Shown here: positions 1 to 64,000 of the stretch, piece by piece
Numbering within the stretch: position 1 is the first letter of the stretch
Layout of the letters: the number at the start of each line of letters is the position of its first letter
Assembly: GCF_001194135.2 (NCBI RefSeq)
Contig: NC_068986.1
Location: 71,638,826-71,702,825, forward strand
Direction of reading: 5' to 3'
DNA length: 64,000 bases
DNA from: Octopus bimaculoides
Taxonomy: Eukaryota
Notes under the pieces: generated by a model
What the model saw: the letters and a program-made list of their open reading frames with translations, nothing else
The model's database searches: none
Told to the model about the DNA's origin: nothing
Program-made: the position numbers and the translations under genes

Positions 1-1555
1 AACAAGATTAATACTTGCTAAGATTCGTCGCGAGAAACAAATTGCGCTAGCTGTTGCATCCTCGGGAATCGCTGCTACGTTATTGCCAGGTGGTAGGACG
101 GCGCACTCGGCATTCAAGCTGCCTTTGGATTTGGTGAGGGCCGAGGTTCCTACTTGCAATATTAGCAAAAATTCAGAGGAAGCTGAAGTTCTTAGACAGT
201 GCCGTCTTATTGTATGGGACGAATGCACAATGGCCAATAAGGGTGCCCCTGAGGCACTCGATCGGTCACTGAAAGATATCAGGGATTCTACAGCTTCTAT
301 GGGTGGTGTAACTCTATTACTTTCAGGAGATTTCCGACAAACCCTTCCTGTCATCCCTAAAGGAACCAGGGCTGATAAAGTGCGTGCATGCCTTAAGTCA
401 TCCATGTTGTGGCCCCAGGTTAAGATGTTAAGCCTAAGCACAAACATGCGTGCGCACTTGCTTGGTGATATCACGTCTGCAGCATTTGCTGAAGACATTT
501 TAGCCCTTGGAGAAGGGAAGGTTCCTAATAATGATAAGGGTGACATGTCCATCTCTGAACTGTGCAACACAGTGGACAACCCTTCTGACCTTTTGGAAAC
601 AGTGTTCCCCAATCTGGAAAGTAACTATGCAGACATCAATTGGCTCAGTGAAAGAACTATCCTGGCCCCCAAAAACGTAGCTGTCAGTGCTATCAATGAC
701 CAGCTCATAAGCCGAATTCTGGGTGAGGAGCGCATCTACAAATCGGTTGACCGGACCTCTGACCCCCAAGACATTGTCAATTACCCTATCGAGTTTCTCA
801 ACTCATTGGAGCCAGCAGGGCTTCCACCTCACATTCTTAGGCTAAGGGTTGGATGCCCAATTATGCTAATCAGAAACTTGCTTCCGCCTAAACAGTGCAA
901 CGGGACCCGCTTAGTAGTTACGTCCCTGATGCCCCNNNNNNNNNNNNNNNNNNNNNNNNNNNNNNNNNNNNNNNNNNNNNNNNNNNNNNNNNNNNNNNNN
1001 NNNNNNNNNNNNNNNNNNNNNNNNNNNNNNNNNNNNNNNNNNNNNNNNNNNNNNNNNNNNNNNNNNNNNNNNNNNNNNNNNNNNNNNNNNNNNNNNNNNN
1101 NNNNNNNNNNNNNNNNNNNNNNNNNNNNNNNNNNNNNNNNNNNNNNNNNNNNNNNNNNNNNNNNNNNNNNNNNNNNNNNNNNNNNNNNNNNNNNNNNNNN
1201 NNNNNNNNNNNNNNNNNNNNNNNNNNNNNNNNNNNNNNNNNNNNNNNNNNNNNNNNNNNNNNNNNNNNNNNNNNNNNNNNNNNNNNNNNNNNNNNNNNNN
1301 NNNNNNNNNNNNNNNNNNNNNNNNNNNNNNNNNNNNNNNNNNNNNNNNNNNNNNNNNNNNNNNNNNNNNNNNNNNNNNNNNNNNNNNNNNNNNNNNNNNN
1401 NGCTAAGTTGCTCATAAAGTTAACCTAGAGGGACAGGCCCCTTATTTTTTGGTTAAGGCTGTGGTAAGTTTTCCTAAGCTGTTCCAATCCAAATCCCCAA
1501 TGCAACACTTCATAATCCTAGATTAATCCCGGGCAACACCGGGCTATACTGCTAG
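1..1555 (+). mobile_element. Helitron (rolling-circle transposon), 3' portion with terminal hairpin and CTAG end
   Basis: Helicase ORF followed by hairpin CCCGG-gcaaca-CCGGG (1528-1543), an 8-nt spacer, CTAG (1552-1555) and then T, which is the canonical Helitron 3' end and A^T target. Confidence 0.9.
2..935 (+). CDS. Helitron Rep/Helicase ORF, PIF1-like SF1 helicase part (partial: 5' end outside window, 3' end in N gap 936-1401)
   Basis: Frame is open from nt 2 to the gap. It contains Helitron helicase motifs ALAVASSGIAATLLPGGRTAHSAFKLPL, LIVWDECTM, LSGDFRQTLPVI, LSTNMR, RTILAPKN and EFLNSLEPAGLPPHILRLRVGCPIMLIRNL..CNGTRL. No introns; visibly more GC-rich than the flanks. Confidence 0.95.
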
Positions 1556-1610
1556 TATACCATAAAACGCACCATCTGAAAGAATCAGCCTTGACATATC
1601 CCTCTTCTTA

Positions 1611-1613
<3 letters not shown>

Positions 1614-1684
<71 letters not shown>
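1614..1684. repeat. (GT)n microsatellite
   Basis: Direct reading. Confidence 0.95.
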
Positions 1685-1685
<1 letters not shown>

Positions 1686-2499
1686 CATAGCTATATATAC
1701 ATGTGTGTGTGTCTGTGTATTTTGTGTGCATACTTTTAGCTAATGTTTCATTATGGGATAAATGGAATGGAAATAAAGAAATGTCATACCATATTCAGTT
1801 CTTGTATATTCGCATTTGTTAGTTTGAGAATGTGTTTTAATATTTGCGGGTTTTCTTGTATAAATTTCAATTATTCATTTAAAATAGTAACCTTTCATAG
1901 AAAATAGAATCCATAATTCAGTCGGTGAACAATAATATCTCTCATGTCTCACTTTGAAAACTCTACTTTGGCAATATTTTTCTTCTGTTCAAATAATGTT
2001 AATTTTGATTAACATATATATTCTTAATACTACAAATAATATTGAATTCATTTAAATTGTACGTTAGTGTTAAGAAGTAATGAAATTCATAAGAAATTTT
2101 ATATCAACAACATTTTTCTTAAATTTCGCTAATAAATCCGACCTCATTCAAATAAAATTAAATATATATAAAAAAACATAGTTGTATTATTGGCTGTTTA
2201 TAATGAGAAGTCGATGAATGAAGAATGTATCTGACAGATAGTTTTGATCTTTCATTGAACATTTCTTAATGTGTGTATACTGCATTCTATAATATATTGA
2301 TTCTACTCCGAGATTGATTATGAGTTTCATAATATAGATCCACACAGCTATCAAATAAACATTTCCTTTGAATCATGAAAAACGATGTTTAACGGACCCT
2401 AAAAATTTCATTAATATTTGCTCTGTTATTTGTATTATCGAAACAGAATGAAGTATATTTATGAATCCAAACTAGTACGATACAATAATTTTTCTTTAA

Positions 2500-2885
2500 T
2501 TTGTTCCAGTCATTCAATCGTGGCCATGCTGGGGCACTGCTTTGAAGGTTTTAGACGAACAAATCGACTCCAGTATTTATTTTAAAGTCTAGTACTTATT
2601 CTATCGGTCTCTTTTTGCCGAACCGCTAGTTTACGGATACGTAAACAAACCAACACTGACTGTCAAGTAAAGATGGTGTACAAACACACGATTATACACA
2701 CGCACACACACACACACATACACACACACACACACACACATTACATCTCCCAAATCCACTCATGAGTCATAAAGCTTCCTTGGCATATTGACCAAGAAGA
2801 CACTTGCCCATGGTGTCATGCAATGCAGGATGACCAAACCCAGAACCATGTGGATTGAACCAAGCTTCTTACTACACAACCACAA
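2500..2885 (-). mobile_element. tRNA-derived SINE (octopus-type family with internal (GT)n), diverged
   Basis: Minus strand begins gtggttgtgtagtaagaagcttggttcaatccacatggttctggg (degenerate Pol III A/B-box head), then gggcaagtgtcttc, an internal (GT)n and a body with gatagaataagtac...ctggagtcgat shared with the other SINEs in this window. Confidence 0.65.
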
Positions 2886-3779
2886 ATAAAAGATATTCAT
2901 GAAAATATCTTAAAATATTAAAAAGTTGATAAGATCAACTAAATATTTCATATTTATTTAATTTGAAAAGATTTTTAGTTTACTTTACCTTTTTTCCATG
3001 ACATACGTTATATTGTCGACATAAGTAAATTTAATACAACACTCCAAACGTTTCTATTTCAAAACGTATACATTAAGCCTTCAACAGGTAAATAATATTT
3101 AATAAAACTCACTTAAACAAAGACCAGTTCTTTCTTGGCTCTCCACGCATCACGGACAATTCCTATTGATGGCACTTCTCAGCCTGTAGATCTGAAATTA
3201 AAATGGCAACGCTCACCAACCTTGCTCTTAGCACTATCAAACTCGGTGTTACGAAATTACCCACGATCCGTGAGTTGAAAGCACTGTGGAAACGAATAAT
3301 CAAACAATCTAGAGTCCTCACCCCATTTTTACATAGTCGGTTATTCCCGTTTATAAACTTCTATCGAATGCTTGCTCGATTGACAGTAGACCGTGAGCGC
3401 CTAGTATAATAGAGGTATCAGATGTACAACTTTGATCTGTGATTGACTCACGACTGTTGCGTCAAACATGACTTGTAGATGATAATAAATCACAGAAGTG
3501 ATGTAGAGGTTCACCGCCGCTGCTCAGTTATTCGGCAAGAGATTCCAACCTGTGTATTTCTAATGGACTATGACAAATCAGCTCGAATGCTCGTCGCAGT
3601 TCCTGTCTACTTCGTAATCTGGATCGAACCAATCAACGAAAAGCGTATTCATAACTTCAGTCTAGTGCGAGATGACGGCGTTTCCACTGCCGGTTCTTCA
3701 GTTGCGGAGATGCATGCTCCCTAACTTGAATTGATTAAAAAGTACGCTAGTTCCTACTTTCTAATTGTTTCGAAACTTT

Positions 3780-4330
3780 GATACCTATTTTGACTTCTGT
3801 GGTATTGTATGACAATGCTAACACGGTTCTTTTGTGTCTCAGTTCATGCGAGATTACAAAAGCATCGGTCATTGGGTCCATAGAACATGAATCGCTTCTC
3901 GGCAGTAAAAACTACTTTGATAACATCAACAGAAGTAGTTAAAAATAATTTTGCGCAGTTTACCCTTGCCTTCTTAGGTTTTTTGCTTAAATAAATCTTC
4001 CTCTTGACTTTTCCGTACATGTATCCAATTTCTTTCAGTGTTATTTGAAATGTTGGAATATTTACATCTATTTCACATTTCTCCTTCACCTTCAATGCCG
4101 TTTACCTTTTTTCCAGCAACCAAGACATGGGTCACAGTCATCTTCATTCGCCTTTGAGTTCTTTTCCAAGCAACTTTTTTCTTCCTCTTTTCTTCCTATT
4201 CCGGTTATAGTCATTCTTTAACATATACACCACTGTAGACTTCGAAATCTTCAAACCAACAGCTATTTTCTTCAGGCTTAGGCCATCTTCTCTCTTCTAT
4301 CAAACTAAAGAACTCATTTCTTTTCAATGC
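3780..4330 (-). mobile_element. Tc1/mariner-like transposase relic
   Basis: Minus-strand translation gives an HTH-like segment GLSLKKIAVGLKISKSTVVYMLKN..RGRKKLL and VVFTAEKRFMFYGPND, resembling the Tc1/Tc3 first catalytic-Asp block VIFSDEKKFNLDGPDG. Interrupted; TIRs not confirmed. Confidence 0.65.
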
Positions 4331-4739
4331 AATTTCATCCGAAAAATTTTTTGTCAATTAAAGAAAGATTTCTTGAAGAATAATACTTATTGAAGTACTG
4401 CATACTGCCTTTGTACTAGAAAATTTGCATAAAAATTTGAAGGGATTGCTCAGGGTGACATTAAAGTAAGCATTCTATTATGTCCGAAAAATAATGTCGC
4501 GTAATTTATATCAAAATATGTAAAAAGAAATGCTCGCAGCACACAAAAGACTGAAACAAGCATCTTACTTTAAGTTAATTTAAAGCTCACAAATATGTGC
4601 GTAGCTACTCTAAGTAGCTCTACAAAATAAACTTTCTAGAAGTACAATTTTTAAGCCGTCTGAAAAAAATTGTCAAGCTCTGTATTAGTGGCAAACCCAT
4701 TATCTATTAATACTGCCATTGTTGATATCCGGGTAGTTG

Positions 4740-7620
4740 TTGTTCCGTAGACCGAATTTCTTACACACCTCTACTCTATTTTCTTATATTCTTTTCAATG
4801 AGTTGCTTGTTTATGTGTAAATTGGACAAGCGTTTATGCTGATAATATATAAAATTGAAGATACTGTATAGTTGGTGAATATAGATTACCACGTGTTGTG
4901 GTATCTCTTGTTTTGTTTGTTAAGTGTGATACCGTGGGTACTAAATTTTGTTCACTCTTTCGCCGGCTCTTGAGAAAGCCTTCATCAACATTTTGTATTT
5001 TGGTTGTTTGTTCTTCTGTTTATTGTAACTTATTTAGCTTGTCTGGTAGTTTCTTCAATATGTTCATTCAGATGAGGTCGCGTTTATTGAATGTGTAATC
5101 GTCCTTGTATTGTGTTCTTTCTTTTGTGGAGCAGTATGCGTTTTGTAGATTCTGTTGAGATGCTTTGATTGATTGACGGTTGCCCATCTTATTAATTTTT
5201 TTCCCTTTTCAGTAAGTATTCTTTCTGTCACTTGTTCTATCCCAGCTTTTGAGACCTTATTGTTTATAGTAAATTCCCGTATATTTGCACATGTGTTATT
5301 TGCAACTTTATATTTTCTCAAATTCTTTGTTTTCTCTAGTATTATTATGTATCTTTCATAGTGCACATGTTATTAGGTTATAGTGTTGATGTGTAACACT
5401 TTAATGTAATTTTTTGGTCTAAGATACTAGGTGATATCTCCTTTTTAAGAAAATACTTTTATCTTTGAACGGGATATTTTGTTTTCTTCTTTAATGCAAA
5501 CTATCAAATTTACCCCGGTCACCCTATATATATATCAGCTTTGTGATGGTGATTTAGAATGTTGTCAAATGTTTTCTTGCTATACTGTATATGTTCTACT
5601 TAATTTCCAATGCTTTTATGCTGGAGCTGTAATATATAAATGAAACAGCTAGTGCGTTTATGATTACTTGTTTATTTCTAGTACTGAGATCAGGTCATAA
5701 TAGGTTTCTTTCAATAGAATTGTTAATGAATGTGAATGCTAAGCGCTGACATTGTAAGCAGTCTGTGTATTATTACTTCTCTCACAGGTATAGGGCTGCT
5801 CTCTAAGTTTTCCTTTTCACTTCTAATGATATAATAGTTTTCCATTGTACTATGACAAACTTTTTTATTTTATTAGTGTTTGAGTTTCTTAGATTGTGTA
5901 GAATATTTTTAAGTGTCCACCAGTGTGAAATACTAGAAAATACCTTCTCGGAGTCAATCGAAGCAATACAGGGGGTTATTTTCACCATTTAATGTCGACT
6001 ATCACGCTCGATTCACTGGTAGCGGTTGTCTTCAGCTATACAACCTTTTCTGGTAGTGTTTCTTATTCTTATAGAAATATTACCGTTTTCTAGATGCCTA
6101 AACAGCCTCTTTTACTGTATCAATCTAACGACATAACTCGTTAATAAGTAAAGGTCTATAATATAGTGACTGCCTGGTATTCTTTTGTGGAATTAGTATA
6201 TTTCCACTTTCGGTATCCATTCAGGCTTTAATTCGTATCTGCTAACCACTTTATTGAATGCTGTTGCTATATAATCATGGGTACTGGCCATGTACTTCAT
6301 CCAGAAACGGGAGACTTTTTCTATCCTAGATACATTGCAGTTGTAGTGATATTACTTATGGGAGAACAACATTGAGGCGCTATTGTGTTTTTTCTTCATT
6401 TCTGAAGCACTGTACATTTTTATTGTGTTGAGTGTCGTTGCTTCATATTCCTTCCCATACACCTGAACTTGGCGTTGGCAGTAGCGTCCTGCGTTGGGTT
6501 GTCTTCTGATGTTATAGTTATTTGTTGATGTCTTCTCTTTAATGTTCTGGCATTTGTTTAAAACAGTTTGTTCTCCTAGGAGAAGCGTTTAATTCAGTTT
6601 GTTTTTGCTGCTATGCTTTGTTTGAGCTTTGCATTTGCTTCCAGAATAGCTTCATGTTTATGTATTTATTGTTATTTGTGTTTTTTTATTATGTTAAATG
6701 GCTCGCTAAGTAAAGATAGTCATTATTACTTTTTACTTATGGTAGAGTGGGATTGGAGCAAATCCGAGGTAAACTTCATCACTACCACTGTTGTAGAATA
6801 AATGAGATCCTGCAGTCTGTCAAAATTCGATACCTTTTTCTTTTATCTAGCACAGAATATCTTGAAAGGTCCAATCATATCTATTCTTTCATAAAGTCGT
6901 TTATTCATTTGTAGCTAATGAACGCGCTTGTGTTGCTCCTTATTCATTGATTCTTTGCTTTTTTCTGTTGTCTTTATCATTTCAGTTATATCATTCTTAA
7001 TACTGTTTTGTTTATCCGTTTGGATGCTTCTTGTTCTTTCATTTGCTGATAGGTATGGGATGGAGGGCTTGCATTTGTTTTGGCTGTGGGGTCGATTGTG
7101 TATGTGTATAGGGGCTTCTTTGATATTCGTAATCTTGTTTAGACTTTAATTTACTGCACAACCTTAGTTGTTCCTTGCATGGTCTGTTAAAAATCAATTT
7201 TATTTTGGTTTTGAGTTCTCGCTTATGGTATCGCTGTTTCCGATGTGTGCTTTTCTTTCGTTTCTGGAGTGTTACGTGCTTTGTTTATGATAGATTCTAT
7301 TTTGCCTTCATTAGATTACGGCACTTTGTTTTTCTAATTTTATTGTACAATTTGTCTCTATATTTGTTTATTTGTGTTTTAAAAACTTTTCAAATGTGGA
7401 TAATATAATGTGTTATATTTTCCTCATTTCTTTGTAGTTGTTTTCAATAACTTAGATGTCTCTTTTATGATACTTGTGTATTTTGGGTAGTGTTGTTGTG
7501 TAATATGCACGTAACATTTCAGTGCAGTTTGTTTTCTTCGGTCCAGCAACCTCTTCTGATTGTATGTGCATTTTGGAGGCTTATAGTAAGAGACGGGCCT
7601 TTCGGTCTAATAATTTTTTT
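4740..7620 (-). mobile_element. Dong/R4-clade non-LTR retrotransposon, decayed near-full-length copy A
   Basis: Degenerate motifs appear in the expected order on the minus strand. These are N-terminal RRGCWTEENK..KCY (~7500-7560), FWMKYMASTH/PEWI (~6200-6310), RT block IASIDSEKVFSSISHWW (like AWIDYKKAFDSVPHSW, ~5900-5970), INALAVSFIYYS and HHKADI (~5520-5670), and CKKFGL after the zinc-finger region (~4755-4775). Many stops and frameshifts. Confidence 0.7.
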
Positions 7621-8229
7621 TTTTTTGACAAGACATCATCTTAGACTATAGTGTTAGTAGCTTCTTTAGTGATCGCAATAGGTTCACAATACAAAATTTT
7701 ATATGGTTTCTTTTGCCTATTGATTTATTTCCAGGAATTGTGGGGAGTATCTACTACCATTAGTTTTATTTTGCGATAGTCTGTTTAAATTGATTAATGT
7801 TTTACGCACTATGAATAAAAATGAAATGGAATTATCATGACATTATGGAAGGAAATTCTCTTCTTGTCAACGCATGAAGATCCATAGAAAGGAAAAGGTT
7901 ATATGAAAACTAATGAATGAAAAGCGGCACACACAGCTAGCAGATATCACTTTGGAAAGCCAACGCCAGTAGTCAAACAGCAGTGCAAAAGATATCTATG
8001 TTGTTAATTCAGATAGAGAATTAGTACTGACTCTTGATATCAAACTAAGTGAGCCACCCACTATTGTAAAAAGAGATGGTAGGAGAGATTAGATGAAGAA
8101 ATAGTTCACAGAATAGACTAGATGATAAGAAGGAGCACATAATAATAGAAATTTGCCAAATTTAGAGATATTGCTTTTGGAACCAGCAAGGACGACTATG
8201 AAGTTAGATTTTAGATATATTCAATTTAT

Positions 8230-10420
8230 TATTCTTGATAATGTCTAGCATTGCCAATTCATCTAACGGTTATTTGAGAATGTTATTATTATAAATTCTT
8301 ACTGGGACAGCTGAGTATTGATGTCCATTATCTTGTTTTGTATTTCCGCTTTAAGTATTGATTTGATGCGTCTGTAATATTTCTTCCTGTTTTTTTTCTT
8401 TCATATCTGTGTATTGTACTCGATCTCTATTTCATTGTTTACAAGGAATTTGGAAATCTGCGTTTGGTCTTATATTCTTTCTTTATGCAGTGTGATATTG
8501 GTCTCCTTAATTAACTTTTCTCTCCTCTGAGTTGACTTGATACGTCTTTTTAATCGAAATCTCATGTAGTGTTTGTGACAGCTTAGATGTTTATCATCTG
8601 TAGCGTGAGGTTTTACATATACAACAGATGGTTATCTAATCTCCCACAACACTTGTACTCGATTCCTGTTTAATTTAGCATTTTAGCTTACAGAACTTGC
8701 ACCATGCAAAAAGTGGGTGAATACCAAGTTTTTTTCGAATAAATGTGGGATTAGATCTGTAACATTTTTTTGTTTACAAAATTGTTTAAACTCACGCCGT
8801 GATTAATTTGTCTGCTGGTTATTGACGCTATCTTACTCGGGGCTAATATTCGCCGGATATACATGCATGTTAGACTAACCATTCGTTGATCAGCAATTCA
8901 TTATACTGCAGCATTCCACTTCATTTTCTAAACAACTTGTGGTTTTCAAGAAGTGTGTTCATCTTCTGTAGTATTACTGTACTACTGCAAGATTACCCAA
9001 ACTGCAGGGAATAAGTTTTAAGGTCTTTTTTGTTGTTTTTTTAGCCTAAATCATTAAGATGATTTCTCTTCAGTGTGACAATCAAGCATTATCTCTTGCT
9101 CCTTCAGCATTTTAAGTGTGCGTATGTGTCCTTGCTAAATGTGTTTACCAGATATATGGAACCATATTATTTCATGGTGGCTTCTGCATGTTTGTTTATA
9201 GTAACAGTTTGAATACTTCGGTTGATATCAACTTCTCGGCGTTTAGAATTGTAATTGTTATTTTAAGCAACATTACTTGGGCTTATTTCTTCACTAACCA
9301 TGTTCTTTCCTGGATTTCTGCTTGCCTTATTGTTGTTGCTATATATATATATATATATTTTTACCTAGTTCTTCATAAAATGGTGTAGGCTTGGAATGGA
9401 TCAGATTGTTTTGTTCATTAATGGTTTGCTGAAGATATTTTGTAAATTAACAAGAATCGGGTATTCTTTAAATTCAGTTTTTTTATGGTTGTGTTATATT
9501 TCTGTAGCATTTGTCGTGTCTTCCTTTGCCCAACTGTATCTTTTCGTCATTAGTCTTTCCTTTATGACAGATACTCTCTTTTATATTTCTTTGTTTTCGA
9601 ATGGTTTTACTTGCCTTTTGATATTCCCATACAAGTAGTTGTAAGTGATTACGCACTTTTGTTTGTAAGTGCTATATTATTCCATTTATCTCATGATATT
9701 GATATTCGTGTTTGTTTTCATTAAGTTTGCGTTGGACAGATTGCATTCTTGATTGTTGTTTTTTCCTTGTTTGTTCCATGGGAAGATTTATTGATTTTAA
9801 TTGTTCAATTCTTTCCACTTTTAGACTATTGTAATATCTTTACAATTTTCTATATTTCAGTACAGTTCATATTCCGTTTTATTTATATTTTCATACTGTT
9901 TTAGTTTTATTTTCCTGATTCAGAGTTCTTTGAGAGTTCTATTATTTTTTCTTAGCTTTTCTTATTCATTTATTTTGTACATTTTAAGCCTATCTCCATG
10001 GTTTACGTTCTCAATTCTACTCTGTGTTCATTATTTCGTGTTTCTTTTAAGCGTTCTTTTTCTGATTTTTAAAATATTTTTCTTATTTTCAGAAAGGATT
10101 TTCTTAAATTAGCTTGTTATATTTGCGATCCAATGTTACATTTAGCCATGTGTTATTTTCCTTTGAAATTCTATGCGAGAATATTGACGTAGCTTCATTT
10201 TTGGATGGAATGCAGCTGTATACTTATTCTTCTCTTGGCAATTTGTGCCATTTCTGTTTGATTTACGATACGTGAGAAATCGAATATTTAAATTGTCATT
10301 ATTTCTGTGTTCTGTATGCTCTATTTCCTCCAATTTGCTATACATAAATTCTAATTATGCATTTTTCGTTTAGCCTAGGGTGAATGACACGATTTCTTAT
10401 TCGTATTGTGTGTCATTTTT
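8230..10420 (-). mobile_element. Dong/R4-clade non-LTR retrotransposon, decayed copy B (RT region, 3' end missing)
   Basis: Minus-strand remnants NMVPYIW (like DMVPHSW, ~9150-9170), NHLLYM*NL (like HLLYMDDL, ~8610-8640) and YYRRIKSILKAE..INTQAVPV..ELAMLD (~8250-8390). Ends are approximate. Confidence 0.65.
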
Positions 10421-11811
10421 TGCGAGTGATCAATCACTAGTTCTCTGCTAGTTTGTATACACAGGTGTTCGAAAGCTGGTCAGTACGAACATAAGTAACG
10501 CATGAGATAGTGGTCAATAGGTCATAAAAGTATACGTACACAATTACCTTTGAATTTGGACTTTGGAAATGAAGAGCCTCATCTCCATTTCTTCAAGGGT
10601 CGCTTACAATCATCGCGATGATTTTTGTTTAACTCCACTAAAAGGTAAAATGTGATTGATAAGTGAGGTTTTTTTGTGCAAGTCATTCGTACTTGTTACA
10701 CTAGCTTCTTTATGTAAGTTCATATCCTTGAATCACTTGAGTTATTTCTCTTTTATCTTTTAATCATACAAGTTATTAATGGCCAAACCCGTTCGTAACA
10801 TTTTTGTATTTATAAAAAAAATTGTCAATCTATCAAAGCAGGTAATTGCAAATTATAGTATGCTGATAAGATAAAATAAGATGGAATGATGTTGTTAGTT
10901 CTCTTCTCTCTTATAAACAAATTAGCGTGTAAATTAAATTTATGTAATTAATACTTAATTTCTTGAAATCAGCACATATTTTCTTTGGGAGTAGCCATCA
11001 AATATCACTCAAATTAGGAAGTAATTGAGAAATTATTACATACATCTTTCCGTTTATCACGCTTTAATATTTTTTTTTTTATGTAGATTCATGCCATCGG
11101 TTTATTTCTGTTGTTTCACGTCAATGTTTTCAAAATTATGCAAATTACGACGACTGGCGAAACACTTGGTATTTCTTCTATGTAAAAAAAAAGAACTTCC
11201 CGAGAGTTCAAAGCAAGTTTTGAATTGTTTATACAATACTTAGTACTCCATTTGGACCATCATATGTCCTAGAGCTGCTATTTTGCTGAAAAGTTTAGAT
11301 TTCCCCGCAGGTATGAAAATAGTATTTTACAAGATCTAGTCTTAATCGCTTAAAACAATGTTTCCTTTTCATTGAAAAATTTCGCGAATCAGCGTTTGGC
11401 TTTTGTTTTCTTTCTCCACTCCAATTAGAAGATAATTGCAATTAATTGGGAAATTTTTCGTACGGCATTCAGTCCATCATTTAAATTATTTATTAAAACT
11501 TGTACTTTTTAATTCTTATTCCTTCCTTTGTTAACTATAGCCCTGGGATAGAAATACCGTCATATTCTGTTTATGTCTCTTATTGTACTAATAGTATTTA
11601 TCAACCTCATAAAATATCAACTAGTGATGCAAGTCATCCATGTTTCTCTCGGTTGGCTGATCTGATGATGCTCGGACACTTATGCGCAGATGTTCAATGA
11701 TAAAATATAAAAGCTATCAACTATCTCAACAAAACATTTCTTGTTATAGTACAATTTACATATATACACTGGCGAAACACAAAGACAGATGCAGAGAGAG
11801 AGAGACAGAGA

Positions 11812-11847
<36 letters not shown>

Positions 11848-13087
11848 ATAAAGAGAGGAGACAGAAAGCACGTGATGGTGCAGGAGAAAGAGAAAGAGTA
11901 AGAGAAAGGGTAAATAGTGAATAGGTAAAAGGATTATCTGTAATGAAAGAACAGGAACAACACTGCCAATTGGATTTCTGTATAGTCTACATACAGTAAC
12001 AGCAGTCTACAATCTGTGCATTTATCACTTTTTGAAAGTATCACCTCTTTGCTTTGCGAGTCGCTACCGAATAAAAGACAAATTTTAAAAGACATCATAC
12101 AGTACATCACTGCATCTCCAATTTGTTGAGCCAGTGATTATTTTTCATTTATTTCATTTGCCTCATTTAGAAATAAAATATTTTTACATTCACATTCTGC
12201 TTGTTGTTTTTCAAACGTAGTGCAGATAGTTGAAATTCTTAGTTACATCTTTTTGAAGTGTTAATATTTATTTTTAACAATCGTCAGTTATTTACTCGAT
12301 GTAATACCTTCTGCGACACGCTTAATTCACTGAAATTGCTGCGACATCTGTATGCAACAATTATTAAATATAATAGTGTATTATTTTCCTATACTATTCA
12401 CTGAAGACCGCATTAGCGTTGTAAGTAGTAGTTAAATTTTATAAATTCAAATAAGTAGCAGATAAAATAACAGATTAACAGATTTTAAAATCATATTTTA
12501 TAAAACGTTTCTGTTTTTTTACTTAATGAAATCCGAATCTCTGTACCGTAATGTCAAACTTAAAACTATAATTGCTGTTATTAAATATAAAATCCCATCT
12601 TGATTTATCGGTAACTTTTCCGCTACTAGAAGAGTGCTAACGTTTGAATATTTATATTTCTTCAGCCATTAATAATGTGATGCTAATTCAGCAGTGAATC
12701 ATCATCATATCGTCGCTTGCAATATATCAGCCAAAACCCATGTTGAATTTTCGAGTGCCAGTTAGTTGTAACATAAAAGAAAGAATAAAAGCAACGGTGT
12801 ATGAAATGCACATGCGTAGAATTTAAAGAAGAGATGATTTTCACACTCATAGCGTGGTCGTGTGCTTGGGCTCCAGCGAACATAGACAGCATGCAATGGT
12901 AAACAGAAGTCATATGGTTCGAAAGTGGAATATTTGCTGTTGTTCGACTTGAATATATAACAAAAACAGAGACTGTTTTCAAATTTAAGCACACTTATAT
13001 CGTTCAAACATTTAAAACATTACTAAAAGGAAATAAACATCTAAATATTAGATGTATATACACAAACATTTATATATAATGTGTGTG

Positions 13088-13135
<48 letters not shown>

Positions 13136-14965
13136 CACGCTTACTTATGTGCATATGTGTACTTTTGTGCATTTATGATAACTTTTCTCATTTTATTTTA
13201 GTCTTATATTTTTGTTGTTAAAACTATGTCTTGTTTTGGCTAAGTTCTTTATTATTTTATGATTATGTTGTGTATTTTAAATTTACTGTAGTTTTTAATG
13301 CTTACAATTGTGACTGACATAACAGTATTGCTAGGAAAGTACGAAAATAATTTTGTTTCGTTCTGAGCAGGCATGATATTCTCAAATAATTAATAAGCTA
13401 ATAAAAATGAATAACAAAAGTTACATCAAAGTATACCAAATATATCACAATCTTGGCCTACAGAGACTTCTGTAATATAATTATTGGTAGCTCTCATTGA
13501 TTCTAGACATCAGTTTTAATACAAGGTAGAATAATAGAATAATGTGGCACTGATGTCCTATTACGCACATTTAAGACGTAAATTATTAGGATTTCTACAT
13601 TCTGAAACAGAGACCTTGTGATTGTACATGTGTTCTATATCTTTTGGCTATACTGTTCGTGTAGTTCGTTAATATGGTTGTAGTTTGACACTTCGTTGGT
13701 GTAAAGTAGATAATATGTTACGTATCTACAGAATATGATGATTTCTCAGAAACAAATTAGTGTAAAAGCGTTCATTTAAATTCGTACAACTTTTCAAACG
13801 TGTAACATACCTTAAAATGTAAGATAGAGCAATTAGATAAAATATTATTTTGGATTATTCGTAGCGTTTTCGGTGTTAATGATTGCAGTGGTTATACTAC
13901 AGAAATGCAAAATATGCATCATTTAAAATTCAACAAGATATATCTGATATAAAATCTGAAAAATAGAATTCATCTTATAATTCAAGCACATACTCAGAAA
14001 TGCAGAAAATAAGGTAACAACCAACACAAATTTCCCAAACAGCTATAAATATTTTATTAAAGCATAATTCTGATCGGATGGGGGTAGTGTTTGTTAGAAC
14101 ATCAGTTCTGGAAAGTGAACAAGAAGTGATAGTTCGCAGCCGCGGCGGAGAAGTGCCAGGTAACAACTGATTTAAATAGAAAGTGGTCTATTGTATTATC
14201 GTTTTAGATTTTCGTTTTCGAAATGATTTCATTTGCTCTAAAAATTTTCAACTTTAACGTGAAATGAGCATTAGTTCATATTATAATGTAGTCGTGCCTA
14301 TTTACGTGTGCTGAATAAAATTAAGATTGAATTAAAAAAAAGATTGTTAACAAAATAAAGAAGGTTTCTGTGCTTCTCAGGGTAATATAATTGCTACTTT
14401 CCAATGCTGTTAGTGATGCCCACGTTATACGGGGGAGGAAGACAAAGCTGGAAAAATTATATTACTGAAAGTTTTGGTTATATAATTATCACTTCAAACT
14501 AATATCGTCTTAGAATACTTTCAGTCCCGTTTTACTAATTCTATATTTCAAAACAAAAACAAAAACAAGAAATAATGTTAAATCTTATCTTTCTGATGAA
14601 AAATGATTGAAACATGGAAATAAGTTTTAAATCAAAACTAGTATTATCTTGATTAATAAACACTTCTTTCTATGAATATTTCTGTAAGCAGGTGTTTATA
14701 TATGCATATATATGTATATGTATATATAGCTATATNNNNNNNNNNNNNNNNNNNNNNNNNNNNNNNNNNNNNNNNNNNNNNNNNNNNNNNNNNNNNNNNN
14801 NNNNNNNNNNNNNNNNNNNNNNNNNNNNNNNNNNNNNNNNNNNNNNNNNNNNNNNNNNNNNNNNNNNNNNNNNNNNNNNNNNNNNNNNNNNNNNNNNNNN
14901 NNNNNNNNNNNNNNNNNNNNNNNNNNNNNNNNNNNNNNNNNNNNNNNNNNNNNNNNNNNNNNNNN

Positions 14966-15002
<37 letters not shown>

Positions 15003-16441
15003 ATATGCATGCATATAACCTTTCGTACATCTGCTTACATGTTCTTATGCATACGAAGAATTTTATTACTACGTGTTTGTGCAGAAACAGAGATATATAA
15101 TTATGTAAATGAGATTGAACATATTTTATTCTAATTGCAATTTATTCATAATTTATAAAAGCTCTATAGTTCTTTAGTGCAAAATATAATTACAATGATA
15201 ATTCTTACCGGGAGGTAAGGGATTATAATCGTAATATGTTATGCCAAATGAAACGAAATTTGAAAATTAATATTCTAAGATTTTGCGAAATATTTTTAAA
15301 ATGGAAAAGAAAAAAAGCATAATATGAATGTGTGATTGACTTACAAACGTACAGAAAACACTAACTTGTAAAAGATGATTCAAGTTGCCTAGCTGTTAAG
15401 TCACTGATAGGGAACACACTGTCGTATCGTAAATTCGACAACTTTATAAAACAATGTTTACTTTTCAACCATTTGTGCAGAATACTTATAGGATATTTAT
15501 CTATTTGAAAATAGTTCTAGAATTCTATTTATTTAAATCAGTGGTATTTATCACATAGAAATCAACTCAAATATTGTTATACATCGGTTGACATTAACTT
15601 CTAAGGCAGTGTCATACAATGACCAAAACGTGCAAGAGGTTAGTCAAATAAGAAAAACATATAACTAGCTGATATTTTGTCATGAAATGTGTCCTTTGTT
15701 TAAAAAAGGGAGAAAAGCTTGCTATTAGCACTTGCTAATATTCTATCACGTCTCCATAATAAAAGAAAGTGGTTGAAATAGCACTATTTTTTTTTATTAA
15801 CAATAATAACCCAGTAATTTCATATATTTGAAAAAAGACCAGATAAAAGTCGTTTTAACATGAAAAACTTTGTTCCTAGATATTCGAAATTTTTTTCATT
15901 TAAAGAAAAGAAATATCAATAGTCCAGGGTGTATCTTATTTTATATCCCTTATTTTGTAATTTCAATTTTTTTCTAAAATATTCGAACTTGTAGTAGATT
16001 TTGTGTTGTAGATTTTCAATTTAGCTCACTTTTCATTGAATAACAGAGAGTAACTTATGAAATCTGAAAACTGTGGTGGTGATATGAAAAAAGACATTTA
16101 TATGGAATATATAATTTCAGTACAGTCGAGAATTCTCAAGACTATTTTGATATAATTCCAAATTTGGGAAAGTGCTAAATAGGTTTGTGCATATTTTTAA
16201 ATGAAAAAATCTAAGAAAAGTATAATTCGATATTTTTCACTGGTTAACTTATTAATAATTTATCGTTTTACACTTAAGTCACACATACTATAATATTTGT
16301 AGATTTCCTATTATCTGTACCACAAAAATTACTTTGCTGACTACAGTCCTCAATGGACACTTGTCTATCAATAATATTTCGTCAATTACAAAATAACTAT
16401 TATAAATATTATTATTGCCATTATTAATATTATTATTATTA

Positions 16442-16442
16442 T

Positions 16443-16485
<43 letters not shown>

Positions 16486-16494
16486 TAGTAGTGT

Positions 16495-16555
<61 letters not shown>

Positions 16556-16581
16556 TAGTAGTGTTAGTAGTAGTTGTAGTT

Positions 16582-16651
<70 letters not shown>

Positions 16652-16667
16652 AAGTAGTAGTAGTAGA
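16442..16667. repeat. (TAG)n trinucleotide microsatellite with repeated interruptions
   Basis: Direct reading; the interruption gttagtagtgttagtag occurs twice. Confidence 0.95.
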
Positions 16668-17070
16668 AGGATGAGAAGGAGAAAGAGAAATAGAAGAAAG
16701 CAGCAGTTGTTCACAGTGAAATTTGAATTTTAATTTTGTCCCTATATTTCCCGACGTAGAAATATCCTGATAAAAAATGCTGAAATATTCTGATATAACA
16801 AGTTCTGTTTTATTCAAGAACGGCCATTTTGAAAGAACATTTGGGCGAACATTTGTTTTAGTAATTCAATAATAAGTTAACTTATCAGTATTTATAAAGA
16901 TCATGTATATGAATACAATTCCCTGATATTTAGCAATTGAAATTTTCTATTACAAAGGCACACAATTACGCTCACATACGTACAAACTCGCAAAACAAAG
17001 ACATACATATTTTTAGATACCTACGTATATCTGTGTGTGTATACACATGTCTATATGCATACATACATAC

Positions 17071-17143
<73 letters not shown>

Positions 17144-17196
17144 CTTATATATGTATATATATGTGTATATATATATATATATATGTGTGTATATAA

Positions 17197-17287
<91 letters not shown>

Positions 17288-17813
17288 AACATATATACAT
17301 ACACATTTATGCCTACATACATATACATAAACGTATTTATCTGCGGATATAAGCTCATATCTGCTTCTGCGAAACTTTAACTATTGTAGGGCTGCGTCAA
17401 TCCGTTGTTAAATACTTACAACAAATGTGTTTGTTATGTGATACTTTCTTTTATTTGCTTAACTACTCCTATATATAAGTGCTTATGTGTGTTTTGAAAT
17501 ATACATTCTTTGTAAGATCTTCACGCAAAAGAACGTATTGTTACAAATAGTGATGTGATTTCTTGCAAATAGAGTTGTAAACTCTATACTGCGTCATATG
17601 CTTAAGTCTATATGTTGGCAATTAGGTGTTTTGAGCACTCATATGTATATAGAAACATTTTGTTGACGCATGTAATTTTAAATGTAATAAATATTACTGC
17701 TGCGTTTTCATAGCATTAATTTAAGTAAAAGTGTTAACTGCTATCTGTTTACGCTATATATATTAATATATACTGCTTCATATATGTACATATATTTATA
17801 TGTATCATACTAT

Positions 17814-17909
17814 ACATATATATATATATATACATAGGGATACATACGCATATATACATACATTACATATACATATATATATATATATACATAGGGATAC
17901 ATACGCATA
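17814..17909. repeat. 57-bp minisatellite unit (catagggatacatacgcata core), at least two copies, running into a gap
   Basis: Core seen at 17833 and 17890 (period 57). Confidence 0.75.
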
Positions 17910-20900
17910 NNNNNNNNNNNNNNNNNNNNNNNNNNNNNNNNNNNNNNNNNNNNNNNNNNNNNNNNNNNNNNNNNNNNNNNNNNNNNNNNNNNNNNNNNNN
18001 NNNNNNNNNNNNNNNNNNNNNNNNNNNNNNNNNNNNNNNNNNNNNNNNNNNNNNNNNNNNNNNNNNNNNNNNNATGTTTCACTGTATATATATATACATG
18101 TGTATGATACTTGTGAAAATAAACATTCAAGAAATTATCGTTCTATACTGAAACTGAATGTTCTAAAACAGTTAAAATTCGAAACTATATTCACAATCTA
18201 GAAAACCAGACGACTTTTATCTGACCTTTATACGTATAGTCAGTGTGATGAAGTAACTCGTTGAATTAGCAATAATACATTTCCAGGTGCTGGTCATGCT
18301 TAGTGTTTACTAAAGCGGCATTATGGCAAGTAAGCATTAATAACTTCACACTGAGTTTATGGTTCTCTATAGCTTTTTGAATTTTTTAAAAATTTCTTTT
18401 AGAAAAGAATAAGAAAAGAGTCACTCACTTACCAGAACAGTTACTTAACAATGACCCTTCACTCACATATTGTTCTGTTTTCAAAACCACTTTCTCATTA
18501 AAAACTTTTCAGAAATATTCTCTCTTTTTATTTTCATACGTCACATTTTCTTTAATATTATTAAAAGTTTTATCCAGTTGTGAGATTTTAAACAAACATA
18601 AAATTATATTTTACATTTTTCTTATTTTCATATAAAAACGATGCATATACGTTTGTTTGCACCTTAAAAAATGTTCTTGCACTGATGAAAAATTTCTTTA
18701 TTATAGTTATCTACTAAGTACATTGATGATCCATGAGTCAATGCCGTCTAGATCGCAAGTGATCTAAGTGTATTCGTGGTAGCAAACTGATTGGTTGAAT
18801 CAAAAATGTGCAGAGCAGATAAATTCATCCAGTGCGTTCATATCCAATAGATTAAAAAAGATTATTGTACACAGTTCTGATGTCATGATTTTCAAGACAT
18901 CAGTTGATCAGAAATGGTGAAAATGGGAGAAATTAAGGAAAAGTGAACAATATTTGATTATACCTTAGACAAAAAATTGTTAGTGTAAAAAATCTACGCT
19001 GAAGTGAACAGAAACATAACACACATGTAATGCAAGAGAGACATAAGACAAAGACAATAAATAATTATTTTTAAGCGTACACAATGTTTTGTCTTAGGAA
19101 AATTTTGTAATTTGGAACTTTCTTCTGATTAATAATTTCAGGAGACAATTTACACATATCTTTGTGTAACTATATGTAACTATGTGTAACTATATAAACG
19201 TTTCGTCTATCTATTCACTGGCTAATGTCTTATATTCACAAGTTAGTTTCTGTAGAAAACAATATTCTGAATTAAATATATTATTGCATGTGAGATTTCC
19301 ATATTGAATCATGAGTATATGGCTGTCCTGATAATGGATACTTTTTGAAAGTTCAACATGATGTAATGCCCTCATTTACTAAAGCTTTAACCTTTTTGGA
19401 ATATAACAGAAAATGCAAAATATATAATCAAGTTCAGTTTCGGTTTAAACATCTGTATGTATATATCTAGGTAATGTATCTTGTAAGAAAATTACGATAA
19501 AATTATCAACCCCTAATACTAAATCACTTGGTTCGAATACTTATAACTATATATTGACATACATTATTGAAAACGTAGCTGCCTTTCTCAAATAAATGGA
19601 AGACTTTAGATATACAATATACACAAAACGAATTGACTGCAATGAAATATTACTCAATTTCAGGAAACAATAATATTTAAATAAGTAGTTAACAGTGTAA
19701 AGCTTTCAGGAAACCCAATGAATTCTAAATATGTAGTAAAAATACCAATTAATTTATTTTTCTTGGACAAAAGAAAGAACTATTGCAATAAGTCAAGCTG
19801 ATATACATCGGAATAAAATTTCATTAAATCAGCGGATCACACAATTTATTCCACCAATCAGAATGCTACCACGAATACAAATTGACTTGGTGTGAACTTT
19901 ATTCGGCGTGATCTCTTGAATGTTAATGTGTTACACTGAATGCTAATAACAAATCAGAACAAAAAAAAAAGCCTTGACACGGAAGCATAGATGCACACGC
20001 ACACAGACACACGACACACATACGCACACTCAGACACACGCACACTCACACATACACGCACATACATATACGTACATGTATACAATTATACTGCAGCAAC
20101 TCAGAAACAATTTAATTAGAGGAATGTTTTTTTAATGACTGGAAACTTTAAAGGAATATTAAAACTATTATTGCCATAAAAGGGAGATTTATTTGTATTT
20201 TGATGTGAAAGTGAGGTAAATTTAGCGTGAAACTATTAGCATAAAACTGTTCTATTCAAAACTAAAGTTGGGGTGAACAATATTTTCATTAATGTTCAGA
20301 GTAGACTTATTTGCAGACTATTATCATACTAACTTCATTATAAAGTAGGCATTTTCTTCCAAGTATTACTATTAGAAATTTTTCTAAATAGGTTAACTAA
20401 ATAGCTAAATTCACTGTAAAAGGGCTATATTTAACTAATTTAATTTAACATTCTGTAAAACATGTTATGGCTAAGAATATTATGAAACAAATATTTCTAT
20501 TACCTATTTACATATTGTAGTTTTAATAATGAATATAAAAAACATCTATTTTATAAATATATACTGAAATAAAAGACAAAACGACCACACCATGGGCATC
20601 TATATGAATTAGAATCCTAATTATATTTTCAGGAAACCCACTGCGTGCTTATATTAATAAATGAAAGAGAATTAAAAATAACTACTAGCTAATAACTAAT
20701 ATCCATTTGATTATTTCTAAGCCTCAATATATTTTAATGCTTGTTTTAATGTTGTACATTAAATACCATTGGCTTCCAGGAATAGACCAAGATAAAATAC
20801 TGTACAACATAATTTTTCGAAATCATTTCTAGGTTTTACGTGTTTTCTTTTTTTTCTGTGTTTTTTCTTTCTTTTTTTTTTTGCGAACTCAAATATCTAT

Positions 20901-21360
20901 AGATAAGGATTGCCAAAAGGCTTCCATATTTAACGAGGAATTTTCAGAACTCAGACATTTCAGATAATTATTAAAGATACTTACTTCACGTATCAGGCTA
21001 ATTTACATTGCAGCAATGAAAAAGTGTTGCTGCAGATTAAAAGTGATATCGTAAGGGTCAGCTAACAAATGTGAAAACTATTTATTGTCTTGCATAGGTT
21101 ATCATTTATAAATTTCTTTTCAAACTTTAATTATTTGCAACAATGACAGATATATTTAAGGATATGAATACAACAAATTGTATTAGTGTGTGTTTGTATA
21201 TTTGTACGCGCACACATTCACGTACAAAAATAAAATAACACATAAATCAAAGATACATACATGCATATTTGTGTGTATGTCTCTGTGCGTGTAGGTGTAT
21301 ATATTTACATACATACATACATACACACACGCATATATATACACGCGCAGATGCATACAA

Positions 21361-21393
<33 letters not shown>

Positions 21394-21429
21394 CATGCAT
21401 ACATCTGTATGTGTGTATGCATGTGTGTG

Positions 21430-21481
<52 letters not shown>

Positions 21482-22132
21482 TACAGTATATGACACATTC
21501 CATTTAGTTATGATTTCAAGAGCTTGGGAGCTAAAAGGAATTTCCTTAAACTTGTTTTGATGAGATACCCACTAAAATTCGATATCTTGATAAGTTACCT
21601 ACTATTTAACTATTATCTTTAACCTTAATTTTAATGTACAACTATCCGTAAGCAAGTTTAAGTATGTCTAAAGACACAAAATGTTCTTGAATGTGACGGT
21701 ATATGTATATGAATTAAAATATAGTGTATAAAAACACGTACACATCATGTAACTTATCAGATACATGCAACTACTTTACATAAAACATATTTAATCCCCA
21801 AAAATCTAATATTTTATCTTTTGCTCTTTTATAATCTATTTCAGTTGAATAATAAAAAAAAACTATTAAAAGTAAAACGAGAAGCAAATGCTCCATTAAA
21901 TGTTGTTCTACTTCACATTTTTATCACCTTACACCACTAGCACATTATAAACTGATCCACCTATTTTAAAACTAATGTGTGTTTGATACGCTAAACAGCA
22001 TATATATAAATCTGTGTGTGTGGTCGTGCGTGTGTGTGTGTATAATATATATGTGTGTATATGTGAGTGTAAGAGTGTATGCATGAATTTGTACATATAT
22101 ATGGAAATATAAATTTATATGTACACACACAT

Positions 22133-22201
<69 letters not shown>

Positions 22202-22233
22202 ATACATACATACATACACACATACATACATAT

Positions 22234-22261
<28 letters not shown>

Positions 22262-22299
<38 letters not shown>

Positions 22300-22300
22300 T

Positions 22301-22360
<60 letters not shown>

Positions 22361-22392
22361 CATGCATACATAGATACATAGATAGATAGATA
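22262..22392. repeat. (GATA)n tetranucleotide microsatellite within a compound CA/TA/GATA tract
   Basis: Direct reading. Confidence 0.95.
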
Positions 22393-23286
22393 TAAGTATT
22401 ACATTCGCTATTATAGAGAGATAGCTGGAGAGACGGATATAAGTATGTTATAATAGAAGGTAGTACTTTTATGAATTGTCTTTACAATGCCCAGTTAAAA
22501 ATAAAAATAGTTTCTTAAGGAAAGGGAAAATTATTTGGAAATGAAAACTTTAAAATTTAAAAAAATTTACTCTTCGGTTTTTCTCAATCGTGGGATAATG
22601 TTTTAATGTCTCATATTCTTAGGTTGGCCTTGCATTATCTATTGCGCTATGAATGTTCCCGATGATACTCAGCAGAGAATATGTATAGAATTTCAGTATA
22701 CATACACTCAAAGAGAATATATATTTGCTTAAAGATTTTTAAAAAAAATTCTAATGACGGAAATTATTTTCTAAATATATTTCATATTCGCAATTGGCAA
22801 AGTCAAATAAGATATATATACATATATATATGTATATGGGTTTGTGTGCTAGTGTGTGGGTGTATGCACTTGTATTTGTGTGTGTGCACGTGANNNNNNN
22901 NNNNNNNNNNNNNNNNNNNNNNNNNNNNNNNNNNNNNNNNNNNNNNNNNNNNNNNNNNNNNNNNNNNNNNNNNNNNNNNNNNNNNNNNNNNNNNNNNNNN
23001 NNNNNNNNNNNNNNNNNNNNNNNNNNNNNNNNNNNNNNNNNNNNNNNNNNNNNNNNNNNNNNNNNNNNNNNNNNNNNNNNNNNNNNNNNNNNNNNNNNNN
23101 NNNNNNNNNNNNNNNNNNNNNNNNNNNNNNNNNNNNNNNNNNNNNNNNNNNNNNNNNNNNNNNNNNNNNNNNNNNNNNNNNNNNNNNNNNNNNNNNNNNN
23201 NNNNNNNNNNNNNNNNNNNNNNNNNNNNNNNNNNNNNNNNNNNNNNNNNNNNNNNNNNNNNNNNNNNNNNNNNNNNNNNNNNNNNN

Positions 23287-23325
<39 letters not shown>

Positions 23326-24731
23326 TATATGTATATGGGTTTGTGTGCTAGTGTGTGGGTGTATGCACTTGTATTTGTGTGTGTGCACGTGAGTATGTGT
23401 ATACACAAGTATAACGTACAATGTGTAGTAAATTATAAATAATTACAAATATGAACTTATGCTTATAAGAAATAATGTGCACATAGGTGCCCATAAAATA
23501 CAGAAACACACATGTGTACGTATGTAGTGGCTACATACATATTCATGCTTGATTTTAGTTTTCTATTTGCAGATTTGTCATTGTAAACATTTTCCTTTAT
23601 TTCTCTTATTATTTCTTCCTTTCTTTCTTTTCTATTTGTTTTCAAACCGTGAAAAAAGTAGTTTGCAATAACCAATATACCGCAGAGAAAGTTTCCTTTC
23701 CAACAAGTACGATTACACATTCATTCCTACTGCTTATTTTGTTTGATTTCATGAAGAAAAAAATGATCTCATTTCTTCATAAACACATGAGAATTCAATT
23801 TAACGGCATAACAATCAGTAATGACATTAATAACAATAGAATAGCTTTTATAGTTTACAACGCTCTTCGTTTTTTTTCTTTAAATGTACTGCAATGTTTA
23901 GTGTATCTTTAATACATTTTCATTAAATGGTCTTTGTATCTGGCAGATTTATTAAAAGGACTTTTTAATCATCAGTTATAAAGACAGCGTTTAACATTTG
24001 GATATCGATATCTCTATATATTCGTATATCTACATATATGCATACATAAATACATAAATTTGTATGTGTGTGCATTNNNNNNNNNNGTGGGGGTGGTGTG
24101 TGTATGCGTGTGCTTCAGTGTGTTTGTAAATTGATATATACATACATTTATTTATAGATACATAGATATGTATATATATATATATATACATATACATTTG
24201 CATATGTATATATGTATATATATACGTGTAACTATAACTTGATAATTAATACGAGATAATTTTTGCATGTATGTATATATTTAAAGATACATAGAGATTA
24301 ACAATTGCTTATACACACACAAACACACACACACGTACACACACATACATGTATATATATATATATATGTCTTATATATATATATATATATATGTATATA
24401 ACAAGTAACGTTCGTGTTAGTTATTCTTTATCAATTTTTGAATTATTTCGTGCTCTTTAATTTTACACATCGATGCGTTCGATTTCCGAGGGTGCTTTAT
24501 TTCAATCATAAAATCGTCTTGCATGTCTGGAACTAATTTAGCAGAACTGCATTTTACTTGTCATCGTATTTTCAATTACCGCTTTCACTTTGTTTTTGTT
24601 TCTTTTGTCCGTTGAACAAGAAAAGTAGAAAACTGAGGCAGAATTATTGTAATTGTATTCTGCTTAATATTTTAGAGGTCTTTTTACATGGCAAACACCA
24701 TTCTATCTCAGATTGCTGTAATGTAAATTTG

Positions 24732-24777
<46 letters not shown>

Positions 24778-25599
24778 NNNNNNNNNNNNNNNNNNNNNNN
24801 NNNNNNNNNNNNNNNNNNNNNNNNNNNNNNNNNNNNNNNNNNNNNNNNNNNNNNNNNNNNNNNNNNNNNNNNNNNNNNNNNNNNNNNNNNNNNNNNNNNN
24901 NNNNNNNNNNNNNNNNNNNNNNNNNNNNNNNNNNNNNNNNNNNNNNNNNNNNNNNNNNNNNNNNNNNNNNNNNNNNNNNNNNNNNNNNNNNNNNNNNNNN
25001 NNNNNNNNNNNNNNNNNNNNNNNNNNNNNNNNNNNNNNNNNNNNNNNNNNNNNNNNNNNNNNNNNNNNNNNNNNNNNNNNNNNNNNNNNNNNNNNNNNNN
25101 NNNNNNNNNNNNNNNNNNNNNNNNNNNNNNNNNNNNNNNNNNNNNNNNNNNNNNNNNNNNNNNNNNNNNNNNNNNNNNNNNNNNNNNNNNNNNNNNNNNN
25201 NNNNNNNNNNNNNNNNNNNNNNNNNNNNNNNNNNNNNNNNNNNNNNNNNNNNNNNNNNNNNNNNNNNNNNNNNNNNNNNNNNNNNNNNNNNNNNNNNNNN
25301 NNNNNNNNNNNNNNNNNNNNNNNNNNNNNNNNNNNNNNNNNNNNNNNNNNNNNNNNNNNNNNNNNNNNNNNNNNNNNNNNNNNNNNNNNNNNNNNNNNNN
25401 NNNNNNNNNNNNNNNNNNNNNNNNNNNNNNNNNNNNNNNNNNNNNNNNNNNNNNNNNNNNNNNNNNNNNNNNNNNNNNNNNNNNNNNNNNNNNNNNNNNN
25501 NNNNNNNNNNNNNNNNNNNNNNNNNNNNNNNNNNNNNNNNNNNNNNNNNNNNNNNNNNNNNNNNNNNNNNNNNNNNNNNNNNNNNNNNNNNNNNNNNNN

Positions 25600-25641
<42 letters not shown>

Positions 25642-26731
25642 AAAACACATCTAAATACTTCTGTTTCTAAATATACTTTTACACACAAGAACTGACACAT
25701 GCAATATAAGTTATTCATATATGTATAGTATTTTACGCAGTAAAATGCCAATAATATTATATGATCACCTTCTATCTAACATATCATTTATAAAATAAAT
25801 ACAAAGCAACATTTACAAATACTTATGTATTCCAATTATTTAGGTGGAATCATTTATATGAAAACTATGAATATTTCATTTGTTTATATTTTAAACCTAA
25901 TATGCTACACATTCATTCAGTTAGAATACGTTTACTACGAATAAATATGGGCAATATACAATAGATTTATAACTTTTAAATTACGGGCAATTTGACACTT
26001 TTATATACATGAATGTATTTATGTATCAATTTGTTTCTTTTTCTCTCTCATATCCACATGCGCATGCACACATATATGTTTGTGTATATATATATATATA
26101 TATNNNNNNNNNNNNNNNNNNNNNNNNNNNNNNNNNNNNNNNNNNNNNNNNNNNNNNNNNNNNNNNNNNNNNNNNNNNNNNNNNNNNNNNNNNNNNNNNN
26201 NNNNNNNNNNNNNNNNNNNNNNNNNNNNNNNNNNNNNNNNNNNNNNNNNNNNNNNNNNNNNNNNNNNNNNNNNNNNNNNNNNNNNNNNNNNNNNNNNNNN
26301 NNNNNNNNNNNNNNNNNNNNNNNNNNNNNNNNNNNNNNNNNNNNNNNNNNNNNNNNNNNNNNNNNNNNNNNNNNNNNNNNNNNNNNNNNNNNNNNNNNNN
26401 NNNNNNNNNNNNNNNNNNNNNNNNNNNNNNNNNNNNNNNNNNNNNNNNNNNNNNNNNNNNNNNNNNNNNNNNNNNNNNNNNNNNNNNNNNNNNNNNNNNN
26501 NNNNNNNNNNNNNNNNNNNNNNNNNNNNNNNNNNNNNNNNNNNNNNNNNNNNNNNNNNNNNNNNNNNNNNNNNNNNNNNNNNNNNNNNNNNNNNNNNNNN
26601 NNNNNNNNNNNNNNNNNNNNNNNNNNNNNNNNNNNNNNNNNNNNNNNNNNNNNNNNNNNNNNNNNNNNNNNNNNNNNNNNNNNNNNNNNNNNNNNNNNNN
26701 NNNNNNNNNNNNNNNNNNNNNNNNNNNNNNN

Positions 26732-26762
<31 letters not shown>

Positions 26763-27065
26763 TATATATCGTCTTACGCACACACAAATATATCTCGACA
26801 TATACACATACATAAATATGCTTGTAAATACATATTAATGTAAGTGTATGTAGAGACACACACACACATACATTAAGATATATGTGAGTATATGTGTGTG
26901 TATATAAATATATATCTGTGTGGTTAGAGCAATATATTATAAATATTATATCAATATAAATTGCATTGAGAATTTAGAGGCAAAGAAGGTGTAGGTAGAG
27001 GACAAGAAGAAGATTACAAACGGAAACCTCATGTTAATCCATGCAAAATGGAAGCCTGTTTTGTC

Positions 27066-27527
27066 TTATTTTCTAACAAATATCACTAGAACCCCAATAA
27101 CGTTGACCAATACGTACACGATAAAAAACAGTCTATCTGTAACGCAAGCTATCACTCGCCATTCTCGCACCAATTTTTCACGTTCTTCCAATTTCATTTT
27201 TTTTTCTTGGACTTTATCCAACATTTCCCGGATAGCTTTGACCTCTTCGAGAATGGCAGAGCGCATCAGAGACTGTCTATCATCATGTTGTTCTATGACC
27301 GTATCAGGAACCGAGGGTTCAAGTGTATCCGATGATGCAGACATTTTTTCGTCTTTATTTTCAAGTAATCGCACCTTCGCAAATTTCGCATCGGCTGCAG
27401 GAAATTTCTTGTTATTTTCGCCAGTCACCTTTACATTCCAATTTCGCATTTTGGATTGTTCTTTATGATTCTTGTCCATCACTTGGTCGCGGAGAAAAAG
27501 GACACGCGCTATTCCGTCAATCATAAC
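27066..27527 (-). CDS. nAChR-like subunit, terminal coding exon (M3-M4 loop, MA helix, M4, stop)
   Basis: Acceptor ttcttttcttcag|GTT at 27527 (phase 0). Encodes VMIDGIARVLFLRDQ...AILEEVKAIREML...EWRVIACVTDRLFFIVYVLVNVIGVLVIFVRK*, with the typical nAChR EW..(A)..DR.F M4 signature. TAA at 27066-27068. Confidence 0.92.
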   Translation of the reverse strand, partial: VMIDGIARVLFLRDQVMDKNHKEQSKMRNWNVKVTGENNKKFPAADAKFAKVRLLENKDEKMSASSDTLEPSVPDTVIEQHDDRQSLMRSAILEEVKAIREMLDKVQEKKMKLEEREKLVREWRVIACVTDRLFFIVYVLVNVIGVLVIFVRK

Positions 27528-28162
27528 CTGAAGAAAAGAAGTTAAATTGCAAGGTAAATAAAATAACGTTAACCTAATATGTGTTTTACCAAAACGTTAA
27601 TCAAATAAACCAATGGAACCGTTCACTTAATGTTTTTAATATTCAAATATACAATTTAATACATTCATATGACACTCAATTTTTTTCTGGGAATTATTCT
27701 AAATTCGATGTATGTATTCAAAATGAAATTAATGCATTTTAACATTTTTTTGTATTTATAATTCTAAATGAAAAGAAACATTATATAATTAAATAATCAG
27801 TATTCCTTTTTAAACCTGTGTAATCAAATATGCCAATAATCTTGTGTTATTAACCGAGCAGATATATAGCCGAACTACTAGGCACAATCAACCACTTTAC
27901 TATTTCAGAAAACCACATGCTAAATTAGGAGCGTATTGCACTGTCTGTATTAATTTTCAGTGGAAGTGGAGAGTGACACGCATTGTTCTTTTCCAATTCT
28001 GCCGTCAAGACTTGTATACAAGCACATTCTGGTGTGAACAGCGAAAAACGAGAAGGTGGACTCGGTTAGAGTGTGAAATTTCTTGATACTGTGGTAGACA
28101 ACATGTTGCAGTGTTTGCATATAATTCTGCGTGTATGCATTTTGATATTTCTAGTGGCTGAA

Positions 28163-28376
28163 GGCGGCGAACTGGTAAAATTGTTAGAAAGCCAGGCAAA
28201 ATGCTTAAGGATGTTTTGTTCGTTTTTACGTTCTGAGTTCAAATTCCGCCGAGGTCGACCTTGCCTTTCGTCCTTTTGGATGTCAACAAAATATGTACCC
28301 AGTTGAATACTGGGGTCGATGTAAATGACTTACCCTTCTCCAAAAATTACTGACCTTAAACCAAAATTTTAAATCA
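28163..28376 (+). mobile_element. tRNA-derived SINE (ggcggcgagctggcag-type family), moderately diverged
   Basis: Head ggcggcgaactggtaaaattgttag, B box GAGTTCAAATTCC and body gtcgaccttgcctttc...ctggggtcgatgtaa; homologous to 55331-55560. Confidence 0.85.
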
Positions 28377-29229
28377 ATATTTCCCGTGGATGAGTTGGAG
28401 AGCAAGTTGTTGCTTAGCTCTAGTTTGACATTGACACAACATGTATGAATAAAGGTGTTCTACCCATGATAGTTCCGTCACTTTATATAAATAAGGATAC
28501 GTTATGCAATTTGCCCTTTCTTTGAAAGGTGTAATTTGAGACAGATATGGCTTCTAATTGTGGAATCTAATGGGGTTTTGTAATTTTTATATGTAGCGTT
28601 AGTGATTATGAAGTTTGGAGTTTGCTGCCGCAATAAATTGCGCCCCTCGCAAATTCAGTTGATTAGGACTTGTAAGATTATGTGTTTTGAGAAAATGGAA
28701 TAAGAATAACAATAGTAATTCAATATATAAATTGCTGAAATAGTTTTCATGCCATTCGCTTGATTTTATTATCGTATCAAAATTGCATTGTACAGATATA
28801 GACCTTTTGTCACATAATTCGCATAACATCGAACATATATAATCCTATATTTTGACAATTTAATGTTTGATAACAGACAACAACGGTATAAAATTCCAGT
28901 ATAATGAGATATATGCTACATGATTAAAGAGGTTTTCGGACTTTGCGGGTACATAAAGGTGAAAGTATCTATAAAACATGCAATAATGCATGGGAAAAGT
29001 AAGAGTGTCAGATAGCAACATAGCAACAAGTTGATTACGCTGGTAGTTAGTTGTAATCTCAAAGTTACACGCATGCATATGGGGTTACATGGTCTCTCTT
29101 CACTTACTCTGGAGAAGGTTAGCAGCTTGAACGCTTGAGCAACTCTTTTCAGAAATACACTGTTCAACTCTTGGCTATAAAATTTGTTTTAAATATTGCC
29201 TTTTTTGCCCATTTTCTAGACAACATGCA

Positions 29230-29560
29230 AGTATGGACCTCACCTAACAACGTACTCATACCTCAAGTCAATATGCACATGCCTCAACCAACAACAGCCC
29301 TGATAGGACAAGAATTCTCAATTAAGTTAGTTGCATTCCAGCTTGAATGGTAGCACCCTTGCAGGAGAAAGCAAAATCCGCAGAATCGCCTGCGGATACG
29401 CCTTGTTTGAAGAGGTCGAGGAAGTAAAGAATAACGACAGACTGAATTTGGTGTTGCAGTAAATGAACAGATTGAATTGGCATGCCAAATAACTCGGCAA
29501 CAGTCTAACAAAGGTGTAAAATTTTACAGATTTTGGCGTATAAATATCGGATGTCATACA
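29230..29560 (+). mobile_element. Possible RTE/BovB-type LINE apurinic endonuclease relic
   Basis: PQPTTALIGQEF..VA.LQE...GYALF...EFGVAVN loosely follows the RTE endonuclease pattern RRTALVARELARYNIDIAALxETR..GYTFFW..GVGFAI. Very degenerate. Confidence 0.4.
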
Positions 29561-29949
29561 AAGGGTTGGAATATGTGCTGTTTTAATCGTCTTGATAATC
29601 GCTGAATTTGACCAGGTTTGGTGCGATTGTGAGTCTTCGATTTTCCAACCACTCTCTGTTTCCCTTGCTTTATAGAATTTAGATATACTATGTTAAGTTT
29701 GATTTTTGAATGGGTATTACGAAAATAAAATGGATAGTCCGATGGATATGGTTGTCCAATCAAGAGATGTAGAGAAAGCATAGTTTAGATAATATTTTCT
29801 AGATTTTTCTTTGATATTGTGAGAAGTAGAACTTTCCTTAAATGGAATTTCTGCGCCATAAAAACCTTCTGCATTCAGATGTTCTCTCCGATTCCCCGTA
29901 AAACAATTTTCGCACTTACACCGTCAGTGTAAGTGCGAAAATTTGGAAC

Positions 29950-30500
29950 GTATTAGTCCTCAGTCTGTCAAGCCTCACACAGCACCAAAGATCTTCATTC
30001 TTCGATTTTTGCTTGTTGAATTGTTATTGATCTATACAGATAGGTATCTGAATTGTTTCTGCTTTTCTGGGTTAAGGTTTTCTGTTTTATTGGAAAGCCA
30101 TTAACGGGCCTACAATTTTTAAGATGTGTCATTCCTTTAATCTACAAAAGGCTGGAGACATTGTCCTATTGCTTGTGATCTAGTCCTCTCCGGAACTCAA
30201 GGAGCACAGTATCAACGACAAATTTACGAATAGGTTAGCCAGTCTCATCCAGAAATGGGTTAAAAGAAAGCAGTCTTTGAAAGATTGAACAGAGGCGGCA
30301 AACGTAAATATTGCATTCGTTATATACTATCCCTTGGTCGTCATACCTTACCCTATTTCAAACCTGGTAAGATTAGAGCTTCCGATGTTCTGCTTCATGT
30401 AAAGGAGACGTGTTGAATTGGTCAAACACTGCATCTGTACTCAAGAACCCCATCTCCGAGGTTTCCTTCCTTGCTTCATCTACAAAGATTTTTAAATAGT
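29950..30500 (-). mobile_element. Possible LINE reverse-transcriptase relic (domains 0-1)
   Basis: Minus-strand LK*GKV*RPRDSI followed by KGMTHLKNCRPV resembles LK.GKAPGPDGI ... KGD....NYRPI. Many stops. Confidence 0.3.
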
Positions 30501-31109
30501 GAGTGGGTGTCTTGTTCTTTGTGGGGCACGTCCTTTCACAGCTCGTCTCTTTGAAAGAGCTGCAGTTCTGAATAAAAAAAGGTTAATATTATGGGCGCTT
30601 GGCGTTTGGAGTCTTGTGCAGTGCTTACAGACCTCTACTACTTGAGGAATGTAGCCAGTGGAAGATACGCATTGGTTTCCATATCGAGGTGAGGAATAGC
30701 GACCACGGGTGACTTTCAAAAATCTCTGGCCTTATGGTATGGTCTGGCAGTGAATTTCATGTTGATATATTGGTAGTTGGCAAAGGACTGGTGTTAATAA
30801 ATCAAAATTTGCAGCATTGAACGTATGCTAAAAGTTATTATTAATGTACATTTTCAGAAACGGTGAATTATCGAATTATGTGATCAGTGGTAATAATTTA
30901 TGTTCTTTCATGCTCTGAGTTAAAAATTCGCTTGAGTTTAATTTGACATTTTATGTTTTTAAGGTAAATACAAATAAGTAACTATTATACAGTGTGATTA
31001 ATGTAATTAATTGTAGCAAATTTATAAATAATCTTATATAATTTTCATCCTGGCACAATATCAAAGGCATTAAAAATTTTGATATAAATTTTTGTGAAAC
31101 AATACTTAC

Positions 31110-31228
31110 TGCACGCAGCCAGTACGGTGCTCTATGCACACGTACACCACGGAAAAACATATTCGCAACAACACAAGCAAATACTGTGGATAGGGTAATC
31201 ATCACCATACTAAGGCAAAAATATGCAC
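31110..31228 (-). CDS. nAChR-like subunit, M3 exon (119 nt)
   Basis: Acceptor cgtttcag|GT (phase 1) and donor GCA|gtaagt (phase 0). Encodes (G)AYFCLSMVMITLSTVFACVVANMFFRGVRVHRAPYWLRA and joins the terminal exon in frame. Confidence 0.92.
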
Positions 31229-32625
31229 CTGAAACGTAAAACAAAATATTTAGTAATATTTATTCACACAAAATTTCAAAACATAAATACCGCTTCTCTT
31301 AGTCTTCAAATTATCGTAGAACGTTTGCAGGTTCTATTCTTCCAAAAGTATTCGAGAATTTAAATGTATAACAGAAAATACTTCCCCATATTTTTACAAT
31401 TTCATAGCAGGAACATATATTTTAGATATTACAATTATGTTATCAATTAAGTAGCGGCGTTGATCATCTAATATATATTTTTAAAGATGTATCTGTTATA
31501 ATATTTGAAAAAGGAAAAGTAACAATTCTCCTAATATGCACAATGTTCTCTGTTCAAGACTGGAATCTTTTGAAGATTCGCACTAGATTTTAGTATATAT
31601 GCAATCGTTGTTTACTAATTTGAAACTGAAGACTCTTGAAAATTTTGTCCACTAAAACACAAAAACTACCTGAAATACTAGAAGCTTGTATCTGTTTCAA
31701 ATCGACCATAGGTTTTTTTTTTATATTCACAAATTTATCACTAAACTATTACTGGTTTACTAATAGCTTTAGTGTTTTATAAATTACTTTGTTATGTTCC
31801 AGACGACGCACCGCCATCCGCAGCTGACACAAAATTCTCCAGGCAGTGACCCATGGTCTTTCGAGAGTAACGGATACCTTAAGGATATGCCATTGTTTAT
31901 TTTATGAAAGATTTACATAAATGATATAACTTTATCATCGCGATATCATTTTTTTGTTTAATTGAATTCATTAACATTCCAAACAAATTTCTAAATATTA
32001 ATTTTAACATAGAATTTAGTCACTATAATTTACAACTATTCACAATGGACAAAACATTTTTCAAGTTTAAGCCTAAGTGGGTTTTTATTTCCTCTTAATT
32101 TTCTGTTGATTTTAAATGAGGAAACTACACCAGGAAGTTATTTTGTAAAAGAAAACAAACATGAACAAATTCCATTGATTAGATACAACTTGCAAATAGC
32201 GTTTTTACTGGCTTACTACTAATTTGACGCAAATTAGTTGATAAAATATAAAGGTTTGATAATAAATTGAAGTAAAACGAAACATTACTAAGGCAAATTA
32301 TAAATATACATAAGATACAGTTCTAATATCTGAAAGAAAAATGAAGAATTGCATTTTGTTCATTTGATTCTATAGCTTTAACGGATCATATCTTTTAACA
32401 GTCCATAATAACTATCTTGCTGACTACATACAAAAATGTACAAAAAGGTAAATAATAAAATAAAGAAAAGAAAATGCAATTATAATTGATCAAACGGAAA
32501 AGGAAAAGGCAAACAATGAGTAGATAAACAATCTGTTCATAAAATCTATTATATAATACATGATCTCAGACACGATATCTACTGCATAGACCTTTTAGTT
32601 GTCATTTCAGTTGTGAAAAATAAAG

Positions 32626-32648
32626 TAATAATAATAATAATAATAATG

Positions 32649-32721
<73 letters not shown>

Positions 32722-32773
32722 CAACAACAACAACAACAACAACAATAATAACAACAAAAATAACAACAATAAC

Positions 32774-32838
<65 letters not shown>

Positions 32839-32850
32839 TAATAATAATAA
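32626..32850. repeat. Compound (TAA)n/(CAA)n microsatellite
   Basis: Direct reading. Confidence 0.95.
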
Positions 32851-34233
32851 ACTATCAGCAGTTCTATCAGCTGTATGCACATTTTAAAGGCGCGATTATC
32901 TTGCTTAGGATTGGGGAACATTAAATGGGTTAAAATAAAATATTTTGAGTGTAATGCATAAGGACGCTTTTATCAAAGACATAGTCATGAAACAAATAAG
33001 TGTTTTTATTGTTTAATGTTCCCTTTATAAGCTGCTATTTAAAAAATATATTGACATTTGACTTTGAAGTTTATTTTAAATTATAGGTTTAATTATATCT
33101 GAGCAAAAAAAAAAAAGAAAGAAGCTATACTGTTAGTATTTAGGCTAAATGCAGATATAATGAAGATGTTTATTTTCTAATAGAATATTCTTTAAAAAAT
33201 TTGATTAGTGAATAAAATGACAGCATAAAAAAAAATTCTGCATAATTGTGATGATTATTTTGTGACAAATTTCTTAAAAACCATAAACCTCAACGGCGAA
33301 TTTACTTTTTACTAAAAGGTGTTTTGCAATTTTATTTCAAATTAGTTATATTCTTCTTCCTTCTACCCAAAGTAAATTTATGCTAATAATATAACAAGAG
33401 CTTTTAGAAAACTGTTAAATAAACATATTTATTTCGTAACCAACGAACAATGGTTTCAGAACAAATGAAAGCCTAAGAATGTTACTAATATGTTTTGTTC
33501 ATGATGGATCTGTGGGGGCAATAAATTTTACTTGAATATATCTTTCGGTAACACCTAAAAAAGATCCCCCAACATTTGGTCTGCTTGATGATACTTGGTA
33601 CAGTAAAATTTGTGTCTTTCCATCCTATTCCCCATCCAGTAAAACGTAATATCAACGCCTTGCTGGAGTAACTAAATGTGTACTTTCAAATGCAAACCGA
33701 CAAAGTTTATTAGTTTTAGATACGCGTGTGTTTTCGCGTACTTTTTTGATGAACATGCATATGTTACTTGTCAATATATTAAACAATACGTCAATATAAT
33801 TGTTTCAGGTTTATAACGACCAATTTTACTTACACGCGACATACAATCGCATTCGAACATGCATGCAATTTAATATCTGAATATAATAAATTAAATATTA
33901 CTATACATTAACAAATTATAGATCGATGGGAATACACCTACAAATTTCTGAAAACAATTGAGATATTTTGCAAGAGTGTTGAGTGACAGAAATAGTGCTG
34001 TTTCATTCTTGCTGTTATCACCTTGATGTGACAAATTTATGTCAAGCTATAAATCATTCACGACACCAAACCACCTTCTTTGGTCATCATAATGTTATTG
34101 ATTCTAAACAATTTTCAAATCAATATAAGGGGAAGGCTTTATGGGGTTTCTGGTACGCATTTCTCATAATTTGCCCATAAAAGTGTGTTTGCATAAATAT
34201 CACTTTTCATTACACACACACACACTCGCATTC

Positions 34234-34295
<62 letters not shown>

Positions 34296-35364
34296 NNNNN
34301 NNNNNNNNNNNNNNNNNNNNNNNNNNNNNNNNNNNNNNNNNNNNNNNNNNNNNNNNNNNNNNNNNNNNNNNNNNNNNNNNNNNNNNNNNNNNNNNNNNNN
34401 NNNNNNNNNNNNNNNNNNNNNNNNNNNNNNNNNNNNNNNNNNNNNNNNNNNNNNNNNNNNNNNNNNNNNNNNNNNNNNNNNNNNNNNNNNNNNNNNNNNN
34501 NNNNNNNNNNNNNNNNNNNNNNNNNNNNNNNNNNNNNNNNNNNNNNNNNNNNNNNNNNNNNNNNNNNNNNNNNNNNNNNNNNNNNNNNNNNNNNNNNNNN
34601 NNNNNNNNNNNNNNNNNNNNNNNNNNNNNNNNNNNNNNNNNNNNNNNNNNNNNNNNNNNNNNNNNNNNNNNNNNNNNNNNNNNNNNNNNNNNNNNNNNNN
34701 NNNNNNNNNNNNNNNNNNNNNNNNNNNNNNGTGTGTGCACGCTAACTCTACCCTTACTTCAAGAATATAAATTGAATCAAAACGTAACTTAAAGGGAAAA
34801 TATAATCGGTGATATTATATGCTCCTATACGCTCGGATCTGACACCAAATTTTTGATGTAGTAAATATAACTTGTGTCTATCACATAAAGTAATGACAAG
34901 ACTTGATATGGCTGACGTAGCACTTTTCATGTATATAGATGAGGTGGACTTATTGGACAAGCATTCAAGGGGAATGATTTTCATTTAAATACGAACAAAA
35001 TGAAGTAAAAGAAAAGAAACATTTCTAGTGAACATACCCAATGCTACAACATACAATAAAAATGAATTTCTGCAAACAAAATTATCTTGAGTAAATGAGA
35101 CAAACAAAGCAAAACAGCAAAATGTACTTTTGGCTGTAAATATAATACAACAAAATGCTCCGGCGCTTGCTAATACAACTTATTAACACCGCTTTCATAA
35201 AGCAAAGTCGATTTGTACATGTACTAAATCTATTTTTTTTAGTTTGTCCTTGGCTTTTACCGAAATAAATTAACAGTAACAATGTCGCAATAGAATACTC
35301 AGTATATATATCTGCTTGCTCGCCAAGATTTGTTATCATTCTTTAATATTCACCTAAGTGCGAA

Positions 35365-35572
35365 GACAATGAGCTAGCAGAACTGTTAGCACGTTGGAAA
35401 AAATGCTTAGCGGTATTTCGTCCGTCCTTACATTCTGAGTTCAAATTCTGCCGAGGTCGACTTGCCTTTCATCCTTTCAGAGTGGATAAAATATGTATTA
35501 ATTGAGCACTGGGGTCCACGTAATCGACTTGTCCACTCCCCCGAAATTGCTGGCCTTGTGCCAAAATTTGAA
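35365..35572 (+). mobile_element. tRNA-derived SINE, same family as 28163-28376
   Basis: gagctagcagaactgttagc..atgcttagcggtatttcgtc..GAGTTCAAATTC..gtcgacttgcctttcatcctttc..ctggggtccacgtaatcgact. Confidence 0.85.
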
Positions 35573-36682
35573 TTCGCCTAAGTGAATCAACGGCAATATC
35601 ATATGACAACAGCTCTCGTTTTTTTGTCTGAAAGAAGACTACAGAAATTTCGATAAATAGGCAAACGTTACTACTTTCGTTCTGACTTCTTATGCAACTA
35701 GATGATGTTTCTGCTGCCGCCGTTATTACTGATATTAGTACTATCACTTACTGCTCCTGCTACTACTGTTGCAACGGTTACTGTGCTTACCTTGCTACTT
35801 CTGCTTTGTAGGTCTTTCAATCTTTCACACTGAAACCGCGTGTAGAGTAACTGAATCTTTCGTAGTCCTCCACTCTTTTCAATAGTTTGTCTCATTCCCT
35901 CACATATTCCAGACCGAGACTTACATACACTCAAAATACACTTTATATGTATCTAACCTTCAATACAATAATCTTTACCAAACCGTTTTCGCATCTATGG
36001 AATCAGCCAACTGTCCCACTGCAAGTACCTGATATACATCCACGTATCACACGGAAAACCCTACACCCAATATGCAATAATACTTCAAGTTAACCGACTT
36101 GTTGGAGCTCTGTCGGTTTTATGCCAACTCCCGTCGTATGTCCTCCTGAACATTCACAAAGAGTTGAGAGAGTGACTGAAACTAACTATATGTATGTGTG
36201 TAGAGAGAGAATGAGAGAGACAGAGAGTGAGCGGCATGGGAAGAAGAAAGTAAGAAACAAATAACTAAGCTAAGCACTCCGATTCGAGAACAAATAGGGC
36301 CGAATTATCTTTATTCTTCATTTGTAATTGACCAACTCATACTCAGAGTTATGCTTATTTGTACTCGTGTACTGATTTTCAATTTTTTATCATGGGCCAT
36401 GAGTCAATTATTAACCTAATAGTTTGCGGAAACTGTTCAGTAATTTGTTACGCAAGATCATATACGATCTCAGCGCGTTTTCTATGAACGTGAAGGCGAT
36501 CAACATGCTATAAACACTGAGTTTTGCTATCTAATACATACTCTCTAATTTTCTACTTTAACTAAAATCTTTTTTCGTTGACATTAACATAACCTAAAGT
36601 AAAGTTTGTATTTGCTGTCTGCTAGTTTCGTGTCCCTTTCCGTTAACAAAAGTAAAGCATATCAGTAAAGATGAAGGTTGTC

Positions 36683-36690
<8 letters not shown>

Positions 36691-36733
<43 letters not shown>

Positions 36734-36752
36734 CGTGTGTGCATGCGTGTGC

Positions 36753-36787
<35 letters not shown>

Positions 36788-36812
36788 TATGTATGTGTGT
36801 GTGTGTGTGTGT
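36691..36812. repeat. Alternating purine-pyrimidine tract (GT)n/(GC)n/(GCGT)n
   Basis: Direct reading. Confidence 0.9.
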
Positions 36813-38057
36813 TTGTGTGTATGTTATGGCTGGCTATGTAATTATTAACGTCAAAAGGCAACTTAACTATTTGATAACAGAAGTTAATAACAAATAGTAG
36901 GCTGATATGATGGATTAAAATCATTGTAGACAGTCCCTGTACATAGCCACAATTGAGTGACTAGTACCAGCAAAAGGATAAAGTAGCATATATATATGTG
37001 CTTGTATTCGCGTGTAAGTACTTGGTCATAAGAATATATGTAATAGTGAAAAATACGTGTATTCATGACTTTCAAATAACTAAGCTTATATTTTATTAAA
37101 ATTACAGTAATTGTTACTCTTAAAATAGTCAATGAATGAGCTGTAAATAATGAAAGATTGGCTACGGTTACGTATTGCAACATACAATTCAAAAGATAGA
37201 TTCCCTATAACATTTTCGATATATTTAAACGAACAAATACTTTCTTTGCAATTAAACAGAATTGCAAAGATAGATGAAATTAGAAATACATACCATTTTT
37301 TATAACTGCTTATCTTGATGTGTCTCAGGCTGGTAGATGATGCTGAAAGATTAACTTACTTCTCACTGCCAATGTTCGTTTATTACCCACTGAAACATGT
37401 TAGAGTACTGCCACCCTCCAAATATTGGAGAACATTGACTAAACAAATGATTTATTCAATATCAAAAATTGTGCCATTCCATTAGAATCTTTTATCCATT
37501 AGACATATTTTAAATAAAATAGACTATCAGCACTTGAATATAAATGTTCCTTATAACTTCTTAGAACTTGTTTTACTCTTTATTTAGTATATATGAAAAC
37601 AAAAGAAAATGTTTTGCCTTGGGTGAAATGATTAATTCAACAACTAAATTAGATATTTTATTTTAAGGTTTTATCCTCAAAGACTATCTAAAATTTGTTA
37701 TTAACATCTCAAAATTTCAAACTTTTACTAAGTCAGTTTCAATTAGATCACTTTTCGGTTTACACTCTCATGATTGAGAGAGTCGATCTAAAAGAAGTCA
37801 ATTTAAAATTTTCGAAATAAAGATGCTAACACTAATTTCACTGTTAAAAGCAGCAAGAAAAAAATATTTGGAAAATACCTTCCAAAACTTCTGGTTAAGA
37901 TTTACTTAAGCGTCTATTTTGATTGGATTCAATTATCAAATTGATTCCCTCCAAAATATCCGCTCTGTGAAGTCAGCAGATACCACACTAGAACACTGTA
38001 TATATATATATAATATTGCATGTATATACATTATATATATGTACAGGCGCATATATG

Positions 38058-38106
<49 letters not shown>

Positions 38107-40604
38107 GTGTGTGTGTGTGTATGTGTGTGTGTGTGTGTGTATAGATGTATACAAATACTCATATACATATTCATGCGCACACTCACACATACTTAAATCC
38201 ATACATACACATGCACACAAGCACTCATATATATGCATGTTAGTATGGAACTGATAAAATGAGTACTCAGTATTATGGAGGTGAGTAAATAATCTTTTTT
38301 AATGTAATGTTTGTTACCTCACTGATATAAAATATTTCCTGCTGGCATCGATAAACTTTTTCAACAAGAATTCAAAATGCAAATGATAAACTGTGTGCTT
38401 TAATGCATGATTGCATCCGCATTTAGAGTTCTGTTAGGAAAAATACTCCCAGCAAGAAACATTTAGTACTAGAGAAGTAACAAAAATTCGATAAAAAAGA
38501 TTTATATAAAGACAGACACATAGGCTCACAGACACAGCCACACACACTCCTACAAATATATAAACATATGCATATACACAAATTCATAGATATATGCGTG
38601 CACTTCAAGATAAGAACATATACTTGTAAGCACATGTAAGTTATATACCTATATATAAGAAAACTAAAGGTCCACGCACACTCATATAAGCACAAACAAA
38701 CCTATATACAGGCACTTGAGAATTTTAACAAACGTTCATATATACGCGCTTACCTACATATCGATAAATGCAGTGTATACATGAAATGTATGCATACAAC
38801 ACACTCATATGTACACTTAGCCATATGCTCACATTTACATATATTAAAATGAACGTGTAAGACACTACTACAGATACTCAAGCATATGATAATATTATAG
38901 TCACACTCACAGATGCTTAGTAATATATATAGATATAAATACGAATATATCAATACACAAATGTACACACATAAATATATGAATGTACAATCACAAACGT
39001 ATACACAATATAAATAGCGCATACATAATATATTGCGTATGTGAGAGTGTATAACGATGTATTTGAAAAACATTACTCAAACTATCTATTGCCTCTATAT
39101 GTCGTACGTAATTATCAGGTATTTTTTAGTTCCATAATTACTGTGGCATGAAACTTTTGGATCTTGAGTCATTGATGTATGTTTCCGGCTGTAAATAAAA
39201 TGCATAAATACTCTACTTTGTATGTTGAATTCTATATCTCCTGTCAGTACAATTTGGTCTATCACAGACACACACACACACACACGCACACACACACATA
39301 TATTTGTGGGTGGGTGTTTATGTGTGTGTGAGAGTATATGAGTGTGTCTTTTGATTGTTTGGATGTATGTATGTAATTCGTGTACGTAGGCAAAATGTTG
39401 AAATACTGACAGAAAACAAGCTATTGGTATCTCGAATCCATCGTTCAAATAATTTTGCAATTCAAATTAATAAATCATCTGGTCAGATAAACATATCGAA
39501 ATATAACAACAGATCTAACATATTGCCCCATATATATCAGAAATTCATGCCGAAAGAAAGATAAAATAAAATAAAGAACAAAATACACATTCAGAATTCA
39601 ATAACCATTAAACAAAAAATGTAAAACAAAATGATAAATTAAATTAGAGAATAAGAAAAATCCGGACAATTTATTCAATAAGGGCTAAAAGATCACATTG
39701 ACATGACAAGACATAGCAAGATACATCCAATTTAGATGTATCACATTGCAACTACATTAAACATTTGTTAAAATACATTTGGGATAAACTCAAGGTTATT
39801 TGTATCATAACCCAACAGAGACAGTTACAGTAAGGAGTAAGGCCCACAGAGGAGTTATTCTCAAGGTTTATTCCTATAATGACCTTACATAATAGAATTT
39901 GCAGTGTCAAACAGATGTACACAGGATAAACGGATGCTAACAACACACACAGATACAATTGAATAAATTTACTGCCGTACTGTTCAACATATATACATTG
40001 TCATAGCCAGGCTTATATACAGGTTAATCATATTTAATCAGTTAATCAGTTGTATTGTCTGAGTACATAGGCACAGAGGCAATGCAACTAGCTACACATT
40101 TAAAATTAGATACGCAAAGTACGATACATTAACATAGACCAGATTTGAAATTCATACACAAACATGTAATCAACATATATGCACAGATACATAACAACAT
40201 AATTATAAACAGGTGACTTAATCCATAAGATTACAGTTAGTCACATATCTAGCAATATTCTAACAATATTCATATACGCATACACACACACTCACACACA
40301 CAAACACACACACATACACACACACATATATATATATATGTAGTGGAGAATTAAAGAAATGTGTTCCTATGTATAAGTGAGAGTGTATTCTTAACATTAA
40401 CATTAACATGCATGAATAATACAAAACACGTTGTCAGTTATTTTATAAATACATTCCAGGATGATGAAAAAAAACTTAATAGTGATTTTCCCTCCTTTCT
40501 ACTAAGTAGATAATATCTTGCCTATTTCTCCAAGAAAAAAATGTCCTAACTTTAATCAATATAATAAATTATAATCTAAGAAAGTAAGAACTTTATATTT
40601 GAAA

Positions 40605-40663
<59 letters not shown>

Positions 40664-40954
40664 GCAGTCGAAAGAAAGCATGCATTACAAATTAAAATAT
40701 GGTAATGGTGCAGAGCCATGCAGTGCAAAGGACAATGAGATGTGTAAGAAATTAGTGGGTTTCCTTTTTTAACGGAACTACATTATTGTATTTAATTGTA
40801 AGTTATTTGAAAGTTTCCTAGTGCAACTAAGAGAACCAATTCTTGTTAGTATGAGTATAATTTATACTAAGAGTATTTCTCTTTCACTTTGTATCTGTCT
40901 ATGTATTCGTTCTTCCACTCTTTGTATACATACATACACGTACACATATGTACA

Positions 40955-40956
<2 letters not shown>

Positions 40957-41011
<55 letters not shown>

Positions 41012-41019
41012 GTCTATCC

Positions 41020-41088
<69 letters not shown>
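40957..41088. repeat. (TATC)n microsatellite
   Basis: Direct reading. Confidence 0.95.
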
Positions 41089-41089
<1 letters not shown>

Positions 41090-41504
41090 ATATATATATA
41101 TATATATATACATGCCCCCGTGTGTGCTGTGCATGCATGTTGTGTGTGGATGTATACTGAGCACACATTTTAACATACGATGTAATTAATATTTTAACCA
41201 ATGTTTTTACATCAGAAAATTAAAACTTTTTGATATGTAATATTATTTGCATAACTTTTACGTAACACGCATATGTATTTTATGTATGTCTCTCCCTTCA
41301 TACTATCTCAAATTTACACACAACATATAAACACACACATATATATATATATATACACCCACACATATATATACATATATATATACATATATATATATAC
41401 ATACACATACACACACATACATATAGATACTTACATACATACATATGTATATATGTGTAATTATAATGCAAATCTTTCTACTAGAGAGAAAGCTTGACAT
41501 TTTG

Positions 41505-41652
41505 AGCGAAAGGGCTAGTCGATTCCTTCGACACCAGTCTTAATATGAGATTTATTTCATCGAACTCGATAGATGAAAGGCAAAGTTAACCTCGGCGCAA
41601 TTTGATCGCAAAACGTAAACACACGGACAAAATGCTTGCAGCAATACCGCCT
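41505..41652 (-). mobile_element. Degraded copy of the same tRNA-derived SINE family
   Basis: The plus strand shows gatgaaaggcaaagttaacctcggcgcaatttga and ends ccgcc, the reverse complement of the family body and head. Confidence 0.6.
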
Positions 41653-41807
41653 TATAACGTACAAATAATAATATGAAGACAAAGAAAAATTCTTACTTTT
41701 GAGCCACTAATATATGACAATTACTGAACGCTGGAAAACATAATAAAGACATAGAGCGAGAACAAAGAAATAGAACGCTGGAAGACACACACACATACAT
41801 AGATACA

Positions 41808-41889
<82 letters not shown>

Positions 41890-42044
41890 NNNNNNNNNNN
41901 NNNNNNNNNNNNNNNNNNNNNNNNNNNNNNNNNNNNNNNNNNNNNNNNNNNNNNNNNNNNNNNNNNNNNNNNNNNNNNNNNNNNNNNNNNNNNNNNNNNN
42001 NNNNNNNNNNNNNNNNNNNNNNNNNNNNNNNNNNNNNNNNNNNN

Positions 42045-42097
<53 letters not shown>

Positions 42098-42681
42098 CAG
42101 ACCACAAACAATGAAGAGCTCTAAGAAAGTGATGAAAGTAGCCGAAATTTCGAGAAATTTTCAGTAAATCAAAAGTAATTTCGTGTAAGTGCTTGTCCTT
42201 TCAATTAGTTTTGTTTCACGATGGTATATCTCTAAATACTGGAAATCGCATCCACTGTCGCTTGTAATCATCCTGTCTTGTTTTCAACAACTAATGACTA
42301 AATAATCTGATACAGATCAGCCTTCCCTTAACTACACGAACTAAAACAAAAAAAAAAAACAACACCAGCGGTCGAAGAACAATACAAAAAACATGAACGG
42401 CAAAGTTTGGTAGTAAGCACTCCTAGTTGGAATTTTATGGTGGAGTCTTGGAGTAGCTATCTTTTATCACTAGATTATTTTCATTCTTGTTATTTTTCTT
42501 CACGTTTCTAGTATTACCGTGCTTCAACTATATGATGGCGAGCAAAACATCGCGTGAGCAAAATCTCAATGAAATTGAAATCTACAATAATGGGGCAAGT
42601 ATAATAATAGCTTCGTTATATACATATATATACATATATATATATATATGTATATATATGTATATATGTATNNNNNNNNNN

Positions 42682-42714
<33 letters not shown>

Positions 42715-43127
42715 TATATACATATATATGTATACATGTGTATATTTATATATATATATATATATGCATATATATTATATTATACATATATATATGTGTG
42801 TGTGTGTTATAAGCCCGAGTACCTAAACAGTTCTAGGAATTACACCAAAGACCTATACTTGTCAAACACATTCATACGAAACTTGACAGCAGCAAACCGA
42901 TTGTAGTTAGCAAAGAAAATTTTGTTGTTCAGTTCTAAATCTTACCACTCGTTGGTTACCTAACAACACCTATCCTCTTCGATCATCATGGACAATCTTC
43001 CGAAAAGTAGCGCATCTGCCCTTTCTCCTCTGAATAAGTCAGACAAATCTAAAATCTTAACACTCATGCATTCAATATTTCGACAAGAATTGATTTATGA
43101 GATATCCCGATGAGCACACTATGGTCT

Positions 43128-43162
<35 letters not shown>

Positions 43163-43727
43163 NNNNNNNNNNNNNNNNNNNNNNNNNNNNNNNNNNNNNN
43201 NNNNNNNNNNNNNNNNNNNNNNNNNNNNNNNNNNNNNNNNNNNNNNNNNNNNNNNNNNNNNNNNNNNNNNNNNNNNNNNNNNNNNNNNNNNNNNNNNNNN
43301 NNNNNNNNNNNNNNNNNNNNNNNNNNNNNNNNNNNNNNNNNNNNNNNNNNNNNNNNNNNNNNNNNNNNNNNNNNNNNNNNNNNNNNNNNNNNNNNNNNNN
43401 NNNNNNNNNNNNNNNNNNNNNNNNNNNNNNNNNNNNNNNNNNNNNNNNNNNNNNNNNNNNNNNNNNNNNNNNNNNNNNNNNNNNNNNNNNNNNNNNNNNN
43501 NNNNNNNNNNNNNNNNNNNNNNNNNNNNNNNNNNNNNNNNNNNNNNNNNNNNNNNNNNNNNNNNNNNNNNNNNNNNNNNNNNNNNNNNNNNNNNNNNNNN
43601 NNNNNNNNNNNNNNNNNNNNNNNNNNNNNNNNNNNNNNNNNNNNNNNNNNNNNNNNNNNNNNNNNNNNNNNNNNNNNNNNNNNNNNNNNNNNNNNNNNNN
43701 NNNNNNNNNNNNNNNNNNNNNNNNNNN

Positions 43728-43770
<43 letters not shown>

Positions 43771-45169
43771 ATGTATATATGCAGCGTATATTTCTTACTG
43801 TAGAAAAATATAACATATGAAGCCGTAAATAAAAATATTAAAGAAAAGATGAAAAAGATGCAAATTCAGTTACGATGACATATTATACGTAGCGAATCAC
43901 CACAATGAACAAATGATTGCTGTTTAACCGAGAAGGCATGCTTTCTCGTCTCACGAAGAGTAACGCTATTTCCGTAATATTTCCAATATTTATACATTGT
44001 GTGTGTGTATGTATGCACATATATGTGTATGTTTACATGAATATATATGTAGATAGACTGACCGACATACACACAGATAGATACATACATAGATAGATAG
44101 ATAGAATTANNNNNNNNNNAAAGAGGAAAATGGAAAATCTTTTAGAATTATTTATTCGCCATTAAGCGTGTTTCATTTTCTAATAGAAGTTACAACATTG
44201 TACATGTAACAGAAAACATGTAAGATATCTCCTATCAAAAATTCTTCAGAGTATTATTTGCTACTCTGTCTGTAAGAATTTCTAATAGGCGATATCTTAC
44301 ATGTTTTCTATTTCATGTACAATTTTGTAACTCTTGTTAGCATTTGAAATATGGAAGGACGACTAAATAATAATAATATATATCCAATCTCCTGTTTTGA
44401 TATACCAGTACGTTCAACTCTTATGCATACTTCACACAAAAACAGTATCTCCAAATTGATTTGGAATACTGAAAAAGCTGATGTGCTTCAAGAGGACACA
44501 CCTTCGATTTACCCTATTTACATATCTACATAATACATACATACACATACACAAATATGCGTGTGTGCGCGCGCACATGCCTGTGCGTGTTTGTACGTTA
44601 TATATAACGCAAGTACGTGCGTTTTGTGTGTGTAACATATACATTAATACATATACAAACAATGAATCGTGAAACTATTGTTACTCTTTACACTTCATGT
44701 TAATTAAACTTTCATTCATTGAATGTCTTTCATATGGGATGAGATTCTCATTCTGCACAATTTTAGTTATTGCTGCTTATACTATCATTGTACTGCCCCG
44801 CTTAAGTCCTGATACAACTTGTGAAGGAAAATATATTACTTCATTGCAAAAATATTTAAAATATATTAAGAGAGAAGCATCACTTACCTCTCTATATTTT
44901 CTCTATATTTCAACAACCGACAAATAAAACTTCACCACGACATTTACAAATAACATCTGTCATAGAAACAGCACACTCAACACACACATGCTCACACACA
45001 CACATATCTATAAATGTATATGTATTGTTGTGTGTGAGTGCTTTTCAAAAGGAAAGGTTTCTCTATAACGTAATATATTACTTAAATTCTGAATAGTTGC
45101 TTTGTATACCTATGCCCACAATTGAAATACTTTGACATACATGAATAATTTAGACTACATGAAGAAAAA

Positions 45170-45720
45170 GCCAACCGACTCTACTTTTGCTACTACAATT
45201 TTTATTCGAGAACTCTTACATGCTAATTTATTTAGCAGGAACTTCATTTTGAGATATGGTGACATTTCTCTTCAAATCTCAAGAATCTTCGTTAGGATTC
45301 TTACTGAATACAGGATGGTATTTTCTGCAGATCACTTATGCTTCTCTCAATTCCAATAGCAGCCTCTGCGGCGTCTTAGATAGCAATTTGAGTGTCGTAT
45401 GATGTGTGCCAATTACCATAGGAACAATCGTCACCTTTGTTTTTCAAAAGCGCTTCATCTTTCTTGCCAGGTTCTTATGTTTTTCAGTTTTCTGAAGTTC
45501 TTTCATATACATTCCAGCACCATATTGTATTTGAAACTCTTTGTTCTGATAATGTTTATTTTTTTCTCTTTTATGGATATATTTTATCTATTTGCTTCAG
45601 TAGTATGGTTAGTCTTTATGGAAAAATCTTCTAGAATCCTGTAATTGTAATTCATCTTCACAACTTCTGGTTCTTGGTCACATTTTCCTGTCACTTTGAG
45701 TCCACAAACTTCGCAATGTA
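45170..45720 (-). mobile_element. Dong/R4-clade non-LTR 3' fragment C (restriction-like endonuclease end), decayed
   Basis: Minus strand KHKNLARKMKRF*KTKVTIVPMVIGT...ILYSVRILTKILEI* matches the C-terminal KY.DLA.E..RLW..KV.V.PIVIG.LG...ALL.SARILR.VLE pattern. Confidence 0.7.
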
Positions 45721-46018
45721 CACTTTATGAATAAAATCATTCAATTAGCAAAGCTTTTGCAAAATAATTGTGGTAACGAAAGCAGTCACGGAAGAAAGAG
45801 AGTATTAGTCTGCTTACAGTATACTAATGTTAGTGAATGAAAGTTTGCGATTTACTCGGGTTGTTTTTCTTCACGAAGTCAAAAATATTGAAGAGCGTAA
45901 CAACTAATCCCTCCTGGTTGTGGGAATGCAAGGCTCGCTTAAAAGGTAAGTAATCTTTTCGTCTCCTTTTCCACAGATTCTGTGTATGCTCTCTGACTAA
46001 TTAGCAATTCAGCCACAT

Positions 46019-46100
<82 letters not shown>

Positions 46101-46128
46101 TAATAATAATAATAATAATAATAATAAT
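46019..46128. repeat. (TAA)n microsatellite, 5' flank of Dong element
   Basis: Direct reading. Confidence 0.95.
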
Positions 46129-46834
46129 AGAGCAAGCACTAAGAACAAACTACGTAAAATACAGAGTAGACAACACATCAGAAAGTGATAAGTGCAGAAT
46201 TTGTGGACAAAATGGTGAAACCGTATGGCATATTACCAATCAATGTACGCCACTAGCCCAGAAGAAATATAAGAAATGCCACGACAATATAGCCAGGTTT
46301 GTCCATTGGACACTTCGCAACAACTATGGACTTGACAGAGAAAAAATTGGTACGACCACAAACCCGAAGGCATCATTGAAAATGATAATGCAAGGATCCT
46401 GTGGGATGTTATGATTCAGTGCGACCATGCGAAAGAGAATAGGAAGCCAGACATAGCCTTGAGAAAGAAACCAAACTATGTTGGATCATAGATACAGCAT
46501 GCTCAGCTGACAACAAGATATGCGATAAGAAAGAAATAAAAGTCGACAGGTATTACGGGTTAGCTTGGAAGGTAAAGCAGTTGTGGTCGATGAAAAAGGT
46601 GGTAGTTGTACCAATAATTGTTGGAACCTTGGAAACAGTGAGTAAAAATCTCGAGAAGTACATGGAACAAATAGGAGCTGCAATAAGGGTGGAGCACTTG
46701 CAGAAAACAGCACTGCTTGGAACCGCTCGAATACTCTGGAAGGTGCTCGAAAAATAAGAGGTGTTACCTTAGTTCATTGGTAATGAACAGCTGGCACCGT
46801 AGTACATCTCCAGCGTTAGACGCTGTGCAAAGGC
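46129..46834 (+). mobile_element. Dong/R4-clade non-LTR retrotransposon, 5'-truncated copy D (CCHC finger, REL endonuclease, 3' UTR)
   Basis: EQALRTN..CRICGQNGETVWHITNQC..HDNIARFVHW; after a frameshift WYDHKPEGIIEN..ILWD..IQCDH..RKPDI; after a second frameshift WIIDTA..VVVVPIIVGTL..LQKTALLGTARILWKVLEK* (TAA 46755-46757). A 77-nt 3' UTR follows, then (AAT)n. Confidence 0.92.
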
Positions 46835-46919
<85 letters not shown>

Positions 46920-46932
46920 TATTATTATTATT
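46835..46932. repeat. (AAT)n microsatellite, 3' flank/tail of Dong element
   Basis: Direct reading. Confidence 0.95.
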
Positions 46933-47744
46933 CAGGGGGCCACGACCGAGTTGGATTTTTCTGCCCTGTACCCACTACATTGACAGAGCTTGAATTTCAT
47001 TTTTCTGTATATGTGTCTGTGTGTTTGTGCCCCCACTCTCTCTCTACGAACATCATCAATATAGCTTGTCTTCATCCTCTATTAAGAGCGTGAAAGTTTC
47101 CAAACGAAAGTACCTGCTATTCAGAAGTTCAACTAAACAGATTCTTTGAATCAATCATCTCTTGTCATCTATACATCTTAACATTTTGTACTCTAAAAGC
47201 TGCTTATAAACGTCATTGCACCGTTTTGCAACATTTCAATAGAGGAATCTACGCACATCAATTCAAGCCAAGTATCACTCACACCAACACCACCATTCTC
47301 TCAATACCTTCGAAAATCATTATAGCCTATACAAGATTATAATGAAGATTAAACGTTAATAATTAAAATGAAGGTACATGTAACAGGACTTCATGTTATT
47401 GAGGAAATTTTCAATAAACAGCAACTTTATCTTTCAAATTCAATAATGATGCCATAAAAACTAAGCAATGACGTTCAGTTAACTACATGTGAAATTCACT
47501 GACTGACATCAGCAAAAGGCTGACGGATCAGAGTTAATTCTGATTCAACTAGAACTAAAGGAAGTAGATCTGGGCAGTCGAACAGACAGGAGAAAGGAAT
47601 CGAATGTCGTAGAACAGCTGATCTGCTGTACTCAGGCAATCAGCTGTTTGATTGTCACACATATCAATATTTGAGTCAGCAGCACAAAAAGACAAAGGCT
47701 GCTTTTATCTAAAGGGCTAAATTATGGCAGATAACATTTGTATA

Positions 47745-47802
<58 letters not shown>

Positions 47803-48317
47803 CCCAACTCNNNNNNNNNNNNNNNNNNNNNNNNNNNNNNNNNNNNNNNNNNNNNNNNNNNNNNNNNNNNNNNNNNNNNNNNNNNNNNNNNNNNNNNNNN
47901 NNNNNNNNNNNNNNNNNNNNNNNNNNNNNNNNNNNNNNNNNNNNNNNNNNNNNNNNNNNNNNNNNNNNNNNNNNNNNNNNNNNNNNNNNNNNNNNNNNNN
48001 NNNNNNNNNNNNNNNNNNNNNNNNNNNNNNNNNNNNNNNNNNNNNNNNNNNNNNNNNNNNNNNNNNNNNNNNNNNNNNNNNNNNNNNNNNNNNNNNNNNN
48101 NNNNNNNNNNNNNNNNNNNNNNNNNNNNNNNNNNNNNNNNNNNNNNNNNNNNNNNNNNNNNNNNNNNNNNNNNNNNNNNNNNNNNNNNNNNNNNNNNNNN
48201 NNNNNNNNNNNNNNNNNNNNNNNNNNNNNNNNNNNNNNNNNNNNNNNNNNNNNNNNNNNNNNNNNNNNNNNNNNNNNNNNNNNNNNNNNNNNNNNNNNNN
48301 NNNCACACACACACACG

Positions 48318-48366
<49 letters not shown>

Positions 48367-49814
48367 CATTACGAGTGGTTTCAAGAACAAAACACGACTA
48401 ACCAATACTTAATGTATGGTATTGCACTACTATTTGTGCATGACTTTAATTTTAATACAAAGTTCCAAGATGAAGATAATCATCAGATTACTAATGCGTA
48501 TATATTATTGAAATAGATTATTATGAAATACCATTCACCAAATATTCAATTTAACATAGCAAAAAGTACAAAAAAGTGCAAGAAAGTGAAAAAATTACAA
48601 AAAGTGCGAGCAACTTTAAGGGTAAATATTTCACAAAGATATAGTCCACTGTTGTTTAACATAAATATTATTAGAGAAAGTTTCACTTTCACTCCCAGCA
48701 ATTAGAATATTTTATCTAAATAATCTAATTATAAAAACATAAATACTCATATGGGATTTATGCCCTCGAAATAACAACTGTCAAAGTGTTTCAGCGAGTT
48801 ACCAATAATTTTGATTTCAAATTCCAATAATAAAGAAGATAATATAACTGAATACTAAATTACTATAAAAGGAAACTTTTATGGACCACTACGTTAATTC
48901 TTCCTAAATGTAGATGAGAAAATTACTACAGAGGTTCCATATGATATACGGAAGTTGTGAGACAGTCGTACTTTTAAAATAAATTATTAAATCATAAGCT
49001 ATAATAAGCATAAAATGTTTTAACCAATGTACGACTGAAAGATTTCTCGTGTTAATTAATGTCATAATATTAACCAACGCCTTAAATAAATGTTTTGAAA
49101 CTTTTACGAAAAATGTAAACATTTGAACAAATTTCATTTTAGACATATTTAGTAGCTCTAACTTAATCGTTTGAGGAAGATTTAGACGGAAGTTTCATAC
49201 GTGCTCTTCAGTGTTCAACAAAATCAATTCCTCCTCCAACATGATATTAGTCTACGGGCATTTTCCTTTCCCCACTCTTCTCATTAAATTATAAAGTGTA
49301 CGTATACATTTAAATATATCAATTGAATTTAATTAAATCCATACAAGACTGTATACATAAATGCGTAAGTGTATCCGTGCTTGTTTTATGGAAGCAACAG
49401 TTAGATCGATGGTGACCGAAGACATTTATTCATATAAAATTTAATAGCGTTCAGTATCGATGTTGAAACTTCCAGCTGGGTTTAACGATAACATTTTGAG
49501 AAGAAAAATATGGTTCGAGTAAACGTTCTTAGAAATGCAATTGGAACATATGGCAGTGTTTCTACTTCTCTATGCAAATAAGAAATATTAATGAAGGAAA
49601 ATGAATTATATATACTCATAATATATATATATTTCATTATATATATATATATATATATATACATANNNNNNNNNNNNNNNNNNNNNNNNNNNNNNNNNNN
49701 NNNNNNNNNNNNNNNNNNNNNNNNNNNNNNNNNNNNNNNNNNNNNNNNNNNNNNNNNNNNNNNNNNNNNNNNNNNNNNNNNNNNNNNNNNNNNNNNNNNN
49801 NNNNATATATATAC

Positions 49815-49940
49815 GGAGAGAGAGAGAGAGCGAGAGAGAGAGAGAGCGAGAGAGAGAGAGAGCGAGAGAGAGAGCGAGAGAGAGAGAGCGAGAGAGAGAG
49901 AGAGCGAGAGAGAGAGAGAGAGCGAGAGAGAGAGAGAGAG
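49815..49940. repeat. (GA)n with periodic GC interruptions
   Basis: Direct reading. Confidence 0.9.
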
Positions 49941-52633
49941 TGATATATATTTTCCTTTACTAAATTTTCTTCAATTGCTTGTAAGCAAAAGAGATATTTA
50001 CACCACATCACCGTCCCCAGTGCATTTACAAGAACGTTACTTCAACCATATATTTTTCGTTCGAAGTTTATCTCAATATGCTTTCACTCAGCCTAGCTGG
50101 ATATTTATGGCACGTCGCCAGCTATACTGAACTCTAGTAATAATATTTATTTAAATAAATTTCTTCGGTCATTGTCCATGCCTTCATAAAACAAGCATAG
50201 GCATATATTCACACACAGATATATACATAATGTATTATAACGATATAGTTTGTTTAAATCATAGTGCAGTAGGGTTAAACGTGATTTAGGATGCGACTGC
50301 TGTGCAGGTTGGAATTGCAAGAACGAAAAGCAGCAAAACAGAAACAAAAAAGTTTACACTTCTATTTTCTATTACAATATTTCGGCTAAAAATCTTTTAT
50401 CAGGAAATATGAAGAATGGATCTATTTTTTACTTAGTTTCGCATCTCACAACACATCTGCTCCGCATAAGACAAGGTAATTCTCTTCAGCACATTCGACC
50501 AATCAACATACTATTTCCGCACCAATAATAAACACGTTTCACCTGTAATACATATCCTCTAATGATGCTTCATATTCAACCACATCGTATATTCTCCCCT
50601 GCTTCACTACGTTTTGCCAGTAGGTTAATGGACAGACCTAAGTTTTGCTAGTAGGTTAATGGACAACCTAAGACATGACTAAATTATGTATACATCGTTG
50701 TAGACTATGAGGAGATTTAAATATGTTCCTATTTGATTGGGCTACTATTAGCGTTAAAAGATAACAACATTAATAACTACACTGCAATTTTTCATTCAGT
50801 AACGATGAATTAAACCACTTCATCTCGTTCACCAATATTTTCGCTTTGCATTTGCATTTGTTTCCATTATATCTGACATACGTGTTAGTTTCCTACATAC
50901 CATTACCGACAGTTCCTTGTATTACAAGTCCACTCATATGTCAATTATTGTTATTTTCTTGCCACAAGCGTTTCTGTTTCAAACGTGCCTTCCCTACCCA
51001 CATCAAGCCTGCACAGTATTCTACCAAACAGATGCACACCTTAAAACTGAATTCCTTTTTTCGTTACCTTCCTCTCGATCACGCGTCGTTTAAAAACTCA
51101 CTCTCCGAAGCATTTGCTTTCTTCTCTGAACCCGTGATCGCCCGCTTTTCTCTTTGGGAAATAATATAGATAAACGCAATCTCTCGACCAGAAGTCTCTT
51201 CGTTTCTCTCTATATAATCAGATACTTTCAAATACTGTCGTTGAAGTTACAACACTTGTAACTTCAAATCTGATACCACAGCACTAACTTCATGAAATTT
51301 CATCACAATGTCACTCAACCTGATCTCTGACAATCTCATCTGCTGCATTGGATAAAAAAAGGTATTAAATACGTGCGAAACTTGATGCCATCTAATAAAT
51401 AATTTTCGTCTTATTCCCCTTAATATCTGCAGTAATACTAAGGATATTTGCAAACCCGTGGTCGTCAATTTACTTTGTTACGACGTGTTTTTCTGTATTT
51501 GTTAGGGCTTGCTACACATTACAGATCAAATCACATCTGCTGTTATAAGGAGAAGTCACTTTATATTTGGCATGGCATCTCCAGCAAGCATAGGAAATGG
51601 CTTTTGCTATCCGTACTCATTTGTTTAAAATGTCATCAATCCTTTCTATTTTACATATTCCCGAGCGTACTTGCTGATATGAGAACACGTGAACCTATTC
51701 TCATACCTTGCATAGCGTCATCCTTATTCTTCCTTACATGCTTGTCTACCTAATGTTTGTGTAACCGTAATTTTATATGTATCTATTTATGTATCTTAAT
51801 ATTTTGCTTAGGCTTTGTGATACTAGGTGTAGAACTCAGTACACCTATGCTTCAGAACGATATGTTGGTCGAGGGCAGAACGGTAATAAGAAAATGAGAA
51901 AGAATTAAACGATTATCTTATGAACATATCCAAGGGTCCGATGAAACTATAAGCTGTTACTTTGGCATTCAACTACAAGTTCACTGCATCTTATAGTAAT
52001 AACAGTTGTAAGCTAATGACGTTCGTAAGATATTCATTTAATTCCTTTATTTATGTATGTACATGTGTGTGTATTTATGTGATTGTGGTCATACACATAC
52101 AGCATATCTTAATATGTTGCAATCTCTATATAACTGATTACTGTTCCATTTCTCACAGTTCTTCACATCGTAAATCTGGCTGTTAGCTTTCTACTAAAAT
52201 ACGTTTCATTTGGCTATTTCTTCCCTTACTTTTCCTACTCTCTTATCTCTTTTCTCCCTTGCTTATTCAAGACATTTATTTGGTCAGTGAAATCCTAATC
52301 ATTCTCTGCAAAAAGAATTTGCTAGAAAAGGCAGTACTCCCGTGTCCCATTAGCATTCAAAATCGTCTAGCATAATTAAATGCCAATTGTTTTTTTTTAA
52401 ATGTACTACATTCAGTCGATAAACATAAACAAGCAATTACAAATATATTGTAACAACAGCTGAACAAAAAATAACCATGTTTTGGAGGAAATGCATAAAA
52501 GGTTTCAACAACAGAAATACAAATGATGATAAATGTATTAACCTCACATTCATTTGAAGAGAAAGTTTGCAGCATACATATATAATAAAAAGTGAAGTAA
52601 TATGTATATGTTTGTGTGTATGTTTGTTTGCTT

Positions 52634-52674
<41 letters not shown>

Positions 52675-52723
52675 CGCGTATGTGCGCGTTTGGTGTCTGG
52701 TGTGTAAATATACATGCTCTATT

Positions 52724-52791
<68 letters not shown>

Positions 52792-55330
52792 CATACATAT
52801 TTATACACATTATATACATATATATACACACGCACACATATGTATAGATAAGTATATATATATGAATATATATGAATATACATATGTGCATACACGCAAA
52901 CACACATATACACGCATATGTATAGAAAGAAAGAGAGAGAGAAAGAGAAATTGGAGGCAAAGTTACATTTTAGTAATACTATTTATTGTTATACAAAATT
53001 GACTTATCAGGTGCATGTGAACATGTTTCAGATTATTTCTTATTGTCTTATTTAGTTAAAAACACTAAAGGAAATAAACTCACCTGCGAAATAGCATTAC
53101 TTCCATATTCTTTTCACAAAATGACGTTGGCGTTTCTATCCATGTCATTCACACTTCCACCAAAATACAATAGCCTAGACCTCTTATGTGTATAATTGTC
53201 CGACTCAATGACATTTTTTTTTAATTTGCTTGGTACAAGACTTACCAGTCACACCTCTCATATCATATCGTCAATGGAAATTTAACAAATGATTCAATAA
53301 TCAGTTAGAGTGTAAAATTATTGCTAAAGGTGGAATAAAGATGAATTTATATTTATGTCTGTGCAATAAATTAAGCAGCTAAAACTATTTTGATTGATGT
53401 GTTTGAATAACAATGAATTTAGATTTTCAGTTATTTTCTTAGCATGGAAATATTTTCATCAAATGCAGAGGTATATATTATGTGGAAATATCGAATTAAA
53501 GTTTCTAATTCTGATTTATACTTATACTGACACAAATTTTTAATCGTTATCGTTTACGGTTCTAATGAATATTCAATATAATACTTCATATACTAAATAA
53601 ATATGTTTTATGGCAGGATTCATTATATAAAATTAAAGTATTTGTGTTGTTATGATGTACAAATATGTACTTAATTGCATAAATGCATCATATATCTACT
53701 AAATATTTATTTCATTTATATATATATATATATATNNNNNNNNNNNNNNNNNNNNNNNNNNNNNNNNNNNNNNNNNNNNNNNNNNNNNNNNNNNNNNNNN
53801 NNNNNNNNNNNNNNNNNNNNNNNNNNNNNNNNNNNNNNNNNNNNNNNNNNNNNNNNNNNNNNNNNNNNNNNNNNNNNNNNNNNNNNNNNNNNNNNNNNNN
53901 NNNNNNNNNNNNNNNNNNNNNNNNNNNNNNNNNNNNNNNNNNNNNNNNNNNNNNNNNNNNNNNNNNNNNNNNNNNNNNNNNNNNNNNNNNNNNNNNNNNN
54001 NNNNNNNNNNNNNNNNNNNNNNNNNNNNNNNNNNNNNNNNNNNNNNNNNNNNNNNNNNNNNNNNNNNNNNNNNNNNNNNNNNNNNNNNNNNNNNNNNNNN
54101 NNNNNNNNNNNNNNNNNNNNNNNNNNNNNNNNNNNNNNNNNNNNNNNNNNNNNNNNNNNNNNNNNNNNNNNNNNNNNNNNNNNNNNNNNNNNNNNNNNNN
54201 NNNNNNNNNNNNNNNNNNNNNNNNNNNNNNNNNNNNNNNNNNNNNNNNNNNNNNNNNNNNNNNNNNNNNNNNNNNNNNNNNNNNNNNNNNNNNNNNNNNN
54301 NNNNNNNNNNNNNNNNNNNNNNNNNNNNNNNNNNNNNNNNNNNNNNNNNNNNNNNNNNNNNNNNNNNNNNNNNNNNNNNNNNNNNNNNNNNNNNNNNNNN
54401 NNNNNNNNNNNNNNNNNNNNNNNNNNNNNNNNNNNNNNNNNNNNNNNNNNNNNNNNNNNNNNNNNNNNNNNNNNNNNNNNNNNNNNNNNNNNNNNNNNNN
54501 NNNNNNNNNNNNNNNNNNNNNNNNNNNNNNNNNNNNNNNNNNNNNNNNNNNNNNNNNNNNNNNNNNNNNNNNNNNNNNNNNNNNNNNNNNNNNNNNNNNN
54601 NNNNNNNNNNNNNNNNNNNNNNNATATATATATATATATATACATATAAAATACATACATACAGACATACATGCACAGGAATGAAAAAGCATGAAAGAGG
54701 AAGATAGTACTTAATACATAGTGTAAATACCTTTTCATATATTTATTTAAACTGATGTTTTGGTCATTATTCCCCACCCTGAAATCTTTTAGGCAACTAA
54801 AATAGATACTCAAACTATTGTATTCGTTTGCATTCTTACGTTTTTTCATTAGTTAATCCATTTTGATCATTGATTGATAGTAATCATAGATAATGGTACA
54901 ATCCTAACATACTCATACTGCCACATCATTTTTCCATAATAACCCTATCTGCAAATGAGACCAAACTTTCAAACATAAATTTATTTTGTTTTATACGGGA
55001 TACGACGTTGTATTTTGTGTAGTGCGACTATGTATGTAGTATGTTACCATTTATATCTATGTATTTATAAATATTCCTTAGCTTTCAAATATGTCGTGAC
55101 AAGATGTTCAATTCGCTCTATACACATTCTGAAAAGAGTGCATATGTTGCGTGTAATTGATTTTAAATGTTCAGGTCACCGCTGAGATATATATGTACTT
55201 CTGTGCATTTTAATCATCGTACATTGTGTATAGCTTTGATTTGTTTTTGCTTGTGAGTGACTAGCTATTTAGTTATATTCTGGTGTGTGTGATTTACATT
55301 CTCTGTGTAGTTGTAGCTAACTTTATTCCT

Positions 55331-55560
55331 ATTTCTTTACTGCCCACAAGGGGCTACACACAGAGGGGACAAACAAGGATAGACAAACGAATTAAGTCGA
55401 TTATATCGATCCCAGTGCGTAACTGGTACTTATTTAATCGACCCCGAAAGGATGAAAGGCAAAGTCGACTTCTGCGGAATTTGAACTCAGAACGTAGCAG
55501 CAGACGAAATACCGCTAAGCATTTCGCCCGGCATGCTAACGTTTCTGCCAGCTCGCCGCC
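55331..55560 (-). mobile_element. Young full-length tRNA-derived SINE with target-site duplication
   Basis: Minus strand GGCGGCGAGCTGGCAGAAACGTTAG (A box-like)...GAGTTCAAATTCC (B box). Flanked by direct repeat (c)tttattcct at 55321-55330 and 55560-55569. Confidence 0.92.
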
Positions 55561-57355
55561 TTTATTCCTGTTAAAGAGCGTATAGTATCTATGTTCAGTA
55601 GGAAACAGTTCGATGATTAATACAAGGAAAGTCTTAGCTAACAAAAATAATCATAAAAGACAAAAAAAAAAGACCTATATGTAAATAGATATAGAAAATA
55701 TCTATCTTTAAAGGAAGACAAACATTTTCCGTGGTAAAAGCACAAGGATCTACACAATATTTCTTATAAACTAATATACACCGAGTCTGCACCATTCAAT
55801 ACTGATTCTCCTAAAACGAGCCAATTAGAGTTCAGTCCTCACATTCAGCAAATGGACCAAAAATTCATCAGAGCCAGACAAATGAAGATTATCTTGTCTA
55901 ATTCACTCTTGAACCTAAATATAGTGTAACTCACTACATAAAAGCTGGGTCATGACCAAATTCCTTAGTTTATATATATATATATATTTGTGAGTGGTTG
56001 TGCATGTATGGGTCTATATATGTGTGCGTGTATGTGTGTATAGAGAAATACAACATGTGTCAACATTCATCTTTTAAATGTGTATGAAATAATAGTTTCG
56101 AATTTTCTATCACCTGTTTCATTACGTCTGAAGTTTATTTCTTAATATAACGTAGGAGCTAACATGACATTCAGCAAGGAAAAAAAGGATTAAAGGGAGG
56201 CGAGATTGAAAATCTTTTAAATAAAAATGAACATATATCTATCTATACCAGCTGGCAAAATCTGAATTCCAAAAGATATAGAGAAGTAGAGTATCAGTGT
56301 TTTGCTTATACATGTACGAAAAAGGCTTTCTTTCTAAATAATTCTTATTAGTAAGTATTAATACAGAGTAATATAAGAATGTATAATCATCTACCTCTAT
56401 TGGATTGTTATCCTATTTTTATATTGACTTGTTAGGACTTGAATTAATTCAAACGTCTTTTGGGTCAAATGATATAAAAAAAATTTGAAAATTCAAACTT
56501 GATTAACAATAAAAAAAAATCACAAAATTAGCAAATTTCATTTGTCTTTGATGTCACATGGTTGTAATTAGAGAGGAGCAAAGATAAAAAATTTTTATTC
56601 GTAAACATAAATTTTACGATTTTAGAAATCGTGCCTTAATTCAGTTCATAATATAAGAAGATGATTTTAAAGAATTGGCCGTATAAACTAGTCTGTTGCA
56701 TTAAAGAATTACAATAATATGTTAAAAATAAATTGCTTCGTTTTTAGTGTAGTTGAAGTTTTACTTGTTACTCAGCTACGGCATATTTGCAAATACCAGT
56801 ATGCCATTCTCATNNNNNNNNNNNNNNNNNNNNNNNNNNNNNNNNNNNNNNNNNNNNNNNNNNNNNNNNNNNNNNNNNNNNNNNNNNNNNNNNNNNNNNN
56901 NNNNNNNNNNNNNNNNNNNNNNNNNNNNNNNNNNNNNNNNNNNNNNNNNNNNNNNNNNNNNNNNNNNNNNNNNNNNNNNNNNNNNNNNNNNNNNNNNNNN
57001 NNNNNNNNNNNNNNNNNNNNNNNNNNNNNNNNNNNNNNNNNNNNNNNNNNNNNNNNNNNNNNNNNNNNNNNNNNNNNNNNNNNNNNNNNNNNNNNNNNNN
57101 NNNNNNNNNNNNNNNNNNNNNNNNNNNNNNNNATCAATTTATTAATAAATTAATAATTAATAATTTTTACCAAGCCCATCGGTATGTAAGCACCATTATC
57201 GGTGTGGAACTTATTTAAAAGTTCTTATACATTTATAAACAAAATTAAGGGATCAGCAAACAGGTTGCTTCACCACATACCGAAGTTCAGAAATAGCAGC
57301 TAAAAATGCTGAAACTGCTATCTGTTGGAGTTTCACCATTTTTAGCTGTTATTTC

Positions 57356-57397
<42 letters not shown>

Positions 57398-59049
57398 TAT
57401 AAGTTTCTATGTATCTATGGGAATTCACTCATATTAAAGTCTTAATATAAATTAAACCTACTAAGTAATTTTTAATAACTAACTTAAATGTTATATTCAT
57501 CGATGTCATTAATTTCATAAGAATTTTTATGAAAACAAAATACGAAAGCATAATGTGTCTCATATTCCATGTAGACGTAATAGTAGTAAAGTAGCTGAAT
57601 ATGGTCTCCTAGAAGTTATTGGCTACAGTGTCTGTAGTGGTGTATGATATCGGTAGTATAGATAGTGGTGGTAGTGGTATTAACAATGATATGATGGTGG
57701 CGGTGATGTTGGTGGTACAAACTGTGAGAATAGTTTATTAGGTGAAATTATTGGCAATGCACGTGATTTTGGTTGGTGATGATCATGTTGGTGTCGAAAG
57801 TATAAAAACACATCAAATGTTTGGATTTCAATCTAAAACATTGCAGTAATGGCTTTCATATTGTTTATAATATACTGGGAACTATATTTGATTTATTTTT
57901 ATATATTAGTTATTAGTTATCAGAGATTTTTTACTAAATCTGTTACATATTATCGAATTAGATCTTTGATTTTATATTTCTCAATGATATATAGAAAATA
58001 AAAGATTGAAAGCTTTTTATGTAATTTCATCGAGGTATCAAAGATTACTAACTATTTCAACATTTCATTCTGAAATAGTTTGCCATGTTTTGAATAAATA
58101 TGCCAAAATATTATATGTAAGTTTAAATTTAAGGTTTGGCGAAGTAATTTTATATGTGACATTCTATAAAACTAATTTAGGTACTATATTTAGATTAGAA
58201 ATACTATTCCGAAATACATATTTCAAACGTTATTTGTTTGACAATTTTCTATTTTCTGGATTATACAAATTTGAATGATAGCAGAAATAGGGAAGTAAAA
58301 ATCCCCATAGGCGAGTTTTTAATAATTTCCAAGAAAAATGTACATGTAACCTGCTAAAGTACAAACGTCACTTATATTCGTACCATAAAACAATGTATGG
58401 TGTTATTATCATTAAAGAATTATCATTTATATCCTTCATATGATTTTCTTGCGAACTAAAATCGTCCAGTAATATATTTTCGCGAATCGAATGAATGAAA
58501 GATAAAAGTGAGAGACGTTGTCATATTCAATTCTAAAATGTGTAACTTAATATCCGATGAATGAAAATTAGTGAAATTATTAGCAATCTATAACGAAATT
58601 AGATTTGGGTGGATTTATTTATAATGGGTATTATAATTTACATAATCGTGTTTTGGCTGATAATATAGATAATCAGCTAACCTAAAATATGTGTACTAAA
58701 GTACAGATTCTGTAATTCTGCATGTATTCTTGTAACGTGATCACTGTCAGATTAATCTGTTTCATCTGGTGTTGTAGTGTCTTTACGCTTTTGAGGTCAG
58801 TAACTATACTTAGATAACTTATCAAAGCCTATCAGTTTGTGAAATCTCAAAAAAAGTTTTAAATTATATGCTGTATGTAACTGTAAAAGAAAATGATGAA
58901 TATGTATCTATATATTTTAAGACATCAGATGCAACTCGTTGAAAATCTGTATTTGTTTTAAAATGTTAATCTAACATTCATATGATTGTTATATTTATTG
59001 CTTAATGAGTTTAAATTTTTCTTGCTATTTCAGATTCTGTCCCATACAT

Positions 59050-59850
59050 ATATGGCTTGCATCATTCTAGAATTTTCCAGAGGAGATCGAATCAAATCTG
59101 CATTCTTTCGATTTGCAAGTTAGATAATATAGTGATAGTCCTCTTCATTTTGTTTCTGAAAAAAGTAGTATAATTGAAAGAGTCATGGTTACATTTACCC
59201 GCCGGCATTTCGTTTGCTTCGCTCTCGTTATCTAGGCTAATTTATGGATATGATAGATGCCTTGGCTCTATATGTCTAATTTTGAAGGTATAACGTTTTG
59301 TTTGTGAATAAGCAAATCACATCTACTGATTTGAGTTTCTTAGGTTATTTGCTTTGTTGTACAGCTATAATTTAGTTTACAACTGGGTCTCTTAAATAAC
59401 TTTCTGTGAAGGGGTTGACAGGCAAATATTTGTTGTAAATAGCGCCTAAAAAAGGTGTAGTTATTTCTGATTTTTCCTCATATGTATTTCAGTTTATTAA
59501 TGTCAGTAACTTAGGAGTATATTTGATATCATCCTAATGTCTACTGTCTTGTAGTATGGAGCACCTATTTCTCACTTTGTTTTTGAAAACTACGAGCAGT
59601 TGGCTAGATTAGCCGTTTTATTATAGATGTCTTGGAAAATTCTAGTAGAGCACATGGTTGTAATATTTCCGAGGTCGAAGTATAAAATTCAACAACGTCA
59701 GTTCATGTGAATTGGCGCTCTCTTTATTGCTAATATATATATTTTTAACCAGATAATTATGGTCATTACTAATATTGTATAATACATGGAGGTTAGTAGC
59801 TTTACTAATTATATCATGATAGTTATTTAACATTTTTGTAATCAATTAAT
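59050..59850 (-). mobile_element. Penelope-like retroelement relic (RT C-terminus, linker, start of GIY-YIG region)
   Basis: Minus strand VLYNISNDHNYLVKNIYISNKESANS (like LYVN..SNHPP.I.KNIP.SI..R.S..SS), FLGAIYNKYLP and HRKLFKRPSCKLNYSC (like KLHKIFNRNT.KLSYSC), and AGKCNH (like GKCL). Many disablements. Confidence 0.55.
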
Positions 59851-60947
59851 CCCAGCTCACGCTTACAGAAATTTATTAATCTGCATTGAGGATTAGTGGC
59901 GATTAATGTCTAGTTACGTTTATGCACAACGACTTCTACCTTTAATATCTATACTCTTCTAAGTATGTTTGGTAGAGTAATCGTATTTGAATTATCCTAA
60001 TTCGTTTTTAGTGAAGTAATTTCTTCTATGTATATTTACAATACACATAACTGTAAAATATTTGGATATGTGTACACAATAAAGTTACCATCTGCTTTTC
60101 GGGTGTTTAGTGTAATAAATTTTAAAAATCTTAAAGCAGAAAGCTGTTTTAAGTAATGATGTAATCTGACCAAAATATTACATAGCAAAATCTGTAACTT
60201 GCCAGATTTCAATGAAATATAAACCAGTAGATTTTCACATTCTTTCTTCACTAAACTGTGTGCGGGTTAAAAATGTACAATGAAGATTTATTACCACAAT
60301 AACATGTATGAATAAATGTAGGTTTTGCGGTAAATCTCAAGTATAATAGAAATAATGTTCAAGTTTAAAAGACAAATGATTTGCTCACATAAACACATAA
60401 GCTTTATTCAGAATCGGTACCAGTGTACCTCCAAATATATAAATCTACTAAAATCTCTGTGTGACTTCATACGATTAAGTTCTATTTTTCTATTTTGCAG
60501 ACAATAAAGTTTGGAAAGTAAGTTAATATGAAGACGTTTCTTGCCTTTCTTTCGTTGTCTCCATAAGATAATATTGGTGATATCAGTTTTAATGAAATAC
60601 CGTAATGCACATAGTGAACTATCTTGTATATAATCATCAGCAACCACCAGCTGTTTTAAGGGCAATTATCTTTAAACATTAATTATTTCTACTTTATAAG
60701 CGTGAGTCTTGTTGTTTAGTAACAACTCAGCCCTAACTGAGCTGTTCAGAAACATTGCAGTTTCTAATTTCCCGTATTCTTTTATTTAAGTGATAGTGTG
60801 ACTTGAGGGCATTTGGAAATGATATAGGCATCTACGTATGTTTCTGTATTTTCTTTTGCTACAAATTCTATTAAGATTTCAATCCAATTTCATACAATTG
60901 ACTTTTATTTTTCTGCTTGTGGATCTATTATTCTCTCTTCCTCCCTC

Positions 60948-60948
60948 A

Positions 60949-61034
<86 letters not shown>
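60948..61034. repeat. (CT)n microsatellite
   Basis: Direct reading. Confidence 0.95.
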
Positions 61035-61036
<2 letters not shown>

Positions 61037-61183
61037 AATCATATAATTTACACATACAGGCTAACACAAACGCACACATATATATAGGAGTATATACATA
61101 CATATACATATGTATATATATACATACATACGTACGTATATATATATATATGTGTGTATATTTATACATGCATGTATATAACG

Positions 61184-61253
<70 letters not shown>

Positions 61254-63810
61254 GAAATAGATAAATATATATATAAATAGATTACAATAAAAATAAAGTC
61301 CAGGGAGATGGTGGTGGTCTGCGTCAGCAAATATCGAATTTATTGATATAAATACAAAGTTTTTTTAAAGTTCATATACCATTAAGAAAAGCGGATGAAT
61401 TTTGGACAAAGTCTCTCTTCGTGGAGTGTGAAAGTTTTTCTCCTTTCTTAAACTACGAGAGCATGGACAAACTGGTGAATAGCAGGAAATGACAATGAAT
61501 TATATGTGCATGAAAGTAGACACAACATTTGTTTTGATATTTCTTTTATCTGAATTCATAACAGCCCCACTCTTTCCCGCAACAGTAATCCATTCTGTGG
61601 TACCCAGACTTGAACAGTTAGGCAATTTTAAATGCATTCAATACACATTTTACACCTGTCTTTATATCAATAATAAAATAGTAATCACCTGACCCAAATC
61701 ATTATTCCAAATCACCCAAACTTTTGGTTGCATATCTGCCAATATTACACATTGCATTACATACAAATTCTGCTGTGCTTTATAAGTTGGTTAATGAAGA
61801 AAGCATTGTCTAAATGATTGCTTTGGTAGTGAACGCGTTGTCCCACACACAATAGGCCACCTCATTTCAACAAACTTGGTTAGTCCATTTACTTCTCCTC
61901 GACGTCCGAACTTTAGGACCCTCTGGGAAACACATAGGACAACGCATCATTTTTACCTTCGGGATATCTCCTTCAGTTATTTTAATTTTTACTTTATTTT
62001 AATGCTCACAATGATGATCATTTTCGAATACAACTTAGTGTGAATATGCATTTCTAATCATCAGCCTGAGCCAGGACGAATGCAGACAGTACTATCGACA
62101 TCATGGTGATTACTATGATCACCGATCTTGCCAAAAGAAAGTCCTCTACTTCAGACTTATCAATTACCATCTGCTTCCTTACCCTTCGATCCTTCAATTT
62201 TACCCAAATATGTTATCTCTCACCTTCTAGACTTACCCTCCTTTAAGTTATCTTCTTCCCCTCGCCAACCACTTTTCAGTCCCACCGTTCCTCGACACAC
62301 AGCGCAACATTTAATTCTTACTCGTTCCCTGTCATTCTCCAATGTGCTTTCGCTCTCATTGATTAAGAATGAGGAAAACATTTCTTGCTCCCCGAAGTTT
62401 TAAATGTTTATAAAACTTAAAAGATACGTTACCAATACATTACCAATATGCTAAGATCAAGTGAATGTTATTATTACTGTATATGAAATTAACGTAGTAT
62501 GTTTAATATGTGTGATACATCATTAGATGAATAATCAGTAATTAAAATCCTTATTTGCTATCAGTTGCTCTCAAGCAACGACTCGTGTATAATACCTAAG
62601 CATTAAAATAAATGGAAAATATCGGGCTTTATAATCCCGCCATAAAACAGGAATTTTTAAAACCTAGCAACTTACATAAAATTCTACATAAATAGAATCT
62701 ATTCTCTACAAAAATTACCATTCCATTGATTGTAAAATTCAAGATTTTAAGACTCTTTAAATTAATGCTTACGTAAACAGAATAATGGATAACAGAATCA
62801 GTTGTACATCGGAGAAAATGTTTTACCGTGTTTAACTATATTTGTTTATGCTTTGAATCAATCTTGGATTTTCATCAACACTTAGAGAGCGATAGAAAAT
62901 GCACACGTGGAGTACAAGAATAAATTTAATCGGCTGTTACTCCGTCCTCCAAAATTAGGAGTTGTGCTAAATTTAGAAGTCTATAACTGTTTCTGTAGAT
63001 TGTGCATAGTATGTGTATGAAACTCCCGTAAAGATTGAAAACACAAATTATGTTCTCTATGATAATTGATATAAATTGAAGTGTGCTACATATCGAGTCA
63101 TATATCAGCTCATCGTACTTGCACGCTTATACAGAAATATTAAGAAGTCCCATTTCTCTTCTATCCTGCTAGAAACCAGTCTACATTGCTTATTTAATGT
63201 TCTCTGCATTGATAATTATTACGTTTCCTATATTTAAAATCTGTAGTATATTTAGATAACTATTTCTATACTTCCACCGAAATTGTATTGTATACTCAAC
63301 GTACATGTTTTAAAAATCAATAAATATCTTATGAAGTATTAGAATATTGATTACTGTTTAAATGCTTTTTAAACCCTAACAAGTGCGATGTTGCGTGCGT
63401 GTGTGCGTGCGTTTGTGTGTCTGTGGATGGTGAACTTGTTTAGTAAATGTCTGTATTGTGAACTTTTTAGTAAATATTCTTTCTTTCAGAAATTATTTTA
63501 TTTTAAATTAAGCCCCAAACATTGACCCAGGTTAAGTGAAAATGCTTTTAACATCAATCTTATATAACCTATTGTGCTCTCGTGCAAGGGTGATGAAGAT
63601 ATGAATAAATTACCTTAGCATTGCACAAAGAGGGTATTACACTCTTGGGTGAGAAGTTTGACCTGTAGTAGTGCTTTCTTGTGAGTTTAACGAAAGAATG
63701 CATTACTATGGTCAAACATTTCATGGATATGGGATCGTGAAAACGATGACGTCATTGGTGAAACGAACACCGTTTTTCTAATCAGTGGTAGAGAATGGAG
63801 AAAAACTCAC

Positions 63811-63894
63811 CTATCAATGGAACTGTTGCGGCATGAGGGACTGACTCGGCCAGCAATAGCAACAAGAGGAAAAAGGCGACGAAAATGTTCATTC
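63811..63894 (-). CDS. nAChR-like subunit, M2 / M2-M3 loop exon, downstream copy A (84 nt)
   Basis: Acceptor atttatgttacag|GA (phase 1) and donor ATAG|gtgagt (phase 1). Encodes (G)MNIFVAFFLLLLLLAESVPHAATVPLI(G); the final G plus GT of the M3 exon gives Gly, in frame. Confidence 0.9.
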
Positions 63895-63934
63895 CTGTAA
63901 CATAAATAAGTGGTGGAAAATGAGATTGACTCAC

Positions 63935-64000
63935 CTATTAAAGGAATGGACGAGGCCGCCCGAGGAGTGGATTCTGCCAGCAATAGCAACAAGACGAAAA
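63935..64000 (-). CDS. nAChR-like subunit, M2 / M2-M3 loop exon, upstream copy B (partial; acceptor outside window)
   Basis: Encodes ..FVLLLLLAESTPRAASSIPLI(G) with donor ATAG|gtgagt in the same phase as copy A; clearly paralogous to copy A. Confidence 0.88.

What the first reader, a model, noticed from the sequence alone, without database searches (positions are those of the whole stretch)
63811..64000. Tandem duplicated, probably mutually exclusive exons encoding the pore helix of a molluscan nAChR
Seen: two adjacent exons encode the same region, A (G)MNIFVAFFLLLLLLAESVPHAAT-VPLI(G) and B ..FVLLLLLAESTPRAASSIPLI(G). Both have phase-1 ATAG|GTGAGT donors compatible with the single M3 exon. 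Seven of nine shared-residue codons from A19' onward differ at the third position, yet frame, splice sites and key residues are kept, indicating old duplication and selection on both. Known: insect nAChR alpha6 has mutually exclusive exons 8a/8b/8c covering the same segment (G4' to the Gly before M3). I know of no described cephalopod case, but could not search. Inference: one gene makes channels with swappable pore and gating modules, probably convergent with insects.
Basis: partly seen in the sequence, partly recalled or inferred. Interest (0 to 1): 0.92.

Follow-up and report, generated by a model that had tools for sequence, protein, structure and literature searches.

The report
Alternative pore exons in octopus acetylcholine receptor
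An octopus acetylcholine-gated channel gene carries two tandem copies of the small exon for its pore-lining helix and gating loop and uses one or the other; this is a real and old feature, but the same trick is known in insects and the isoforms are already in public gene models.

Summary
On the minus strand, exon A (window 63894-63811, 84 nt) and exon B (64021-63935, 87 nt, running 21 nt past the window end) are tandem copies of the M2 exon. Both have AG|GA acceptors and identical TAG|GTGAGT phase-1 donors, and only 40 nt separate them.

The genome is Octopus bimaculoides. My gene model reproduces the RefSeq isoforms letter for letter. RefSeq already lists A-only, B-only and skip-both isoforms in two Octopus species, and none with both exons.

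De novo mRNAs from two distant cephalopods (dS 1.4-2.0) are spliced M1-A-M3, with an identical exon A peptide. B matches the canonical molluscan sequence and A is derived, so the duplication is old and both copies are kept.

The subunit is alpha-type but carries Pro-Ala instead of Glu at -2'/-1', so it is probably an ACh-gated anion channel. That filter lies in the constant M1 exon. Only 13', 22', 24' and the M2-M3 linker are swapped.

Lottia, Physella, a scallop and both octopus paralogues have a single M2 exon. Aplysia, Lingula and Dimorphilus have pairs of their own, so the duplications are recurrent and independent of insect alpha6 exon 8.

Verdict: a new member of a known kind, of moderate interest.

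The parts
63935..64000 (-). Exon B (upstream copy of the M2 exon). Its 3' 66 nt lie in the window. The full exon is 87 nt and runs to window-equivalent 64021 (G000:C6:71702846-71702760). It encodes (G)MNIFVAFFVLLLLLAESTPRAASSIPLI(G), the canonical sequence of the family.
   Evidence: sequence, acceptor ttttacag|GA, donor TAG|gtgagt. (translation equals RefSeq isoforms X1/X3/X5/X6). (matches the gastropod and bivalve consensus).
63895..63934 (-). The 40-nt intron between B and A: gtgagtcaatctcattttccaccacttatttatgttacag. It is probably too short to be excised, so B cannot be joined to A.
   Evidence: Its first ~31 nt are about 77% identical to the sequence after exon A, and its last ~12-35 nt resemble the sequence before exon B. 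This points to a tandem duplication unit of about 127 nt (D1/D3/D7).
63811..63894 (-). Exon A (downstream, derived copy of the M2 exon), 84 nt. It encodes (G)MNIFVAFFLLLLLLAESVPHAATVPLI(G).
   Evidence: (translation equals RefSeq X2 and XP_014776329). (the same peptide in spliced mRNAs of two other cephalopods).
31229..63810 (-). Intron of about 32.6 kb between exon A and the M3 exon. It contains several assembly gaps.
31110..31228 (-). Constitutive M3 exon (119 nt). It has a phase-1 acceptor shared by A and B and a donor GCA|gtaagt. It encodes (G)AYFCLSMVMITLSTVFACVVANMFFRGVRVHRAPYWLRA.
27066..27527 (-). Last coding exon: cytoplasmic loop plus M4, with the stop codon at 27068-27066.
   Evidence: PF02932 positions 101-233..

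Best explanation
The window holds the 3' half of an Octopus bimaculoides gene, about 162 kb long on the minus strand. It encodes an alpha-type nicotinic-receptor-like subunit of the lophotrochozoan Pro-Ala clade.

Origin. The ancestral 87-nt M2 exon (G4' to the Gly before M3) was duplicated in tandem as a unit of about 127 nt. This happened in the cephalopod lineage, before the split between Octopus and two distant cephalopods. Copy B kept the canonical sequence. Copy A acquired V13'L, T22'V, R24'H, a one-residue deletion and S-I to T-V changes in the M2-M3 linker, and has been frozen at the protein level since.

Splicing. Each mRNA carries A or B (shown at the level of gene models and, for A, of assembled mRNAs). 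Exclusivity is most likely enforced sterically (inferred). The B donor and the A branch point and acceptor lie within one 40-nt intron, so B cannot be spliced to A. Double inclusion would be in frame (171 nt), so mRNA surveillance would not remove it.

Function (inferred from homology to solved and mutated pLGICs). The charge-selectivity filter (P-2' A-1' K0') lies in the constant M1 exon and is not swapped. The switch therefore should not change ion charge selectivity. It should tune gating kinetics, conductance and possibly pH or Zn sensitivity, through 13' in the hydrophobic girdle, the 24' ring of charge (Arg versus His) and the length of the M2-M3 coupling loop.

The channel is presumably an inhibitory, ACh-gated anion channel.
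For: Sequence anatomy.

Gene model: the assembled CDS translates exactly into RefSeq isoforms.

Isoforms:
- O. bimaculoides: X1/X3/X5/X6 = B; X2 and XP_014776329 = A; X4 = neither.
- O. sinensis: X1/X3 = B; X2 = A; X4 = neither.
- Argonauta and O. vulgaris models = B.
- None has both exons.

Transcripts: five Logan contigs from five SRA runs, representing two species, are M1-A-M3 with an identical A peptide. Divergence is dS 1.44 and 2.0 from Octopus, with dN 0.026-0.034.

B is canonical.

Duplication unit and the 40-nt intron.

Lineage-specific origin:
- One M2 exon in each of the two octopus paralogues.
- One M2 exon in Physella, Lottia and Ylistrum, which belong to the same mollusc clade.

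Anion-type signature:
- PAK replaces GEK in alignment to alpha4 and alpha7.
- The gene falls in a clade with Lymnaea types I, K and B-like subunits and is related to flatworm ACC subunits.
- The Pro-Ala motif is the hallmark of nicotinic chloride channels (PMC4055736).

ACh-site hallmarks are visible in the sequence: Cys-loop C-x13-C, WLPD, GSWTYDG, YACCPEPYPD.
Against: - I found no de novo transcript containing B. B expression rests on gene models in four octopod species.
- A skip-both isoform is annotated, so exclusivity is not absolute.
- No junction read counts were available.
- The minimal spliceable intron length in octopus was not measured. Some animals excise introns of about 40 nt, and the Dimorphilus gene model removes a short (about 44 nt) intron between its two copies.
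- The RNA fold of the exon pair is not unusually stable (z = -1.37), so a structure-based mechanism is neither supported nor excluded.
- Anion selectivity and all functional differences between the isoforms are untested.
- The two other cephalopod species are unidentified, and it is unknown whether they have exon B.
Confidence: 0.75

Rival explanations
1. One of the two copies is an unused, decaying pseudo-exon. The gene really makes one M2 form, and the second isoform in the databases is an annotation by-product.
For: I found only A-type de novo transcripts, and only from non-Octopus cephalopods. No independent B-type transcript turned up. Gnomon isoforms can rest on few reads.
Against: - Both exons keep an open frame, identical strong donors and good acceptors.
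- The A peptide is unchanged across dS 1.4-2.0.
- B is 26-28/28 identical to canonical exons of gastropods and bivalves, while its synonymous sites differ from A.
- B is the form modelled in Argonauta, O. vulgaris, O. sinensis and in four of six M2-bearing O. bimaculoides isoforms.
Confidence: 0.07
2. The pair is an assembly artefact: collapsed or expanded haplotypes next to a gap.
For: A 730-nt N gap lies 573 nt upstream of exon B, and the region has many gaps.
Against: - The copies lie 40 nt apart within contiguous sequence and differ at 16 aligned positions plus a 3-nt indel.
- An independent assembly of O. sinensis yields both A and B isoforms.
- Exon A occurs in mRNA of other species.
Confidence: 0.01
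3. The duplication is ancient and homologous across Lophotrochozoa, or even with insect alpha6 exon 8. It was inherited from a common ancestor and then lost many times.
For: - M2 exon pairs also exist in Aplysia, Lingula and Dimorphilus.
- The Lingula variant shares L13', a one-residue-shorter linker and V before PLI with octopus A.
- Exon size (87 nt) and phases are the same in all.
Against: - There is a single M2 exon in Lottia, Physella (close to the Aplysia gene) and Ylistrum, and in both octopus paralogues.
- The genes with pairs fall in different clades of the tree.
- Exon order is reversed in Lingula (variant first, about 690 nt apart) relative to octopus (canonical first, 40 nt apart).
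- The octopus copies still share alignable intron flanks.
Confidence: 0.1
4. Exclusivity is enforced by competing RNA base-pairing (a docking site and selector type, as in Dscam or 14-3-3xi), not by the short intron.
For: - The 3' end of exon B (GUCCAUUCCUUUAA) is 12/14 complementary to the acceptor plus first 8 nt of both A and B (I13/I14).
- The 5' halves of A and B are nucleotide-identical. That stretch also shows zero change between Octopus and species X despite dS 1.44.
Against: - The fold energy of the region is not significant (z = -1.37).
- Short inverted repeats of this quality are common in the same 1.4 kb (29 pairs).
- Species Y has four synonymous changes in the stretch.
- No conserved intronic partner was identified.
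Confidence: 0.15

Closest known systems
Insect nAChR alpha6 mutually exclusive exons 8a/8b/8c (Drosophila D-alpha6 and orthologues; PMC1919356, PMC6393475)
   Same: - Tandem duplicated copies of the exon for the second transmembrane helix of an alpha7-like Cys-loop subunit, used one at a time.
- One copy is highly conserved and the others are more divergent.
- The duplication is hundreds of millions of years old.
- Exon-skipped transcripts also occur.
- From memory, not tested here: the insect exon is also 87 nt with the same boundaries, as is human CHRNA7 exon 8.
   Different: - It is a different gene lineage. The octopus gene is in the lophotrochozoan Pro-Ala (anion-type) clade, not alpha6 or alpha7 proper.
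- The duplication is independent, since there are single exons in Lottia, Physella, the scallop and the octopus paralogues.
- There are two copies rather than up to three.
- The 40-nt inter-exon intron suggests steric exclusion. I did not look up the inter-exon intron lengths or the exclusion mechanism of the insect cluster.
Lymnaea stagnalis nAChR subunits of the Pro-Ala type (types B, I, K; van Nierop et al. 2005/2006) and Schistosoma SmACC acetylcholine-gated chloride channels (PMC4055736)
   Same: - Alpha7-like extracellular domain with YxCC.
- SPAK in place of GEK at the cytoplasmic mouth of M2.
- M2 nearly identical to exon B.
- Lymnaea type I is one of three gastropod co-orthologues of the octopus gene, at 58% identity.
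   Different: - No M2 alternative exons are reported or seen for those subunits. Gastropods have three tandem paralogous genes where octopus has one gene with two M2 exons.
- Anion selectivity has been shown for Lymnaea B and SmACC-1, not for this octopus subunit.
Alpha-tropomyosin exons 2/3 (Smith and Nadal-Ginard 1989, cited in PMC7969005): mutually exclusive splicing by steric hindrance
   Same: Two adjacent alternative exons are separated by an interval too short for U1 and U2 snRNPs to assemble on the same intron. The exons therefore can never be joined to each other.
   Different: In tropomyosin the constraint comes from an unusually distant branch point in a longer intron. Here the whole intron is 40 nt. 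The mechanism is inferred here, not tested.
M2 exon pairs found here in Aplysia californica (XP_005098514/515), Lingula anatina (XP_013418084 versus XP_013418082) and Dimorphilus gyrociliatus (DgyrCDS7085)
   Same: - The same exon of the same Pro-Ala subfamily is duplicated in tandem, with the same phases and a size of 84-87 nt.
- RefSeq isoforms carry one or the other in Aplysia and Lingula.
   Different: - These are different genes and clades, with different exon order and spacing (Lingula about 690 nt, Dimorphilus about 44 nt).
- In those pairs, synonymous differences are spread over the whole exon, whereas the octopus 5' halves are identical.

Membership tests
[quoted passage not shown] | Neur_chan_LBD plus Neur_chan_memb domains; Cys-loop C-x13-C; vicinal Cys pair in loop C (YxCC); four transmembrane helices | tested here: met
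   - PF02931 hits at C6:71822314-71828061 and a PF02932 hit in the window. Both domains are precomputed for the protein.
- CFFDITFFPFDDQEC and YACCPEPYPD are present in the translated model.
- The best solved relatives are alpha4, alpha3 and alpha7, with E down to 3e-97.
Lophotrochozoan nicotinic anion channels (Lymnaea B/I/K type, flatworm ACC) | Pro-Ala at -2'/-1' replacing the Glu of cation-selective nAChRs | tested here: met
   SPAKLQLG aligns to CGEKITLC of alpha4. The same motif is present in all 100+ relatives aligned. The criterion comes from PMC4055736.
Lophotrochozoan nicotinic anion channels (Lymnaea B/I/K type, flatworm ACC) | Phylogenetic placement with characterised members | tested here: met
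   The tree places the cephalopod gene in a mollusc clade with 100% SH-aLRT support that includes Lymnaea type I. Sister clades hold the type B-like and type K subunits. Flatworm ACC-named proteins are 68-70% identical over M1-M3.
Lophotrochozoan nicotinic anion channels (Lymnaea B/I/K type, flatworm ACC) | ACh-gated chloride (anion) current | not testable with these tools
   Needs heterologous expression and reversal-potential measurements.
Mutually exclusive exon (MXE) pair from tandem exon duplication | Adjacent homologous exons of similar length with the same splice phases, each compatible with both flanking constitutive exons | tested here: met
   The exons are 87 and 84 nt. Both begin GA after AG and end G|GTGAGT. 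The M1 exon ends TTA G|gt and the M3 exon begins GT after AG. Direct repeat D1 is 86% identical.
Mutually exclusive exon (MXE) pair from tandem exon duplication | Transcripts contain exactly one of the two, never both | tested here: inconclusive
   Eleven RefSeq isoforms in two Octopus species and five de novo mRNAs in two other cephalopods never contain both exons. However, skip-both isoforms are annotated (X4), no junction counts were available, and I found no de novo B transcript.
Steric-hindrance type of mutual exclusion (alpha-tropomyosin 2/3 type) | The distance from the upstream exon's 5' splice site to the downstream exon's branch point is below the minimum for spliceosome assembly | tested here: inconclusive
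   The whole intron is 40 nt, and the candidate branch A (cttAt) lies about 27 nt from the donor.
Insect nAChR alpha6 exon 8 cluster | Orthology to alpha6 and descent of the duplicated exons from the insect duplication | tested here: not met
   The gene lies in a lophotrochozoan-specific Pro-Ala clade. Close mollusc relatives and the octopus paralogues have a single M2 exon. The resemblance is parallel evolution on a shared ancestral exon structure.

The most novel reading that the evidence does not exclude
The 87-nt M2 exon of alpha7-like Cys-loop subunits is a recurrent target of tandem duplication. It has independently produced mutually exclusive 'gating cassettes' in insects (alpha6), coleoid cephalopods, Aplysia, a brachiopod and an annelid.

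In cephalopods the derived cassette A (L13', H24', a linker one residue shorter) has been frozen for the whole coleoid radiation and is the only form assembled from two distant cephalopods' transcriptomes (possibly decapodiforms). Cephalopod brains would then have two biophysically distinct classes of inhibitory (chloride) cholinergic receptors from one gene, where gastropods instead use three paralogous genes.

The nucleotide-identical 5' halves of A and B would reflect either gene conversion or a nucleotide-level constraint, such as a splicing or RNA-editing element.
Probability: 0.4. Interest if true: 0.6.

Novelty: new member of a known kind. Interest (0 to 1): 0.45.

Why it matters
If the two isoforms differ in kinetics, conductance or modulation, octopus neurons could tune inhibitory cholinergic transmission by splicing rather than by expressing different genes. 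This is the same strategy insects use for alpha6, the spinosad target.

The repeated, independent duplication of the same small exon across phyla is a clean example of parallel evolution. It is constrained by an ancient exon-intron structure, and it marks 13', 24' and the M2-M3 linker as the natural tuning knobs of pentameric channels.

The case also gives a compact natural test of steric exclusion by a 40-nt intron.

It does not open a new category. The isoforms are already in RefSeq and the principle is established.

Tried and rejected
- **De novo B-type cephalopod transcripts.** I searched with a region-restricted search and a 168-aa fragment query. No new cephalopod clusters turned up.
- **Genomic DNA of other species.** I tried to fetch Argonauta and Aplysia orthologues, but the genes are longer than 100 kb, so no DNA was returned. 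Isoforms that are not the longest product are not on record.
- **Species of the Logan runs.** I could not identify it (no paper mentions the run). It can only be described by dS.
- **RNA-structure explanation.** The fold z-score is -1.37. The 14-nt complementarity is no better than many chance pairs, so I kept it only as a weak rival.
- **Absolute nucleotide freeze of the 5' half.** This idea was weakened by species Y, which has four synonymous changes there.
- **Assembly artefact and pseudo-exon readings.** Both rejected (see the rival explanations).
- **Literature.** Searches for mollusc or cephalopod nAChR mutually exclusive exons found nothing relevant. The van Nierop 2005 paper is not held in the library.
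- **First Python attempts.** These failed on file layout or off-by-a-few exon coordinates and were redone.

Full report
**Observation**

The gene is on the minus strand. The window end shows two copies of one small exon. I located the window at G000:C6:71638826-71702825 and read beyond it.

- Exon A: window 63894-63811, 84 nt, ttacag|GA ATG AAC ... ATA G|gtgagt.
- Exon B: window-equivalent 64021-63935, 87 nt, ttttacag|GA ATG AAC ... ATA G|gtgagt.

The two exons are separated by only 40 nt.

Both donors are phase 1 and fit the M3 exon acceptor at 31228. The upstream M1 exon ends TTA G|gtaagt, so either exon can be spliced in.

The repeat is a 79-nt direct repeat at 86% identity with 127-nt spacing. 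In the whole 2.34-Gb genome, only four exons match this peptide: B, A, and one in each of two paralogues.

In contrast, all 13 shared codons of the 5' half are identical (Fisher p = 2e-4).

**Gene model and identity**

Pfam scans of the genome place the ligand-binding-domain exons about 120 kb upstream (C6:71822314-71828061) and the last exon in the window.

I assembled exons 2-4 (L005), A or B, M3 and M4. The two translations are identical to RefSeq proteins of Octopus bimaculoides, so the genome is O. bimaculoides and the model is correct.

The protein has:
- the Cys-loop;
- the loop-C YACC pair, which makes it alpha-type;
- the conserved aromatic binding residues.

Its closest solved relatives are alpha4, alpha3 and alpha7. 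Where cation-selective nAChRs have G-E-K, it has P-A-K. This Pro-Ala motif is the hallmark of the nicotinic chloride channels of Lymnaea and Schistosoma (PMC4055736).

In a maximum-likelihood tree:
- The cephalopod gene is the single co-orthologue of three gastropod paralogues, one of which is Lymnaea type I.
- This lies within a mollusc clade with 100% support.
- The type B-like and type K clades, and the non-mollusc lophotrochozoan clade, lie outside it.

**Are the exons used, and exclusively?**

RefSeq lists the following:

| Species | B only | A only | Neither |
|---|---|---|---|
| O. bimaculoides | X1, X3, X5, X6 | X2, and XP_014776329 (earlier release) | X4 |
| O. sinensis | X1, X3 | X2 | X4 |

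- The Argonauta hians and O. vulgaris models carry B.
- No model carries both exons.
- Five de novo transcript contigs from five sequencing runs (Logan; L006, L012-L015) are continuous M1-A-M3 mRNAs.
- These represent two species. Their distances are dS 1.44 and 2.0 from Octopus and 0.74 from each other, with dN 0.026-0.034. Their exon A peptide is identical to the octopus one.
- I could not find a de novo B transcript. B usage therefore rests on gene models.

**Age and polarity**

B matches the consensus of gastropod and bivalve orthologues almost residue for residue. A is derived, with L13', V22', H24', a one-residue deletion and T-V in the linker.

The same derived A is present in lineages separated by saturated synonymous divergence. 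The duplication therefore predates that split, and A has been under strong purifying selection since.

**Independence from other cases**

Exon pairs of the same kind exist in:
- Aplysia: RefSeq X1 against X2, with X3 skipping both.
- Lingula: X2 against X1/X3/X4. The exons lie at L008 40497-40583 and 41270-41359.
- Dimorphilus: L007 4143-4232 and 4277-4366, which a gene model reads through as a double M2.

By contrast, the complete M1-to-M3 intervals of Physella (close to the Aplysia gene), Lottia and the scallop Ylistrum contain a single M2 exon. So do both octopus paralogues.

Other differences also point to separate origins:
- The genes with pairs lie in different clades.
- In Lingula the variant exon comes first and lies about 690 nt from the canonical one.
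- The octopus copies still share recognisable intron flanks.

Recurrent independent duplication is the most economical reading. The insect alpha6 exon 8 cluster (PMC1919356) is a further independent instance on what is, from my memory of CHRNA7 and D-alpha6 gene structures, the same ancestral 87-nt exon. I did not test that last point here.

**Mechanism**

Double inclusion would add 171 nt in frame, so nonsense-mediated decay cannot police it. The 40-nt intron leaves at most about 27 nt between the B donor and a plausible branch point. That is below the distance at which U1 and U2 can assemble on one intron in the systems where this has been measured (the alpha-tropomyosin precedent, cited in PMC7969005; steric hindrance is listed among MXE mechanisms in PMC1919356).

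I therefore infer steric exclusion. This is not demonstrated, and the minimal intron size in octopus is unknown to me.

A competing-structure mechanism has only weak support. There is a 12/14 complementarity between the end of B and both acceptors, but the fold z-score is only -1.37.

**Functional reading**

The filter residues -2' to 3' are encoded by the constant M1 exon, so charge selectivity is not swapped. The swapped positions are:
- 13', which is pore-lining and part of the hydrophobic girdle;
- 22' and 24' at the outer mouth, where Arg against His would change the ring of charge in a presumed anion channel;
- the M2-M3 linker, whose length and sequence couple agonist binding to gating.

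B aligns without gaps to alpha4, whereas A is one residue shorter. Different gating kinetics, conductance or modulation is the expected consequence. This is inference from homology.

**Unexplained**

The 5' halves of A and B are nucleotide-identical apart from the one base that makes L/V13'. The same 18-codon stretch shows no change between Octopus and species X, where 43% of conserved codons differ gene-wide (0.57^15 = 2e-4). Species Y, however, has four synonymous changes there.

The Lingula and Dimorphilus pairs show no such mosaic. Gene conversion, a splicing enhancer or an RNA-editing-linked constraint are all possible.

**Verdict**

But the isoforms are already in public annotation, the principle is known from insects, and the 'swappable pore' is really a swappable upper pore and gating linker in a probable anion channel. 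I rate it a new member of a known kind, of moderate interest. The recurrent duplication across phyla is the most interesting aspect.

Noticed in passing
window 63849-63894 and window-equivalent 63976-64021 (5' halves of exons A and B); L006 1052-1105: The exon pair is a mosaic. The 5' halves are nucleotide-identical except for one base, while the 3' halves are saturated at synonymous sites. The same 18-codon stretch (QLGMNIFVAFFLLLLLLA) shows zero nucleotide change between Octopus and a cephalopod at dS 1.44. A second such island (20 codons, PVLNTSETVTVNFDLSLIQI) lies in exon 2. The cause is unknown; gene conversion, a splicing enhancer or an RNA-editing constraint are possible.
   Followed up: partly
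window 63735-63766 (L002 561-592), intron about 45-75 nt downstream of exon A: An 18-nt imperfect palindrome centred on TGACGTCA (TCGTGAAAACGATGACGT / ACGTCATTGGTGAAACGA). It could be an intronic hairpin or a CRE-like site.
   Followed up: no
L009 56111-56161 versus 56221-56298 (Physella acuta orthologue of the Aplysia gene): A partial second copy of the M3 exon (GAYFCMDMIMITLSDVF) lies about 60 nt upstream of the annotated M3 exon. This may be another tandem exon duplication in the same gene family.
   Followed up: no
Ruditapes philippinarum isoforms X1/X2/X3 (P0034, P0202, P0036): The three isoforms share the M2 exon but differ in the M1-M2 loop (PPEAPAKLSL / PPESPAKLML / PPESPAKLQL). This suggests mutually exclusive copies of the M1-containing exon in a clam orthologue.
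   Followed up: no
upstream of L005 (beyond G000:C6:71828100), seen in RefSeq isoforms P0001, P0122, P0124, P0126: The same octopus gene has further alternative N-terminal cassettes: a 35-residue insert (AQTTETT...QIQTK) and a 5-residue micro-exon (QCRTR/ECRTR) just before the mature N-terminus.
   Followed up: no
G000:C15:37.8-38.4 Mb: There is a dense cluster of dozens of single-exon Neur_chan_LBD genes. This is consistent with the expanded intronless nAChR-like (chemotactile receptor) family of octopus. It is unrelated to the finding.
   Followed up: no
window 936-57132 and L002 1420-2149: The window has 16 assembly gaps (N runs of 10-888 nt), and a 730-nt gap lies 573 nt upstream of exon B. 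Additional exon copies or regulatory elements could be hidden in them.
   Followed up: partly
RefSeq isoforms P0125, P0127 (Octopus), P0182, P0204 (Aplysia): Isoforms that skip the M2 exon altogether (in frame, LQLG-AYF) are annotated in two Octopus species and in two Aplysia genes. They may be splicing noise or M2-less regulatory subunits.
   Followed up: no

What the first reader, a model, noticed from the sequence alone, without database searches (positions are those of the whole stretch)
63895..63934. 40-nt spacer between the M2 exons implies steric exclusion
Seen: the intron gtgagtcaatctcattttccaccacttatttatgttacag is exactly 40 nt, and any branch point lies at most about 30 nt from the donor. 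Exon A is 84 nt (3n), so double inclusion would stay in frame, escape NMD and duplicate M2. Known: donor-to-branch distances below about 50 nt block joint spliceosome assembly, as in alpha-tropomyosin exons 2/3. Inference: exclusivity is hard-wired by spacing, striking in a gene whose next intron is about 800 times longer.
Basis: partly seen in the sequence, partly recalled or inferred. Interest (0 to 1): 0.72.

Follow-up and report, generated by a model that had tools for sequence, protein, structure and literature searches.

The report
Octopus receptor pore exons, 40-nt apart
Two duplicated exons for the pore helix of an octopus acetylcholine-receptor gene sit only 40 bases apart and are used one at a time; the gap is probably too short to be spliced out, a mechanism already known from worms and mammals.

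Summary
On the minus strand, a 40-nt GT-AG intron (63934..63895) separates two homologous exons. Exon A (63894..63811) is 84 nt. The next intron is 32,582 nt.

The gene is an Octopus bimaculoides nicotinic-receptor-type subunit. Its closest named relative is Lymnaea subunit type I, and it has PAK rather than GEK before M2.

RefSeq isoforms of O. bimaculoides and O. sinensis carry exon B only, exon A only, or neither exon. None carries both. Assembled transcripts from a more distant octopod carry exon A only, with an identical peptide. A and B differ mostly at synonymous sites (dN/dS about 0.17), so both are functional and the pair is mutually exclusive.

Steric exclusion by the 40-nt spacer is the best explanation, because any branch point lies 37 nt or less from the donor and both exons are 3n. 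The same pattern occurs in five C. elegans clusters. It remains unproven: I could obtain neither junction reads, nor the octopus minimum intron length, nor the spacer in other cephalopods. Homologous tandem M2 exons elsewhere have spacers of 120 to 509 nt.

The spacer looks like a by-product of a 127-nt duplication. This is a new member of a known kind, of modest interest.

The parts
63935..64000 (-). Exon B, the upstream M2 exon. It is partial: 66 of an inferred 87 nt, cut by the window end. It encodes ...FFVLLLLLAESTPRAASSIPLI|G.
   Evidence: The full peptide GMNIFVAFFVLLLLLAESTPRAASSIPLIG is in RefSeq isoforms X1, X3, X5 and X6.
63895..63934 (-). The 40-nt GT-AG spacer intron between exon B and exon A. 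Candidate branch points are CTCAT (A14) and CTTAT (A28).
63905..63934 (-). The first 30 nt of the spacer. It is homologous (about 77%) to the first 31 nt of the intron after exon A, and is therefore the duplicated donor-side flank.
   Evidence: (repeat D2).
63811..63894 (-). Exon A, the downstream M2 exon, 84 nt. It encodes (G)MNIFVAFFLLLLLLAESVPHAATVPLI(G), covering M2 positions 5' to 23' plus an M2-M3 linker one residue shorter than in exon B.
   Evidence: It is present in RefSeq X2 (O. bimaculoides and O. sinensis) and in Logan transcripts P0087 and P0197-P0199.
63780..63810 (-). The first 31 nt of the long intron, the counterpart of spacer nt 1-30.
31229..63810 (-). The 32,582-nt intron between exon A and the M3 exon. 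It contains repeats, assembly gaps and retroelement remnants.
31110..31228 (-). The M3 exon, 119 nt, encoding (G)AYFCLSMVMITLSTVFACVVANMFFRGVRVHRAPYWLRA.
   Evidence: It is identical to the RefSeq proteins.
27528..31109 (-). A 3,582-nt intron.
27066..27527 (-). The last coding exon: cytoplasmic loop, M4 and the stop codon (taa at 27068..27066).
   Evidence: It is identical to the C-termini of P0084, P0183 and P0184.

Best explanation
The window holds the 3' part of an Octopus bimaculoides nicotinic-receptor-type (Cys-loop) subunit gene on the minus strand. One exon encodes most of the pore helix M2 (positions 5' to 23') and the M2-M3 linker. It was duplicated in tandem as a 127-nt unit: about 10 nt of acceptor flank, the 87-nt exon, and about 30 nt of donor flank. 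This left two functional copies only 40 nt apart. mRNAs contain copy B, copy A, or occasionally neither, but not both (shown). Double inclusion is most likely prevented physically (inferred). A branch point for exon A inside the spacer lies at most 37 nt, and probably 13 to 27 nt, from exon B's donor. That is below the roughly 50 nt needed for U1 and U2 complexes to assemble on one intron. A branch point upstream of exon B would not be in that intron at all. Because donor B and the branch site, pyrimidine tract and acceptor of A overlap within about 40 nt, definition of exon B and of exon A probably also compete directly, which gives regulators a simple switch. The isoforms differ at pore position 13' (V in B, L in A), at 22' and 24', and by one residue in the gating linker, so they should differ in gating and conductance.
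For: Anatomy: a 40-nt GT-AG intron, an 84-nt exon A and a next intron of 32,582 nt. Identity: the M3 and M4 exons are 100% identical to O. bimaculoides RefSeq proteins, and the Pfam LBD and membrane domains are present. Exclusivity in O. bimaculoides: X1/X3/X5/X6 carry B only, X2 and XP_014776329 carry A only, and X4 carries neither. In O. sinensis: X1/X3 carry B, X2 carries A, and X4 carries neither. Four Logan transcript ORFs from a more distant octopod carry A only, with an identical exon-A peptide. None of the 12 named cluster members carries both exons. Both copies are under purifying selection: dS about 0.95, dN about 0.16, dN/dS about 0.17 over 21 codons, with intact frames and consensus splice sites. 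Both exons are 3n, so NMD cannot enforce exclusivity. Both donors are GTGAGT (U2-type), so U2/U12 incompatibility is excluded. Precedent: five C. elegans clusters have intervening introns too short to excise, and all have 3n exons (PMC4165533). In humans, 57 clusters have a donor-to-branch-point distance under 50 nt (PMC5740500). A steric threshold of about 50 nt is cited in PMC7969005. Origin of the spacer: repeat spacing of 127/124 nt, and homology of spacer nt 1-30 to the intron after exon A.
Against: There is no direct evidence on B-to-A junction reads. The absence of a double-inclusion isoform in gene models is weak evidence. The minimum spliceable intron in Octopus is unknown to me. GT-AG introns as short as 30 nt are annotated in human (PMC4675715), and about 40 nt is the lower limit in C. 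elegans, so 40 nt is borderline rather than impossible. Tandem M2 exons in homologous genes of other lophotrochozoans have spacers of 120, 467 and 509 nt. Aplysia also has A-only, B-only and neither isoforms. Other mechanisms can therefore presumably enforce exclusivity in this family. The spacer length is explained by the duplication breakpoints, so it need not be an adaptation.
Confidence: 0.6

Rival explanations
1. The exons are mutually exclusive, but exclusivity is enforced mainly by something other than spacing, such as regulated repression of one exon, competing RNA structures, or competition for the flanking splice sites. On this view the 40-nt spacer is only a neutral by-product of where the duplication breakpoints fell.
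For: Homologous tandem M2 exons in L001/L002, L015 and L011 have spacers of 120, 467 and 509 nt, all with intact AG/GT sites and 3n lengths. Aplysia californica isoforms X1/X2/X3 show the same pattern of one, the other or neither. Spacer nt 1-30 are simply the duplicated donor flank. Double-skipped isoforms show that exon choice involves more than a steric veto.
Against: Those homologues are paralogues or of unknown taxon, and their exclusivity is not shown. A long intron can still act sterically through a distant branch point, as in alpha-tropomyosin and OGDH. No significant local RNA structure was found: the 261-nt fold has a z-score of -1.9, and the exon-B-end/exon-A-acceptor inverted repeat is at chance level. 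Whatever else acts, a 40-nt intron is at or below the splicing limit of most animals.
Confidence: 0.27
2. The 40-nt intron is spliceable in Octopus. On this view B+A transcripts with a duplicated M2 are made at some level, but are unannotated or are removed at the protein level.
For: Ultra-short GT-AG introns of 30 to 43 nt exist in some animals. The intron has consensus GTGAGT, yUnAy motifs and a pyrimidine tract. Annotation pipelines and aligners may discard very short introns.
Against: None of the 12 named isoforms or orthologues, and none of the 4 transcript ORFs, contains both exons. A double-M2 subunit would invert the topology of M3 and M4.
Confidence: 0.1
3. Exon A is a decaying pseudo-exon left by the duplication and is not used.
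For: Exon A departs more from the family consensus. Its linker is one residue shorter and its Pfam score is lower (114.8 against 122.3 bits). Orthologues in Elysia and homologues in Batillaria and Potamilus have a single M2 exon.
Against: Exon A is present in RefSeq isoforms of two Octopus species and in four assembled transcripts of a third octopod, with a 100% identical peptide. dN/dS is about 0.17, and the frame and splice sites are intact.
Confidence: 0.02

Closest known systems
C. elegans mutually exclusive exon clusters with intervening introns too short to excise: let-2 exons 9/10 (30 nt), egl-15 5B/5A (14 nt), bet-2, gly-5 and gly-6 (PMC4165533)
   Same: In both, tandem homologous exons are separated by a whole intron at or below the minimum spliceable size. 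All exons are 3n, so NMD cannot police double inclusion. No transcripts with the short intron removed are seen.
   Different: The worm introns are clearly below that species' minimum of about 40 nt. The octopus spacer is exactly 40 nt, and the octopus minimum is unknown. The worm cases were verified by RT-PCR, whereas this one rests on gene models and assembled transcripts.
Alpha-tropomyosin exons 2/3 (Smith and Nadal-Ginard 1989), alpha-actinin, and OGDH exons 4a/4b (PMC7969005)
   Same: The branch point of the downstream exon lies less than about 50 nt from the donor of the upstream exon, so the two exons cannot be spliced together.
   Different: In those genes the intron is longer and the effect depends on an unusually distant branch point followed by a long pyrimidine tract. 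Here the entire intron is 40 nt, so no special branch-point placement is needed.
Insect nicotinic receptor alpha6 exon 8a/8b/8c (PMC2064938, PMC5111602)
   Same: Both are Cys-loop receptor subunits in which tandem alternative exons replace the pore-lining TM2 region. Low-level skipping of the alternative exons also occurs in both.
   Different: The origin is independent and in a different subunit clade (GEK cationic type against PAK type). The insect gene has three alternatives rather than two. Its mechanism of exclusivity has not been attributed to spacing.
Lymnaea stagnalis nicotinic acetylcholine receptor subunit type I (Q2XWK4 / ABA60388.1)
   Same: It is the closest named relative, 81% identical to the Elysia orthologue used as query. 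It has the same PAK motif before M2 and the same M2 exon peptide type.
   Different: It is a gastropod protein. No alternative M2 exon is known to me for it. The Elysia orthologous loci have a single M2 exon.

Membership tests
Mutually exclusive exon pair arising by tandem exon duplication | Adjacent exons that are homologous, of the same phase and similar length, and encode the same part of the protein | tested here: met
   The direct repeat has 127/124-nt spacing. The peptides are FFVLLLLLAESTPRAASSIPLIG and FFLLLLLLAESVPHAATVPLIG, with the same phase and lengths of 87 and 84 nt.
Mutually exclusive exon pair arising by tandem exon duplication | Mature transcripts contain one or the other exon, never both | tested here: met
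   Twelve named RefSeq/GenBank isoforms in Octopus bimaculoides, O. sinensis and Argonauta, and four Logan transcript ORFs, carry B only, A only or neither; none carries both. Caveat: these are gene models and assemblies, not read counts.
Steric-hindrance type of mutual exclusion (alpha-tropomyosin 2/3; C. elegans let-2, egl-15) | The donor-to-branch-point distance, or the whole intron, is below the minimum that the species' spliceosome can use | tested here: inconclusive
   The geometry is met: the intron is 40 nt and candidate branch points lie 13 to 27 nt from the donor. The octopus minimum intron length could not be obtained. The literature gives about 50 nt for vertebrates, about 40 nt for C. 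elegans and rare 30-nt human introns.
Steric-hindrance type of mutual exclusion (alpha-tropomyosin 2/3; C. elegans let-2, egl-15) | No junction reads in which the short intron is removed; lengthening the spacer releases double inclusion | not testable with these tools
   No read-level RNA-seq data or experiments are available here. There is only the absence of a B+A isoform.
NMD-enforced mutual exclusion | Exon lengths are not divisible by three, so double inclusion or double skipping shifts the frame | tested here: not met
   Exon A is 84 nt and exon B is 87 nt. The double-skipped isoform X4 is in frame.
U2/U12 splice-site incompatibility | One flanking intron has U12-type signals (a /ATATCCTT-like donor) and the other has U2-type signals | tested here: not met
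   Both visible donors are AG|GTGAGT, and the acceptors are pyrimidine-rich with YAG. The intron upstream of exon B lies outside the window.
Docking-site/selector RNA structure type (Dscam, 14-3-3 xi) | Conserved complementary intronic elements pair one selector with a docking site | tested here: inconclusive
   The local fold z-score is -1.9 and inverted repeats are at chance level. The upstream intron is outside the window and no orthologous DNA was available.
Nicotinic-type Cys-loop receptor subunit | Neur_chan_LBD plus Neur_chan_memb domains, and vicinal cysteines in loop C for alpha-type subunits | tested here: met
   Pfam PF02931 (217 bits) and PF02932 (115 to 122 bits) match both isoforms. 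YACCPEPY is present. The sequence aligns without gaps to human alpha4 M1-M3.
Anion-selective Cys-loop channels | A Pro-Ala-Arg/Lys motif at -2', -1', 0' in place of Gly-Glu-Lys | tested here: met
   ESPAKLQLG aligns with alpha4 ECGEKITLC. The significance of the motif is described in PMC2064938. Ion selectivity itself was not tested.

The most novel reading that the evidence does not exclude
The pair may have been 'born' mutually exclusive. A single 127-nt tandem duplication, with breakpoints about 10 nt upstream and about 30 nt downstream of the exon, would create a spacer too short to splice. A pore-helix exon could then duplicate without ever producing a double-M2 protein, and diverge at once into two gating variants. 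Duplication of this same M2 exon has recurred in PAK-type lophotrochozoan nicotinic subunits: in Octopus, in Aplysia and in three unidentified taxa, with spacers of 40 to 509 nt. That would be a convergent parallel to insect alpha6 exon 8.
Probability: 0.35. Interest if true: 0.5.

Novelty: new member of a known kind. Interest (0 to 1): 0.35.

Why it matters
If confirmed, this would be a clear invertebrate example outside nematodes in which the whole intervening intron, rather than an unusual branch-point position, enforces one-or-the-other use of duplicated exons. It would do so in the pore-lining helix of a neurotransmitter-gated channel of a cephalopod.

It also suggests how exon duplication can be harmless from the start, and it gives two natural channel variants to compare by electrophysiology. 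They differ at 13', 22', 24' and in linker length.

The mechanism itself is textbook, and the isoforms are already in RefSeq. The gain is therefore an example and an evolutionary detail, not a new principle.

Tried and rejected
- **Sensitivity of the first protein search.** (M2-M3-M4 query) missed the full-length Octopus RefSeq proteins. It returned only last-exon ORFs and gastropod and bivalve homologues. The isoforms appeared only when I searched with the Elysia orthologue, so negative results from that tool should be treated with caution.
- **Read-through ORF search.** Searching with the ORF that reads from exon B through the spacer found M2-exon ORFs of many invertebrates but no octopus genomic contig.
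- **Cephalopod and Aplysia genomic DNA.** I could not fetch it to measure the spacer. The Argonauta and Aplysia gene ranges exceed 100 kb, so no DNA was returned. Nucella and Aplysia X1 are not on record. The window ORF across exon A is not on record. Octopus contigs with the M1 exon end 1.6 kb downstream without reaching an M2 exon.
- **Metagenome scan.** A 90-aa spliced query worked.
- **RNA structure.** The fold z-score was -1.9. One 14-nt inverted repeat links the end of exon B with the exon A acceptor, but it is no better than eight other chance pairs in 700 nt. I rejected it as evidence.
- **Rfam and tRNA scans.** Both found nothing.
- **Literature.** I found no paper on alternative M2 exons in molluscan receptors and no paper on the octopus minimum intron length.
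- **Pseudo-exon reading of exon A.** I considered it and rejected it (transcripts, dN/dS).

Full report
**What is there**

The finding lies on the minus strand. Reading 64000 to 63740 gives the end of one exon (...TCCATTCCTTTAATAG), then a 40-nt intron gtgagtcaatctcattttccaccacttatttatgttacag (63934..63895). An 84-nt exon follows (63894..63811, GAATGAAC...CCATTGATAG) and then another gtgagt donor. The exon encodes (G)MNIFVAFFLLLLLLAESVPHAATVPLI(G). The upstream partial exon encodes ...FFVLLLLLAESTPRAASSIPLI(G).

The next coding exon begins at 31228 and encodes GAYFCLSMVMITLSTVFACVVANMFFRGVRVHRAPYWLRA (M3). The intervening intron is therefore 32,582 nt, 815 times the spacer. The last exon (27527..27066) encodes the cytoplasmic loop and M4.

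**What gene it is**

A search with the C-terminal exons found molluscan Cys-loop receptor proteins. It also found a cluster containing the 2015 UniProt model A0A0L8ID00. That model reproduces window-specific intronic ORFs, which identifies the window as Octopus bimaculoides.

A search with the Elysia orthologue found the full-length RefSeq proteins. P0084 and its cluster are 100% identical to the window's M3 and M4 exons. Pfam finds Neur_chan_LBD and Neur_chan_memb, and loop C has the vicinal cysteines. The closest named relative is Lymnaea nicotinic receptor subunit type I.

The TM region aligns without gaps to human alpha4 (5kxi). This alignment places Pro-Ala-Lys at positions -2', -1' and 0', where cationic nicotinic subunits have Gly-Glu-Lys. 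That is the signature of anion-selective Cys-loop channels (PMC2064938). The alternative exon covers M2 positions 5' to 23' and the M2-M3 linker.

**Are the two exons really alternatives?**

Yes. The isoforms carry the exons as follows:

| Source | Exon B only | Exon A only | Neither |
|---|---|---|---|
| O. bimaculoides RefSeq | X1 (545 aa), X3, X5, X6 | X2 (544 aa), XP_014776329 (539 aa) | X4 (516 aa; LQLG joined directly to AYFC) |
| O. sinensis RefSeq | X1, X3 | X2 | X4 |
| Argonauta hians (GenBank) | the one listed isoform (X1) | | |
| Logan transcript ORFs, 500-504 aa, on contigs of 2.1-2.6 kb, from a more distant octopod (about 95% identical elsewhere) | | all four, with a peptide identical to the window's | |

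No member carries both exons.

Exon A and exon B differ mostly at synonymous sites: dS is about 0.95, dN about 0.16 and dN/dS about 0.17 over 21 codons. Both have consensus splice sites. Both copies are therefore functional and old, and the reading of exon A as a pseudo-exon is excluded.

The isoforms differ in four ways:

- Position 13' is V in exon B and L in exon A. This is a pore-lining position.
- Position 22' is T in B and V in A.
- Position 24' is R in B and H in A.
- The M2-M3 linker is one residue shorter in A. This is a gating element.

**How exclusivity is most likely enforced**

Three of the known mechanisms can be assessed from the sequence.

- NMD is excluded, because 84 and 87 nt are both 3n, and even the double skip is in frame.
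- U2/U12 incompatibility is not supported, because both donors are AG|GTGAGT.
- Local RNA structure is unremarkable (z = -1.9; inverted repeats at chance level).

Steric exclusion remains. A branch point for exon A must lie either in the spacer or upstream of exon B. In the spacer, the candidates are CTCAT with A at position 14 and CTTAT with A at position 28, which are 13 to 27 nt from exon B's donor. A branch point upstream of exon B would not be in the B-A intron at all. In either case B cannot be joined to A unless the octopus spliceosome can use a 40-nt intron.

The literature supports the principle:

- A threshold of about 50 nt between donor and branch point is cited from Smith and Nadal-Ginard 1989 and others in PMC7969005.
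- In humans, 57 clusters (9%) are candidates for this mechanism (PMC5740500).
- In C. elegans, five clusters have intervening introns too short to excise, and all have 3n exons (PMC4165533). This is exactly the pattern seen here.

I add one inference. Donor B and the branch site, pyrimidine tract and acceptor of A occupy the same 40 nt or so. U1 binding on B and U2AF/U2 binding on A probably therefore exclude each other at the exon-definition stage.

**What weakens the claim that exclusivity is hard-wired by spacing**

1. I could not obtain read-level junction data, the octopus minimum intron length, or the spacer in any other cephalopod.
2. Forty nt is borderline rather than impossible. About 40 nt is the C. 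elegans minimum, and a 30-nt GT-AG intron is annotated in human (PMC4675715).
3. The same M2 exon is tandemly duplicated in homologous genes elsewhere with longer spacers: 120 nt (L001/L002), 467 nt (L015) and 509 nt (L011). All have AG/GT sites and 3n lengths. Aplysia californica isoforms X1, X2 and X3 show one M2 exon, the other, or neither. These genes are paralogues or of unknown taxon, and the exclusivity of the metagenomic cases is unproven. They still show that a short spacer is not a general requirement in this family. Orthologues in two Elysia species, and homologues in Batillaria and Potamilus, have a single M2 exon.
4. The spacer length has a simple historical explanation. Its first 30 nt are about 77% identical to the first 31 nt after exon A, while its last 10 nt (tatgttacag) are not. 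The repeat period is 127 nt. The duplication therefore copied the exon with about 10 nt of upstream flank and about 30 nt of downstream flank. The spacer was about 40 nt from the start and need not have been selected.

**Comparison with what is known, and novelty**

In mechanism the closest relatives are the C. elegans short-intron clusters and the alpha-tropomyosin and OGDH class. In function the closest parallel is insect alpha6 exon 8, where tandem alternative exons replace TM2 (PMC2064938, PMC5111602).

The isoforms are already in RefSeq. I found no paper describing alternative M2 exons in molluscan receptors.

The finding is therefore a new member of a known kind: a real and tidy example rather than a new principle. 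I put the probability that the pair is mutually exclusive at about 0.9. I put the probability that the 40-nt spacing is the main barrier to double inclusion at about 0.6.

Noticed in passing
window 2-934 (+), continuing to about 1414 across the N-run 936-1401: A long ORF matches the PIF1-like helicase (PF05970, 178 bits) and the Pif1 2B domain. It is probably a Helitron-type transposon fragment downstream of the receptor gene.
   Followed up: partly
window 52360-52800 (-) and 39755-40000 (-): The 2015 UniProt model A0A0L8ID00 (P0013) joins spurious ORF pieces from inside the 32.6-kb intron to the M3 and last exons and omits both M2 exons. It is a mis-annotation that the later RefSeq models supersede.
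   Followed up: partly
RefSeq isoforms X4 of O. bimaculoides (XP_052824822.1) and O. sinensis (XP_036360178.1); Aplysia X3 (XP_005098516.1): In-frame isoforms skip both M2 exons (LQLG joined to AYFC), which predicts a subunit without a pore helix. They could be noise or a regulatory or dominant-negative product. The same pattern appears in three species.
   Followed up: partly
window 63935-64000 compared with 63811-63873 (-): The first 8 aligned codons of exons A and B (FF.LLLLL) have no synonymous differences, while the remaining 13 are near saturation. This suggests partial gene conversion or an RNA-level constraint such as a splicing enhancer. The intron flanks (77% identical) are also more similar than the synonymous sites.
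   Followed up: no
window 63938-63951 and 63887-63900: A 14-nt inverted repeat (12 of 14 pairs) would pair the 3' end of exon B with the acceptor of exon A and loop out donor B. It is no stronger than other chance pairs nearby.
   Followed up: partly
L001 1183-1476; L002; L011 4498-5186; L015 1339-1979: Tandem duplicates of the same 87-nt M2 exon occur in homologous receptor genes on metagenome contigs of unidentified lophotrochozoans, with spacers of 120, 509 and 467 nt. In L001, as in Octopus, the downstream copy has Leu at 13' and Val before PLI, while the upstream copy has Val and Ile.
   Followed up: partly
protein level: ESPAKLQLG before M2, from the M1 exon outside the window (P0084, P0183): The subunit has Pro-Ala-Lys in place of the Gly-Glu-Lys of cationic nicotinic receptors, and Val rather than Leu at 9'. 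It may therefore form an acetylcholine-gated anion channel.
   Followed up: partly
window, 16 N-runs (e.g. 936-1401, 24778-25599, 53736-54623): There are 5,727 N in 16 runs, which are scaffold gaps. Dense microsatellites and low-complexity tracts (TA, CA, TC, AAT/ATT) lie at about 16.3-17.4, 21-22.5, 32.5-33, 46-47, 52.4-53 and 61 kb.
   Followed up: no
window 46001-46754 (+): ORFs give a weak, sub-threshold match to the zinc-binding region of reverse transcriptases (PF13966, 17.8 bits). This is probably a retroelement remnant inside the long intron.
   Followed up: no
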